Assembly: GCA_002269645.1 (NCBI GenBank) | Contig: NIVC01000020.1 | Span: 1,054,001 to 1,118,000 of the forward strand | Origin: Macrostomum lignano | Lineage: Eukaryota | Length of the DNA stretch: 64,000 nt | Direction: 5' to 3' | In this document: piece by piece, positions 1 to 64,000 of the stretch | How positions within the stretch are numbered: the stretch's first letter is position 1 | Layout of the letters: the number at the start of each line of letters is the position of its first letter | Notes under the pieces: model-generated | Databases searched by the model: none | What the model was told of the DNA's origin: nothing | Seen by the model: the letters and a program-made list of their open reading frames with translations, nothing else | Program-made: the position numbers and the translations under genes

Positions 1-41
1 TCTGTGTCCGCTCCGCAATTCAATTGTTTTTGCACTTCCAG

Positions 42-148
42 TTGTAGCCGAAAAATACTTTAAAGTGTACTTTAGCGCTGTGCTCAAACGAGATTATAAA
101 GTGCAGCACCAGCAGCGCATCTGCGACAAAGTGTTCCACCGCGTCCTG
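42..148 (+). CDS. Alternative (putatively mutually exclusive) exon E1 of C14orf93-like gene A
   Basis: Acceptor ttgcacttccag|, donor |gtaggt; 107 nt, phase 1->0; encodes xVAEKYFKVYFSAVLKRDYKVQHQQRICDKVFHRVL with no stops; homologous to E2-E5. Not in the ORF track. Confidence 0.8.
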
Positions 149-255
149 GTAGGTGTGCGCAGCTGATCAGCGCCCAGCACCTGCCCGCTACATTAGCCCG
201 ATTGGCGAGTGTTTGAAGATGCACAATTCCATGCATATAATGTGTATTGTTGCAG

Positions 256-350
256 AGCGGGCGCTGAGTTACTACTCGGGCTATTTCCGCTGCGTATTGC
301 GGCGCGATTATAGGCAGGATTATCTAAAGAATAGCTTCCATCGAATCTGG
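256..350 (+). CDS. Alternative exon E2 of gene A
   Basis: tattgttgcag| ... |gtacgt; 95 nt, phase 1->0; xRALSYYSGYFRCVLRRDYRQDYLKNSFHRIW aligns to E1 (YF..VL.RDY, FHR) with a 4-codon gap. Confidence 0.8.
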
Positions 351-419
351 GTACGTGTCTGCGCCCCGTGTAGCCAAACCCTACCGTGTCTGGCTCACAA
401 GATGCATACTCAGCAGCAG

Positions 420-606
420 CTAACCACCCCCCCCACTCACGCTGCCACAAGGGCCAAAAGTTTTGCATTCCATCGGTGATTGAGAAATGGGCGAAGGCTG
501 CGCTTCAGGGACAGGAACGTCAAAGTCTCCAGACACGAACCCCATCGAGCATGTCTGGCACTTCGTAAAGCGAAGAGTTCAGCAGCTGGTGTCTGGCAGA
601 ATGTGA
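420..606 (+). mobile_element. Degenerate Tc1/IS630-type transposase relic
   Basis: The frame starting at 526 reads SPDTNPIEHVWHFVKRRVQ, matching the Tc1 SPDLNPIExxW motif; a frameshifted QQQLTTPPTHAATRAK upstream resembles the QDNAPxH motif. No TIRs seen. Confidence 0.55.
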
Positions 607-896
607 TAATAGTACATTTGATTCTAGACAGGGCAATAGGGGCTCGGAAAATTCGGCGGGTTTTGTGGATAGGAGGCGATGATGAGAGTGGGGTAAGCAG
701 CACGGGTCTGGAATGATAGGGTTTGAGGGGCGATCGATATCAACAATGTGCATAGCATATTGAGTGAAGCGGGGCATTGGCAGACCAGGCTGTGTCCCTC
801 CATTCTGCCGCCGGCTCTCTGCAACGTCCCAGCCAATTTTTGTTGCTCCATTGTTTGTTAGGGGGCTGACTGACCCTGAACTGCCTGTTGTTGCAG

Positions 897-1003
897 GAGG
901 CTGCTCCGCCTACCTTAGCTCCTACTATCGCAGGTACCTAAAGTTTAAATATGTCAGCTCAGAGCGCAGCCAGCAGTGTCGGCACACGGTGCTCAGTCTT
1001 ATA
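897..1003 (+). CDS. Alternative exon E3 of gene A
   Basis: ctgttgttgcag| ... |gtaagt; 107 nt, phase 1->0; xGCSAYLSSYYRRYLKFKYVSSERSQQCRHTVLSLI. Confidence 0.8.
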
Positions 1004-1109
1004 GTAAGTTGCGCCTCCCCTGCCAGTTGGGGCTCGGGCGCCTGCAATGCTTCCCCTTGCACTTGGTTGAGAAAATCACTGCTAAGAAACTCCTTCCCCG
1101 CCCCTGCAG

Positions 1110-1216
1110 CCCAGTCGCTAAAGTACTTTGGCGGGCATTATCGCAAGAATCTGCAGTGCGCATTTAAGGTCAACAAGCGGCAGTCGGACACTCGAAGCAT
1201 TGTTCGGATTAGCCTG
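1110..1216 (+). CDS. Alternative exon E4 of gene A
   Basis: ccccgcccctgcag| ... |gtcagt; 107 nt, phase 1->0; xQSLKYFGGHYRKNLQCAFKVNKRQSDTRSIVRISL. Confidence 0.8.
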
Positions 1217-1332
1217 GTCAGTTAGTGCGTTTCCTGATTTGTTTGTTAGAGCTGATCGGCCCAGCAACTCTCGGAAAGGGCAGCTCTCACTGCGCTTGTC
1301 TAGGCTAATTCTGTGTTAGCAATTCTTTATAG

Positions 1333-1439
1333 AGGCCGGATTCAAGTACCTTGGCAGCTGGTTTAATAAGAATCTCAAGCGGGATTTTAAACAGCAGCAG
1401 CAGCAGAGCAAGCTGAACTCAATCTTTCTTGTGCAAACT
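1333..1439 (+). CDS. Alternative exon E5 of gene A
   Basis: aattctttatag| ... |gtgagt; 107 nt, phase 1->0; xAGFKYLGSWFNKNLKRDFKQQQQQSKLNSIFLVQT. Not in the ORF track. Confidence 0.8.
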
Positions 1440-1664
1440 GTGAGTGCGGACTCGGCTTTGCGCTGTGTTGTGGTGATGAATAGCAGTGAGCATTCGCACT
1501 GTCTGAGCAGGGGTGAGAGCCTGATTTGTCTGGTTCAGTTGTGTCTGCTGCTAAAGCTATTTTCCTTGTTTGAACTGCCGAGGGTAAGTCTATTGTGCGA
1601 CTCTCCCGGCTGCTCTATCCGCGTTCTGCCGAGAACTCTTGGTAACTGGCTTCTAATTTAGTAA

Positions 1665-2672
1665 ATCCCCATCCCACCAGCCCGAGAATCCCATCCCATC
1701 TACCTGAGAATCCCATCCCATCTCATCTACCTGAGAATCCCCATCCCATCACCCCGAGAATCCCATCTCACCTACCTGAGAATCCCCATCCCATCAGCCC
1801 AGGAATCCCATCTCATCTACCTGAGAATCCCATCCCATCTCACCTACCTGAGAATCCCCATCCCATCAGCCCAGGAATCCCATCTCACCTACCTAAGAGT
1901 CCCCATCCCACCAGCCCGAGAATCCCATCCCATCTACCTGAGAATCCCATCCCATCTCATCTACCTGAGAATCCCCATCCCATCACCCTGAGAATCCCAT
2001 CTCACCTACCTGAGAATCCCCATCCCATCAGCCCAGGAATCCCATCTCACCTACCTAAGAGTCCCCATCCCACCAGCCCGAGAATCCCATCTCATCTACC
2101 TGAGAATCCCATCCCATCTCACCTACCTGAGAATCCCCATCCCATCAGCCCAGGAATCCCATCTCACCTACCTAAGAGTCCCCATCCCACCAGCCCGAGA
2201 ATCCCATCTCATCTACCTGAGAATCCCATCCCATCTCACCTACCTGAGAATCCCCATCCCATCAGCCCAGGAATCCCATCTCACCTACCTAAGAGTCCCC
2301 ATCCCACCAGCCCGAGAATCCCATCCCATCTACCTGAGAATCCCATCCCATCTCATCTACCTGAGAATCCCCATCCCATCACCCTGAGAATCCCATCTCA
2401 CCTATTTGAGAAACTCCATCCCATCACCCCGAGAATCCCATCTCACCTACCTAAGAATCCCCATCCCATCAGCCCCAGAATCCCATCTCATCCAGTCCGA
2501 GAATCCCATCTCGTCCAGCCCGAGAATCCCATCTCATCCAGCCCCAGAATCCCATCTCATCCAGCCCCAGAATCCCATCTCATCCAGCCCCAGAATCCCA
2601 TCTAATCCAGGCCGAGCATCCCATCTCATCCAGTCCGATAATCCCATCTAATCCAGGCCGAGAATCCCATCC
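1665..2672. repeat. Intronic composite minisatellite (ccccatcccatc / cccgagaatcccatctcacctacctgagaat)
   Basis: Higher-order tandem repetition of ~19-22-bp subunits, ending just before the acceptor at 2698. Confidence 0.9.
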
Positions 2673-2698
2673 TGACCCGCCGGTCCCCGCCCCCGCAG

Positions 2699-3067
2699 AA
2701 GCTGAACCGGCGCCAGAAGAGCTACGAGGCCCTGAAGCCCAACCTCGACCAGACCGCCCAGACAAAATACGAGAGCGTGCTCAACAGGGACTACACCAGC
2801 TCGGATGAAGAAGGCGGTGCCGACTTGGACTCTGAGATGAAGGTGCGCAGCCTCCCTTGGGAGAGCGCCGAGCTGCGCGAGATGAAGCGTCGATTAGACG
2901 AAGTTTTCCTCGAACGCCTCGCCGACGACAAGCAGCGTGCGGACGTTTTGCGGCTGCAGCGGGACCCAGCTGTGCTGTCCAGCCGCCCGCCTCCCGCCGA
3001 CCAGCTCGACTGGGCGCGCGACCCAGCCTGGACGGCGTCTCATCCGCCTGGCGGCGCCACTCAATAA
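2699..3067 (+). CDS. Constant last exon of gene A (C14orf93/DUF4616-like C-terminal region)
   Basis: ccccgcag|AAG, phase 0; KLNRRQKSYEALKPNLDQTAQTKYESVLNRDYTSSDEE...KVRSLPWESAELREMKRRLD...SSRPPPADQLDW...stop. Clear paralog of 7006-7380. The family assignment is from recalled motif similarity (SxEE..VRxLxWxS..LD..SxRPPP), not from a search. Confidence 0.8.
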   Translation, partial: KLNRRQKSYEALKPNLDQTAQTKYESVLNRDYTSSDEEGGADLDSEMKVRSLPWESAELREMKRRLDEVFLERLADDKQRADVLRLQRDPAVLSSRPPPADQLDWARDPAWTASHPPGGATQ

Positions 3068-4067
3068 CTGAGACGGCGCCAAGGACTGCGGAGAACTGAC
3101 TTGACTCCTTCCCTACCCCTCCCCTTCATTTCATTTCCCCATCCCCTTATTTCCCCATCGCTCTTCATTTCCCCATCCCTTTTTCCTTATCCCCTCATTT
3201 GCTCATCTCTCTTCACTTCCCCAACCCCTCATTCCCCCTTCTAATGTCCTCATCATATTCTCATTTTCTGGCTACTGAAGATGGGGCGCTGCTCCCCCAG
3301 CTCATACAAATTCCATTGGCGGCTCTCCCCATTAAATTGCGCTGGCAGGATTGAGAAAATCGGTTGACTGGTCTGGATGTTTGTCCAGAGGAATTATTCC
3401 TAGCTAAGCTTTACTGTGACAAACCCTCCTTTGGCAAACTGATTTAACGAGACCAACTCAAAATTGAGAGTGCAGCGCCCTTCACTGCAGTAGAACCGGG
3501 CCCCTCACACCCCGTATGGTCGAATCCCTATTCACGAGTCGAGTATTGTATAATGTCAAGTCGCTCATTGCTGTGAACTGACTGCTTTTTAACACTGCCA
3601 CAAGCCCCCTAATTGTTTGCATTTTCCTCCCATTGTTCAACTGTAATTCTCCCCCAATGGTTGTCCGGCACATCCGCAACCTTTGGGTTCCGCTTGATCG
3701 CCCGGAGTCCGGGCGCATTTTCGCTTCTGTAATTCGCTTCCGCCCTGCCTGGCGGCTGATGTTCGTCTTTGCTTATTATAAATGATTACTGCTATGTATT
3801 TCATTACTGTCACTGTTCTGCTATTGACTATGCTGTGCTGTTGTGTTCTCAATCAGTTCTCAAATATACGGCCAGTCTATCATCTTAGCACCTGTATTTA
3901 CTCACCCGGTCACACTGCTCCGCTCTGTGACCACCGACTTGACAGTAAAGCAAGGATATGAATTTGTTGCAGAATTCCTCAGCAGTAAGTAGGCTTAATA
4001 CTACTTATTAATCCCTAGATAGCAGTCAGAGTCCAGAACCGATTCATGGCCAGTTTAAGCAACGCAA

Positions 4068-4432
4068 AACTGCTCAGTCAGAGGTTCGTTCGTTTTTATG
4101 ACCAACTGCTCAGTCACTGAGGTTCGTTGGTTTTGTCTATGACCAACTGCTCAGTCACTGAGGTTCGTTGGTTTTGTCTATGACCAACTGCTCAGTCACT
4201 GAGGTTCGTTGGTTTTGTCTATGACCAACTGCTCAGTCACTGAGGTTCGTTGGTTTTGTCTATGACCAACTGCTCAGTCACTGAGGTTCGTTGGTTTTGT
4301 CTATGACCAACTGCTCAGTCACTGAGATTCGTTGGTTTTGTCTATGACCAACTGCTCAGTCACTGAGGTTCGTTGGTTTTGTCTATGACCAACTGCTCAG
4401 TCACTGAGGTTCGTTGGTTTTGCCTATGACCA
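4068..4432. repeat. 41-bp minisatellite, ~9 copies
   Basis: Unit gaccaactgctcagtcactgaggttcgttggttttgtctat. Confidence 0.95.
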
Positions 4433-4594
4433 AATCTGACTCGTCTTAGCAAATTCCGCCAGTAATTCGCACTCAATATGCCCATGAGTAAAAGTAGGCC
4501 AGTAGAACTAGATGCATTTTTTGCATTGTGTGGATTTGTAGTCAGCTGTGTGTTGAAAACCATTTTTGCAGCAGACCGACTAGTTTGCCCAGCA

Positions 4595-7380
4595 ATGGCC
4601 GCCGCCGTCCTTCAGCACCAGCAGCAGCAGCAGCCGGCTTTCTCTACGCTGACCCTGTTCGAGTCCACCCTGATGAACGCGGGCATGCTGCTGGACAGCA
4701 TGACTCTGGACGACCTGTGCGCCGCGCTGCGCCTCATCAACAACCTGCACCTGCAGCTGGTGGACATCATGCAGCCCTCGGCCGCTGATGTGCAGCTCCG
4801 GCTCGTCCGCGCCGAGCACCGACTGGCCGAGGCGGCGCCGCTGCCGCTGCCTGTGCAGCAGCCGTCTGCGCAGGAGTCTGAGCCGCAGATCCCAGCAGAT
4901 CGGAAGCGGCCTCTGCAACATTCTGCTGAGGAATTCCGCGAGTCCAAGGTTCGCTTGGCTGACACTAACGGCGAGGCTGGCGGCGGCTGCGGCATTCTCG
5001 TTCACCAAGTCAACTCCGCCGACAACTTCAACGAGGCAGCTGACGATGAAGCGGCGCTCGTTGACGATTCGGAGTCTGCCGCGCACCGAACTGCCGGCTG
5101 TCCATCAATCTTGAGCTGCAGCGGCGGAGAATTTTCCAGCTCTGCCAACAACTGCTGGAGCGGCAACGTTCGGGTGAGCTGCTGGCCTGGCTAGTCTGAG
5201 CACTCTAGTCTGTGTCTGGGCACTCGTTAGTGTCTGAGCACTCTAGTCTGTGCCTGGGCACTCGTTAGTGTCTGAGCACTCTAGTCTGTGCCTGGGCACT
5301 CGTTAGTGTCTGAGCACTGTAGTCTGTGTCTGGGCACTCGTTAGTGTCTGAGCACTCTAGTCTGTGCCTGGGCACTCGTTAGTGTCTGAGCACTCTAGTC
5401 TGTGCCTGGGCACTCGTTAGTGTCTGAGCACTCTAGTCATTGTCTGGGCACTCGTTAGTGTCTGAGCACTCTAGTCTGTGCCTCGGCACTCGTTAGTGTC
5501 TGAGCACTCTAGTCATTGTCTGGGCACTCGTTAGTGTCTGAGCACTCTAGTCTGTGCCTCGGTACTCGTTAGTGTCTGAGCACTCTAGTCATTGTCTGGG
5601 CACTCGTTAGTGTCTGAGCACTCTAGTCTGTGCCTCGGCACTCGTTAGTGTCTGAGCACTCTAGTCATTGTCTGGGCACTCGTTAGTGTCTGAGCACTCT
5701 AGTCTGTGCTTGGGCACTCGTTAGTGTCTGAGCACTCTAGTCTGTGCCTGGGCACTCGTTAGTGTCTGAGCACTCTAGTCATTGTCTGGGCACTCGTTAG
5801 TGTCTGAGCACTCTAGTCTGTGCCTCGGCACTCGTTAGTGTCTGAGCACTCTAGTCTGTGTCTGTGCACTCGTTAGTGTCTGAGTACTGTAGTCTGTGTC
5901 TGGGCACTCGTTAGTGTCTGAGCACTGTAGTCTGTGTCTGGGCACTTTGTCTGGGCACTCGTTAGTGTCTGAGCACTCTAGTCTGTGTCTGTGCACTCGT
6001 TAGTGTCTGAGTACTTTAGTCTGTGTCTGGGCACTCTAGTTTGAGAGTTTCAGTTGAATGAAATCAAGCAGAAGCAGAAATTTGCCCACAGAACATACTG
6101 CAAGAGGCTTACAAGAAGCTCCGAGGCAGCGGTCCTCACTTGTTCGACTTCTCCAAGAGGTAGGGTGCGCGCCTAGTTGGCTACTCAATCAGTGCTCACT
6201 CAGCCACCTCCCCAAGCCCTGCAAGCCGCTTTCCCTTGCCGCCCTCAGCTGGGAGCACTCGGTCAATCAGGACGCGGCTCGCAGCGTCTTGGACTTGGTG
6301 AGGGATGAATCTGGCATCGAGGCCGACGAGGACACCTGGAAAAGTGAGTCTTTAGCCAGTCTTTATTGCTGCATTGCTTGCGCGACTCTCGAGTCAGTCA
6401 TAGTCAAACCGGAATGCCGCCCGCAGAGCTGTACCAGTACTACCTGCGGGAGAGCAAGCGGGTCCAGTGCAACAGGCGGACTGCCGCCCGCTGCAACCGG
6501 ATGAAGGCGGTGAGGCTTTTTGGAATACAGATTCTCATTTGTGTCCTTAACCGTGGTGCTAGCCAGAATTAGCCCCCATTAACTGAGAAAAATCGCCCCC
6601 CTACACCAATTGAGAATCGTCCGTGCACCTAGTGAGAATCGCCCCGTACACCTAGCGAGAATCGCCCCGTACACCTAGTGAGAATCGCCCCGTACACCTA
6701 GCGAGAATCGCCCGTGCACCTAGCGAGAATCGCCCCGTACACCTAGTGAGAATCGCCCCGTACACCTAGCGAGAATCGCCCCGTACACCTAGTGAGAATC
6801 GCCCCGTACACCTAGTGAGAACCGCCCCGTACACCTAGTGAGAATCGCCCCGTACACCTAGTGAGAATCGCCCCGTACACCTAGTGAGAATCGCCCCGTA
6901 CACCTAGTGAGAATCGCCCGTGCACCTAGTGAGAATCGCCCCGTACACCTAGTGAGAATCGCCCCGTACACCTAGTGAGAATCGCCAATCCCCATCGCAT
7001 CGCAGAAGCTCGGCCGGCGCCAGAAGGCATTCGAGTCTCTGCTGCCGCACCTGTCCCCAGACGAGCTCAACCAGTTCCGCGCCGTGCTGTCCCGGGATTT
7101 CACCTCCTCAGACGAGGAAGACGAGACCGCCTCAGGCAGCGGTGAGGCCGAGGACGAGCAGGCGAATCTGCGGGTGCGCAGCCTGGTGTGGGAATCCGCC
7201 GCCGTCGCCGACATCAAGCGCCGCCTGGATGACACCTTCTATGCCCGCTTCGCCACCGTCAAGCAGCGCGCCCAGCTCGCCCGCTGCCAGCGTTTCGACG
7301 GCGCTGAAAGCAACCGGGGGCCGCCCCCGGGAGCTCCTGACTGGGCCGTCCGCTCCGATCCCACCAGCTCCGCGTTTTGA
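4595..7380 (+). CDS. Gene B: 5-exon C14orf93/DUF4616-like protein, paralog of gene A
   Basis: Exons 4595-5173, 6092-6159, 6249-6343, 6427-6509, 7006-7380; all GT-AG and phase-compatible (0,2,1,0). Spliced product ...GNVR|NILQEAYKKLRGSGPHLFDFSK|SWEHSVNQDAARSVLDLVRDESGIEADEDTWK|KLYQYYLRESKRVQCNRRTAARCNRMKA|KLGRRQKAF...RDFTSSDEE...VRSLVWES...LDD...SNRGPPPGAPDW. Confidence 0.85.
5192..6040. repeat. 38-bp intronic minisatellite, ~22 copies
   Basis: Unit gtctgagcactctagtctgtgcctgggcactcgttagt; fills intron 1 of gene B. Confidence 0.95.
6611..6986. repeat. 23-bp intronic minisatellite, ~16 copies
   Basis: Unit gagaatcgccccgtacacctagt; in intron 4 of gene B. Confidence 0.95.
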
Positions 7381-7935
7381 GTCTCCCCCTCCCGTCTGAG
7401 TCTCCCCCTCCCGTCTGAGTCTCCCCTCATCTGAGTCTCCCCCTCCCGTCTGAGTCTCCCCTCATCTGAGTCTCCCCCCTCCCATCTGAGTCTCCCCTCA
7501 TCTGAGTCTCCCCCTCCCGTCTGAGTCTCCCCTCATCTGAGTCTCCCCTCTCCCATCTGAGTCTCCCCTCATCTGAGTCTCCCCCTCCCGTCTGAGTCTC
7601 CCCTCATCTGAGTCTCCCCCCTCCCATCTGAGTCTCCCCCCTCCCATCTGAGTCTCCCCCCTCCCATCTGAGTCTCCCCCCTCCCATCTGAGTCTCCCCT
7701 CATCTGAGTCTCCCCCTCCCATCTGAGTCTCCCCTCATCTGAGTCTCCCCCCTCCCGTCTGAGTCTCCCCCTCCCGTCTGAGTCTCCCCCTCCAGTCTGA
7801 GTCTCCCCCTCCAGTCTGAGTCTCCCCCTATCCGAGTCTCCCCCTCCCGTCTGAATCTCTCCCCCCTCCAGTCTGAGTCTCCCCCATCTGAGTCTCCGCC
7901 TCCCATCTGAGTCTCCCCCGTCTGAATCTCTCCCC
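7378..7935. repeat. ~19-bp minisatellite beginning at the gene B stop codon
   Basis: Unit ctgagtctccccctcccgt and variants; the first copy overlaps the TGA at 7378-7380. Confidence 0.9.
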
Positions 7936-8289
7936 ATTCCCCTACGTATGTGGCAGCTATCGCCGGGATTCGAGCCCGGGTCACCCCGCATTCGTGCCCC
8001 CATCGACCTGAATCTGTCACAATTCACGCCGGCCAGTCAGTGTTCATGTGATTCGCTAACTGATTTTAACTGTTTTCTCGCTTCCTCCCTGACTGGTCCC
8101 CTGTTCGCTTTGCGCTCAAGTTTGATTGTATTGTAAATAAATCATTGGCTGTTCTAGTCATATTAATGTCGGCTACCGTACTGAGCGGCTGTGCTGCAAA
8201 CTCATGGTCAGCATTGTGTTGCTCCTGTTTGCTGTTTATTTAAATTCTGAGCGAGGCAGCATGCACCTGCTTGCTCTGTGCCAAGTTTG

Positions 8290-8595
8290 CGTGTGACTCT
8301 GTAGCCTTCACATGCCTGTGCTGTGTGATTCTGTAGCCTTCACATGCCTGTGCTGTGTGATTTTGTAGCTTTCACATGCCTGTGCTGTGTGATTCTGTAG
8401 CTTTCACATGCCTGTGCTGTGTGATTCTGTAGCTTTCACATGCCTGTGCTGTGTGATTCTGTAGCTTTCACATGCCTGTGCTGTGTGATTCTGTAGCTTT
8501 CACATGCCTGTGCTGTGTGAACTGCGGTTGATTCTGTAGCTTTCACATGCCTGTGCTGTGTGAACTGCGGTTGATTCTGTAGCTTTCACATGCCT
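8290..8595. repeat. 32-bp minisatellite, ~8 copies
   Basis: Unit gtgtgattctgtagctttcacatgcctgtgct. Confidence 0.9.
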
Positions 8596-8993
8596 CCGGG
8601 TCGCTGGTGTGCCGCTATTTGAAGATGCGGCTCGTGCAGGACTGCAGGTGACTCCAGCATTTGTTCCCGCACTGACTGTCAGAGTTCGTCTGCTGATAAG
8701 CAGACAGCGCGGAGTTCATGCGAGGGCGCGAATGCATAAAGCATGTGTAGTTTTGTTCAGCCTGGCTAATTGGTGGAGCCTTGGCCAGGCCAGCTGAGGA
8801 AAATCGAAAGGGAGAGAAACGCAGTATGACCAGGGTTCGATTTCACTCTCAGCTAAGCTTACACTGATTGATAACTCTGCTGTAAGATAGGTATTAGTGA
8901 GATGGGCATATTTCAGCTCAAGCCCTAAGCTGCTAATTTCACCTGAGCTGCCGAGTTGCAGATCAAATAAAGATAATTTATACCTGTGCTCTC

Positions 8994-9030
8994 TACGAGG
9001 GGTGTCCCAAAAGTTCCCAAATAGCAATTT
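8994..9030 (+). mobile_element. Orphan mariner-type left terminus
   Basis: TA|cgaggggtgtcccaaaag matches the outer part of the mariner TIR at 40245-40275; no partner TIR seen nearby. Confidence 0.4.
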
Positions 9031-9387
9031 TGCGCAGGTACACGACTGCAGTTTCATCAAAGTTGCACCATATTTTTATCATAGTTTTCTCAGAGTTATG
9101 GCGAAAAATGCAACAGATAAGAATAGCTGAAATTTAACTGTGCTTAGGTAGCGGTCTTTTACTTTGTTAAAGAAACTTGACTATTTTCATATCTAAAAAA
9201 ATTGAAAGAAGCCATGCTTCTCGCCTTTGCATTTTGCAACTGGAAAGATCTGCGAGTATGGCGTCTTTGTGCTTCGGTTGTATACTGTATGCATTAAAGT
9301 TATCTGCCTTTGTAATATTGTGTAAACTTGAAACACAACATTAATTTCTATTGCCCTGCCATTAGTTTTAGCGATACTGTATGCGTA

Positions 9388-10990
9388 ATACCACCAAATC
9401 TAAGCGCAATTCCACCGAATCCAAGCGCAATACCACCAAATTTAAGCGCGATTCCACCGAATCCAAGCACAATACCACCAAATCTAAGCGCAATTCCACC
9501 GAATCCAAGCGCAATACCACCAAATCTAAGCGCGATTCCACCGAATCCAAGCGCAATACCACCAAATCTAAGCGCGATTCCACCGAATCCAAGCGCAATA
9601 CCACCAAATCTAAGCGCGATTCCACCGAATCCAAGCACAATACCACCAAATCTAAGCGCAATTCCACCGAATCCAAGCGCAATACCACCAAATCTAAGCG
9701 CAATTCCACCGAATCCAAGCGCAATACCACCAAATCGAGGTAAAAGTCCATCAAATCTAAGCGCATTACCACCAAATCGAGGCGAAGGTCCATCAAATCT
9801 AAGCGCAATACCACCAAATCGAGGCAAAAGTTCATCAAATCTAAGCGCAATATCACCAAATCGAGGCAAAAGTTCATCAAATCTAAGCGCAATACCACCA
9901 AATCGAGGCGAAGGTCCATCAAATCTAAGCGCAATACCACCAAATCGAGGCAAAAGTTCATCAAATCTAAGCGCAATATCACCAAATCGAGGCGAAGGTC
10001 CATCAAATCTAAGCGCAATACCACCAAATCGAGGCGAAGGTCCATCAAATCTAAGCGCAATACCACCAAATCGAGGCGAAGGTCCATCAAATCTAAGCAC
10101 AATACCACCAAATCGAGGCAAAAGTCCACAAGATCTAAGCGCAATACCACCAAATCGAGGCAAAAGTCCGCAAGATCTAAGCGCAATACCACCAAATCGA
10201 GGCAAAAGTCCACAAGATCTAAGCGCAATACCACCAAATCGAGGCAAAAGTCAACTAAATCTAAGCGCGAGTCCACCAACTCTAAGCGCAATTCCACCCA
10301 GTAAGCGCAATTCCACCCAGTGTAAGCGCAATTCCACCCAGTGTAAGCGCAATTCCACCTAGTATAAGCGCAATTCCACCCAGTAAGCGCAATTCCACCC
10401 AGTGTAAGCGCAATTCCACCCAGTAAGCGCAATTCAACCCAGTGTAAGCGCAATTCCACCCAGTGTAAGCGCAATTCCACCCAGTGTAAGCCCAATTCCA
10501 CCAAATATAAGCGGAATTCAACACAGTGTAAGCGCGATTCCACCAAATCTAAGCGGAATTCAATCCAGTGTAAGCGCAATTCCACCCAGTGTAAGCGCAA
10601 TTCCACCAAATCTAAGCGCAACTCCACCCAGTGTAAGCGCAATTCCACCAAATCTAAGCGGAATTCAATCCAGTGTAAGCGCAACTCCACCCAGTGTAAG
10701 CGCAATTCCACCAAATCTAAGCGCAACTCCACCCAGTGTAAGCGCAATTCCACCAAATATAAGCCCAATTCCACCCAGTGTAAGCGCAATTCCATCTAGT
10801 AAAAGCGCAATTCCACCCATTAAGCGCAATTCCACCCAGTGTAAGCGCAATTCCACCAAATCTAAGCGCAATTCCACCTAATCTAAGCCCAATTCCACCC
10901 AGTGTAAGCGCAATTCCACCCAGTGTAAGCGCAATTCCACCCAGTGTAAGCGCAATTCCACCAAATCTAAGCACAATTCCACCATACCAC
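9388..10990. repeat. 21/39-bp evolving minisatellite array
   Basis: Units aagcgcaattccaccgaatcc / aagcgcaataccaccaaatct, then 39-bp and 21-bp derivatives; explains the spurious long ORFs at 9328-10998. Confidence 0.95.
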
Positions 10991-11579
10991 GCAGACAAAT
11001 TTAGTAGTTAATACACTCGTAGAATCACAGTGCTCCATGTTTCATAACGTTGCTTAGTTATCAACGGCCTTCTGAAAAACTGTTGCCAATTCTGGCTGGC
11101 ACTGCACAGCTTCGGGTTAGCGGTCAAAGACTTCATCCAGAATGCTTACTTCAAGTATTTTTCGGTCGGCATGGCAACCTAGCAGCACAAAATGATTGCA
11201 AATGATTGCTTTGGGGAATGGCGCGATGGACCTTTGATCCGAGGGTGGCCGTGCTTGGAGAGTGGCGCCTGCGGCAGCAGCAGCAGCAGGTCTTCAAGTG
11301 CTCATTGTGTGCCATGCTGAGCTGCTCAGTGCATGCTCGGTTACCGCTGCGCTATCTTAGAGATAAGTTTGGCTCAGGCGTTGCTGGGGAAAATCTCGCA
11401 CCCAGGTTGGACTTCGCCTCTGGAGCTGCCTATAATTGCAGCTCAGGTGCATTGCAGAGAGGCGCACGGTTTAAAGCAGACTGCGGTCAGACCTGTGAGA
11501 TTGCTTGAGCTCAAGTGCCCGCGGGAGTTTTGGATTGCACAGTGAGTTCAATGCATGTTTCATTTTTTGTAGCTCACAG

Positions 11580-12102
11580 TTTGAGCTTGTGAATTTCGAG
11601 CTTGTAAAGGTGGAGCTTGTGAAGGTGGAGCTTGTAAAGGGTGATCTTTTGAAGCTCAAGCTTGTGAATTTTGAGCTTGTGAAGTTCGAGCTTGTGGAGG
11701 TTGAGCTAGTGAAGGTTGAGCTTGTGAAGGTTGAGCTTGTGAAGGTGGAGCTTGTAAAGGGTGATCTTTTGAAGCTCAAGCTTGTGAATTTTGAGCTTGT
11801 GAAGTTCGAGCTTGTGAAGGTTGAGCTTGTGAAGGTTGAGCTAGTGAAGGTTGAGCTAGTGAAGGTTGAGCTAGTGAAGGTTGAGCTAGTGAAGGTTGAG
11901 CTAGTGAAGGTTGAGCTAGTGAAGGTTGAGCTAGTGAAGGTTGAGCTAGTGAAGGTTGAGCTAGTGAAGGTTGAGCTAGTGAAGGTTGAGCTAGTGAAGG
12001 TTGAGCTAGTGAAGGTTGAGCTAGTGAAGGTTGAGCTAGTGAAGGTTGAGCTAGTGAAGGTTGAGCTTGTGAAGGTTGAGCTTGTAAATTTCGAGTTTGT
12101 GA
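11580..12102. repeat. 15-bp minisatellite
   Basis: Unit gaaggttgagctagt (spurious VELVK ORF). Confidence 0.95.
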
Positions 12103-12176
12103 GGTGTCGAGCCCATAGAACATTCCCATCAACGATTCAAAACGATCGCCGACTCACCGCCCCTGTCAACCCGCAG

Positions 12177-15100
12177 GCATGTCAAACTCGGGAGAGGCAG
12201 CTCGGATCTCTGCGCTGGCCGCAGACTTCATCCGCCTCTACGGTCGCTCCGGCATCGCCTACGGCCGCAATGTCACCGACTTCTTGGCCGGCATCAGCAT
12301 GAGCCCCGGCCTGCTGAGCAAGGCGGCCGCAGCCGGCGCCCAGCTGGAGGTGAGCAAATCATAACTATAGAGTGGTTGTCCACGTACGTGGACTGCCTGC
12401 TGTGCGACGCTGGGGCGCCCGACACTGCCAACGGAGCGACTTCGTTTGCTCCCAGGCTCTGCGGCGCGCCATCTGACGCGCCTTGCTTTAACTGACTTTG
12501 CTTGTGGGGTCGCGTGTTTTGTTGTTGTTTGTAGAGTGGTTGCTATGCAGCTCAGCTACCCAATTCATCCCCATAGAGTGGTTGCTATGCAGCTCAACTA
12601 CCCAATTCAGCCTCATTTGCCATGCAGCTCAGCTACCCAATTAAGTCTCATAGAGTTGTTGCCATGCAGCTCAGCTACCCAATCCAGTCCCATAGAGTGG
12701 TTGCCATGCAGCTCAGCTACCCAATTCAGTCTCATAGAGTTGTTGCCATGCAGCTCAGCTACCCAATCCAGTCCCATAGAGTGGTTGCCATGCAGCTCAG
12801 CTACCCAATTCAGTCTCATAGAGTTGTTGCCATGCAGCTCAGCTACCCAATTCAGTCTCAGAGCGGTTGCCATGCAGCTCAGCTACCCAATTCAGTCTCA
12901 GAGCGGTTGCCATGCAGCTCAGCTACCCAATTCATCCCCATAGAGTGGTTGCTATGCAGCTCAGCTACCCAATTCATCCCCATAGAGTGGTTGCCATGCA
13001 GCTCAGTTACCCAATTCAGCCTCATAGAGTGGTTGCCATGCAGCTCAGACACTGAATTCAGCCTCATAGAGTGGTTGCCATGCAGCTCAGTTACCCAATT
13101 CAGCCTCATAGAGTGGTTGCCATGCAGCTCAGACACTGAATTCAGCCTCATAGAGTGGTTGGCATGCAGCTCAGTTACCCAATTCAGTCTCAGAGCGGTT
13201 GCCATGCAGCTCAGACACTGAATTCGGTCTCATAGACGCCAGCCCAACCCGCAACCCCTCGCAGTGCCCCAGCCAGCCATCCAGCCTGATGCCCCTGGCC
13301 TGGACCCCGCACAATGCCAGCCACCTGGTCGCCACCCTGCTGGCGGGAATTCAAACCCCGGCCTGCTACGACGGGCGCCTGCCGACTTCAGGACTCAGGG
13401 GTGCGCCGCTTCCTGGCTTTGAATTGGGCAACGGGTTCGGAGGCGGTCACGGAGGCGGTCACGGAGACGGGCACAGTCACGGTGCTCCAAGTCCAGCTCA
13501 AGGTGAGAGACGTGAATATTTGAGTCTCCAGTTGAGCTGCTCAACCGGGCTTGATCAGTAAGATTGGCGACCCCCCCCCCTGCCCGCAGTGTGGGGCTTC
13601 GGCCTGCTGTTCGTCACCCTCATCAACCTATGCGCCCTGGTGGGCATCAGCTTCCTGCCGTGCATCGGCCGCCGGCTGTTCAACCTGCTGATGGCCTTCA
13701 TGACGGCCCTGGCCGTGAGCTCGCTGACTGCCACCGCCTTGCTGGTCCTGCTGCCTGAGGTACGTCAGGGGGGGGGGGCTCCAGCCTTGGGGTCCCTGTA
13801 GTGCCATGCCATTAGTTTGAGTGTCATGCCGTCAGTTTGAGTGCCATGCCATCAGTTTGAGTTCTATGCCATCAGTTTGAGTGCCATGCCATCAGTTTGA
13901 GTGCCATGCCATCAGTTTGAGTGCCATGCCATCAGTTTGAGTGCCATGCCATCAGTTTGAGTGTCACGCCATCAGTTTGAGTGTCATGCCGTCAGTTTGA
14001 GTGTCACGCCATCAGTTTGAGTGCCATGCCGTCAGTTTGAGTGCAATGCCATCAGTTTGAGTGCCATGCCATCAGTTTGAGCGCCATGCCATCAGTTTGA
14101 GTGCCATGCCATCAGTTTGAGTGTCACGCCATCAGTTTGAGTGTCATGCCATCAGTTTGAGTGTCACGCCATCAGTTTGAGTGCCATGCCGTCAGTTTGA
14201 GTGCAATGCCATCAGTTTGAGTGCCATGCCATCAGTTTGAGTGCCATGCCATCAGTTTGCCATGCCATCAGTTTGAGTGTCATGCCATCAGTTTGAGTGT
14301 CACGCCATCAGTTTGAGTGCCATGCCGTCAGTTTGAGTGCAATGCCATCAGTTTGAGTGCCATGCCATCAGTTTGAGTGCCATGCCATCAGTTTGAGTGT
14401 CATGCCATCAGTTTGAGTGCCATGCCATCAGTTTGAGTGTCACGCCATCAGTTTGAGTGTCATGCCATCAGTTTGAGTGTCACGCCATCAGTTTGAGTGC
14501 CATGCCGTCAGTTTGAGTGCCATGCCATCAGTTTGAGTGCCATGCCATCAGTTTGAGTGCCACCCAATCCAAACGCGGTGCCTCCATGCCAACAATGCAC
14601 AACTTTAATAATATCAATTGATTACACCTGCCCTAGAGGGCAGATGTGCAACCGACAGCTCAGCCGCAGCTGTTGCGCGGCGCATCTGAAGGCTGCGTAC
14701 GGCTGTTCAGTCCAATGACTGGGGAGTCGAACACCCTCAATTACCGCAGCTAATGCTGGCACCCATTTTACAGCTGGTTGAACTGAAGCAATGCAGTGTT
14801 AAGAGCTTTGCTCAAGGACACAAACTGTTTCGAGTGGGTCGAGAATCGAACCTCCAACCTTTCAGTCGTGAGTCCGACGCTCTGACCACTAGGCTACAAC
14901 CCCTGGAGCTACAACCCCCCACAGAGCTTTAGGAAATCATGGAAATTTTGGGTGCCTCGTTGGTCGCAAGCAGCGCAGGTTGAATTTTATCAGCAATCTT
15001 TTTAGTCACTTTTAAGCATAGCTGGTTTAAAAGAATTTAGTCAACGGTCAGACCAGTTCGGTGTTTCTTTTCCTGTTGCCATGGCAACTCAGCAGCGGTG

Positions 15101-17353
15101 ATAGCATGGTTTAGAGTGGGGCGATGAACCGGAACGTGGCCGCGCTTGGAGAAGTTCGTCTGCGTCAGCAGAGTCACCAGCAGAAACCAATGCCTATTGC
15201 GCTCGTTGGGTGCTACGCAGAGCTGCTCAGTGCATGCATGCTTACCGCTGCGCTATCTTAGAGATAACAGGGCTGTGAGGGCTGGCTAGATTCAGGCCGC
15301 GAATCTTTATTGCACAGCTGTGCGTTGCAGACTTTTATTGAGCTTTGCTCGCTGGGTCACGGGGTATTGATAACGGTATGCGCTGCCGCAGGGTCCTGCA
15401 GTCTGAGTCCACCATCTCAGATTGATCAGTGCAGTCTGCGGTCACTGGTCAGCCTAGATTGATCAGTGCAGTCTGTGGTCAGCCTACAGTTTAGATTGAT
15501 AAGTGCAGTCTGTGGTCAGCCTACAGTTTAGATTGATCAGTGCAGTCTGTGGTGAGCCTAGATTGATCAGTGCAGTCTGTGGTCAGCCTAGATTGATCAG
15601 TGCAGTCTGTGGTCAGCTTAGATTTTAAAAACCAATATGCATGTCTTTCTCCGCAGTGCTTGCAGCTGGAATTCATACACGAGGAGGTGAACAAGGAGAA
15701 CTCCAGCCTCATCCGTGACCATCACGACCATGACCACCATGATCACCATGATCACCACGCGTTCCATGGCTCTGCCCACACCAGCTGGGAGGACTTTCTC
15801 TCCGAGCACCCGTGGTACCTGTGGCGCTGCTGCACCGTGTTCGGGGGCATCTACCTGTTCTTCCTCATCGAACGCCTGCTCAAAGAGCTCATCCGGATGA
15901 AGGCAAGTCCAATTCGAGAGCACCTGAAAAGCTGCCGATATGTAGCGATAATTACTTTTCAACTTTAGCCAATCAGAAGTTGAATCTGCTGGTGGGGTTC
16001 TGAGAACAGCATTGTTGGATATTGTAAAGGAGTTCGGCTTTTAAAACCCATTTTCCAAGACATCGCTGGGCTGCTCTGATTGGCTGACGCAACCAAATTC
16101 CCCACAGGGAGGCGGCAGCTTCGGCCACGGTCACTCGCACGCGCTGCCGGAGCCGCAGCTGCAGCAGGAGGACTCGTCCACCGCCCTGGCCAGCTACAAG
16201 TCCGCCCGCGTCTCCCCGGCCCCGCCAGTCGATGCGGAGTCGCCGCGCCAAAAAGAGGCTCCGCCGTCCGGGGAGCCGGCGGCGTACGGGGCGGCCACCG
16301 TCTTACCGGTGGAGGTCGCGGAGGACGGCGCCGCCTGCTGTAGCGACGGCGCGGCTGCTGGCAGCGGCAGCGGCGGCAACGCGGGCTCCGTGTCCACCCG
16401 TCTGGTGAAGGTGCAGCCGGTGGCCTGGATGATTTTGCTGGGCGACGCGCTGCACAACTTCGTCGACGGCCTGAGCATCGGGGTGGCCTTCAGCCGCTCC
16501 ACCCTCAGCGGCGTCAGCATCTCCTTGGCGGTGCTGTGCGAGGAGCTGCCGCACGAGCTCGGCGACTTCGCCATCCTGCTGTCGGCCGGGATGTCCATGC
16601 CGATGGCGCTGCTGTGCAACTTCCTGTCCGCCTGCACCTGCTACCTTGGCTTCGCGCTGGGCGTCGCACTGGGCGAAACCGACGCCAGCGTGTGGATTTT
16701 CGCCATCGCCAGCGGCATGTTCTTGTACATCGGCCTGGTGGACATGGTGAGCTTGGGGCTGACGTCCTGTGTCCGATGAGGTCCGGGGTGTCCGATGGGG
16801 TCCGGGGTGTCCGATGGGGTCCGGGGTGTCTACTGGCCGGGGTCCGGGGCGTCTCCTGGCCGGGGTCCGGGGCGTCCGATGAGGTCCCGGGTGTCCGATG
16901 AGGTCCGGGTGTCCGATGAGGTCCGGGGTGTCCGATGAGGTCCGGGGTGTCCGATGGGGTCCGGGGTGTCCGATGAGGTCCGGGGTGTCCGATGGGGTTC
17001 GGGGTGCGGGGTGTCCGATGGGGTCCGGGGTGTCCGATGAGGTCCGGGGTGTCCGATGGGGTTCGGGGTGCGGGGTGTCTGGTGGGTCCGGGATGGCCAT
17101 CTTAAATCTGCTGGTGGGGTTCTGAGAACAGCACTGTTGGATATTATAAAGGAGTTGCTGAGACAGTGTGGAACAGTGAAGCCTCCTCCGCCGTTTCCAG
17201 CTGCCCGCGGTGAGCAGCTCGCTGGAGCAGCCGGAGGCCCTGCAGTCCGGCAGGGCGAAGCTGTTCGCCCTGCAGAATCTCGGCCTGCTGGTCGGATTCG
17301 TCGCCATCCTGATGCTGGCCGTCTACGGCGGCAACATCTCGCTGGGAGAGTGA
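12177..17353 (+). CDS. ZIP/SLC39 metal transporter, LIV-1 subfamily (ZIP8/14-type motif); 5' exon(s) not identified
   Basis: Exons 12177-12349, 13265-13502, 13590-13759, 15657-15902 (GC donor), 16108-16746, 17201-17353 (TGA). Motifs: His-rich segments, [17 protein letters not shown] (TM1), [17 protein letters not shown] (TM4), [18 protein letters not shown] (TM5), [13 protein letters not shown] (TM8). Confidence 0.93.
12533..13237. repeat. 42-bp intronic minisatellite
   Basis: Unit agagtggttgccatgcagctcagctacccaattcagtctcat. Confidence 0.95.
13800..14562. repeat. 20-bp intronic minisatellite, ~38 copies
   Basis: Unit gtgccatgccatcagtttga. Confidence 0.95.
14620..14901 (-). mobile_element. 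tRNA-derived SINE, copy 1
   Basis: Minus strand starts ggttgtagcctagtggtcagagcgtcggactcacgactgaaaggttggaggttcgattc (A and B boxes); the body contains gtgtccttgagcaaagctcttaac...ccagctgtaaaatgggtgcc; a second copy lies at 47007-47302. Confidence 0.85.
15395..15622. repeat. ~30-bp intronic minisatellite
   Basis: Unit tagattgatcagtgcagtctgtggtcagcc. Confidence 0.85.
16771..17085. repeat. 19-bp intronic minisatellite
   Basis: Unit gtccgatgaggtccggggt. Confidence 0.9.
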
Positions 17354-17735
17354 CGGCGGCCTCGGGCTGTGCGGTCTCGATTGAGGAGCTCCGAGCTGCC
17401 GTCGCGCTAAAGTCTGACACTGAGACTGTGGTCTATTAAAGTACAAAGTGTTCACACGGGTTCTGTGATATATTAAAGTACAATGTGTTTGCACGGGTTC
17501 TGTGATTTATTAAAGTACAATGTGAATTCAGTAGAGGCAAGGTCTGTCTGCAGTGGTGCATATAATTCTGTCCTGATTATTTTCTTTGAAATTCCTAAAT
17601 CAAATTATTCGGTATTACGTTCTGTAGTCTGAGTAAATAAAAGAATAAGTTTACTACTCTACTGTCAGTAGTGCAACTACTGCTTATTGAAATTTATTCA
17701 AGAGGTGAATGTGAGACCAACAAAATATAATCCAA

Positions 17736-18194
<459 letters not shown>

Positions 18195-18582
18195 GGTTTA
18201 TTTTGTTTAAAAGGCAGTCACATTTTGGAGACAGCTTTTAACCGTAAATTATACGGTCGCAATTGTGTTTCTACCGAATTACAAGTCAAATTGGCAGCAG
18301 GGACAGAGCGGTGATAGAGATGGGAGGAGATTGAAAATAATTTTATTTTAAGCAGAATTCAAAGCGGAAATTCGGCCTGTTTTTAGATTTGCTTTCTTGA
18401 GTACATAAACGAAATCATGTAGCTCGTACCTAGAGCTCAGTGTCTTATTAAGTGAAGCTTACTATGGTAAAAAGAGTTGATTTTCAGAAAACTTATGGAT
18501 TCAAGAGCTACGAGTGCTCCAAAAAGTAATCAGTACAACGGGAAGTCTTAGCAACAAAGCAGGAAGATTGGCGAAGTTCTTC

Positions 18583-19428
18583 CTAGTGCAGGCCTTGCCG
18601 CCTCAGCTTCTCCTCCAGCTCAGCGATCCGGTCATCCTTCTCCAGGTCCCGCTTCAAAAACTCCAGCGCCGTTTTCAGGGCCTCCTCGGTCTCCCCGTTC
18701 AGCTGGATGGCTCCGGCCTTGTCGGCGCTGCTCTTCAGATCAGAGGCGATGGCGTGCAGCTTGCCGGAGTTGAGTTTGATGTCAGCGGCCAGCTGTCGCA
18801 TTTCTTTCACGTTGAGCGCCGTACGGGTGGCCACCGTCACAGCTCCAACGCCACAGGCGGCACCAGCGATGGCGCCAGCGGCAACCCAGGTGGCTCCGCC
18901 GGTGAAGAAGCCGAGAGCCGCAGCGCCAGCTCCGAGAGCAGTCAGACCAACTGTGCCAGCGGCTCCCCCGTTCCTGGAGCGGCTGGCTTTCTTGTCCATC
19001 TCCTTAGACTGCTGCTTCAGCTTCTCCGCCAGCTCTACCGCGAGCTGCTGCGACTCACTGAGGTGCCCCAAAAAGGTGTCGAAAGCGTCGTAGAAGTTTT
19101 TGGCCATGTTGTGGGTCTTGTCCAGTTTTTCGCTTAACTCTCTAACAGGAATGTTTCTTGTGAATTTCGCACGAAGAAAGTCCTTAAACTCCTTGATTTT
19201 CTCAAGGAATTCTTTAAGCCAGACCTCAAGCTTTGCCCCGGACTCCCGAACTTTCTGCAACTCCTGCTTCAGCCTCTCAAGTAGCGGCTCCTGCGGCAGG
19301 TTGTTTGCTTCAACTTTGCTGCCATTGTCCTTCGTGCTTTCAATAATGTTGCACAGCTCGGAACTGTTCTTTTGAAGCAGCTTCATGGTCTTGTCGGCTT
19401 GACCAATGTTTATCAGCACCTCGTCCAT
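18583..19428 (-). CDS. Apolipoprotein-L-like / coiled-coil protein with Gly/Ala-rich hydrophobic hairpin, paralog 1
   Basis: Intronless ORF of ~281 aa; heptad-rich N and C parts flank GAAGTVGLTALGAGAAALGFFTGGATWVAAGAIAGAACGVGAVTV; paralogous to 23551-24441 and 26028-26981. Confidence 0.75.
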   Translation of the reverse strand: MDEVLINIGQADKTMKLLQKNSSELCNIIESTKDNGSKVEANNLPQEPLLERLKQELQKVRESGAKLEVWLKEFLEKIKEFKDFLRAKFTRNIPVRELSEKLDKTHNMAKNFYDAFDTFLGHLSESQQLAVELAEKLKQQSKEMDKKASRSRNGGAAGTVGLTALGAGAAALGFFTGGATWVAAGAIAGAACGVGAVTVATRTALNVKEMRQLAADIKLNSGKLHAIASDLKSSADKAGAIQLNGETEEALKTALEFLKRDLEKDDRIAELEEKLRRQGLH

Positions 19429-19949
19429 CACGAACAGCTTCTCCGATCTGATTCGAGGTTAAACAGCAAACTTTCACTATTTATTCTTGCCTTAAAAATA
19501 TGCAGAGAAGTCTTTTGGGGGTCTTAAATACTGCATAAGCCGTGTACGTCAAAAGTAAATGGAAGTTCCCTTTCTATGTTCGCAGAGTGCATGCGGTACA
19601 CTTAAAAGCCCGAGAGCGCACTTTTGAAAGGCCAAGTCTTTATCTGTCCTGGCCCCAACAAACAAACAGCTACGAGGCATTACATTCATGCCTCGATCAT
19701 TTGGACTTCAGATATTATACAAAGTTGCAAAATTTTATGTACGCGAAAACAGAAGTTCCCTTTTCAAAGCGTACATTAGCGTTGTCAAAGTTTCACTAAC
19801 CCCACCTTATGCCTGCAGATAAATATTTGTTGTAAACAGAATAAAATGAAAAAAAAATTCTCAAAAAGGTTCTGACGCACCCTCAGTTCAATGAAAAGTT
19901 CGTTTAAGAGCGGTTCGGCTGCGCGATTCAAGGATTTTGCACAAAAAAG

Positions 19950-20180
19950 CGTCATAGTAAGCGTAATAATAAGCGTCATAAGAAGAGTTTAATAAAAAGT
20001 GTCATAAGAGTCATACTATGCGTCACAGTAAAAGTCAAAATGAGAGCCATAATCAGCGCCATATTAAACGTCATATTATGCGTCATTAAAAGAGTCATTA
20101 AAGGAGTCAATGTAAGCGTCATTATAAGAGTCACTATAAGCGTCATAATAAGCATCATATTAAGCGCCAAAATACGAGTC
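19950..20180. repeat. Degenerate 12-bp repeat
   Basis: aagcgtcataat / aagagtcattat variants. Confidence 0.7.
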
Positions 20181-20314
20181 ATATTATTAAGAGTTTTTAC
20201 CGATGGTACAGCCTTTCGGTAAAAACTACATTTCAAATCTTCAATTCAATCTAGGGGCAAAAATTTGCCTTTGATATTTAATGATTTTGCTGGGACATTG
20301 TGGAATGACGGTTA

Positions 20315-23300
20315 CAGGGACTACTCAAACATCGGGACGGGAAACTAGGCAAATCATGGCAAAGTTTTTACGAGGCTGGTTTGTTAGCAGCTGACGAGGC
20401 TGGCTGGCTTATTTGTATAGAGCGATACTTTGTTGTCTATGGTTATTTTCTATTATTTGAAGCTTGTGATACCGTTATTTCCACTGCAGTCTAGCAGGGG
20501 ATGCTTGCATTATATTATAGCAGCTAAGTTTCTGGCAGACGCGCAGGACAAGCTCAATTTTTCTGCTTGTGTTGTTGGCATCAATGCCAAGAAAGTGCAG
20601 CGTTGTTGGCTGCAAGTCAAATTACGAGTCCGAACGATTGGCTACGAAAGTCCATCTGTTTCCGAAGGACTCGGTTGAGCGAGAGCGATGGAAAAAGGCC
20701 CTGCCGAACATCCTAGAGGTAGGCGCTATTTACTATAAGGTAAATTGTGCCAATATATATGCAAATTTTTTCTTTATTGGCAAGTGTTTTTTCCTTTATT
20801 CCGCCTTTCAGTCCGTAACAGATCACATGGGAATCTGCGCCAAACACTGGCCACCGGACACAACAATGGTGAAAAAGCGACGATTTGAGGCACCAAAGGA
20901 TCCGCCTTCTATTTTCAATGGTGTTCCTCCGTCTTGCCTGGTCCAGAACCAAGGTATGACTATACTTTGAATACCTATTTGTACTTTAGACTTTAGCATT
21001 TGGTTCATATAATCTAAACTTCCTCAAGGTTCCCACCATAAATGTTTTTACATTTTAGAACGCAATAGAGATGTGAAGACGAGAGGTGTTCTCTCTGACG
21101 CACAAGGTGGCTTAGCGGATGAATTAGAGGAGTTTCAGCTGAGCGACACCATATCTTCGTGGAATGGTTTCTGTGACTCCGTACAGGACTCTGAAATAGT
21201 CAAACGCCACTCCTTAGTGGTTACATTTCTTCAGCAGGATTTATATATGTTTTCATTGGACTCCAATGGCGACATGCTTGTTCGATTATTTATTTCGCCA
21301 AATTTTGCTGTTTGCGCCTACATAATGCACACGCCAGTTAATGTTCGCGACCTACTTGGATTTCAACCCACGCTGAAGTTTTGGTCGCAACTGGATGCAA
21401 TTATCGTACGATGCAACAACTCTGAGTTTTCAGTTGAGAACGAGATTTCGTATTTGCACTGGTTTGCGATAACCATCCTGTGAATCGAAAGTGTTTTTCT
21501 CTTTTTCGTGACAACCTTCACATCAAGCCCTGGATTGGCAGAGATCCCTCACAGGAGTCCGTTTTCTATATGATAAACGACTCAGTGCATCTGTTGAAAT
21601 GCCTTAGAAACAATTGGCAAACGGAAAAAACTGGAATACTCACACTCCGTGTACCAAGCAGTGGCCAGACTATATCGGCAAAGTGGAACGATTTGATCAG
21701 AGTATACAAAAGCGAAGAAAATCATGTTGTAAAGCGATCTGGTCTAACCTTCGAAGCTTGCTACCCATCCAGCATTCAAAAAACTAAAGTTTTTGATGAA
21801 AAAGTGGCAGCTGCACTTAAGTGCGACGGTCATTATGAAACTGCTAGCTTTGTGGAGACCATTTTAAAGTTGTGGAACATAGTGAACTGCAAGAATCCAG
21901 ATCTACATGTTCGATTTAATGATCCCAGCAGGAAACCTATTTTTTCTGTTCATGACGACAACATCACGTTTTTAAAAGATTTTGCCGAGTCTATCGAACA
22001 GTCACAGTGCGGAAAAGGGCGCGCCCGCTACCGATGTCTCACGGCTGAGACTAAGTTGGCTATTTCGTATTCCTTGCGTGGCATGGTGGACCTTTGCGAA
22101 GATCTGCTCTCGGATCCTGATATTTCCTATGTTCTACTAGGGAATTTTCAGAGCGATCCTCTAGAAGGAGAGTTTGGAGTTTATCGGCAGATGAGCGGTG
22201 GCAATTATTTTATATCTGTCGAGCAAGTCCTACTGAGTGCACGACTAAGGCGCATGAAAATTTTCGCAAGTCTTGAATTGGACAACTATCACCATAATAA
22301 GAGTCCATGTTGCACCGCGGAAATTTCTGAAGAGGAACTGACAGCGTTAGACAGCTGTCCATCAAATACAGATGGCATTGCTCTCTCAGAAAAGGCTTCC
22401 CTTTATTTCATCGCTGGTAAGATTTCTTTTCTTGCTGTATCTAATTAGTATATAGCCCCCAACTAATTGTATTTTCGGTGAGCTAAAGTAGCGGTAATTA
22501 AATGGATCTTTTTCAGGCTATATCTGTGTCAAGGAGAAAATTAAAGGCGTCGACAGAGAATTTGCGGACAGCACAAAAGAAGAAGCCAGTGAATTCACTC
22601 AGTTACTATCGCGGGAAAAGCTACGGCACCCCCCAGAGTGGCTGTTTTCATTTCTAACTCTCTGCTACGCATGCTTCACTGCCCACTCACCCGTTTGTGC
22701 AACGAGAGTGCAGACACTATTTACAACTATAGCTGAAAATTTCTTCCATTACATTGACTTCAACGTCCAAGGTGTGACACGAAGAGCAACAAACACATTC
22801 TTTAAAAGACTTGTCCGGAGATCATCGAAGGTGGCTCCATCATCCGTCACCGTTCAAGAGAGAAAGACAAAAAAAACTTAGAAGTGCGTGATATTGCGGA
22901 CCAGACAATGCTTAAATCTGTTAAATATTTTTTCGCATCTGTTCATTTTCCCGTCTGTGTATATATATGTTCAAACTTCACATATTTTAATGCTCACATC
23001 CACTGTGTGAGTTAACTTTTTATTGTTCGTCTGTTCCATGTTCACTATTCACCATTGAAATAGCCCTCAATGTTACCTTATATGTTTTATGAACTATTTT
23101 TCCAGTGCACTTTCAAGTAAATATACACAGTTCATAAAAGCACCTGAATCTTAAAATTCATAGATATACTCGTAATAAAATATAAAATTTATTGAAGATT
23201 TATTGAAATACTGAAATAGCTACTGCTGCATTGGCGCGGCCATATATTTAACCAGCCTCGTAAAAACTTCGCCATGATTTGCCTAGTTTCCCGTCCCGAT

Positions 23301-23316
23301 GTTTGAGTAGTCCCTG
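20315..23316 (+). mobile_element. P-element/THAP9-like DNA transposon, 3002 bp, internally deleted
   Basis: 67-bp TIRs (20315-20381 / 23250-23316, one mismatch; cagggactactcaaacatcgggacggg...); 8-bp TSD GACGGTTA at 20307-20314 and 23317-23324. Confidence 0.95.
20584..22881 (+). pseudogene. THAP-domain P-element transposase, disrupted
   Basis: THAP domain MPRKCSVVGC...FPKD...W..A...ICAKHW...P over exons 20584-20718 and 20812-20953; next exon from 21059; frame break near 21450; then LVCDNHPVNRK, DSVHLLKCLRNNW, QSDPLEGEFGVYRQMSGG; last intron ~22418-22516. Confidence 0.85.
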
Positions 23317-23550
23317 GACGGTTATTAGAGCTGAGGAAAAATTGTGTAACAAAAGTGAATATTTTCTACTCCAAGTGATATAAACAGATTGTGTGTCTAA
23401 ACACGAAGAGGAAAGAAAACAGAAAACTTTAACAAGAAGTTTATCCACTGCCGTAGATATTTTCGGGCACAGGAGAAAAACCTGTTATGATTTGCGTGAG
23501 GCGTGTCCGAGAGAACTTTCAGTTGTGCCGTCCTGCACTTCAGTAAAAAA

Positions 23551-24441
23551 TCAAATTTTGCTTTGCTGCTTTAACTGCTCCTTCAGCCGCGCAATCTCCT
23601 CTTGTTGCTGGGCAATGAGTTCGTCCTTGCTAAAGAACTCAAGCACACGTTGCAGCACCAGAGTGGCTTCCCCATTCACGCGGATTGCCTCGTTGACGTC
23701 AGCTTCCAGCTCCTTAGCGATCACCTGCAACTTGTTGGACTTCTCTCTGATGTCAGCGGCCATGCTTCGCATTTCTTTCACGCTGAGCACCGTATAGCCG
23801 GCCACTGCCCCAGCTCCAGCCCAGGCGGCACCAGCAGCAACCCAAGCGGCTCCGCCGGTGAAGAAGCCGAGAGCCACAGCGCCGAGAGCAGCCAGGCCGA
23901 CGGTGCCAGCGGCTCCCCAGTTCCTGGAGCTGCTGGCTTTCTTGTCCATCTCCTCAGACTGCTGCTTCAGCTTCTCCCTCAACGTCTCCCCCCGCTCATC
24001 TTCCAGCTTCTGTGCGAGCAGCTGTGAGTCGCTCAAGCAGCCGATGAAGTTGTTTAAGTTCGTTAAAGAAACATCAGAAGTGTTGTAAGTTGCTATCAGC
24101 TTCTCGCAGAACTCTTGGATATCGCTTAAAGCAATTTCTCTCTTTCCTGAGAACTTTTCCTTCACGAACTTCTCGAAAATATCGAGCTTCTGACCGAAGA
24201 TAGCCAGCTGTCTTTCAAGAATCGATCCGAACTCCTGCAGCTTTTTCAGCTCTTCTTTCAAATCATCCAGAAGCGGCTCACCAGGCAGGTTTATTTTTGC
24301 CAAATCAGCCGCATAGCGACCAGAGGCTTCAATGATTTTGGACAGCTCGATAATTTTGAGTCGAAGCGACTTCACATTCTTGACAGTGTCTGCAGTTTCC
24401 TGAACAGACTTTTTCAATCTGTGCACTCGGTCGTCAGCCAT
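23551..24441 (-). CDS. Apolipoprotein-L-like hydrophobic-hairpin protein, paralog 2
   Basis: Intronless 296-aa ORF; WGAAGTVGLAALGAVALGFFTGGAAWVAAGAAWAGAGAVAGYTV hairpin. Confidence 0.75.
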   Translation of the reverse strand: MADDRVHRLKKSVQETADTVKNVKSLRLKIIELSKIIEASGRYAADLAKINLPGEPLLDDLKEELKKLQEFGSILERQLAIFGQKLDIFEKFVKEKFSGKREIALSDIQEFCEKLIATYNTSDVSLTNLNNFIGCLSDSQLLAQKLEDERGETLREKLKQQSEEMDKKASSSRNWGAAGTVGLAALGAVALGFFTGGAAWVAAGAAWAGAGAVAGYTVLSVKEMRSMAADIREKSNKLQVIAKELEADVNEAIRVNGEATLVLQRVLEFFSKDELIAQQQEEIARLKEQLKQQSKI

Positions 24442-24442
24442 G

Positions 24443-25150
24443 ACTAACAGGATTAACCAGTCAAATCATGCCTACCCAGTCAGCAGTAACTCCGGCTGGA
24501 TATGTCCAAACACTTTCTGTGCCTTCTGTTGAGCATCTTTATACTGAATTGGCTGCTGGGTCGGTTGCGCACATCGGTACAAATGATGCCACAATGATGT
24601 GCACTGCAGCTGTCACATCGAGTCACAGAGTGCTGTGTACACTGGACAAAAACTGAAGTTCCCTTTTTCACAGCGTACATTGTCACTGAGAGCATTGCCA
24701 TGAATTTAATTGCCGCAAATAATCTCTCTACCTAATGTAGTCAGAGCCAGGTGCAAATGAGCCAACTTGCTCTGAGCAGGAGTTCTGACTCATCCCCAGC
24801 ACAATGAAGCCGCTTAAGTTCGGAGCGGCTCGAAATGGCCCTCTGTGCCCGCCGTTCGAGAGTTCTGAATCTGAGTTGGGGTGGCGCACGGCAAACCATG
24901 TTTTTAAAGCACAATTGATGAATCTCTTTTTTGAAAGATAAACTATGCGTCAGGAGAAGCTGAGGCAGGAAGACGGCAGTAGTAGACTCCTAATACTAAC
25001 ACTTGAGCCCAAAGTGCGTGTTATGAAGCAAGATTCAAGTGCTTAAGAGGCTCAGGACGATTTTAGGAGCGCAAAAAGTTAGTAGTGACCGAGCTGTGAC
25101 TCTATGAATGAACTCTGTGAGTCAGGAGTGAGTTGGACTTGGCTCTCGTC
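24443..25150. repeat. Segmental duplicate of the paralog-2 upstream region (matches ~27000-27730)
   Basis: Colinear shared blocks such as ctacccagtcagcagtaactccggctgga, cactgagagcattgccatgaa, gcgcaaaagttagtagtgaccgagctgtgactct; the 3' flanks 23390-23550 and 25880-26020 are also paralogous. Confidence 0.85.
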
Positions 25151-26027
25151 TCAACTGTGGCTGATGCAATTTGCGTCACAAGGCCATACATGTAGCTTAG
25201 GCTGGTGAGGAGAGAGTGGGGAGTCATGACCACAGTGCAGTTGGATTACAGCTGCCCCTTGTTGACCACTTGAACATGTTGCTGAGCGCACTTTGCCCAG
25301 CCGGTGCCGAGCGCCTGTGGTGAATCTTCGATTTTGTTGCTTCTAGCAGGGAAGTTGGACACCTGGCAGCTGCTTCAGCGGTGGCCGCCCCTCTTTAGCG
25401 CGAAGTCCAGCATCTGCAAGCAGTTCCGTGAAAGGTGCATTCCAGAAAATTCCAGCTCAACAGGAAACAAACGAGAAAATTTTTATGACAAACTTTATTT
25501 CAAGTTTGTAAGGCCTGTCTGATCATCACGATGCAATCCAAGATCAGAAATTTGCCTTTCGATAATTAACGGTTTTGTTGGGAAATCGTAGAATTGGGAA
25601 ATCGTAGAACGACGCCTTTTATTTTTGAGGCAAAATTTTGTAGCATAAATAATTTTTTTTCTACTGCAAGTAGTATGCATAGAATGTGTCTAACACTAAA
25701 AGAATAGCAAAAAGAGTAAAACTTTTTGTGGTGCCGTGTAGTTGGCATAAAAAACGCAAGGTTTATTTTAACTAGCAAGTAGCTTATTTACTAATGACAT
25801 GAGCAGGGGTTGAAAGAACACTGAAGTAGAGTCACGTGATGACAATTAACTACGTATAAGTACATGGAAGCTCCGGCACCACACTTTTAAAAGAAGTTTA
25901 TCCCCTGCCGTAACTGTACACGTACCTTCTTTCAGTTAATTTCGGGCGCAGGAGAAAAACCTTTTATGAGTTTTGTGGGGCGTGTCGAAGAGAACTTTCA
26001 GTAGTGCCATCCAGCACAGTAACCTTG

Positions 26028-26981
26028 CTACCTTAAGCGCTCCCTCAGCCGCGCAATCATTTCATCTTGGGCGGCAATCGTCTCTTGTTGCTGGGCAATC
26101 TTATCTTGTAGCTGGTCAATCTCCTCTTGCTGCTGGGCAATCTCCTCTTGTTGCTGTGCAATGAGTTCGTCCTTACTAAAGAACTCAAGCACACTTTGCA
26201 GGCCCAAGCTGGCTTCCCCATTCACGCGGGTTGCCTTGTCGACGTTAGATTCCAACTCTTTAGCGATCAGGTGCAACTTGCTGGACTTCTCTTCGATGTC
26301 AGCGGCCATGCTTAGCATCCTTTCCACGCTCAGCGTGACGCGCTTACCGGCACCACCGAAGATTCTAGCAGCAGAAGCAACCTGAGAGCTGCCGGTGAAG
26401 AAGCCGAGAGCCGCAACGCCACCTCCGAGAACAGCCAGACGGGCTAATGAAGGAGCGATTCCAAAGTACGCAAAGCTTCTGACTGCCATGTCCTTCTCCT
26501 CAGACTGCTGTTTGAGCTTCTCCTCCTGATTCTTTTCCAGCTTCCGTGCGAGCAGCTGTGAGTCGCTCAAGCAGCCGATGAAGTTGTTCAAGCTCTTAAA
26601 AGAAACATTGGAAGTTTTGTAAGCTGTTGTCAGTGTCTGGCAGAGCTCTTGAATATCGCTGAAAGAAATTTCTCTCTTTCCTGAGATCTTTTCCTTCACA
26701 AACTCCTCAAAAAAATTGAGCTTCTGACCGTAGGTATCGAGTTGTCTTTTAAGATTCGATCCGAACTCCGGCAACTTTCTCAACTCTTCTTTCAAATCAT
26801 CCAGAAGCGGCTCACTGGGCAGGGGCAGGTCAATTTTTGCCAACTCAGCTGCATGGAGACCAGAGGCTTCAATGATTTCCGACAGCTTGTCGATTTGGTC
26901 TTGAAGCGACTTCACATCGTTGACAATGTCTTTCATTTTCTGAATAGCCTTTTTCAATTTGTCCAGTGGGCCGTCCGCCAT
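26028..26981 (-). CDS. Apolipoprotein-L-like hydrophobic-hairpin protein, paralog 3 (divergent hairpin)
   Basis: Intronless ORF; likely start MADGPLDKL at 26981; FAYFGIAPSLARLAVLGGGVAALGFFTGSSQVASAARIFGGAG; C-terminal IAQQQEE repeats. Confidence 0.75.
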   Translation of the reverse strand: MADGPLDKLKKAIQKMKDIVNDVKSLQDQIDKLSEIIEASGLHAAELAKIDLPLPSEPLLDDLKEELRKLPEFGSNLKRQLDTYGQKLNFFEEFVKEKISGKREISFSDIQELCQTLTTAYKTSNVSFKSLNNFIGCLSDSQLLARKLEKNQEEKLKQQSEEKDMAVRSFAYFGIAPSLARLAVLGGGVAALGFFTGSSQVASAARIFGGAGKRVTLSVERMLSMAADIEEKSSKLHLIAKELESNVDKATRVNGEASLGLQSVLEFFSKDELIAQQQEEIAQQQEEIDQLQDKIAQQQETIAAQDEMIARLRERLR

Positions 26982-27739
26982 GACTAAACGGTATTTCACA
27001 AACTACCCAGTCAGCAGTAACTCCGGCTGGAGTTGTCGAAAGACATGCGCCTTGCGTTGAGCGTCTTTATCTTGAATTTACTGCAGGGTCGGCTGCGCAC
27101 ATTAGCACAAATGATGTCTCAGCGATAAACACTGCAGCTGTTACATCGAGTCACAGAGAGCGGCGTACACTGGACAAAAAGTTCCCTTTTTCACAGCGTA
27201 CATTGTCACTGAGAGCATTGCCATGAACTTAATTGCCGCAGATAATCTCTCTACCTAATGTAGCCAGAGCCAGGTGCGAATGAGCCAACTTGCTCTGAGC
27301 AGGAGTTCTGACTCTCCCCGAGCACAATGAAGCTGTTTAAGTGCGGAGCGGTTCCGAATGGCCCTCTGTGCCCGTAGTTCGAGAGTTTTGGATGCATTTT
27401 TGTAGCGAGAAGCAAGACAAGCTGAGAATCTGTGTTGTGGCGGTGTACGGCAAACCGTGTCTGTAATGCACAATTGATGCAGCTCTTTTGTAAGATAAAC
27501 TATGCGTCAAGAGAAACAGGGACGGAGACGGCGGACAGAGCCTCTGCTATTAAGCTAAGATTAAGAGTCTCGAGTTTCCAAACTGTAACACTTTAGCCTA
27601 AAGTGTGCGCTATGAGGCAAGATTCAAATGCTTAACATGCTCTGGAAGGTTTTAGGAGCGCAAAAGTTAGTAGTGACCGAGCTGTGACTCTAGGAATGAA
27701 CTCTGGGAGTCGGGAGTGAGTTGGACAGCATCAAGAGAA

Positions 27740-28870
27740 ACTCTCCACCCCTCCACCAAGCGGAAGCAGTGAACCAGAAAAGGTCAAGTTCATTGTGGAG
27801 CGCAACAGGTTCTGGAAGTGACACCAGAAAGACAGAGAACCATTCGATGAGTATGTATTGGAGATCAGAGACTTAATGAGGACGTGTGCATTCTGCAAAC
27901 ATTCGGACGACCTGCTGCGGGACAAGATGTGCTGGGAGTGAGCAGCCCAGAAGCAGTTAAAAAGCTACGCTCGTACCGAAGCTAAGGGAGTATCGGAGCC
28001 GAAGTATCGGAGCCGAAGCTAACACTAGCTGGAGCCCTCGAAATTTGTAGAGCAGAAGAGTTATCAACATTGCCCTGCAGAATGCTACAATCGGGCACAG
28101 TACAGATGGATCAGTTAAAAAGCTAAGCTTCAGCTGGTAGAAGGAGCTGTTTCGAAGTACATTAAGGCGCGTCCTGTGCCTTTTGCATCGAAAGCAAAGC
28201 TCAAGGAGGGGATCGACGGTCTCAACAACAGTGATATCGTCAACCAGGTCAGTTTCTCCCAATGGGCCCTTCCAATCGTGCTCGTTCGAAAGGCAAACGG
28301 TGCTCTCAGGCGCTCGATTGTTTATATTATGCGACTGAAACATACGCTCGAATTCATGGCTACTTGCTACAACTGACCAGGCTATTCGTTAAGATTATTG
28401 AGACTCAATATTGGTGACAAGGATGACGAAAATCATCAAAGCATTCAACACGGTTCACCGGGTAGATTTGGAGCCGTGTATCAAGAGGTTCGGGATCAAT
28501 GACAGCCCAATGCATCAGTTCTGACGAGCTCAATCGCCCGAATTTGTTGAGCTCTATTGGATCGGCAGCATACCGTCTTCTATTTGAAGTAAGAAACACA
28601 CTGGCTCCTGCAAAGCATAGTGAAGCTGAATACAAGGATCTGAAAGACTACTTCGCTCCAGAACCGCCGATGATCGCCTAGCGACAGAGGCACTCATGAA
28701 CTCTGCTGGGGACTGGCTTTTGCCCGAGCAGATAAAGTTAATTTTAACTGAATTAAAGTCGTAGACTATTTTATTTGCCTGTACGAGCACATATCGTACC
28801 CAAAGCACAAGAGCCTAACTAAGAGCTCGTCGGAGTGAAATGAGTAAATAAATACGACTCAATCGAAAAG
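27740..28870 (+). mobile_element. Degenerate Ty3/gypsy gag/pol relics
   Basis: Fragments: DLLRDK (gag), VPFASKAKLKEGIDGL...SFSQWALPIVLVRKANGALR (RT N-terminus), LLSSIGSAAYRLL...LKDYFAP (gag); many stops and frameshifts. Confidence 0.65.
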
Positions 28871-29807
28871 CGGACCTTGGCATAAAGAGGGGTGTCCCAA
28901 AATTAGTGTCACTTTTGCTTTCTGCATTTTTTTCATATTGGTTGAGTAAGCGGCTTATTTTAGCTTTCATTCACCGAAAGTCCGATCTTCGTATGTACAT
29001 CCTGCTCTAGGCAGCATGCATTTGTTTGCGCACTCTTGACCATAGAAATACACACGATGCAGTACTTTTATGCTTGCGCAGAAGAATAGCATATGGAGCA
29101 GTGCAAATTCAGAATTGGAAGGCAGCAGCAGCAGCAAGGCTTGTTCAGCTGAAGGTCACGTCCTTTTGCGTTAGCTTGTACAGCGGTTCAGCAATCTCAC
29201 TGTAGTTTTTAACGAAATGACGATAGTAGCCACATAACCCCAGGAATTGTCGCACTTCTGAACGATCTTCGGGCGTTGGCTACTCCTGCACTGCTTTCAC
29301 CTTGTCCGGGTCAGTGGTCACGCCATCTTTTGAGATTCGAAAGCCAAGAAATGAGATCTCCTGATAGCACAAGTGGCACTTGGTCGGCTTCAACTTCAGG
29401 TTAGCGGTTCTGAATTTCTGCAACACAAGCTCAAGACGCCGCAGATGCTCCTCGAATCCTTTCGAAAAGATGACAACGTCGTCAAGAAATGACAGGCACA
29501 CTTCCCATCGGAGGCCCTTCAGAACGAGTTCCATCAGCCTTGAAAACGTGGCAGGACCATTGCACACACCTTGCGGTAGTCTCTTGTACTGGAATAATCC
29601 TTGTGGCGCAGGAAATGCTGTTTTTGCGCGACTCTCTGAGTCCAGCATCACCTGGGTGTACCCGCTAGTGAAGTCGAGCGTTGAGAACATTGTGGATCCT
29701 GCGAGAGCATCGATCAGATCGCTGGTGTGAGGCAGTGGATGACTGTCTTTGACGGTCACGGAGTTGAGCAGTCTGAAGTCGTTCACGAAGCGCAAACTGC
29801 CGTCCTT

Positions 29808-30171
29808 TTTATTAGAGGCAGGGGGGTTGTGTGCACCCTGGCGCACTTTAAGCGACATTGGCACACAACCGGCGAGAGGCATTACTGCCCATTCCGCCGA
29901 CTCCCCTGAGCAGGCATACAAGCGCGCGGATACGTTACGCAGACACACACTCACACAGGAGTGTACAGCGGCCCTAACTCTATTTTATTGTTAGGCATGT
30001 ACACTTCACTGCGCCTTGGGGGGGGGGGGTTGACTCTCAAGGCCGTTAATTGCACGAGCAGAGCCAAGCCGAGATTCCAATTCAGCCCCAAATTAATGTG
30101 ACTGCACTTGGAATCGAGCCTGGGTCGCTGGCACACCAGAGCAGCTGCGCTACCGCTGGACTACGGCCCCC
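29808..30171 (-). mobile_element. tRNA-headed SINE (second family)
   Basis: Minus-strand head gggggccgtagtccagcggtagcgcagctgctctggtgtgccagcgacccaggctcgattcc (A/B boxes); ~360 bp; ends aataaa against the 14-bp TSD; the head is duplicated at 36234-36295. Confidence 0.7.
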
Positions 30172-33100
30172 ATTCTGCACCACCCATAGCATCCATGAAA
30201 CTCGTACAAAGAATCTCACATGCAAAGACCTCCCACCCAAAAACCTCCCATCGATAAAATCCCCGATCCGAATTATTCCCCATTCAAGGAATCCTCCTAT
30301 CTGAAGAATTGCCCATCCATAGAATCTTACATGCAGAGAATCCCCATCCAAAGAACCCCCTCCGATAGAATCCCCGATACGAAGAATTCCCCATCCAATG
30401 AATCCCCTATTCAAGGAATCCCCCATCGACAGAATCCCCTATCCAAAGAATCCCCCTATGCATCCCTATCCAAAGAATCTCCCCATGCATCTATATCCAA
30501 AGAATTCCCGACCTCCATCCATATCCAAAACCCCCCTCCAAAGAATCCCAATTCAAATAATCCCCATCCACAGAATCCCGATCAAAATAATGCAAAGATT
30601 CTCTCATCCAAATAAACCTCCATCAAAAGAATCATTGGCCAAAGAGTCCCCTCATCTAAAGAACCCTGTCCAAATAATTTAAAGAATCCGACTCCAAATA
30701 ATCCCCATCCACAGAATCCCCATCAAAAGAATCCAAAGAATCTCCCATTCCAAATAATCCCCCCATCAATAGAATCCTAGGCCAAAGAATCCCCTCATCT
30801 AAAGAATCCCCGTCCAAATAATCCCATATCCAAAGGATCCCTTTATCGAAAGAATCCTTCATCTAAAGAATCCCCCATCGAAGGAATTTCGCAATGAATC
30901 GCCTATCTAAAGATTTCCATTAGAAGCAGCCCTCATGGAAAGAATCCCCAATACATAGAATTCCGCCCCCCCCCCAAGACTTGACATCTCAGCAATTCCG
31001 GCGCAAGCCTTGACACCTCAGCAATTCTCTCTTAAGCTTTGACATCTCAGCAATTCACTCTCAAGACTTGAAATTTCTGGAATTCCCCCTCAAGACTTTA
31101 CGTCTCCTAAATTCCCCCTTAAGCCTTGACATCTTAGCAATTCCCCCTAAAAGCCTTTATTATATCTCAGTGATTCCCCCAGTGAGTCTTCACACCTTAG
31201 CAATTTCTCCCCGCCCTGACATCTCAGAGATTTCCCCCACAACTTGACATCTCAGAAATCCCTCCACGCCTTGAAATCTCAGCGATTTCCTCCTAAGCCT
31301 TGGCATCTCAGCAAGTCCCTTTTAAGCCTTGACATCTCAGTAATTCCCCCAGTAAGCCTGAATATCTTAATAATTCCCCAGTAAGTCAAAGTCTTGACAT
31401 ATCAGGAATTTCCCTACGTCTTGACATCTCAGCAATTCTCTCTTAAGCCTTGGCATATCAGTAATTCCATCAGTAAGCATTTATATCAGTGATTCCCCAG
31501 TGAGTCTTGACATCTTAGCAATCTCCCCCGAGCAAGCATTCCCAAGAGCAAGCGTCCTTCCGATAGCAAGCATCCCCTGATAGAAAGTACCCCAAGCGAG
31601 ATAGTAAAACAATTTCCTCAGCTAGTACAATAATTAATGTCTTATCTAGTGCAATAATCCTTTTCAAAATTGAAAGTTTCATAAAAAATTTTGAATATAC
31701 TACATGAACGCTCGTAGCTTCTTCTCTTTTGCCTGATTTACCTGACGTTTTTAAAGTTTGCTTTAACTGTCTTGAAATTAAAATTGTTAATAAAAAAACT
31801 TTTACACTCTAAAAATTCGAACCCACGTCGCTGCATTAGCAGTTCAGTCTGTTCACCTCTAGGCTAGCTCTCATCGTTTTGATAACATGAATTGTAGCAC
31901 ATATATAATTCAACACTGAAAACTCCAAGCATAGAGTAGAAATCACTCGAAGCAAGTTATGACATAATCAATATCTCAGGCAGTCAATATCAGTTTCAAT
32001 TAATGAAGTCAACAATTATAGTCAACAATGTAGTTACGCAATCTAAATTGAAATCTAATGGCGCTGGCTTGAATTGTGGAGTTGCGATAAAGTAGGGGTT
32101 TGCGATATGGGAGAGCAATGAGTATATAAAGTAAAAAGCATAGAAATCTTCTTTTCAATGCTGTGCTTTTAATTTGTCAAATCTCAGCAAACAAATTATA
32201 TTCCCAAACTCAGCGTTCCTAGCTCTTTCCAGCAATACAAGGCTCTTTTCTGAAAGTGGAAAACTCGAAGCACAAACAACGATTAAACATTTCTGCTTGA
32301 AAGCAGTCAAATTAATAAGGTGTACATTCAGCGCCAGCTACAGTGAGAGGCCTGCAAGTTGATGCATTGAAATTAAAAACCAAGCCAATGCCCAGGACTA
32401 ATTGAATAGCGACACCCGCCCCTCAATTCAATAACTAAAATGTGTTGCGCAACTTTTTAACGCTTGTAGCTGTCCACGCGAGTGTAGAGAACCAATGCTA
32501 TAGTCGGCACTGAGTTATGATGCAATACAATTCCATCGGCAGTCAGAACGCTTCTCAATCGGAAAAAAACTGTTTGAACTTAAAAAAACGGGCAAAAAAA
32601 TCGAGTTTTTCGAATATTTAATCCCTAAAAAATGAAGCTATTTCTTAGCAAAATTTTGTGTACCAGCGCACAATCAATACGCATCGAATGCAGAAAACCC
32701 CGCAAAATTCCGACCACGCAAAGTCAAGTTAAACGAAGTTTCCTATAGATAGGTACATAGTTTTGATTTTTAGTATATTGGACTAGCCAATTCCAACCCC
32801 CGTTGGGGCTTTCCGTCCAAACTCCAATCACAGTTTTCCCACGCAATAAAATTTCACCCAACTGAATCCCCCATCCAAAGAATCCTTCATCCAAAAAATC
32901 CCCCATCTATAAAATCTCTGATGCAAAGAATCTCACATGCAAAGAATTCCCTATCCAAAGAATCCTCCATCTAAAGAACCCCCATCGATAGAATCCACTC
33001 TATTCCCCACCCCACACAATCCACACAATTCCCCACTCAAGGAATCCTCCTATCTGAAGAATTCCCCATCCAATTAATCGCCCATCCATAGAACCTCACA

Positions 33101-36100
33101 TGCACATCCATCCAAATAATTCACATCATAATCCCCATCTAAATAATCCCCCATCAAAGAAATAATTGGCCAAAGGATTCCCTCATCTAAAGAACCCCGT
33201 CCGAATAATCCCCATCCAAAGTATCCAAAGAATCTCCCATCCAAATAATCCCCCTATTAATAGAATTCTTGGTCAAAGAATCCCCTCATCTAAAGAACCC
33301 CCGTCCAAATAACCCCCCATCTAACGAATCCTTCATCTAAAGAATCAACCATTCGAAAAACCCTCCATCGAAACAATGCCCCATCAAATGAATTCCCTAA
33401 AGAATCACCCATCCAAAGATATCTATTAAAAGCATCCCTCATCCAAAGAATCATCAATCCATATAATTCCCCCCAAGACTTAACATCTCAGCGATTCCTC
33501 CAAAGCCTTGACATCTCAGCAGTTCCCCATTAAGCCTTGAAATCTCAGCAATTCCCCTCCCCAAGACTTAACATCTTATAAATTTCCCCTTAAGCCTTGA
33601 CATCTCAGCGATTCCCCCCCCCACAAGCCTTGCATCTCAGCAAGTCCCTCTTAAGCCTTCACATCTCATTAATTCCCCTAGGTAAGATTTTATACATGTA
33701 TTTCAATAATTCCTCCTGTAAATCTTGACATCTTAGAATTCTCTTCCGAGCAAGCATCCCCCCAAGAGCAAGCGTCCTTCCGATAGCAAGCATCCCCTGA
33801 TAGAAAGTACTCCCACCAAGATTAGTGAAACAATTTCCTCAGCTAGCCAATTCCAACCCCCGTTGGGGCTATCCGGCTATTCGTCCAAACTCCAACCACA
33901 GTTTTTCCACGCAATAAAATTTCACCCAACTGAATCTCAAATTTAAAGAATCCCCCTTCCAAAGAATCCACCACCCATAGAATCCACGATACAAAGAATC
34001 TCACATGCAAAGAATCCGCCATCCAAAAACCTCCCATCGATAGAATCCCCGATCCGAAGAATTCCCCCTTCAATGAATCCTCCTATCTTAATAATTGCCC
34101 ATGCATAGAATCTTACATGCAGAGAATCCCCATCCAAAGAACCCCCATCGATAGAATCCCCGATCCGAAGAATTCCCCTTCCAATTAATCCCCCATCGAC
34201 AAAATCCCCTATCCAAAGAATCCCCCCATCCATCCCTATCCAAAGAATCCCCCCATCCATCCCTATCCATCCCTATCCCCCCATCCATCCCTATCCAAAG
34301 AATCCCCCCATCCATCCGTATCCAAAGAATCCCCGACCTCCATCCATATCCAAAAAATCCCCCTCCAAAAAATCCCAATCCAAATAATCCCCATCCACAG
34401 AATCCCGATCAAAATAATGCAAAGATTCACTCATCCAAATAAACCTCCATCAAAAGAATCATTGAATCTGAAGAATCTGAATCTGAGTCCCCTCATCTAA
34501 AGAACCCCGTCCAAATAATCCAAAGAATCAGACTCCAAATAATCTCCATCCAAAGAATCCAAAGAATCTCCCATCCAAATAAAACCCCATCAATAAAATC
34601 CTAGGCCGAAGAATCCCCTCATCTAAAGAATCCTCGTCCAAACAATCCCATCAAATCCAAAGGATCCCTTTATCGAAAGAATCCTTCATCTAAAGAATCC
34701 CCCACATTCAAAGAGCCCTCCATCGAAAGAATCCCCCATCGAAGGAATTTCCCAATGAATCACCTATCTAAAGATATCCATTGGAAGCAGCCCTCATGGA
34801 AGGAATCCCCAATCCATAGAATCCCCCCCAGACTTGTCATCTCAACAATTCCCCCCAAGCCTTGAGACCTCAGTAATTCTCTCTTAAGCTTTGACATCTC
34901 AGCAATTTGCTCTCAAGACTTGAAATTTCAGGAATTCCCCCGCCAAGACTTGACGTCTCATAAATTTTCCTTAAGCTTTGACATCTCAGCAGTCCTCCAA
35001 GTAAGCCTTTATATCGCAGTAATTCCCCAGTAAGTCTGCATATCTGAATAATTCCCCAGTGAGTCTTGACATCTTAGCAATCTCACCCGATCAAGCATGC
35101 CCTAAGAGCAAGCGTCCTTTCGATAGCAAGCATCCCCTGATAGAAAGTAACCCAAGCAAGATAGTAAACAATTTACTCAGCTAGTACAATAATTAGTTTC
35201 TTATCTAGTGCAATAATCCTTTTCAAAATTCAAAGTTTATTAAAAAAATTTGAATATACTACATTAACGCTCGTAGCTTCTTCTCTTTTACCTGATTTAC
35301 CGGACGTTTTTTAAAGTTAAAATTTTTAATAAAAAAACTTTTACTCTCTAAAAATTCGAACCCACGTCGCTGCATTAGCAGTTCAGTCTGTTCACATCTA
35401 GGCTAACTCATCGTTTTGATAACATGAATTGCAGCACATATATAATTCAACACTGAAAACTCCAAGAATAGAGTAGAAATCACTCGAAGCAAGTTATGAC
35501 ATAATCAATTTCTCAGGCAGGCAATATCAGTTTCAATTATTAAAGTCAACAATATAGTTACGCAATCTAAATTTAAATACAATGGCTTGAATTGCGGAGT
35601 TGCGATAAAGTAAAGGTTTGCGATATGGAAGAGCGTACAATGAGTATATAAAGTAAAATTCACAGGAATCTTCTTTTTAATGCTGTGTTTTTCATTTTTC
35701 GAATCTCAGAAAACAAATTATATTCCCGAACTCAGCGTTCCTAGCTCTTTCCAGCATAACAAGGTTCTCTTCTGAAAGTGAAAAACTCATAGCGCAAACA
35801 ACGATTGAACATTCCTGCTTTAAAGCATTCAAATTCATAAGGTGTACATTCAGCGCCAGCTACTGTGAGAGGCATGCAAGTTGATGCATTGAAATTAACA
35901 ACCAAGCCAAATTGAATGGCGAAACCCTCCCCCCAATTTCAATAACTTAAAGATGTTGCGCAACCTTTCAACGCTTGTAGCTCTCCACGCGAGTGTAGAG
36001 AACCAATGCTATAGTTGGCACTGAGTTATGATGCAATACAATTCCATGGGCAGTCAGAACGCTTCTCAATCGGAAAAAAACTGTTTGAACTTAAAAAAAC

Positions 36101-36233
36101 GGGCAAAAAAATCGAGTTTTTCGAATATTTAATCCCTAAAAAATGAAGCAATTTCTTAGCAAAATTTTGTGTACCAGCGCACCATCAATACGCATCGAAT
36201 GCAGCAAATCCCACGAAATTCGGACCACGCAAA
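30172..36233. repeat. Non-coding satellite-rich repetitive element with large internal direct duplications
   Basis: Blocks of aaagaatcccc-type and ttgacatctcagcaattcccc-type microrepeats occur 3 times (~30172-31625, 32785-33845, 33845-35180); an AT-rich unique block occurs twice (~31625-32724, 35180-36233); no credible ORF. Confidence 0.85.
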
Positions 36234-37230
36234 GGAATCGAGCCTGGGTCGCGGCACACCAGAGCAGCTGCGCTACCGCTGGGCTACGGCCCCCCTAAGG
36301 TGAGCATACAATCAGATACAAATACATGATCAATAATTAGGGATAAACTGCCGTCCTTCTTCTTCACCAGAATGACCGGGCTCGACCACGGAGAATTCGA
36401 AGGCTCTACGATGTCGTCTCTCACCATCTGCTCGACCATCTCTGACACAGCTCGCTGGTTCGGCGGCGACAATCTACGAGGAGGCACTCTGATAGGTTTC
36501 GCCGACCCGGTGTCAATTTTGTGGTCAAGGAGTGAAGTGCAGCCCAGGTCGTTTGGACTTTTCGAGAACACATCCTGGTACTGATGCAGAAGATCTTTGA
36601 CACACTGAACTTGATTGGCTGTAAGATTTTTTCTCTTCAATGTGCACATTTGGTACATACTCGGCGATTTGACCTTTCACTGTCTCAACTTGCATTGACA
36701 ACTCTGCATCGGCACCATCTGACATCGGCTCAAAAGTCCCCAGTCTTGTTCCGGGGTAAAATGTATGCGGCTTGGTGTCCGTATTGACATAGTGAACAGC
36801 GATGAGTCCTCCTCTCAACACCGAGAGGCTGCGCGCTCCACACATGACCGTGGAGATGTCCTTCGAATTGTCAGGCTCAAAAATGCCGCACTCACCATCA
36901 ACAGCTGCATCTGACTCACTTGCCAATCTCGCTGGGAAGACGATTTCGTGACCAGCGGGCACGGTTGTCCTGTCTGCTACCTCAACGGTGAATACACAGC
37001 TACTTGCTGCCGATGACTCCATTTTTATTTGCTGACCGCACACAGTGAGCGTTTGGCGATTGCAGTCGATGACGCAGCCACAGTTTGCCAGGAAATCTGC
37101 ACCCAGCAAAAAATCCTTGGCCAGATTGTCGACAACTAAAACTCTTTGTCGAACCGTTGCCACACCGAAACTTAGCTGCACTTCCTGCCAACCACAGGCA
37201 GCCAAATAGTTACCGTCTGCTAGCTTCAAC

Positions 37231-37747
37231 CGCTTCCGGACATTTGCCCTCCGGCACTTCCCCTCCGGCACTTGCCCTCCGGCACTTCCCCTCGGCGGCG
37301 TTTGCCCTCCGGACATTTGCCCTCCGGGACATTTCCCCTCCGGACATTTGCCCTCCGGACATTTGCCCTCCGGACATTTGCCCTCCGGACATTTCCCCTC
37401 CGCACATTTGCCCTCTGCAAATTTACCCCCTCGCACATTACTCACCTCACCTCCTCCTGTACCCACCCGTCGTTCCTCCAGCACCAACCTCATCCTCCCG
37501 CCTCTTGCATCCATCAGGTTCTTCTCCAGCCAACAACTCATCCTTTTCTAGTAAGCAATATATACCCGCGCCCTACCCTATCCCCAGCCTTACCTGTACT
37601 TTTCCAGAGGGGAAATGTCCGGAGGGCAAATGTCCGGAGGGGAAATGTCCCCGAGGGCAAATGTCCCCGAGGGCAAATGTCCGGAGGGGAAATGCCGGAG
37701 GGCAAATGTCCGGAGGGCAAATGCCGGAGGGCAAATGTCCGGTAGCC
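37231..37747. mobile_element. Foldback/MULE-like MITE, 517 bp
   Basis: Inverted arms built of 15-bp ccggacatttgccct repeats; 9-bp TSD AGCTTCAAC (37222-37230, 37748-37756); excision restores pol PVQLKL|ADGNYL. Confidence 0.9.
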
Positions 37748-37938
37748 AGCTTCAACTGCACCGGAATCGTCAAAGGCAGGAGCCTCTCATTCAGCTTGCG
37801 AAACAGGGAACTTGACATCAGAGACTGGGAACACCCAGTGTCAACTAGACAGCTGGCAGGGACACACATTGGCAGGATGCGACAGTTTACCAGCATGTTG
37901 GCACCAGTGGCTGAGCAGGACACCTCTACGACTGGTTG

Positions 37939-37998
37939 CGCCGGGATTCTCACTTGCGGAACGGCACCCCGGCGGTCGCCGCTCCATCGAAGTTTCCC
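37939..37998 (-). promoter_or_regulatory. Programmed -1 ribosomal frameshift signal (gag-pol)
   Basis: Slippery G_GGA_AAC (37998-37992) in the gag frame, 6-nt spacer, stem 1 ggagcggc/gccgttcc, loop cgccggg pairing with downstream cccggcg; pol continues in the -1 frame. Confidence 0.85.
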
Positions 37999-38797
37999 GA
38001 CTTCTGAGTGCAAAATCTTTGAACATGGCCCGGCTTACCGCACTTCCAGCATGTCACAACTCTGCGTCTGTCGTCGCTCTGACGATGATCCTGGTCCTTT
38101 GACTCCCAGCGGCTGAGCTTGTTGGACAGCTCCTTCAGGGACCGTTGAATTCCGACTGCAAAGGCTTCGGGAATCTCAGCAGCTAGAGCCGTAGCAGTGC
38201 CTCCTTGCGACTGTATCGATTCCACGAATCGCGCTGTTTCAACTGTATCAGTGAATGTCGCCTTTGGCTGCATCTGCGTCTGCATTCGCACAGCTGGGTC
38301 CCTCAATCCGGATAGAAACCGACCTTTGAGAAGCTCGTCCTTCGCTGTCACCGACGTCTCCTGCTCGGCACCTGCTTTCGTCTCCATCAGACTCGGGAAC
38401 GCACGCTTTGCCGCAACGATCAGGGCATCGGAATAGTCTGCAACCGACTGACCGTCCTTTTGAGTCAGATTGAAGAACTGCGCCTGCAGCTCAGCAGAGG
38501 ATGTTGATGGCCGAAATCGATTTTTCAGAGCCTTCTCAAAGTCGTCGTAGGACAGGGCAGCATCCAAATTGCTGGCCGCTTGATATGATTTGTCGTCGAG
38601 GAATGACAGCAGAGCATTCTTGCGCTGATCCACAGGAAGAGATGATGCGAAATTGTTGAATCGTGCCAGCCAAAGTTCAAAGTCTTGTCCATGCTGGTAT
38701 TGAGGCGGCCGCAAAAACATGTTGACAAAACTAGCTTGGGGCTGAGTCACCGCCACTGTAGGGCTCTCTGCACTGCCTTCATTTTCAGTCATAGCCG

Positions 38798-38908
38798 CCG
38801 CTGCCACCAATGTAAGAACAAGCGAAAACGAGAAATTGGCTTAAGACGTAGACCGACTCTTGGCTGCCCAGGGCGCCAAGGCATTCATTTATATATTATC
38901 ATTGTACA
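38798..38908 (-). promoter_or_regulatory. Gypsy primer-binding site and short TG...CA 5' LTR
   Basis: Minus strand TGTACA...TTACA (38908-38811, 98 bp, contains tatataaa), then T, then TGGTGGCAGCGG (38809-38798), complementary to a tRNA-Leu-type 3' end (from recall). Confidence 0.7.
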
Positions 38909-38980
38909 GCGAGCAAATGTACATAAGAGCTAGTGAACGTGCGCACACGCAATCAACTAAGCAAACCATCTTACACAGGC

Positions 38981-40074
38981 ATGGAGGCTAACATTCACTC
39001 AGCAGGACAGAGAAACGCGATTTTTACACTCTTGAGTCTCGGCCAGAAATGCCCCGAAATTCACGACAATCTGACACGCATTCACGGTTCTGATGCCATC
39101 AGTCGAAGAACGGTCTACCCGTGGATAGAGCAGTTCGAGGCTGGCCGCCAGTGCGTTTCCAACTTGCCAAAAAGTGGACGCCCTTCGACTTCTGCATCCA
39201 AAGAGCTGCCTGACCGGATCTTGGATTTGCCGGAAGAAGATCCTCGCTGCACCATCCGGCAGATTTCTGACAGACTGAACGCCCCTAAATCCAGTGTGCA
39301 CCGCAGCATTGTTGGCAGCATGGGACTGGTGAAGCTCAGTGCTCGTTGGGTGCCGCGACTTCTAATGGAGGATTTGAAGAGACAACGCATGGAGAGTTGC
39401 CAAGCAAACCTGGACCGTGCGAATCAGCTTGGATGGGAGAACTTCAGGTGATGAGACACCTCACCGGTGATGAGACATAGATCCCTCACTTCAATCCTCT
39501 CACCAAGTCGCAGTCCATGGTCTGGACAACGAAGGGATCGAATCCTCCGATCAAAGCACAGCAGCAACCGCATGCTCAGAAGATCATGACATCGGTTTTC
39601 TTTGATTGCCGCGGTCCTCTTACGATTGACTTCTTGGAGCCCAACACGACGGTCAACGCTGACCGTTATGTCCAAACCCTAAACAAACTTCGGCGAGACA
39701 TCAGCAACAGGAGGCGCGGAGGTCAACAGCCACTAATGCTGCTCCATGACAACGCCAGGCCACATACAGCCAGACGGACTCAGGAGGCTCTAGAGAAGCT
39801 GCACTTTAACATCTTGCCTCGCCCACCATACTCGCCTGACTTGGCTCCGCTGGACTTCGCTGTGTTCCCCCGCTTGAAGCAACTGCTGCGAGGTCATGTC
39901 CACGAGAATCGAGACTGCATCCTGGATGCTGTGCGTCACACACTGGTGCATCAGATTCAGCCACAGTTTTATGCCGATGCAATTGATTCGCTTCGACAAC
40001 GATGGCAGAAGTGCATCCAGCTGCACGGCGACTACGTCGAGAAGAGGACGGTGCCCACAGAAGATGATGAATAG
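38981..40074 (+). pseudogene. Mariner DD34D transposase, disrupted
   Basis: HTH (SRRTVYPW..F), GRP, WVPRLL, TGDET, HDNARPH, YSPDLAPLDF with 34 residues between the 2nd and 3rd Asp; a duplicated ggtgatgagaca causes a frameshift, and TAG replaces the Trp after TGDET. Confidence 0.92.
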
Positions 40075-40402
40075 ATGCGTTACTGTGTGTAAAACTGCTT
40101 CGTGGGTTTTGTGCGGAACTGTTTGGAACTTTCTTTGTGTTTGTTTGATTTTCAAAATTCAAGCGTTAAAATGTTGCTAGATTGTACCACTTTTTAATGC
40201 CATGCTCTGTAAGTTAAGTGTTCTTTTAGAATCCGTTTTACATGCAAAAGTGACACTACTTCTGGGACACCCCTCGTAAAGCCGAAGGTGCTACCACGCG
40301 TAAAAGTACGCAGATTCAGGGCATCAAGCCCTGTGTTGTTAATCCGGTCTATACAGACTTGTAACAAGCCACAAGTCAACCGACAAGAGTACAAATGGAC
40401 CA

Positions 40403-40591
40403 ATGCGCCCAATGGCAGGTGCTATGGAAATCGAGCGCTTGGAGGTAGGAAGCAACTTCTCCAGGTGGTTCGACAGATTTTCAATCGTTGCGCAGTTATA
40501 TGCATGGGACGCGAAAGCGATGGCCCAAATGCTTTTGATGCGTCTATCCATGGCCCTTGTTGTGTCTGAGACTGAAGTTATCTGTGGGTAG
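40403..40591 (+). mobile_element. Retrotransposon gag N-terminal fragment
   Basis: ERLEVGSNFSRWFDRFSIVAQLYAWDAKAMAQMLLMRL fits the F..W..RF..VA....W gag pattern; truncated. Confidence 0.45.
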
Positions 40592-42497
40592 CTCGTGCAA
40601 CATTCTAAATGTTATAGAGCACTGAAGTTCCCGGCACCAAAATTTTCAACCGTAGTCACAATAATCTTTTTGGCCACCTGCCATCAAAATAAAACATTTG
40701 ATTTCTAACCTTACTTTTGAGATCTCTGGGACTCAACAGCCCTGTATGGTGGCCGACCACGGCCTACCAACGACCGACCGACCAACCAATGGCCGACCAA
40801 CGCTGGCCGATCATGTTGTTGATCCGGTCAGTACAGATCTGTAAAAACTCATTCATGAGTCACTTATGAGTCACTCATGAACTCATTAGTGACTCACTCT
40901 TTATATGACATGCGCTGAAGACGTAGGCTCAAATGTATTCAGTTAAGAGAACCGCCCCGCAAGAGACAGTTGGCTCTGCTCACTGTATATCCCTGGAAAA
41001 TAGCTTTTCTCAGGCAGCGGATTAAACTGCACGGGAAAAAGCCAATATTGATACGCCCTCGCGTGACGCTCGGCATTCCTGCAGAAATGGCAGCGAAGAC
41101 GAACGTTCAAAACACTCTACAATTCCACATTGAACTGTGGAAACTGTGAAGCTGTTTCCACAGTGAAATTTAATACGGAAAGCTTTCGAAGAAATGTCTC
41201 AACAGGACTCAACGCTGAGTAGCAAGAAGCAGAGCGGAGAAGAACGTGTATGAGTAGTGTTTGAGCATGGAGACGCTCAATGAGGTTGATAGCCTGCCGC
41301 ACCTTCTAGCAGAGAATGGGAACGACGCCGAGGAGAGCATAGGAGGCCCAGCATTGTGCATATCTGTGCTTAGCCAGCAGACTTTGCATTGTACTTTGAT
41401 ATACAAGATATCATCATATTTTTTCTGAGCCTGCCTCAAGTCAGCTTCAGTTGCAGTCTCATTCGGCTTGAAATTCTGCACCGGCATCTCATTCTCCGGC
41501 TTAGGAATCAAGAGCCATTTCTAAAAAATTCAACTTGTTTCTTCTTCTTTATCAGCATAAGCAGAATCGCGATTATTTTGATGAAGCCAGCCTTCAGCAA
41601 TTCTCCCTTGCTTCTCAGGTTAATAATTTGGAAAATTGTCTTTTTTGACTTTGCAAGAACAGCTTTTTCTCATCGAGCGAAAGCTACCAGATTGTTACGC
41701 AAGAGGCAAGAAAATAACGCACTTCTTTTTCGAGCAATTTTCACCCACAGCCGCTTGAAGCTCACGGCATATTTAGGTGACGCTAGAACCGCAAAAAAGG
41801 CTTTCATGTCAATCAAGGACCTCTTCCATAGTGATGAAAACAATTGTTGATCAAAAAACAAGCTTCTCTTTCTTAAGCAAAAGCAAGATGGGTTGGGCAG
41901 AATTCTGGCTCTCTCTCGCAGCTCATCGGGAGTTGGTGGGTGAAACTCCAGAAGAAGGCAGGCTCCCCTGCCCTGCGCAGTCACATGCTTATACACTGAG
42001 AGCAGAAAGCCGGGCTTCTCTGCAAAGCACTGCCTACCCAGTGCAGCAATCTGCAGTTGGTCTCTGGGGTTTTTCTGTTCAAGCTCATTGTTCGCAACTC
42101 TTTTCCCTTGAAAAAATATTCTCTGGATCAGAATTGCCGGTACTAAAAAGCTCAGCAAGAGATGCGCGACTGCAAATCTTCCAATCTACTCGCTACATGG
42201 CATGGCAGCTCTTGGTCTCAGTGAGTCTCAGTCACTCCTTTACCGGTAGTTCTTCTCATTCAAATTTTTAAAGGTTTTAACGGTTGAAGCCGAAACATCC
42301 TTAAATCTTAACTTGAAATCTGATAAAAATATTGGATCAGGTTGATAAAGCCCATAATGCAACCTGAAATTTTACAGCCATTTCATGGGCTGTATTGTTC
42401 TAGAAACTGTGAGCTATATCTGTAAAATAGTTCTGCCAATTCTAAAATAACTCTGGCCCCGCAAGCCAATGGCATCACTCACAGAAAGCTGAATGCA

Positions 42498-42504
42498 TAT
42501 AAAA
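42498..42504 (+). promoter_or_regulatory. TATA box candidate for the lectin gene
   Basis: TATAAAA about 50 nt upstream of the ATG at 42552. Confidence 0.45.
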
Positions 42505-42551
42505 GCCATCAGCTCAATCAAGCCGCAGCAAAAGCAGCTCCTGCTGCAGCC

Positions 42552-43283
42552 ATGCATCAGCTTGAGTGCCTCAAGACTGCCTTTGTCTTTGCCTCACTGC
42601 TGAGCACTGCTCTGAGCAGCCAGTCCTGCTCCCTGAAATTCACTCCCATCAACGGCTCCCTTTGCATCAACAGCGACTTCGTTCGAACATTCCTGAGCGT
42701 GAATTCGAAGCAGCAGTGCGCCATTCTGTGCCGCAACAGGCCGCAGTGCCAGGCCTTCAGCCTGTCCGACGGTCCGTGCCAGCTGTTCGAGTTCAACAAG
42801 TGCAGCAAGTCTGTGAGGGACTGCGGCTGCTCCAGACGAGGCCAGGTGTTCGTGAGGTAGCAGCCGGGACTGCCAGCGGGACAGCTGTGTCCGCCCGGAT
42901 ACGGAGACGACTTCTGCGGAGTCAAGTACAAGCAGCACGGAGGCTCGTGGAACGTCATACAATCGACATGCGAGTCGGAGAGCGGTCTGGTGATCATGGC
43001 CGACGTGACGAGCAGCTCGGAGATGAGCCACGTGGAGTCGCTTCGTCACGGCAACTCCCTGTGGCTCGGGGGCTTTCAGGCGGCCGGCAGCGCGGAGCCT
43101 GATGGCGGCTGGTACTGGGTCGGCTGCAACATCCCTGTGGACCTCAGCCTGTGGGCCGATGGCGAGCCAAACAATGCCGGTGGTAATCAAGACAAGCTCG
43201 CTGCCTTTTCCGGAAAGAGCGGCCTCACTGACTTGTCTTCGACCAGCTACGGTCTCTGCGAGTGCCTGTCGCCCTTCAACTGA
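42552..43283 (+). CDS. Secreted PAN/apple + C-type lectin protein with one in-frame TAG (42858-42860)
   Basis: Signal-like N-terminus, apple-type C...CAILC...CQAFS...C, then the same frame resumes QPGLPAGQLCPPG...LWLGG...WYW...WADGEPNN...C; ORFs 42552 and 42990 are in the same frame. Confidence 0.8.
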
Positions 43284-44229
43284 GCTTAAGAAAATTGGAT
43301 TTTTTTCACCAGCAACTTTTTAACTCTCATAAAACCAGGAATTTTAATTTTTAACAAAAACTTATCAGAAAGAGTCAAAGCATGTAAAACTTCTTTTGCA
43401 AAACTTAAAACTTTGCGTCCGGTTTTTCGTGTATTAAAAGTATAACAAACAGCTTTGATTATCCTTTGAATAATTAACGAGAAGCAGCAAGCAGCATTTG
43501 CCAAAAATCTAAACAGCTGCGCAACTCGCAAACCGCTTTTTCTCTTTCTCACGCGTTTCAGCCTCATCAACTAGTGAAGCAGTCGCTACTCAGTTGGGTC
43601 TCGGGATCTGCAACCATGTTTTTGTTCTTGTTGTCATGGCAACTCTACCCTCAGTTACTCTAAAACTCTGTATACGTTACAGTCATTCTGACTAGCTTTT
43701 CTGACGCTTATTTCCTACAGGTTTCTCCTTATTTACGCTTTCGTGGCTGCACTCGATACCAAACCCTTTGGCTCGTAAGGCCCATTATGATCCATTAAAT
43801 CAAATTTGCGCAGCACACTACTTTTGAAAGAGTAGCATTTCTTTGGCTATAATTTTTCACTTCTGCTGAGCTGAGGAAAATATTTGCCCAACCTCCATCC
43901 CTGAGCGCAGGGCAGGTGCCAACGGAGCCGCCTTCTCCTGAATGTGCGGCCACTAAGGTGGCAAACCACCGAGGACGACAAAGTGCTGGGGCTGCCGATG
44001 GCCGACACAAGGCGCTCCGTACCGCAACCCGACGTGTTCACCAGGACTCGCGGTCTGGCCATCCGGAGCCTCGAGGGCAAAGACCTCCACCTGACTCTAT
44101 CTCCCGTCATGCACTTGAAACAAAGAATACTTCGGCTGTACGGAATGTCGAAAAACTGTACGAAGTATTGAAAAAGCAGTCTTACTAGTTGGTAATGTGA
44201 TCTCCCCTTGCATTGATTACAGCTTTGCA

Positions 44230-44800
44230 ATGCTCAACAAGTCGCTGAACCTCTCTTTTCAAGCAATCATCATCAAGGCCTCTGGCAAACTGCAACGCAG
44301 CTTCTCGAACTTCATTGGTGGTCGCTGATCTCACCTTGGCCAAGCCTGCACCTGTTGCTTTACTTTGTACCTGTGTTGTTCATGTACACCCCGTCTCATC
44401 TTCCACCTTCAACTTGTTGAAAAGTTATTTTCATGCCATCGTTGTAAAAAAGACTGCGAATATGTTCTCCTCGGGGAGAGCATGCGGAACCCAGCCAGCA
44501 GAAACTCTTCGAAGGTGCAAAACCTCAGTCGAAATTTCGTGCACTGCTGTTTTTCCAACTTTCACAAAGTCGGCGAGGTCTTTGACACTAACTTTTGGAT
44601 CCTCTTCAACAAGAGCTCGGCAGGTCTAGATCAGTTCCTTTGGGTCCTTGTTGACCGTGGCCGGCCAGTCCGAGGAGCTGAGACCAGGGGAAATGCTTCA
44701 TCCACAGAACTTTGAGTACCATCTGTAAACCGTTGACTGACCTGGTGCCGCAACTCCATAAAATTTGAGTAGCATGGACACCCGAATTAAAACTAACGGA
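44230..44800 (-). mobile_element. Degenerate mariner transposase relic
   Basis: Minus strand STVYRWYSKF (HTH), EEDPKVSVKDLA, GWVPHAL (44476-44496); multiple stops. Confidence 0.7.
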
Positions 44801-45929
44801 GCAGCCAGCTGCAAGACAACTTGCTGGCAGCTACAAGAGCTCACTAACCTGGCCGCTGACCGTCCATCTCCATCCTGGTGGTCCAGAAACACCACAGGCA
44901 CTCTGAGGACATCATCAATGTCGACATGCTGTTGCAGGCATGCAATATTCGCCCTGCGGGACAGGAGGCTGCACATAACTTGTGTACGCTTCAACTGCCG
45001 CTGTTACATCCGAGAATCGCCAACGCCTGCATCATCGCACAGGCAGCAGCGGCCATGAGCAGCAGGTTGAAATCCACGCCAGAGAGGCGGTAGCTGAGAT
45101 CCATCTGGCCACCGAGAACTGTCTGCATGCAGCCGCCTAGCGCTGCATCAACAGGTTGATCGGTCGCAGAAAGAACTGCAACACCATCGTCGCTGCCAAG
45201 TCCCCGGAAGATCGCAAGCAGCTGGTGGCCTCGCACTACCAGCTGGTGTTTAACACTCCCGATCCTGGCCTGCTTCTCCCACCAGCCTCCAGCCTGACAC
45301 CCGCCCCAGCTAAGTCCTTTTGTTGCACCACAATCACCATGACCAAGGCAGGAGGTTGGTAAAGTCCTGAATAAAATGCGAGCGGACGCTGCATCTTGAG
45401 TCGACGGAATCCCCCCGAAACTGCTGAAGTTAGCTGAGCTGATTGGCACTGTGACGAGTCTGCTCAACTGACCAGTTGGATGCCTTGCTCAACTGACCAA
45501 CTGACCTTTGGGTAACTGCTGTGTTTGTGGGGACAAGTCCGCCTCTGCATGCCACCATGCAGTTGAAGACTTCGAAGATCATCTCTGTTTTTGTGGCCAT
45601 AGACGACTCAGTCGTGTTGCGGGTGAAACGATTGTTTCCATGGACACATTCGGTTTCCTGCTGCGCGCAATTATGTTGATGAAATGAAGAGGTCGAACGT
45701 ACCAAACTAAGAATTAAGAATAATAAAATGGATTGAGAGCTGAGCACTGTGTCACGCTCAAATTGAAGACTTAAAGACAAAGTACAACAAGTCGCATACA
45801 CACCCAGTGATGAGTTAAAGAAGAAATGCTTCGAGCCTTTAAATAAAAGGAAAAAATTTTACGATGAAATAAAATAAAACGCTCATCTAAGAGTGCAACT
45901 GTTATGTGACCTTGTTGGTTGATTATGAT

Positions 45930-46330
45930 TGCCTATGTCAGGGGAAGGAACATCCCGTATGTCGACGTGATGTCAAGGTTCGAGTTCGACGAGACGACCG
46001 AAATGAAGGAAGTGACCGGAAAGCATAGTCCACTGGATGGAGGTGCTAGTCGGGACACAATACCGCTGTGATGGCCCGTTATAAGGACCAATAAACCGGA
46101 GACAGAGCGCAAGGCCGGTGGATCTGGATGCAAAGGATGATGCAGATCCTTCAATCGATATGCGTCGGTCACCACCAGACGCAGCGTGATCGCACAAACA
46201 AAGGAGTCCCTCCGGAGCGGCTCCCTCTTTGTTGGTGAGGAGATGTGGCATCGCAAGAGTGCATCCCTCCGGCGTTATCACTGCCCTGTACAAGTACGTA
46301 CAGCCAACACTCAATTCAATAATTTATTTA
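45930..46330 (+). mobile_element. Possible LTR-retrotransposon pol relic
   Basis: GRNIPYVDVMSRF resembles the RNase H end G..N..AD.LSR; purine run gaggaga followed by TGTGG (possible PPT/LTR start). Confidence 0.3.
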
Positions 46331-47006
46331 TCACGCAATTTATCTTAGCCAAATATACAAGTCAGCCCTGCTCAGTGCAAGCGGCCCTTTGAGTTTTTTC
46401 ATGTCTGCCTAGCACCATATCGCGACATTTGACTTTTCTTCATACGCGAAAGTTATAAGTCGACTGTGTGGTTTCTGCCGACTGTTATTTGCTCGCTGCG
46501 TTAATAAGAGCGCTGTTGGGTGTGGCCATAGACGACTCAGTCGCACACACACCCAGCCATAAGCTAAGGAAGCGATGCTTCAAGCTTGGAAAATAAAAAT
46601 GAATGTTACGATAACATGAAATAAGACGCTCGGTTAATAGAGCAATTATTAAGAGGTCTTCGCTCACTGTCTTCCGCCAGAGAGGAAGTCATAACAAGCG
46701 CAAAATGCTATAATAATATAATAATGCTATGCAGCATTGCCGCAGAGAATGGTCTATGGCCGACCTTACAGTTGTACCTAAGTCATCATAGCAAGCCCAA
46801 GCGGAGTGCATTACAAGGTCAAGACTTTCTAAATTCTTGCTAAACGCTAGCAGCATAAATGGTTAAACTCCGACTTCCTCGACAAGTAACAAATAAGAAT
46901 AAAATCACGATGCGATTTTAGGCTCTACTAAACGCTATTAATTGTAACTTCATTACCGACAATGACCCCTGTCAGTAGTTAAACATAGTAACTACTATTT
47001 ATATTT

Positions 47007-47302
47007 GATTACACCTGCCCTAGCCTAATTGGGGCAGATGCGAAACCGACAGCTCAGCCGCAGCTATTGCGCGGCGCATCTGAAGGCTGCGCACGCCTGT
47101 TCAGTCCAAGGACTGGGGGGTCGCCACACACACACCCTCAATTACCCCAGCTAACGCTGGCACCCATTCTACAGCTGGGTAAACTGAATCAATGCAGATT
47201 TGAGTGTCTTGCTTAAGGACACAAATTGTTCCACTGGAATCGGGAATCGAACCCCAAATTTTCAAGTCGTGAGTCCGACGCTCTAACTACTAGGCTACAA
47301 CC
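47007..47302 (-). mobile_element. tRNA-derived SINE, copy 2 of the 14620-14901 family
   Basis: Colinear similarity across the whole length (gattacacctgccctag...gctcagccgcagct...ggcacccatt.tacagctgg...gtcgtgagtccgacgctct...taggctacaacc). Confidence 0.88.
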
Positions 47303-49272
47303 TCCCACTAGATATATAGTTACTACATACCAAGACTAAGAGCTATAATTGCATAAATACTATATTACTGCAAGAATTTCAAAGCACTTTAGTCCATTGC
47401 AAACAAATAAGGATGGTGCATATTACCAACACAGAGCGGGTACTCACCCAAGCAGACCATACCGAATCTCTAATTGTTGTGTAAAACTTTAACAAAACTT
47501 CTCTTGTACCCGATTTCTCAATCCTATATACTAAATCCTCAGCTAAAAACTGAGCCAGCCTCTGACGCTTCTGTCTCAAACTGAGGGAGCACTGCGCCCT
47601 GGGATTGCTTGCGCAGTTGGGTCAGAGACATACTATAGAGACGCCTGTGAAGGATGGCTCGCCCCTTCCTGCAGACGCCGTTGTCTATGGTTAAAACCTC
47701 AATCCTTTCAAGTCTAATAGACATATTTGCGTGTTATTTTCCATTGGTATATTTTAAGATAACAGAAAACTAATAAGCATACGAAGGATAACAGGTTTAA
47801 AAAAGCAGTTTAACGAAATATTCAAGATAGCCTACCGTTCTCCTCCATTTGCCGCCTGGTGCTAGCGGGCAGACCTTCAATCTCGATGCCATCTAACTGG
47901 AGCAACTCATCACTCAGATCACCGCTATCAGCTAGTTGTTCTTCGAACTCCTGTAAATCGTCAACAAGTTGTTTGGTCTCCTTCGCCAGGAAGTTCATGA
48001 AGTCGTCGATAAGCTCGCGACATTCATCGCCGTTCGAAGACAGATCTCGTAATGATATCCAACTCATTATCAGTGACGCCACTAATCTCATCCGTTGGCA
48101 GAGCTTTGTAGTTAAGTAACATGGGTAGAAGTCTAGTTGATTTCGATATGTCTCGCTTTTAAATAAAAATGTTCTGCATTTAGCATTAGTCTGAGCTTGA
48201 TATCTCGCCTCAGCTTAGACTTTAATACCTGCGGCGCTTGCGCGATAATACAATATCAAGCATCCCGACTGCAGAAGAATATACCATTGAATCGCATCTT
48301 CTTAGTATGCTGCTAGTTCCATATTCACACCATCATTGTCTGGCCCCGGGGTTTTGACCATAGACTGTAGATTCTGCTGCTCTCAAGCATTGGCACTCGA
48401 AGAAAAGCTGCGAGAGCAATCGCTTTCCATTACTGGTGGTTTGCGGCAACCTGACTGACATGGCCGCTTTGCTGCAATGTCTGTGGCCCCCGGGGTTTTT
48501 TAGCCTCGGAGACAGCCGCTGGAGATGGCCGCTAAATACATTAAAGAATGCTGGAGTGACAAATCTGCGTATAATGAATCTGTGATGCAAATAGTGATTC
48601 CGACTGCCACAATAATCGCTGCAAAACAGACTACCTTGGGACTTGTACTTTCAGCATTGGGATGTCTAGCAGCAGTTGGTCAGGGGGTCACATCGGACTG
48701 GTTGAATGAAATTTTTAATAAGTTTCTGGGGTAGAGGTCACGACCCCCTTGTCCCCTTTGGCCACGGGAAAGCCACGTGAGATAGACTTCAGGAAGGGAT
48801 GGCTTGGTTCTACATGAAAGAAAAACATTGAAGTATGTTCTACTGATTGAAATAAACCCCAACCAGACAGAATGATTGCTGAGTCAATCTCTGGGTTTCA
48901 ATTTCCTGACCACTGAAAGCAATGGTATATTTAAACGAGCCAAAATACATCTCAGTGTGAGTGAGGGTTCCGAATTCGAATATCTGCAGAGAGGACAGAT
49001 AATTTCCTGAAGGCCAGTTCTCAGGTTTCGAGCACTAAATTCACAACATCTCACCGTACAAGCTGAGCTATATTTCGTTTGGTCCCACGTTGATTCACAA
49101 TTTCGTGAATCGAACTTTGACAAAACCCATAATTGCTCCGTTTGCAATTCAAAGGTCCAGAAGTTGAGAGATATTGAGAATTAAGCGCTAAAAATCCTGA
49201 AATTGTGCTGCGAAAACCTGCGGCATCCAGCGAAATTAAGCGCCCCTCCAATTTGCAAATAGTTGCCAGAGC

Positions 49273-52200
49273 TCAGGTCAGACGGTGGGCCCGCAGGCAG
49301 TCCAGGCCCCGCAGCAGCTCCGGCTGGCGCAGGCAGGAGGCCCGGAAATCCTCCCAGCTGATCAGGCCGTCCCCGTCAGCGTCCAGCCGCCGGAAGGCCG
49401 CGTCCGCCTGCGCCTGCACCGCGGCCGGGCCAGCCGGGGGTCGAACCCGGGGCCCTTGCAGGTCGCAGATGGAGGCGACGACTTCGGCCAGCTCGCGCCG
49501 CGAGATCTCGCCGTCCTTGTTGATGTCGTACATGTTGAAGATCCAGCGCAGCCGCTGCTCGTGGCTGCCCTTCAGCAGGATGTCCAGGCACAGAGCGAAC
49601 TGCTCGAAGGTGACGCAGCCGCAGCGGCTCCGGTCGAAGCAGCAGAAGACGTAGTGAGCAAACGAGTGCGCGTTGCCCAGCGGAAAAATCTGCGCAAGGA
49701 TGTGGTGCAGGGACTCCTCCTGCATCACGCCTGAAGCAGTTGGGAGTGGAGCAAAGTTCAGGGGACTCTATCGCCATCAAGCCACATGTCGATCTGCCAA
49801 ACTACACCTCAAACTGCCAAACTACACTTCGAACTGCCAAGCTACACCTCGAACTGCCAAACTACACCTCAAACTGCCAAACTACACCTCAAACTGCCAA
49901 GCTATACCTTAAACTGCCAAGCTACACCTCGAACTGCCAAACTACACCTCAAACTGCCAAGCTACACCTCGAACTGCCAAGCTACACCTCAAACTACACC
50001 TCAAGCTGCCAAGCTACACCTTAAACTGCCAAGCTATACCTTAAACTGCCAAGCTATACCTTAAACTGCCAAGCTATACCTTAAACTGCCAAGCTATACC
50101 TTAAACTGCCAAGCTATACCTTAAACTGCCAAGCTACACCTTAAACTGCCAAGCTACACCTGAAACTGCCAAGCTACATCTCGATTAATTACCAAGATGG
50201 ACCCAAGAAGAGCTGTGAATAAATATTATGAGAAGGCTCCTTCTGTGTCACTCAGCAGTAGTATCTCGCAAACAGGGCAGATTTATGGCAGTCAGTTGGT
50301 TCATTTTCATTCCTTTTCGTTGACTTTGAAAGCAGCGATTTCAAGCCAAGTCACAGTCTCCGCCTCTGTGTCGCCTGCAGTTATTGCACCGGGAGAGTTT
50401 ATCCATCCATTTCCAGCCCTGCCGTCTGCTCGCTGAACTCATCGGTCTCTGAGGAGGGCGGCTTTGATTCCCCCGCATCCCCCCGCCCGCCTCCGCAATC
50501 AGTATGCGCAGCAGATGAAGGAATTCCCGCGGGCTCCAATTAGGCAGCCGCCGGCGCCATCGCACTTTCATCCCCTCTCCCCATTTGACCCTCTTCCTCC
50601 CCGCGGCTCAGACTCGGGCTGGAGTTCCGGTCGCGGTGACTGCCGCTGGAATAGCAGGTAAATAGTGGAGCCCTGGCAGGTAAGGGCCAGAGGAAACAAT
50701 GCAGTGATAGCCCGGACTGAGGCAGCGGCCAATGATCGCATTGAAAGGAGCTGGGAGCTGGGAAATTTAATTGCAGATGACGGAGCCGCTGTGTCCCGAG
50801 GCGCCTGGGGGCATGAAGGGAGCAGATATTTGGAACAGAGCTTGAGGGAGATCGGAATTGAGTTGGTTAGGGAGTTGTGCTCATTCCGCTGACCCCTGAG
50901 CTCGCACACGCAGGTGCCAGACAAGATTCAGGCCAAATTCAATGATTGAGTGAGATGGACAAAGGATTGCTGCTGGAGCACCGCATCCAAGCAGTTCCAA
51001 GCCAGTGACTGCGGCAAATGGCCGCAGGGAAGCGGACAGGATGGACTTAGGGACAAACAGACAGCGCTGCCATGCGGACTCGGTGAGGAATTTGATTAGC
51101 CAACAATTAACGGCTGCCCGGTGCGCCTCCCGGCCCTCAGCTCCTGTTCGCTAAAGTACATTTTCAGCTGGCCAAAGCGATTCTGCCGCGGCCAAGTGAA
51201 TCGGCGGCGCGGCTCTCGGGCTGGCGATCTGGCGAGCAAGGGGCTGAGGGCTAATCCTAGCATCCCAGCATCCTAGCATCCCCCGCTGACCCGCCACAGC
51301 CTGGCGAAGTGGACGGAGCTGCTCTAACCTTAACCTCACGCGTATTAAGAGATTAGTTCAGCTCGGACCAGCCGCCGGAGTTCGAGTCTGGAATTCGAGC
51401 TCGGGTCGGATTAGTTGATTCTCAATCTTGCCAAGCAGGAGGCCTCCTGACTGCGATTCGCCCGTTTCACCTCGCCCTGCTCTCTACTTTCCCGCAGTTC
51501 TTCACAGCCCTGCGCAGTTGTAAAAATTGGCTTCATTTGCGGCCCCGCACGGCTCGGCACGGGGAGGCTCGGGCGGCTCCGCCCACGGCTGTCCGGCCGG
51601 CTGTGAGAGTCCAGCCAGCTGCTCCGGTGTCCGGCGCTTCGCGTCCGGGCAGCAGCGCAGGAGTTGCTGCATGCATCTGGACTCGTTAATTATCAATGAG
51701 CCGAGAATCCCGCCACTCTAGGGGGGTAGAGGCGGTAAGTCCGACTCTCCCCCTAAATTCTTCCACGTGCTTTGACTCAGCGCCATGCCTGTCTGTTAAC
51801 TTCAGCCGCCTGTGTGTCTGGCTCCCATCGGACAGTTCTGACACATTTTCCCGCGAACTTCTTGCAGGATATCAGGGCTCCTGATTTTCTGACACTATAG
51901 GGACCCCTGACAGATCTTGGCACATCTTCTAATATTATAATGCATATCTGGTACAGGTTTTGGCATAATCTGGTACAGGTTTTGGCATAATCTGGTACAG
52001 GTTTTGGCATAATCTGGTACAGGTTTTGGCATAATCTGCTACATATTCTGGCATATCTGGTACAGGTTTGGGCATAATCTGCTACATATTCTGGCATATC
52101 TGGTATAGGTTTTGGCATAATCTGCTACATATTCTGGCATATCTGGTACAGGTTTGGGCATAATCTGCTACATATTCTGGCATATCTGGTATAGGTTTTG

Positions 52201-53931
52201 GCATAATCTGCTACATATTCTGGCATATCTGGTACAGACAGTCTATCTGATACAAATTAAGGCATTTCCGTTTAATACAACAGACGCAGTTTCAGTCCTA
52301 TCAGAGCTGGAAGTAAAGAGAGTCATTTATGATGCGAGCTCAGAAATGCTGGCCGTAAATCTTGGCTTGTGAGTCATTTAGGGGCTGCCCGCAGTGAACG
52401 CAGAGAGATAAGCTTATCGCGATAGTCGGTGTGCGTGTAGCAGTCAACGCTTTTATTAAAATTATTATTCAGCTTAGCCAGGTACTAGTGCTCAATGCAT
52501 CTAGTCAGATTTTGGCTAATAATTCTATCGCAGCTCCCGGAGCGACCAGTCAGAGCTCATCATCATGCAGGCGCGGGAGGTGCAGCCGGAAATTTAACAT
52601 TCCCCACTATAGTTTGATGTCTCCCAGGCACTTCTATTCAAACACAATCTAATTTACAAATGGACTAAAATATTTCTCTTTTGCGAATGTTAATTGAGCC
52701 AGTCTGCCATTTTAAAAATAATGGCAGTTTAATAAATTAAACAAATCATTTATTTAAAATTGCCATCATTCAGGTGCTGCCGTGCATGAAATGAGAAGTA
52801 ACAGAGGCAGGGACTGGCTGAAAAATCGATGACTTTCACCCACCCACCCAAGCCAGCTGATAGCAATAAAAAGGCTGCGCCAGCAGGGATAGAAAATTCG
52901 AATAGGGTTTGAAGTCACGGCGGAGAAAATCGATAAGCCTAACCCTCAACACCCCATGCCATGGAGCCAAGAGCCAATAGCAATAAAGTGGGCGGCGCCA
53001 GCAGGGATAGAAAATTTGGGCAGGGTTTTGAAGCCACGACAGAGAAATCGATACGCTCGTAACCCCTCGCCCCGTCTGCACCTACCCACCCCACTCCATG
53101 CAGCCAATAGCAATAAAGGCCGCGCCGGCAGAAATAGGAAATGGGGTCTGTTTAGAGTAGAGCTTAGAGTATGTGGCCGAACGGTTCACGTAGGTCCAGA
53201 GCTGGTGTGCTTAAATAACCTTAATTTTACACTCCTCAAGTTCAAAATGTTTAGACTATTTAGGGCTTGTAAAATTGCATCCTTTTATAAGATTTAGTGG
53301 AAGCGAAGATTTGAGAATAGGAAATTTGATTGAGGTAATTGAATTTTCTGGGAAGTAAAGTAGTCGGATGTTATTCGTCCGGCGTGAAACAAACACTAGT
53401 GCAAATTATCTAATGAAACACAGGGTGTAACTCTCTTGGCTCCTTAAGAGCTAGACGTTCTCAATTATATATGAGGGTAGAATTACTATTTTATAGAACA
53501 CTAGCTTCTTACGGAATCAATTAGTGTTTAATAGCGCAGGAACCCTCCGAGGTCTGCCAACTGGAAAAGGCATTGAGGGCAGCTACAAAGTCTACAAAAG
53601 CTACAATCGGCTTACCAAACGGGCACAGCGACTTGAACCGACGATAGATGAGCCGCAGCTCCTGCCTGTCGAAGCCGGTTTTGGCCAACAGGCAGGCCAG
53701 ACTGACCACTCGGGGCCGCCGTCCGGACAGCAGCAGCATCTCCGGCGAGGCGTCTGTGACGCCTGCAGTGGCCGCTGTCACGGTAGTATCGTCAGTTGCG
53801 TGGCTGCGTCGGCGAACCTCCGTCAGCAGCTGAGACGGCGCCGAGGTGAACCGGCGCAGCAGGCGCTGCAGGCGACTCTCAGTGTGAATGGAGATCGCGC
53901 CCGAGCGCTGCTGCCTACGCTGAGTCAGCAT
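49273..53931 (-). CDS. KChIP/neuronal calcium sensor family EF-hand protein
   Basis: Upstream exon ends LLAKTGFDRQELRLIYRRFKSLCPF-G at 53616 (gtaag donor, phase 1) and joins exon 49730-49273: GVMQEESLHHILAQIFPLGNAHSFAHYVFCCFD...LRWIFNMYDINKDGEIS...DADGDGLISWEDF. The 5' boundary is uncertain. Confidence 0.88.
49790..50180. repeat. 20-bp intronic minisatellite
   Basis: Unit aactgccaagctacacctca. Confidence 0.93.
51945..52235. repeat. 22/44-bp intronic minisatellite
   Basis: ggcataatctggtacaggtttt and a 44-bp derivative. Confidence 0.9.
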
Positions 53932-55441
53932 TTGGTGAACCGGCCGGGGCGCCCCACCTGATTACTGATGAAGATGGAGTGCTCTTCCTTCTGCAGACAC
54001 TCCTCAGCTATCAGACAGCAGCTTCCCAGCTTTAGCCATGGCTGGCATGTAAATTGAATGAGTTTGGCTACTGTAGGGACCAATTGGATGGCCGGTACTC
54101 TGCGATTGGGCAGCCAGAACGGCAGCGGGACTCAGAAACTCCTGCTCTCAACCCGTCTGTTTACAATGCAAGTTGTTGTCAAGGTGCACTAGTAGTTGTA
54201 CTGAAGAAGTTCTTTGCCAGCCACTGCCAGGGCAAAAATGAAGACAGCCGACCCTGGATAGGACTGCCCACTTAGCCTCTGCAGCTCTTGGGGCTTTTGG
54301 CTCTTTTCTTAGTTCGCCATTAGAGAGCTGCCCAATCTGTCTGTAGCGACAAAGAGAATAGTCCAACGATACTGATGGGCAACAAGTCGGTGACATCAAA
54401 GTCAAGCGAAGATCAGCTTGGAGCTTATCCATATAGCAGCTGTGCTATTGAAAGTGAAACATTAAACGGCTCTTCATACTGGAACTAGGACTGCTTAGAT
54501 TTTGCCCTTCCACTTTACAACGTCAGGTCCTCTAGGATCGATTGCTAAATTGACCGGAGTTAATGGAGCGCGGCACGGGAGGAGGCGATGAATGAGTTGG
54601 CTGGATGAGTGGTGTCCACAATTGGGTGCTGTCAGCGTGAAACAACCGCTATTCGCAAACTAGATTCAAACTAAACCCATCCATCGGCAAAATCTGCATT
54701 TCAAAGAAACGCAACGAGAAAGAAACAAGGCCAAACTCAGATATTCGATCAATTGAAATAATTCATTCTCCTTTTTAAAGGATTTCGGCAAAATAAAGTG
54801 AAGCAAACTGAGGAAATGGAGGAGTGACGGATGTTGGAAAGAAGTTGAGAAGACAGCAGGAAGCTCGGCGGATGCAGAGCCGGTGGAATGTGCGGACAGC
54901 CTGCGCCTGAGCGCCCTCAATCGGCGTGTATGTTGCAACAATCAGCAATTCGCATGCAGTGAAAGACGGCAGTGGCGGCCAGACAGGCCCGGCCTCTGCA
55001 GTCGGGCAGCTCGGGCTGGCTGGCAGTGGAGCAAATCGATGCGCAGTGGAATTACAGGGAACGAGGCAGCTAAACCAATATCCCAGTAGTAATAAAATAA
55101 GCCATAAACCTTCAATTCAAAAGCATTAAAATAGGAGAAACTCTGCACAGAGCATTGGGGCAATCTTTGTCAAATAGCAATTGGAGAGGGAGGGAAGCCC
55201 CAGGCCAGAGCGGGAGGAAACAATGGTCTGTACAGCGGGAGCAGTGAAACAAGGGCACACAATGGCTGACTGTCACTGAGAGAAAACGCATTGCAGATTA
55301 CATATCAAAGTACTGACGAGGGCTCCAACTCGCCCGGTGAAATGGAGCATCGGCCCCTTTGGCTTTAACAATGGGAGCAGCAATTTCGTATTAGACTAGT
55401 AATACTTGAAGGTCATGGGGGTCAGGGGGTCAAAAAGGGGG

Positions 55442-58400
55442 TCACAGGTTCGGCGGCACAAGGTCTGACAGGCGCGGCTTGGACACAAACCAGGCGGTGC
55501 GGTGGCGCAGGTCCTTGCGCAGCATTTTCTCCTCCTCTGGCGAGCAGTGCAGCAGGGCGGACAGCGCCCGCACCAGGTGCTGCGCCTCGTCCTCGCGGGT
55601 CAGCAGGAACTTCAGCAGCACGTGCTTCAGGTACAGCAGGTTCACCAGTTCGCCCTCCGCCGATTCAAGCCCGCCTGCGCCGCCGCCGTTCGTTGAATCT
55701 TCGTCTGTGGCGGCAGCGGCGGTAGCGGCAGCGGGATCCGATGCGGCCGGTTCGTTGGGGAGGCGCGGGCACGGCTGCTGCTGCAGACGGAGCTCCCGCT
55801 GCAGCGTCTTCTTCATGTCCAGCAGCCGCTGCTGCAGCACCCGGACGGTTTTGTTCCGCTCCGCTAGCTGGTCGCCAAGGCTCTGCACTTCCTGACGCAG
55901 GGCGCGGACGCTCTCCGTCTCCAGGCTCACCACGACCGTCTCGCGCTCCCGCTCCAGCTCCGTCACCCGCTCCGCCAGCTCGCTGTTGGTCAGCGCCGCC
56001 GTCTCCGCCTGGCTCTCCAGCGAGGCGAGCTCCGCCCGCAGCGACTCCGCCTCCGACTGGTGCGCCGCCGTAGCTGCCCGCGCCTCTGACTCGGCAGCTG
56101 ACAGTCGCTGCTCCAGCGACAGCTTCTCTGCGGGCCGGAGGTTCGGGTTCGCTGATTCTCAGACAGGAAGCTTCGGGCTCTTGCTGTTACCTACTGCCGG
56201 ACTCTCTCCTTCCCCTGACTGCTGGACTCCCCCTTTCCCCTGACCGCCGGACTCACCTCCCTTTCCTTGGCTGCTGGACTCTCCTTCCTTTCCTTGACTG
56301 CCGGACTCACCTCCCTTTCCTTGACTGCTGGACTCTCCTCCCTTTCCTTGACTGCCGGACTCAACTCCCTTTCCTTGACTGCCGGACTCTCCTCCCTTTC
56401 CTTGACTGCCGGACTCTCCTACCTTTCCTTGACTGCTGGACTCTCCTCCCTTTCCTTGACTGCCGGACTCTCCTACCTTTCCTTGACTGCCGGACTCTCC
56501 TCCCTTTCCTTGACTGCCGAACTCACCTCCCTTTCCTTGACTGCCGAACTCACCTCCCTTTCCTTGACTGCCGAACTCACCTCCCTTTCCTTGACTGCCG
56601 GACTCTCCTACCTTTCCTTGACTGCTGGACTCTCCTCCCTTTCCTTGACTGCCGGACTCTCCTACCTTTCCTTGACTGCCGGACTCTCCTACCTTTCCTT
56701 GACTGCCGGACTCTCCTTCCTTTCCTTGACTGCCGGACTCTCCTACCTTTCCTTGACTGCCGGACTCTCCTACCTTTCCTTGACTGCCGGACTCTCCTCC
56801 CTTTCCTTGACTGCCGGACTCTCCTACCTTTCCTTGACTGCCGGACTCTCCTCCCTTTCCTTGACTGCCGGACTCTCCTACCTTTCCTTGATTGCCGGAC
56901 TCTCCTCCCTTTCCTTGACTGCCGGACTCTCCTACCTTTCCTTGACTGCCGGACTCTCCTCCCTCTCCTTGACTGCCGGACTCTCCTACCTTTCCTTGAC
57001 TGCCAGACTCCCCTCCCTTTCCTTGACTGCCGGACTCTCCTCCCTTTCCTTGACTGCCGGACTCCCCTCCCTTTCCCCTGACCGCCGGACTCTCCTCCCT
57101 TTCCTTGACTGCCGGACTCTCCTTCATTTCCTTGACTGCCGGACTCCCCTCCCTTTCCCCTGACCGCCGGACTCCCCCCTTTCCTTGACTGCCAGACTCC
57201 CCTCCCTTTCCCCTGACCGCCGGACTCCCCCCTTTCCTTGACTGCCGGACTCTCCTCTCCTACAGATTCTGTAGAACCACCACAGGTTTGTGTAAGTCCT
57301 TTCCGTCTTAAATTTTTGCTTGGGTGCCGAATCGGATATGCAGACGCCAAGGGGAATAAATCGGAGCAAATCAATTTCGTTGACAAGTTTACCTGGCCTC
57401 AGACTCACCCATCCTACCTGATTAATTTAGACTAATAAAACTCACTCTAATTTAATTACTCAAATTCATAATTAAAATGCCAATTCCACTATCCCTCATC
57501 CCCAGCTGTTTCCGCAAAACCGGCATCCAGCAGCAGCCGCCCCTCACCGGACTGCAGCTTCTCCGCCTCCGCCTGCGCCGCTCCGGCCTCCCGCTTGGCC
57601 GCCTGCAGTTTCCGCTGCAGATCCCGCAGCTCGGCGGCGCTGCTGTCCTTCAGCGAGGCCAGCTCCGTGACGCGCAGGTCCTGGTTGAAGCGGTCGGACC
57701 GCAGTCGGTCGATGTCCGAGTTCAGCGTCTGGACCTCCTCCTAGGGGCGGATAGGAGGGCGCTGTAGGATGAAAAACTTTGTAGGATGGCTTCAAAATCT
57801 CCCCCTTAGACTTGGAAATTTCACTTCTTTAATCTGAAATCTCACCCTTCGATTTCGGGTCTTACTCTCAGATTTTAAATCTTACCTTTAACTGCAGAAT
57901 CTTACCCCTCGGATTCATAATCTCACCCTCAGATTCAGAATCCTACCCTCAGATTTAGAATCTCACCCTCGGATTCATAATCTCACCCTCAGATTCATAA
58001 TCTCACCCTCAGATTCATAATCTCACCCTCGGATTCATAATTTCACCCTCAGGTTCAGAATCCTACCTTCAGATTCATAATCTCACCCTCGGATTCATAA
58101 TCTCACCTTCAGATTCAGAATCCTACCTTCAGATTCATAATCTCACCCTCGGATTCATAATCTCACCTTCAGATTCATAATCTCACCTTCAGATTCATAA
58201 TCTCACCCTCGGATTCATAATCTCACCTTCAGATTCATAATCTCACCTTCAGATTCATAATCTCACCCTCGGATTCAGAACCGCACTGCCAGTGAGTCAG
58301 ATTTTCAGTCTCTGTTTTGCAATGCAAGCCAAATCGCGTGGACTCATTAAACTTCGCACATTCAACATCGGAATCCCATGATCAACTCCGAGAGCACCAG

Positions 58401-61400
58401 CAAGAGCCTCTTCAGCAGCACAGAAGGTGAAGCAGAAAAAGCCACACGAAATCCGAGCTCGATATCGAATTTGGGGGTCAAAGCGGATCAAAGACGCATC
58501 AAAAGGCGGCGGCTTCGTGGTTTGGGGATGGAATTTCCCAGCTAGTCAATATACCGATACTGATGGCGCAAGAGCTCAATAATCAGGTGTCTCATTTACC
58601 AGAAGGTTGCACACAAATTAATACGAGCTCACAAGTTTCTCAGTCTGAAAATTTGACTCACAGTCAGCGCCTGTCCCTGCCGCTCCAGCTTGGCGATGAG
58701 GTCCGCCCGCTCCTGCAGCTGGTGCACCGACGAGTCCAGCTTAGCCTGCACTGCCGACTGAAAAAACAGCGCATACTCGACTTGACTACTAGCACAAGTA
58801 GTAAAGTTAAGATAGACATGAATCACGATTGTTGCATGCATTTTATTTATAAATTAGCTGAGACCCACACTGCACCCGCATAGCAACCAGCTGAGACCCA
58901 CACTGAACCCGCATAGCAACCAGCTGAGACCCACACTGCACCCGCATAGCAACCAGCTGAGACCCACACTGCACCCGCGTAGCAAACAGCTGAGACCCAC
59001 ACTGCACCCGCATAGAAACTATCTGAGACCCACACTGCACCCGCATAGCAACCAGCTGAGACCCACACTGCTACCGCATTGCAACTAGCCGAGACTGCAA
59101 TCAGCAGCTTACCAGAGCCTGTCGGTGCGCCAGCCGCTCGTCCTGCAGCTGCCGAGAGGCGGCCTGAAGCTCGGCCTGGAAGCTGTGCCGTTCGGCCTCC
59201 AAATCGGCCTGGGCATTCTCCAGCTGGCCAGTCAGGCGCTGCAGCTCGTGCTCCCGCTGCTCCAGCGACTCCTCCAGCCCGGCCACCCGGCTGGCCGCCT
59301 CCGCCGCCTTTGTCTCGGCGGCCGAGAGCGACTCGGCCAGACCGGTCGCCTCCCGCTGCTGCTGGCGGAGCGACTCCTGCAGCTCCTGCCGCTCCTCGGC
59401 CAGGCGGGCCCCCAACTTGGCAACCTGCGCCTCCAGGCCGCGGGCGCGCTCGCCGGCCTCGCACTTGGCCTCGGACAGCTGTGCCAGCGCTTCGGACAGC
59501 CGGCCGTCCAGGTGGTCCCGTTCTGCCGTGACCGACCGCAGCCGCTCGTCCTGTGGTTTAATAAATGAACCAAAATTAGTGCTTGTGACTTTTACTCCAA
59601 GCTTGTTGGTAAGCAACCCGGTATCAATAGAAAACTTATGAATTGCATGCCTAGCAACCCTTAGCAACCAGATTCTAATAGAAGGCATCAGGTTCGTTGC
59701 TTAGCAACCCAGATGGCAACGGATAGCATGGAGTTTGTTGGTAAGCAACCAGTCTTCAGCCCAGCAATAGAAGTCCCACTCCTCACCTGCCCACCGCCGT
59801 CCGAGTCCAGGCTCTGCACCCGCTGCTCAAGCAGGCGGATTCGCTCGGCGGCTGCTGCCTGCCGCTCGTCGGCCTCGGCCTGCAGCCGCAGCAGGCGGGC
59901 CTGCAGCTGCTCGGACTCCTTCTGCAGGCACTGGTTCTTCGTGTGCAGCTCCGCCCCGGACCGCTCGACGTTTGCCAGAAGGGCCTGCGCCAGTAAGACA
60001 GAAATATGATGCAGAGAATTGCTTAACCCGGCTACTAGCAGTAGCACAGCGAGAGCACGTTTCGCCCAGTCTTATTTTGACGTGTCACGCATGCACAGTG
60101 ACAGCACGTCCAGACTATTTATCAGACAACCTTGAGTCAATTAGACACAATCTCTAGTCAGTGAGACAACCTCCAGTCAGAGACAACCTCCAGTCAAGGA
60201 CACAACCTTCAGTCTGTGAGACACAACCTCCAGTCAGAGACACAACCTCTAGTCTGTGAGACACAACCTTCAGTCTGTGAGACACAACCTCCAGTCAGAG
60301 ACACAACCTCTAGTCTGTGAGACACAACCTTCAGTCTGTGAGACACAACCTCCAGTCAGAGACACAACCTCTAGTCTGTGAGACACAACCTCCAGTCAGA
60401 GACACAACCTCTAGTCTGTGAGACACAACCTTCAGTCTGTGAGACACAACCTCCAGTCAGAGACACAACCTCTAGTCTGTGAGACACAACCTCCAGTCTG
60501 TGAGACACAACCTTCAGTCTGTGAGACACAACCTCCAGTCAGAGACACAACCTCCAGTCTGTGAGACACAACCTCCAGTCTGTGAGACACAACCTCCAGT
60601 CTGTGAGACACAACCTCCAGTCTGTGAGACACAACCTCTAGTCTGTGAGACACAACCTCCAGTCAGAGACACAACCTTCAGTCAGAGACACAACCTTCAG
60701 TCTGTGAGACACAACCTCCAGTCTGAGACACAACCTCCAGTCTGTGAGACACAACCTCTAGTCTGTGAGACACAACCTCTAGTCTGTGAGACACAACCTC
60801 CAGTCTGTGAGACACAACCTCTAGTCTGTGAGACACAACCTCCAGTCTGTGAGACATAACCTCCAGTCTGTGAGACACAACCTCTAGTCTGTGAGACACA
60901 ACCTCCAGTCTGTGAGACACAACCTCCAGTCTGAGACACAACCTCCAGTCTGTGAGACACAACCTCCAGTCTGTGAGACACAACCTCCAGTCTGTGAGAC
61001 ACAACCTCCAGTCTGTGAGACACAACCTCCAGTCTGTGAGACACAACCTCCAGTCTGTGAGACACAACCTTCAGTCTGTGAGACACAACCTCCAGTCTGT
61101 GAGACACAACCTCTAGTCTGTGAGACACAACCTCCAGTCTGTGAGACACAACCTCCAGTCTGTGAGACACAACCTCCAGTCTGTGAGACACAACCTCCAG
61201 TCTGTGAGACACAACCTCCAGTCTGTGGGACACAACCTCCACTGCAAAAGACACTTCAAGCAGCCCAGCCCCAGGCCTACCTGTTTCTTATTCAGCTGTC
61301 CCGTCTGCTCGTCCAGCCGCTTCTCCAGGTCGTCCTTCTCGCCAAGCAGGGACTTGATGGTGGACTGCAGGCTGCGCCGCTCCTCCAGCTCCTTGCTGCG

Positions 61401-61688
61401 CTCCTCCTGCAGCCGGTCGATGCGCTGCTGCCGCAGGTCGCTCTCCCGCCTCGCCCGTTCTGCGTCCCGCTTTGCTGCGTCCGCCTCGCACTTGGTGGCG
61501 TCCAGCTGCCTGTGGGCCTCCGCCAGCTGCGTCTCCGTGTTCAGCAGCATGTGCTTCACCTTGGCCAGCTCCTGCCTGGCCAGGTCCCGGATCTCATCTG
61601 ACTCTTCCTCCTTCTGCTGCGCCTGCTGGCGGAACTCGCTGGTCTCCGCCTGCAGCCGGCTCAGCTCCTGCGTCAGCTGCTGCTTCTC
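55442..61688 (-). CDS. GOLGA1: Golgin-97-like GRIP-domain coiled-coil protein (3' portion; 5' exons beyond the window)
   Basis: Exons 61688-61281, 59984-59787, 59550-59113, 58757-58662, 57740-57548, 56127-55442, GT-AG and phase-compatible; C-terminal GRIP VNLLYLKHVLLKFLLTREDEAQHLVRALSALLHCSPEEEKMLRKDL...WFVSKP matches the golgin-97 pattern. Confidence 0.88.
56210..57260. repeat. 27-bp intronic minisatellite
   Basis: Unit ctttccttgactgccggactctcctcc. Confidence 0.95.
57895..58280. repeat. 20-bp intronic minisatellite
   Basis: Unit ggattcataatctcaccctc. Confidence 0.92.
58855..59095. repeat. 33-bp intronic minisatellite
   Basis: Unit gcaaccagctgagacccacactgcacccgcata. Confidence 0.92.
60155..61245. 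repeat. 21-bp intronic minisatellite
   Basis: Unit gagacacaacctccagtctgt with 19-bp variants. Confidence 0.95.
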
Positions 61689-61699
61689 CTGTGGGGATC

Positions 61700-63708
61700 G
61701 GGGGACACTGTTATCCCATTGCTGCCTGCAGGTGGGATCTGGCGGGGACACTGTTATCCCATTGCTGCCTGCAGGTGGGATCTGGCGGGGACACTGTTAT
61801 CCCATTGCTGCCTGCAGGTGGGATCTGGCGGGGACACTGTTATCCCATTGCTGCCTGCAGGTGGGATCTGGCGGGGACACTGTTATCCCATTGCTGCCTG
61901 CAGGTGGGATCTGGCGGGGACACTGTTATCCCATTGCTGCCTGCAGGTGGGGACACTGTTATCCCATTGCTGCCTGCAGGTGGGATCTGGCGGGGACACT
62001 GTTATCCCATTGCTGCCTGCAGGTGGGATCTGGCGGGGACACTGTTATCCCATTGCTGCCTGCAGGTGGGATCTGGCGGGGACACTGTTATCCCATTGCT
62101 GCCTGCAGGTGGGATCTGGCGGGGACACTGTTATCCCATTGCTGCCTACAGGTGGGATCTGGCGGGGACACTGTTATCCCATTGCTGCCTGCAGGTGGGA
62201 TCTGGCGGGGACACTGTTATCCCATTGCTGCCTGCAGGTGGGATCTGGTGGGGACACTGTTATCCCATTGCTGCCTGCAGGTGGGATCTGGCGGGGACAC
62301 TGTTATCCCATTGCTGCCTACAGGTGGGATCTGGCGGGGACACTGTTATCCCATTGCTGCCTGCAGGTGGGATCTGGCGGGGACACTGTTATCCCATTGC
62401 TGCCTGCAGGTGGGATCTGGTGGGGACACTGTTATCCCATTGCTGCCTGCAGGTGGGATCTGGCGGGGACACTGTTATCCCATTGCTGCCTGCAGGTGGG
62501 ATCTGGCGGGGACACTGTTATCCCATTGCTGCCTGCAGGTGGGATCTGGCGGGGACACTGTTATCCCATTGCTGCCTGCAGGTGGGATCTGGCGGGGACA
62601 CTGTTATCCCATTGCTGCCTACAGGTGGGATCTGGCGGGGACACTGTTATCCCATTGCTGCCTGCAGGTGGGATCTGGCGGGGACACTGTTATCCCATTG
62701 CTGCCTGCAGGTGGGATCTGGCGGGGACACTGTTATCCCATTGCTGCCTGCAGGTGGAATCTGGCGGGGACACTGTTATCCCATTGCTGCCTGCAGGTGG
62801 GATCTGGCGGGGACACTGTTATCCCATTGCTGCCTGCAGGTGGGATCTGGCGGGGACACTGTTATCCCATTGCTGCCTACAGGTGGGATCTGGCGGGGAC
62901 ACTGTTATCCCATTGCTGCCTGCAGGTGGGATCTGGCGGGGACACTGTTATCCCATTGCTGCCTACAGGTGGGATCTGGCGGGGACACTGTTATCCCATT
63001 GCTGCCTGCAGGTGGGATCTGGCGGGGACACTGTTATCCCATTGCTGCCTACAGGTGGGATCTGGCGGGGACACTGTTATCCCATTGCTGCCTGCAGGTG
63101 GGATCTGGCGGGGACACTGTTATCCCATTGCTGCCTACAGGTGGGATCTGGCGGGGACACTGTTATCCCATTGCTGCCTGCAGGTGGGATCTGGCGGGGA
63201 CACTGTTATCCCATTGCTGCCTGCAGGTGGGATCTGGCGGGGACACTGTTATCCCATTGCTGCCTGCAGGTGGGATCTGGTGGGGACACTGTTATCCCAT
63301 TGCTGCCTGCAGGTGGGATCTGGTGGGGACACTGTTATCCCATTGCTGCCTGCAGGTGGGATCTGGCGGGGACACTGTTATCCCATTGCTGCCTGCAGGT
63401 GGGAACTGGCGGGGACACTGTTATCCCATTGCTGCCTGCAGGTGGGATCTGGCGGGGACACTGTTATCCCATTGCTGCCTGCAGGTGGGGACACTGTTAT
63501 CCCATTGCTGCCTGCAGGTGGGATCTGGCGGGGACACTGTTATCCCATTGCTGCCTGCAGGTGGGATCTGGCGGGGACACTGTTATCCCATTGCTGCCTG
63601 CAGGTGGGATCTGGCGGGGACACTGTTATCCCATTGCTGCCTGCAGGTGGGATCTGGCCGGGACACTGTTATCCCATTGCTGCCTGCAGGTGGGATCCGG
63701 CGGGGACA
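61700..63708. repeat. 43-bp intronic minisatellite, ~46 highly homogeneous copies
   Basis: Unit ggcggggacactgttatcccattgctgcctgcaggtgggatct; explains the 668-872-aa spurious ORFs. Confidence 0.97.
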
Positions 63709-64000
63709 CAAGGAAATTTTTATAAACCGCTCCCCTAATTCCAAGGGTTAGGGGAAATCCACCGGTGATCCGCGGGATAATCATTGTGTTCCCCATCGCC
63801 TGGGAAGCCGCTATTACGCGCGATGAAATGCTAAACTGAAAATAAAGATGCTGCAAGCAACGACATTAATTTATTGGTATTAAAATCTAGCATTTGAGAA
63901 ATTAAACAACAATCAGACACCCCGCGAGTACTGCTCAGGGCTGGCGGATCTTTGAGTGCAATCGGACTAATTTAACACAAGGTAATAATGGAGTGCGTAT

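What the first reader, a model, noticed from the sequence alone, without database searches (positions are those of the whole stretch)
42..3067. Dscam-like tandem array of mutually exclusive exons diversifying one helix of a C14orf93-like protein
Seen: five homologous exon-like units at 42-148, 256-350, 897-1003, 1110-1216 and 1333-1439. Each is bounded by a pyrimidine-rich AG and a GT donor and is phase 1->0. Four are exactly 107 nt, one is 95 nt. Aligned: xVAEKYFKVYFSAVLKRDYKVQHQQRICDKVFHRVL / xRALSYYSGYFRCVLRRDYRQDY----LKNSFHRIW / xGCSAYLSSYYRRYLKFKYVSSERSQQCRHTVLSLI / xQSLKYFGGHYRKNLQCAFKVNKRQSDTRSIVRISL / xAGFKYLGSWFNKNLKRDFKQQQQQSKLNSIFLVQT. Y6, aromatic 10/11, L15 and aromatic 19 are invariant while the other positions vary strongly. 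Any one unit splices in frame to the constant last exon (2699, phase 0); two together would frameshift. The neighbouring paralog (gene B) has exactly one phase 1->0 exon at this position. The array runs to the window edge, so it may be larger. Inference: a mutually exclusive splicing cassette swaps a basic/aromatic amphipathic helix, possibly a nucleic-acid or partner recognition helix, giving a family of specificity variants from one locus. I know of no description of such an array in this protein family.
Basis: partly seen in the sequence, partly recalled or inferred. Interest (0 to 1): 0.93.

Follow-up and report, generated by a model that had tools for sequence, protein, structure and literature searches.

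The report
Alternative-exon array in a flatworm gene
A gene of the flatworm Macrostomum lignano carries seven tandem copies of one small exon, only one of which can be used per intact protein. Each copy would give a different version of one long helix, but only one copy has transcript support so far.

Summary
The window is Macrostomum lignano contig NIVC01000020.1. The five units are AG/GT-bounded, open in one frame only, and all phase 1->0. Two more units lie just upstream of the window, making seven in gene BOX15_Mlig034464g3.

Any single unit gives an intact protein of 402-410 aa. Every double or triple inclusion, and skipping all units, destroys the reading frame.

Four older paralogs carry their own arrays of 3-6 units. 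Several units resemble a unit in another paralog more than their own neighbours. Between such pairs pN is 0.22-0.35 while synonymous sites are saturated. Two near-identical copies of the locus keep all seven units intact. The units are therefore conserved coding exons, not decayed duplicates.

Starfish and acorn-worm homologs have one 110-nt exon of the same phase at this position. AlphaFold2 puts the unit in the middle of a 56-60-residue helix.

The C14orf93 kinship is remote: hhalign gives 86% probability and Pfam gives no hit. No Dscam-type docking or selector pairing and no steric block was found, so exclusivity most likely rests on frame incompatibility.

Only the last unit has transcript-derived support. 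One-at-a-time splicing remains an inference. This is a new member of a known kind.

The parts
42..148 (+). Alternative exon unit U1, third of seven in the array. 107 nt, phase 1->0. Encodes VAEKYFKVYFSAVLKRDYKVQHQQRICDKVFHRVL.
   Evidence: AG/GTAGGT boundaries and a single open frame. Unit HMM E 5e-15. Closest relative is unit L005.2 in a paralog.
256..350 (+). Alternative exon unit U2. 95 nt, phase 1->0, four codons shorter than the modal length.
   Evidence: AG/GTACGT boundaries and a single open frame. The 101-nt candidate with the next in-phase donor (256-356) scored HMM E 6e-12; the 95-nt exon ends at the GTACGT donor. Gives an intact 402-aa ORF.
351..896 (+). The one long inter-unit intron (546 nt). 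It contains a dead Tc1/mariner-type transposase fragment at about 523-585.
   Evidence: Translates to SPDTNPIEHVWHFVKRRV. Pfam DDE_3 E 2e-4, below the family cut-off. The other five inter-unit introns are 106-121 nt.
897..1003 (+). Alternative exon unit U3. 107 nt, phase 1->0.
   Evidence: AG/GTAAGT boundaries and a single open frame. HMM E 5e-13.
1110..1216 (+). Alternative exon unit U4. 107 nt, phase 1->0, of the 'GGHY.KNL' type.
   Evidence: It is 57% identical in protein to unit L004.2 of a paralog. Alignment score is 106 against 54 for its best neighbour. pN 0.30 with pS saturated.
1333..1439 (+). Alternative exon unit U5, last of the array. 107 nt, phase 1->0. This is the unit used in the annotated protein.
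   Evidence: P0009 (BOX15_Mlig034464g3, 406 aa) reads ...SAWRKAGFKYLGSWFNKNLKRDFKQQQQQSKLNSIFLVQTKLNRRQK.... The annotation derives from an RNA-seq-guided transcriptome assembly (PMC5730564). Related units L005.5 and L003.3 score 98 and 90.
1440..2698 (+). Last intron of gene A (1259 nt). Most of it is a 23-nt minisatellite at 1664-2672.
   Evidence: The repeat is about 75% complementary to a 23-nt minisatellite upstream of the array (L001 4816-4969). No function is shown.
2699..3067 (+). Constant last coding exon of gene A. It starts in phase 0 with KLNRRQKSYEAL... and includes the stop codon.
   Evidence: Translation. Identical to P0009 residues 285-406. 45% identical to gene B's last exon at 7006-7374.
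4595..7380 (+). Gene B (BOX15_Mlig034464g4), a downstream paralog with five coding exons at 4595-5173, 6092-6159, 6249-6343, 6427-6509 and 7006-7380.
   Evidence: The spliced ORF is 399 aa. It is 100% identical to P0001.
6427..6509 (+). Gene B's single exon at the array position. 83 nt, phase 1->0.
   Evidence: No second candidate lies between exon 3 and the last exon apart from minisatellite artefacts.

Best explanation
The region is the 3' part of a Macrostomum lignano gene, BOX15_Mlig034464g3. An ancestral penultimate exon of about 110 nt has been tandemly duplicated into seven divergent copies, five of them inside the window.

Each mRNA that encodes a full protein must carry exactly one copy, spliced between exon 2 (which ends in phase 1) and the last exon (which starts in phase 0). 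The copies supply alternative versions of the middle 31-39 residues of one long helix in the conserved C-terminal domain.

A conserved stripe is kept in every copy: Tyr5, aromatics at 9 and 10, Leu14, Lys/Arg15 and an aromatic at 18. The strongly basic remainder differs between copies. The likely result is isoforms with different binding properties.

Exclusivity is most likely enforced by reading-frame incompatibility. All unit lengths are 2 mod 3, and every unit carries a stop codon in the frame read after another unit. Nonsense-mediated decay probably removes such transcripts, and regulated splice-site choice selects the unit. A Dscam-type RNA docking mechanism is not indicated.

Shown here: the exon anatomy, the frame logic, conservation and purifying selection, and the predicted helix. 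Inferred: use of units other than U5, decay of multi-unit transcripts, and any change in specificity.
For: Anatomy
- Seven AG/GT units, each open in one frame only, all phase 1->0.
- Any single unit gives an intact ORF of 402-410 aa.
- All 21 double inclusions put a stop codon 23-101 nt upstream of the last exon junction. None of 35 triple inclusions is intact. Skipping all units shifts the frame.

Transcript support
- The transcript-derived annotation joins exon 2, U5 and the last exon.
- That pipeline kept only dominant isoforms (TACO --isoform-frac 0.75, PMC5730564). The absence of other isoforms from the annotation is therefore uninformative.

Conservation
- Four paralogs, 45-56% identical to gene A in BLASTP local alignments, have arrays of 6, 3, 3 and 6 units at the same position.
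- Several units match a unit in another paralog better than their own neighbours. Examples are U4 with L004.2 (106 against 54) and U5 with L005.5 (98 against 54).
- For such pairs pN is 0.22-0.35 and pS is 0.74-1.0, while flanking introns are at background identity.
- Two near-identical copies of the locus keep all seven units. They show 2 substitutions in 1,498 unit nt, both synonymous, against 27 in 4,234 intron nt (Fisher p 0.018). There are no indels in the units.
- The homologous exon in Patiria and Glandiceps is single, 110 nt and phase 1->0.

Structure
- In the AF2 models the unit lies inside helix 244-299 of P0009 (35-aa unit) and helix 241-300 of P0012 (39-aa unit). pLDDT is about 87-98.
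- Unit lengths step mostly by 12 nt (95, 107, 119), which is four residues or about one helical turn.
- Across 25 units Tyr5 is invariant and Leu14 is present in 23.
Against: - No RNA evidence was obtainable for units other than U5 in this gene. The protein databases hold no isoform with another unit correctly spliced.
- Some UniProt gene models (P0010, P0171) chain several units in frame through internal splice sites. They look like ab initio artefacts, but they show that in-frame multi-unit products are formally possible.
- In the two duplicate loci the annotated transcript ends by read-through just after exon 2 (P0170). A truncated product may be a common output.
- For pairs ending in U5 the premature stop lies only 23 nt before the last junction. 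That is closer than the roughly 50-nt distance usually taken as needed for junction-dependent decay (my knowledge, not tested here).
- No cis element that would explain regulated choice was found.
- The protein's function is unknown, with no Pfam hit and no PDB fold match.
Confidence: 0.7

Rival explanations
1. Only one unit (U5) is a working exon. The other six are silent leftovers of tandem duplication that happen still to look like exons.
For: The only transcript-derived model uses U5. No database protein shows another unit of this gene cleanly spliced.
Against: - All seven units keep one open frame, AG/GT sites and a length of 2 mod 3.
- Unit types are shared with arrays in paralogs whose synonymous sites are saturated, yet pN stays at 0.22-0.35.
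- Units carry fewer substitutions than introns, and no indels, in the recent duplicates.
- In other paralogs the transcript-derived model uses the first unit (L003, P0012) or the fourth (L002, P0011), not the last.
Confidence: 0.1
2. The units are alternative exons, but their main role is to control dosage. Inclusion of the wrong number of units yields unproductive transcripts that are degraded, and protein diversity is a by-product.
For: Every multi-unit or zero-unit product is out of frame or carries a stop codon. A truncated read-through product is annotated in the duplicate loci.
Against: Dosage control needs only stop codons, not conserved peptides. Amino-acid conservation of individual unit types across paralogs and the conserved helix stripe point to selection on the encoded protein.
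Confidence: 0.1
3. Several units are joined in one mRNA through internal splice sites, giving a protein with a repeated or extended helix, as in gene models P0010 and P0171.
For: UniProt models P0010 (Ua + part of Ub + extended U1) and P0171 (five units or partial units) are open reading frames.
Against: These models need internal acceptors inside units and intron sequence read as coding. They come from the older assembly's gene set, whose other models here are visibly fused or broken (for example P0002, P0004, P0007). The transcript-guided annotation gives a single unit. Homologs in other phyla have one exon.
Confidence: 0.05

Closest known systems
Clusters of mutually exclusive exons whose joint inclusion breaks the reading frame, as catalogued for human by Hatje et al. 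2017 (PMC5740500)
   Same: Tandem homologous exons of similar length and the same phase. Lengths are not divisible by three, so combined inclusion gives a premature stop. The exons replace a secondary-structure element rather than a loop.
   Different: There are seven exons here, while most such clusters have two. The gene family is uncharacterised, the animal is a flatworm, and parallel arrays sit in at least four paralogs. Junction-read validation, which that study required, is missing here.
Drosophila Dscam1 exon 4, 6 and 9 clusters (from my knowledge; cited as the large-cluster example in PMC5740500)
   Same: A large tandem array of divergent copies of one exon. Variant types are conserved between related arrays. 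One protein segment is diversified.
   Different: No docking site or selector complementarity was found. The array is far smaller. The diversified element is part of a helix in an intracellular-looking protein, not an Ig domain half.
Human C14orf93 / RTFC (Pfam DUF4616)
   Same: hhalign aligns 179 columns, family positions 182-383 to C14orf93 residues 302-485, at 86% probability. The alignment places C14orf93 '...KGACVAYFLTKRREYR...' opposite the variable unit, and the SDEE acidic stretch and following region opposite the last exon.
   Different: The Pfam DUF4616 model does not hit the flatworm proteins or their invertebrate relatives. Aligned identity is 12%. The N-terminal halves are unrelated. 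No exon array is known to me for C14orf93.
Homologous single-exon genes in Patiria miniata (XP_038047259.1) and Glandiceps talaboti (XP_078001082.1)
   Same: Same family by profile search (E 1.8e-17 and 3.1e-19). Same penultimate exon of 110 nt, phase 1->0, encoding 'A.K.YF.S..D...R', followed by a KLxRRQ-type last exon.
   Different: There is one exon at this position, not an array.

Membership tests
Cluster of mutually exclusive exons (tandem-duplicated exon substitution) | Neighbouring exons of similar length with detectable sequence homology | tested here: met
   Seven units of 95-119 nt, five of them 107 nt. HMM E-values run from 6e-12 to 8e-17. The control set of 9,489 candidate exons gave no hit outside the arrays and the single homologous exon of two neighbouring family genes.
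Cluster of mutually exclusive exons (tandem-duplicated exon substitution) | Same reading-frame phase and canonical splice sites for every member | tested here: met
   All units are AG...GT, phase 1->0, and open in one frame only.
Cluster of mutually exclusive exons (tandem-duplicated exon substitution) | Splice-junction reads from each member to both flanking constant exons | not testable with these tools
   Only U5 is in a transcript-derived model. No read data or transcript assemblies of this species could be searched.
Cluster of mutually exclusive exons (tandem-duplicated exon substitution) | No productive joint inclusion: either no exon-joining reads, or a frameshift when members are joined | tested here: met
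   The frame criterion is met in silico. All 21 doubles and all 35 triples carry premature stops, and skipping all units shifts the frame. Reads were not testable.
Dscam-type competing RNA structures (docking site and selectors) | One intronic docking sequence complementary to a selector next to each variable exon | tested here: not met
   No 12-16-nt window of either flanking intron pairs with more than 2 of the 6 inter-unit introns, the same as in shuffled controls. No 7-mer is shared by four or more introns. Weak or long-range structures are not excluded.
Steric-hindrance mutually exclusive exons | Intron between the alternative exons too short to be spliced (donor to branch point under about 50 nt) | tested here: not met
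   Inter-unit introns are 106-121 nt and one is 546 nt. The gene B model has 83- and 89-nt introns, and P0001 confirms that splicing.
U2/U12 spliceosome incompatibility | Alternating U12-type (AT-AC or /RTATCCTT) and U2-type splice sites | tested here: not met
   All donors are GT[AGC][ACG]G-type and all acceptors are pyrimidine-rich AG. There is no U12 donor consensus.
C14orf93 / DUF4616 (PF15394) | Match to the Pfam model above its gathering score | tested here: not met
   No DUF4616 hit for gene A or gene B at E<=1, nor at E<=0.01 for ten wider family members. The model is present in the library.
C14orf93 / DUF4616 (PF15394) | Remote homology detectable by profile comparison | tested here: inconclusive
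   hhalign gives probability 86%, E 5e-6, 179 columns and 12% identity.

The most novel reading that the evidence does not exclude
Macrostomum has turned one ancient exon of a metazoan-wide, functionally unknown protein family (distantly related to C14orf93) into arrays of alternative exons in several paralogs. At least 25 variant exons of about 107 nt lie in five genes, and four 77-nt variants lie in a gene of a further subfamily. Each is used one at a time. Together they would form a sizeable repertoire of recognition-helix variants maintained by selection. I know of no other large multi-gene system of mutually exclusive exons in flatworms.
Probability: 0.5. Interest if true: 0.7.

Novelty: new member of a known kind. 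Interest (0 to 1): 0.6.

Why it matters
Clusters of five or more mutually exclusive exons are best known from arthropods. Hatje et al. 2017 report that most human clusters have two exons (PMC5740500). My literature searches found no description of such clusters in Macrostomum or of this gene family's exon arrays.

Here the same exon has been expanded in parallel or ancestrally in several paralogs, and individual variant types have been kept under purifying selection. That points to a real need for helix variants in a conserved animal protein family whose function is unknown, including its distant human relative C14orf93. The variable segment marks the part of the protein most likely to make a specific contact, which gives a handle for experiments.

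The finding also has a practical side. Current M. lignano annotations either keep one unit or chain several wrongly. This family is therefore mis-annotated.

Tried and rejected
- **Pfam.** Scans of gene A, gene B and ten wider family members gave no family assignment.
- **PDB fold search.** The confident AF2 model gave nothing below E 3.5. A weak resemblance to the Zeste Myb/SANT-like DNA-binding domain (probability 0.10) is not evidence.
- **Docking and selector search.** Three approaches all gave background results:
  - Inverted repeats.
  - Shared intron k-mers.
  - A gapless pairing scan with shuffled controls.
- **RNAduplex.** The upstream minisatellite was tested against each inter-unit intron. 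Two of seven were nominally low (p 0.03 and 0.06). I rejected this as not robust, and the statistic is poor for long sequences.
- **Other isoforms in protein databases.** None was found. The collection appears to hold no transcript-assembly proteins for this gene.
- **UniProt models that use other units.** I considered P0016 and P0018 as isoform evidence, then down-weighted them. Sister models P0010 and P0171 are clearly chained predictions.
- **dN/dS between paralogous units.** dS is saturated, so only pN against pS is reported.
- **Literature.** Searches for the gene identifiers and for mutually exclusive exons in Macrostomum found nothing relevant.
- **Phage search.** A megablast of the long intron against phages was irrelevant and empty.
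- **Separate truncated gene copies.** Rejected, because no upstream-exon homologs lie between the units.
Full report
**1. What and where**

The window is from the free-living flatworm Macrostomum lignano. Gene B of the window is 100% identical to BOX15_Mlig034464g4 (P0001). The surrounding DNA was retrieved as locus L001 from contig NIVC01000020.1 of assembly GCA_002269645.1. Window position 1 equals L001 position 5428, and the sequences are identical over 17 kb.

**2. Check of the observation**

Each is AG/GT-bounded and open only in the frame that corresponds to phase 1->0. Lengths are 107, 95, 107, 107 and 107 nt.
- The last exon runs from 2699 to 3067 and starts in phase 0.
- Gene B splices cleanly into a 399-aa ORF from five exons. 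It has one 83-nt phase 1->0 exon at the equivalent position, 6427-6509.
- A unit HMM was scored against 9,489 AG..GT phase-compatible candidate exons from both strands of five loci and the full window. At E<0.01 it recovered only the array units and the single equivalent exon of two neighbouring family genes. The similarity is therefore not chance.

**3. The complete gene**

Upstream of the window lie these parts:

| Part | L001 coordinates | Note |
|---|---|---|
| Exon 1 | 3075-3311 | |
| Exon 2 | 3702-4209 | ends in phase 1 |
| Unit Ua | 5010-5116 | 107 nt |
| Unit Ub | 5238-5356 | 119 nt |

- The array therefore has seven members.
- Exon 1, exon 2, any one unit and the last exon give an intact ORF of 402-410 aa.
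- The annotated gene at L001 3075-8494 is 406 aa. Its protein P0009 (BOX15_Mlig034464g3) uses U5.
- That annotation derives from an RNA-seq-guided StringTie/TACO assembly. It kept only isoforms at 75% or more of the major one (PMC5730564). U5 inclusion is therefore transcript-supported, and the lack of other annotated isoforms says little.

**4. Frame logic**

- All unit lengths are 2 mod 3.
- All 21 two-unit combinations give a premature stop inside the second unit, 23-101 nt upstream of the last exon junction.
- None of the 35 three-unit combinations is open.
- Skipping all units shifts the frame.

Only single inclusion encodes the conserved C-terminal domain.

**5. Are the units functional exons?**

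*Paralogous arrays.* Four paralogous genes, 45-56% identical to gene A in BLASTP local alignments, were fetched. Each has its own array between the '...AW' exon and the 'KLNRRQK' last exon.

| Locus | Gene | Units |
|---|---|---|
| L002 | Mlig012439g1 | 6 |
| L003 | Mlig004600g1 | 3 |
| L004 | Mlig028318g1 | 3 |
| L005 | Mlig023559g2 | 6 |

*Shared unit types.* Several units are closer to a unit in another paralog than to their own neighbours.

| Unit | Best match in another locus (score) | Best neighbour (score) |
|---|---|---|
| U4 | L004.2 (106) | 54 |
| U5 | L005.5 (98), L003.3 (90) | 54 |
| Ub | L003.2 (75) | 55 |

A 'TLKP' type always comes first where it is present, which is in every array except L002. 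Diversification therefore predates the gene duplications.

*Selection.*
- For such pairs pN is 0.22-0.35 while pS is 0.74-1.0, which is saturated. Flanking introns align at background level.
- Two near-identical copies of the whole locus, L007 and L008, keep all seven units.
- Those copies show 2 substitutions in 1,498 unit nt, both synonymous third positions, against 27 in 4,234 intron nt. Fisher p is 0.018. The units carry no indels.

Old and recent constraint both argue against dead pseudo-exons.

**6. Origin**

A profile of the family found 576 proteins at E<=1e-3. They include proteins from an acorn worm, a starfish and a mussel, all unnamed. In Patiria and Glandiceps the homologous segment is one separate 110-nt exon, phase 1->0, directly before the 'KLxRRQ' exon. 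The flatworm arrays are thus expansions of an ancient discrete exon.

**7. Protein context**

- AlphaFold2 with a 47-sequence alignment gives a confident C-terminal domain, with pLDDT above 90 for most of residues 185-400.
- The unit, residues 249-284, lies in the middle of one helix spanning 244-299.
- P0012 carries a 39-aa unit and shows helix 241-300, four residues longer.
- Unit lengths differ mostly by 12 nt (95, 107, 119), which is four residues or about one helical turn.
- Across 25 units:
  - Tyr5 is invariant.
  - Positions 9 and 10 are aromatic in 24.
  - Leu14 is present in 23.
  - Lys/Arg15 is present in 24.
  - Position 18 is Tyr or Phe in 17.
  - Positions 20 onward vary freely.
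  - Net charge is +4 to +8.
- This fits a helix anchored by one conserved face, with a variable, basic and probably exposed remainder. That last step is inference.
- No PDB fold match and no Pfam family were found.

**8. C14orf93**

The Pfam DUF4616 model does not hit these proteins. Pfam confirmed it as a full-length DUF4616 member at 1014 bits. hhalign of the family alignment against it gave 86% probability, E 5e-6 and 179 columns, with the variable unit opposite 'KGACVAYFLTKRREYR'. This is remote kinship, not membership.

**9. Mechanism of exclusivity**

- Dscam-type docking and selector pairing was sought in three ways and not found.
- Inter-unit introns are 106-121 nt. One is 546 nt because it holds a Tc1/mariner fragment.
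- The gene B model has 83- and 89-nt introns, so steric hindrance is unlikely.
- All splice sites are U2-type.
- Of the mechanisms listed in PMC5740500, frame incompatibility with decay of multi-unit transcripts is the one the sequence supports.

**10. Caveats**

- There is no direct RNA evidence for six of the seven units.
- UniProt models P0010 and P0171 chain units through internal sites and look like prediction artefacts.
- The duplicate loci are annotated with a truncated read-through product, P0170.
- For pairs ending in U5 the premature stop is only 23 nt from the last junction.

**11. Verdict**

This is a genuine, conserved seven-member array of alternative exons, and very probably used one at a time. 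It is a new member of the known class of tandem-duplicated mutually exclusive exon clusters, in an uncharacterised animal protein family. It is interesting but awaits transcript confirmation.

Noticed in passing
L006 10255-10331, 10543-10619, 12142-12218, 12410-12486 (contig NIVC01001693.1): Another subfamily of the same protein family (the P0023 gene) has its own array of four 77-nt units at the same gene position. They are phase 1->0 with AG/GTAAG boundaries. Exon arrays are therefore a recurring trait of this family in M. lignano.
   Followed up: partly
window 351-896 (core about 523-585): A dead Tc1/mariner-type transposase fragment (SPDTNPIEHVWHFVKRRV; Pfam DDE_3 E 2e-4, below cut-off) sits in the only long inter-unit intron. 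It explains why that intron is 546 nt while the others are 106-121 nt.
   Followed up: yes
L001 4816-4969 (upstream of the window) and window 1664-2672: 23-nt minisatellites flank the exon array in opposite orientation and are about 75% complementary. The upstream one is GGGGAATTCTCGCTCAGCTGGCA x6.7 and the downstream one is CCCATCTCATCCAGCCCGAGAAT x43. Pairing between them would loop out the whole array. The window is full of minisatellites, so this may be coincidence.
   Followed up: partly
whole window, e.g. 4068-4433, 5194-5946, 6591-6986, 7378-7919, 9383-10984, 60143-61241, 61701-63709: The window is very dense in 15-43-nt minisatellites, many inside introns and UTRs. Most long bacterial-style ORFs here, such as 61120-63738 (872 aa), are artefacts of these repeats.
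   Followed up: partly
L007 (NIVC01000858.1) and L008 (NIVC01004034.1): Two further copies of the gene A locus are 96-98% identical in the longest BLASTN blocks (substitutions in non-repeat intron only 0.5-0.8%). Their annotated product (P0170, 264 aa) ends by read-through into intron 2. This suggests either a truncated isoform or an annotation cut.
   Followed up: partly
window 1-7380 and loci L002-L005: An array-bearing gene is followed directly by another family gene in L001-L003 and L005, shown to be a single-exon B-type gene only in L001 (the L004 downstream gene was not identified), and L004 and L005 have a further family gene upstream. Gene names g3 and g4 of Mlig034464 indicate one transcriptional unit, which may be a polycistronic trans-spliced precursor.
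   Followed up: no
window 56162-57127 (minus strand): This ORF matches the collagen triple-helix repeat (Pfam E 3e-22). It coincides with a 27-nt minisatellite at 56193-57257. It could be a real collagen-like gene or a repeat artefact.
   Followed up: no
window 30001-36000: A stretch with strong negative GC skew (about -0.37) and positive AT skew at about 40-43% GC, unlike its surroundings. It was not examined.
   Followed up: no
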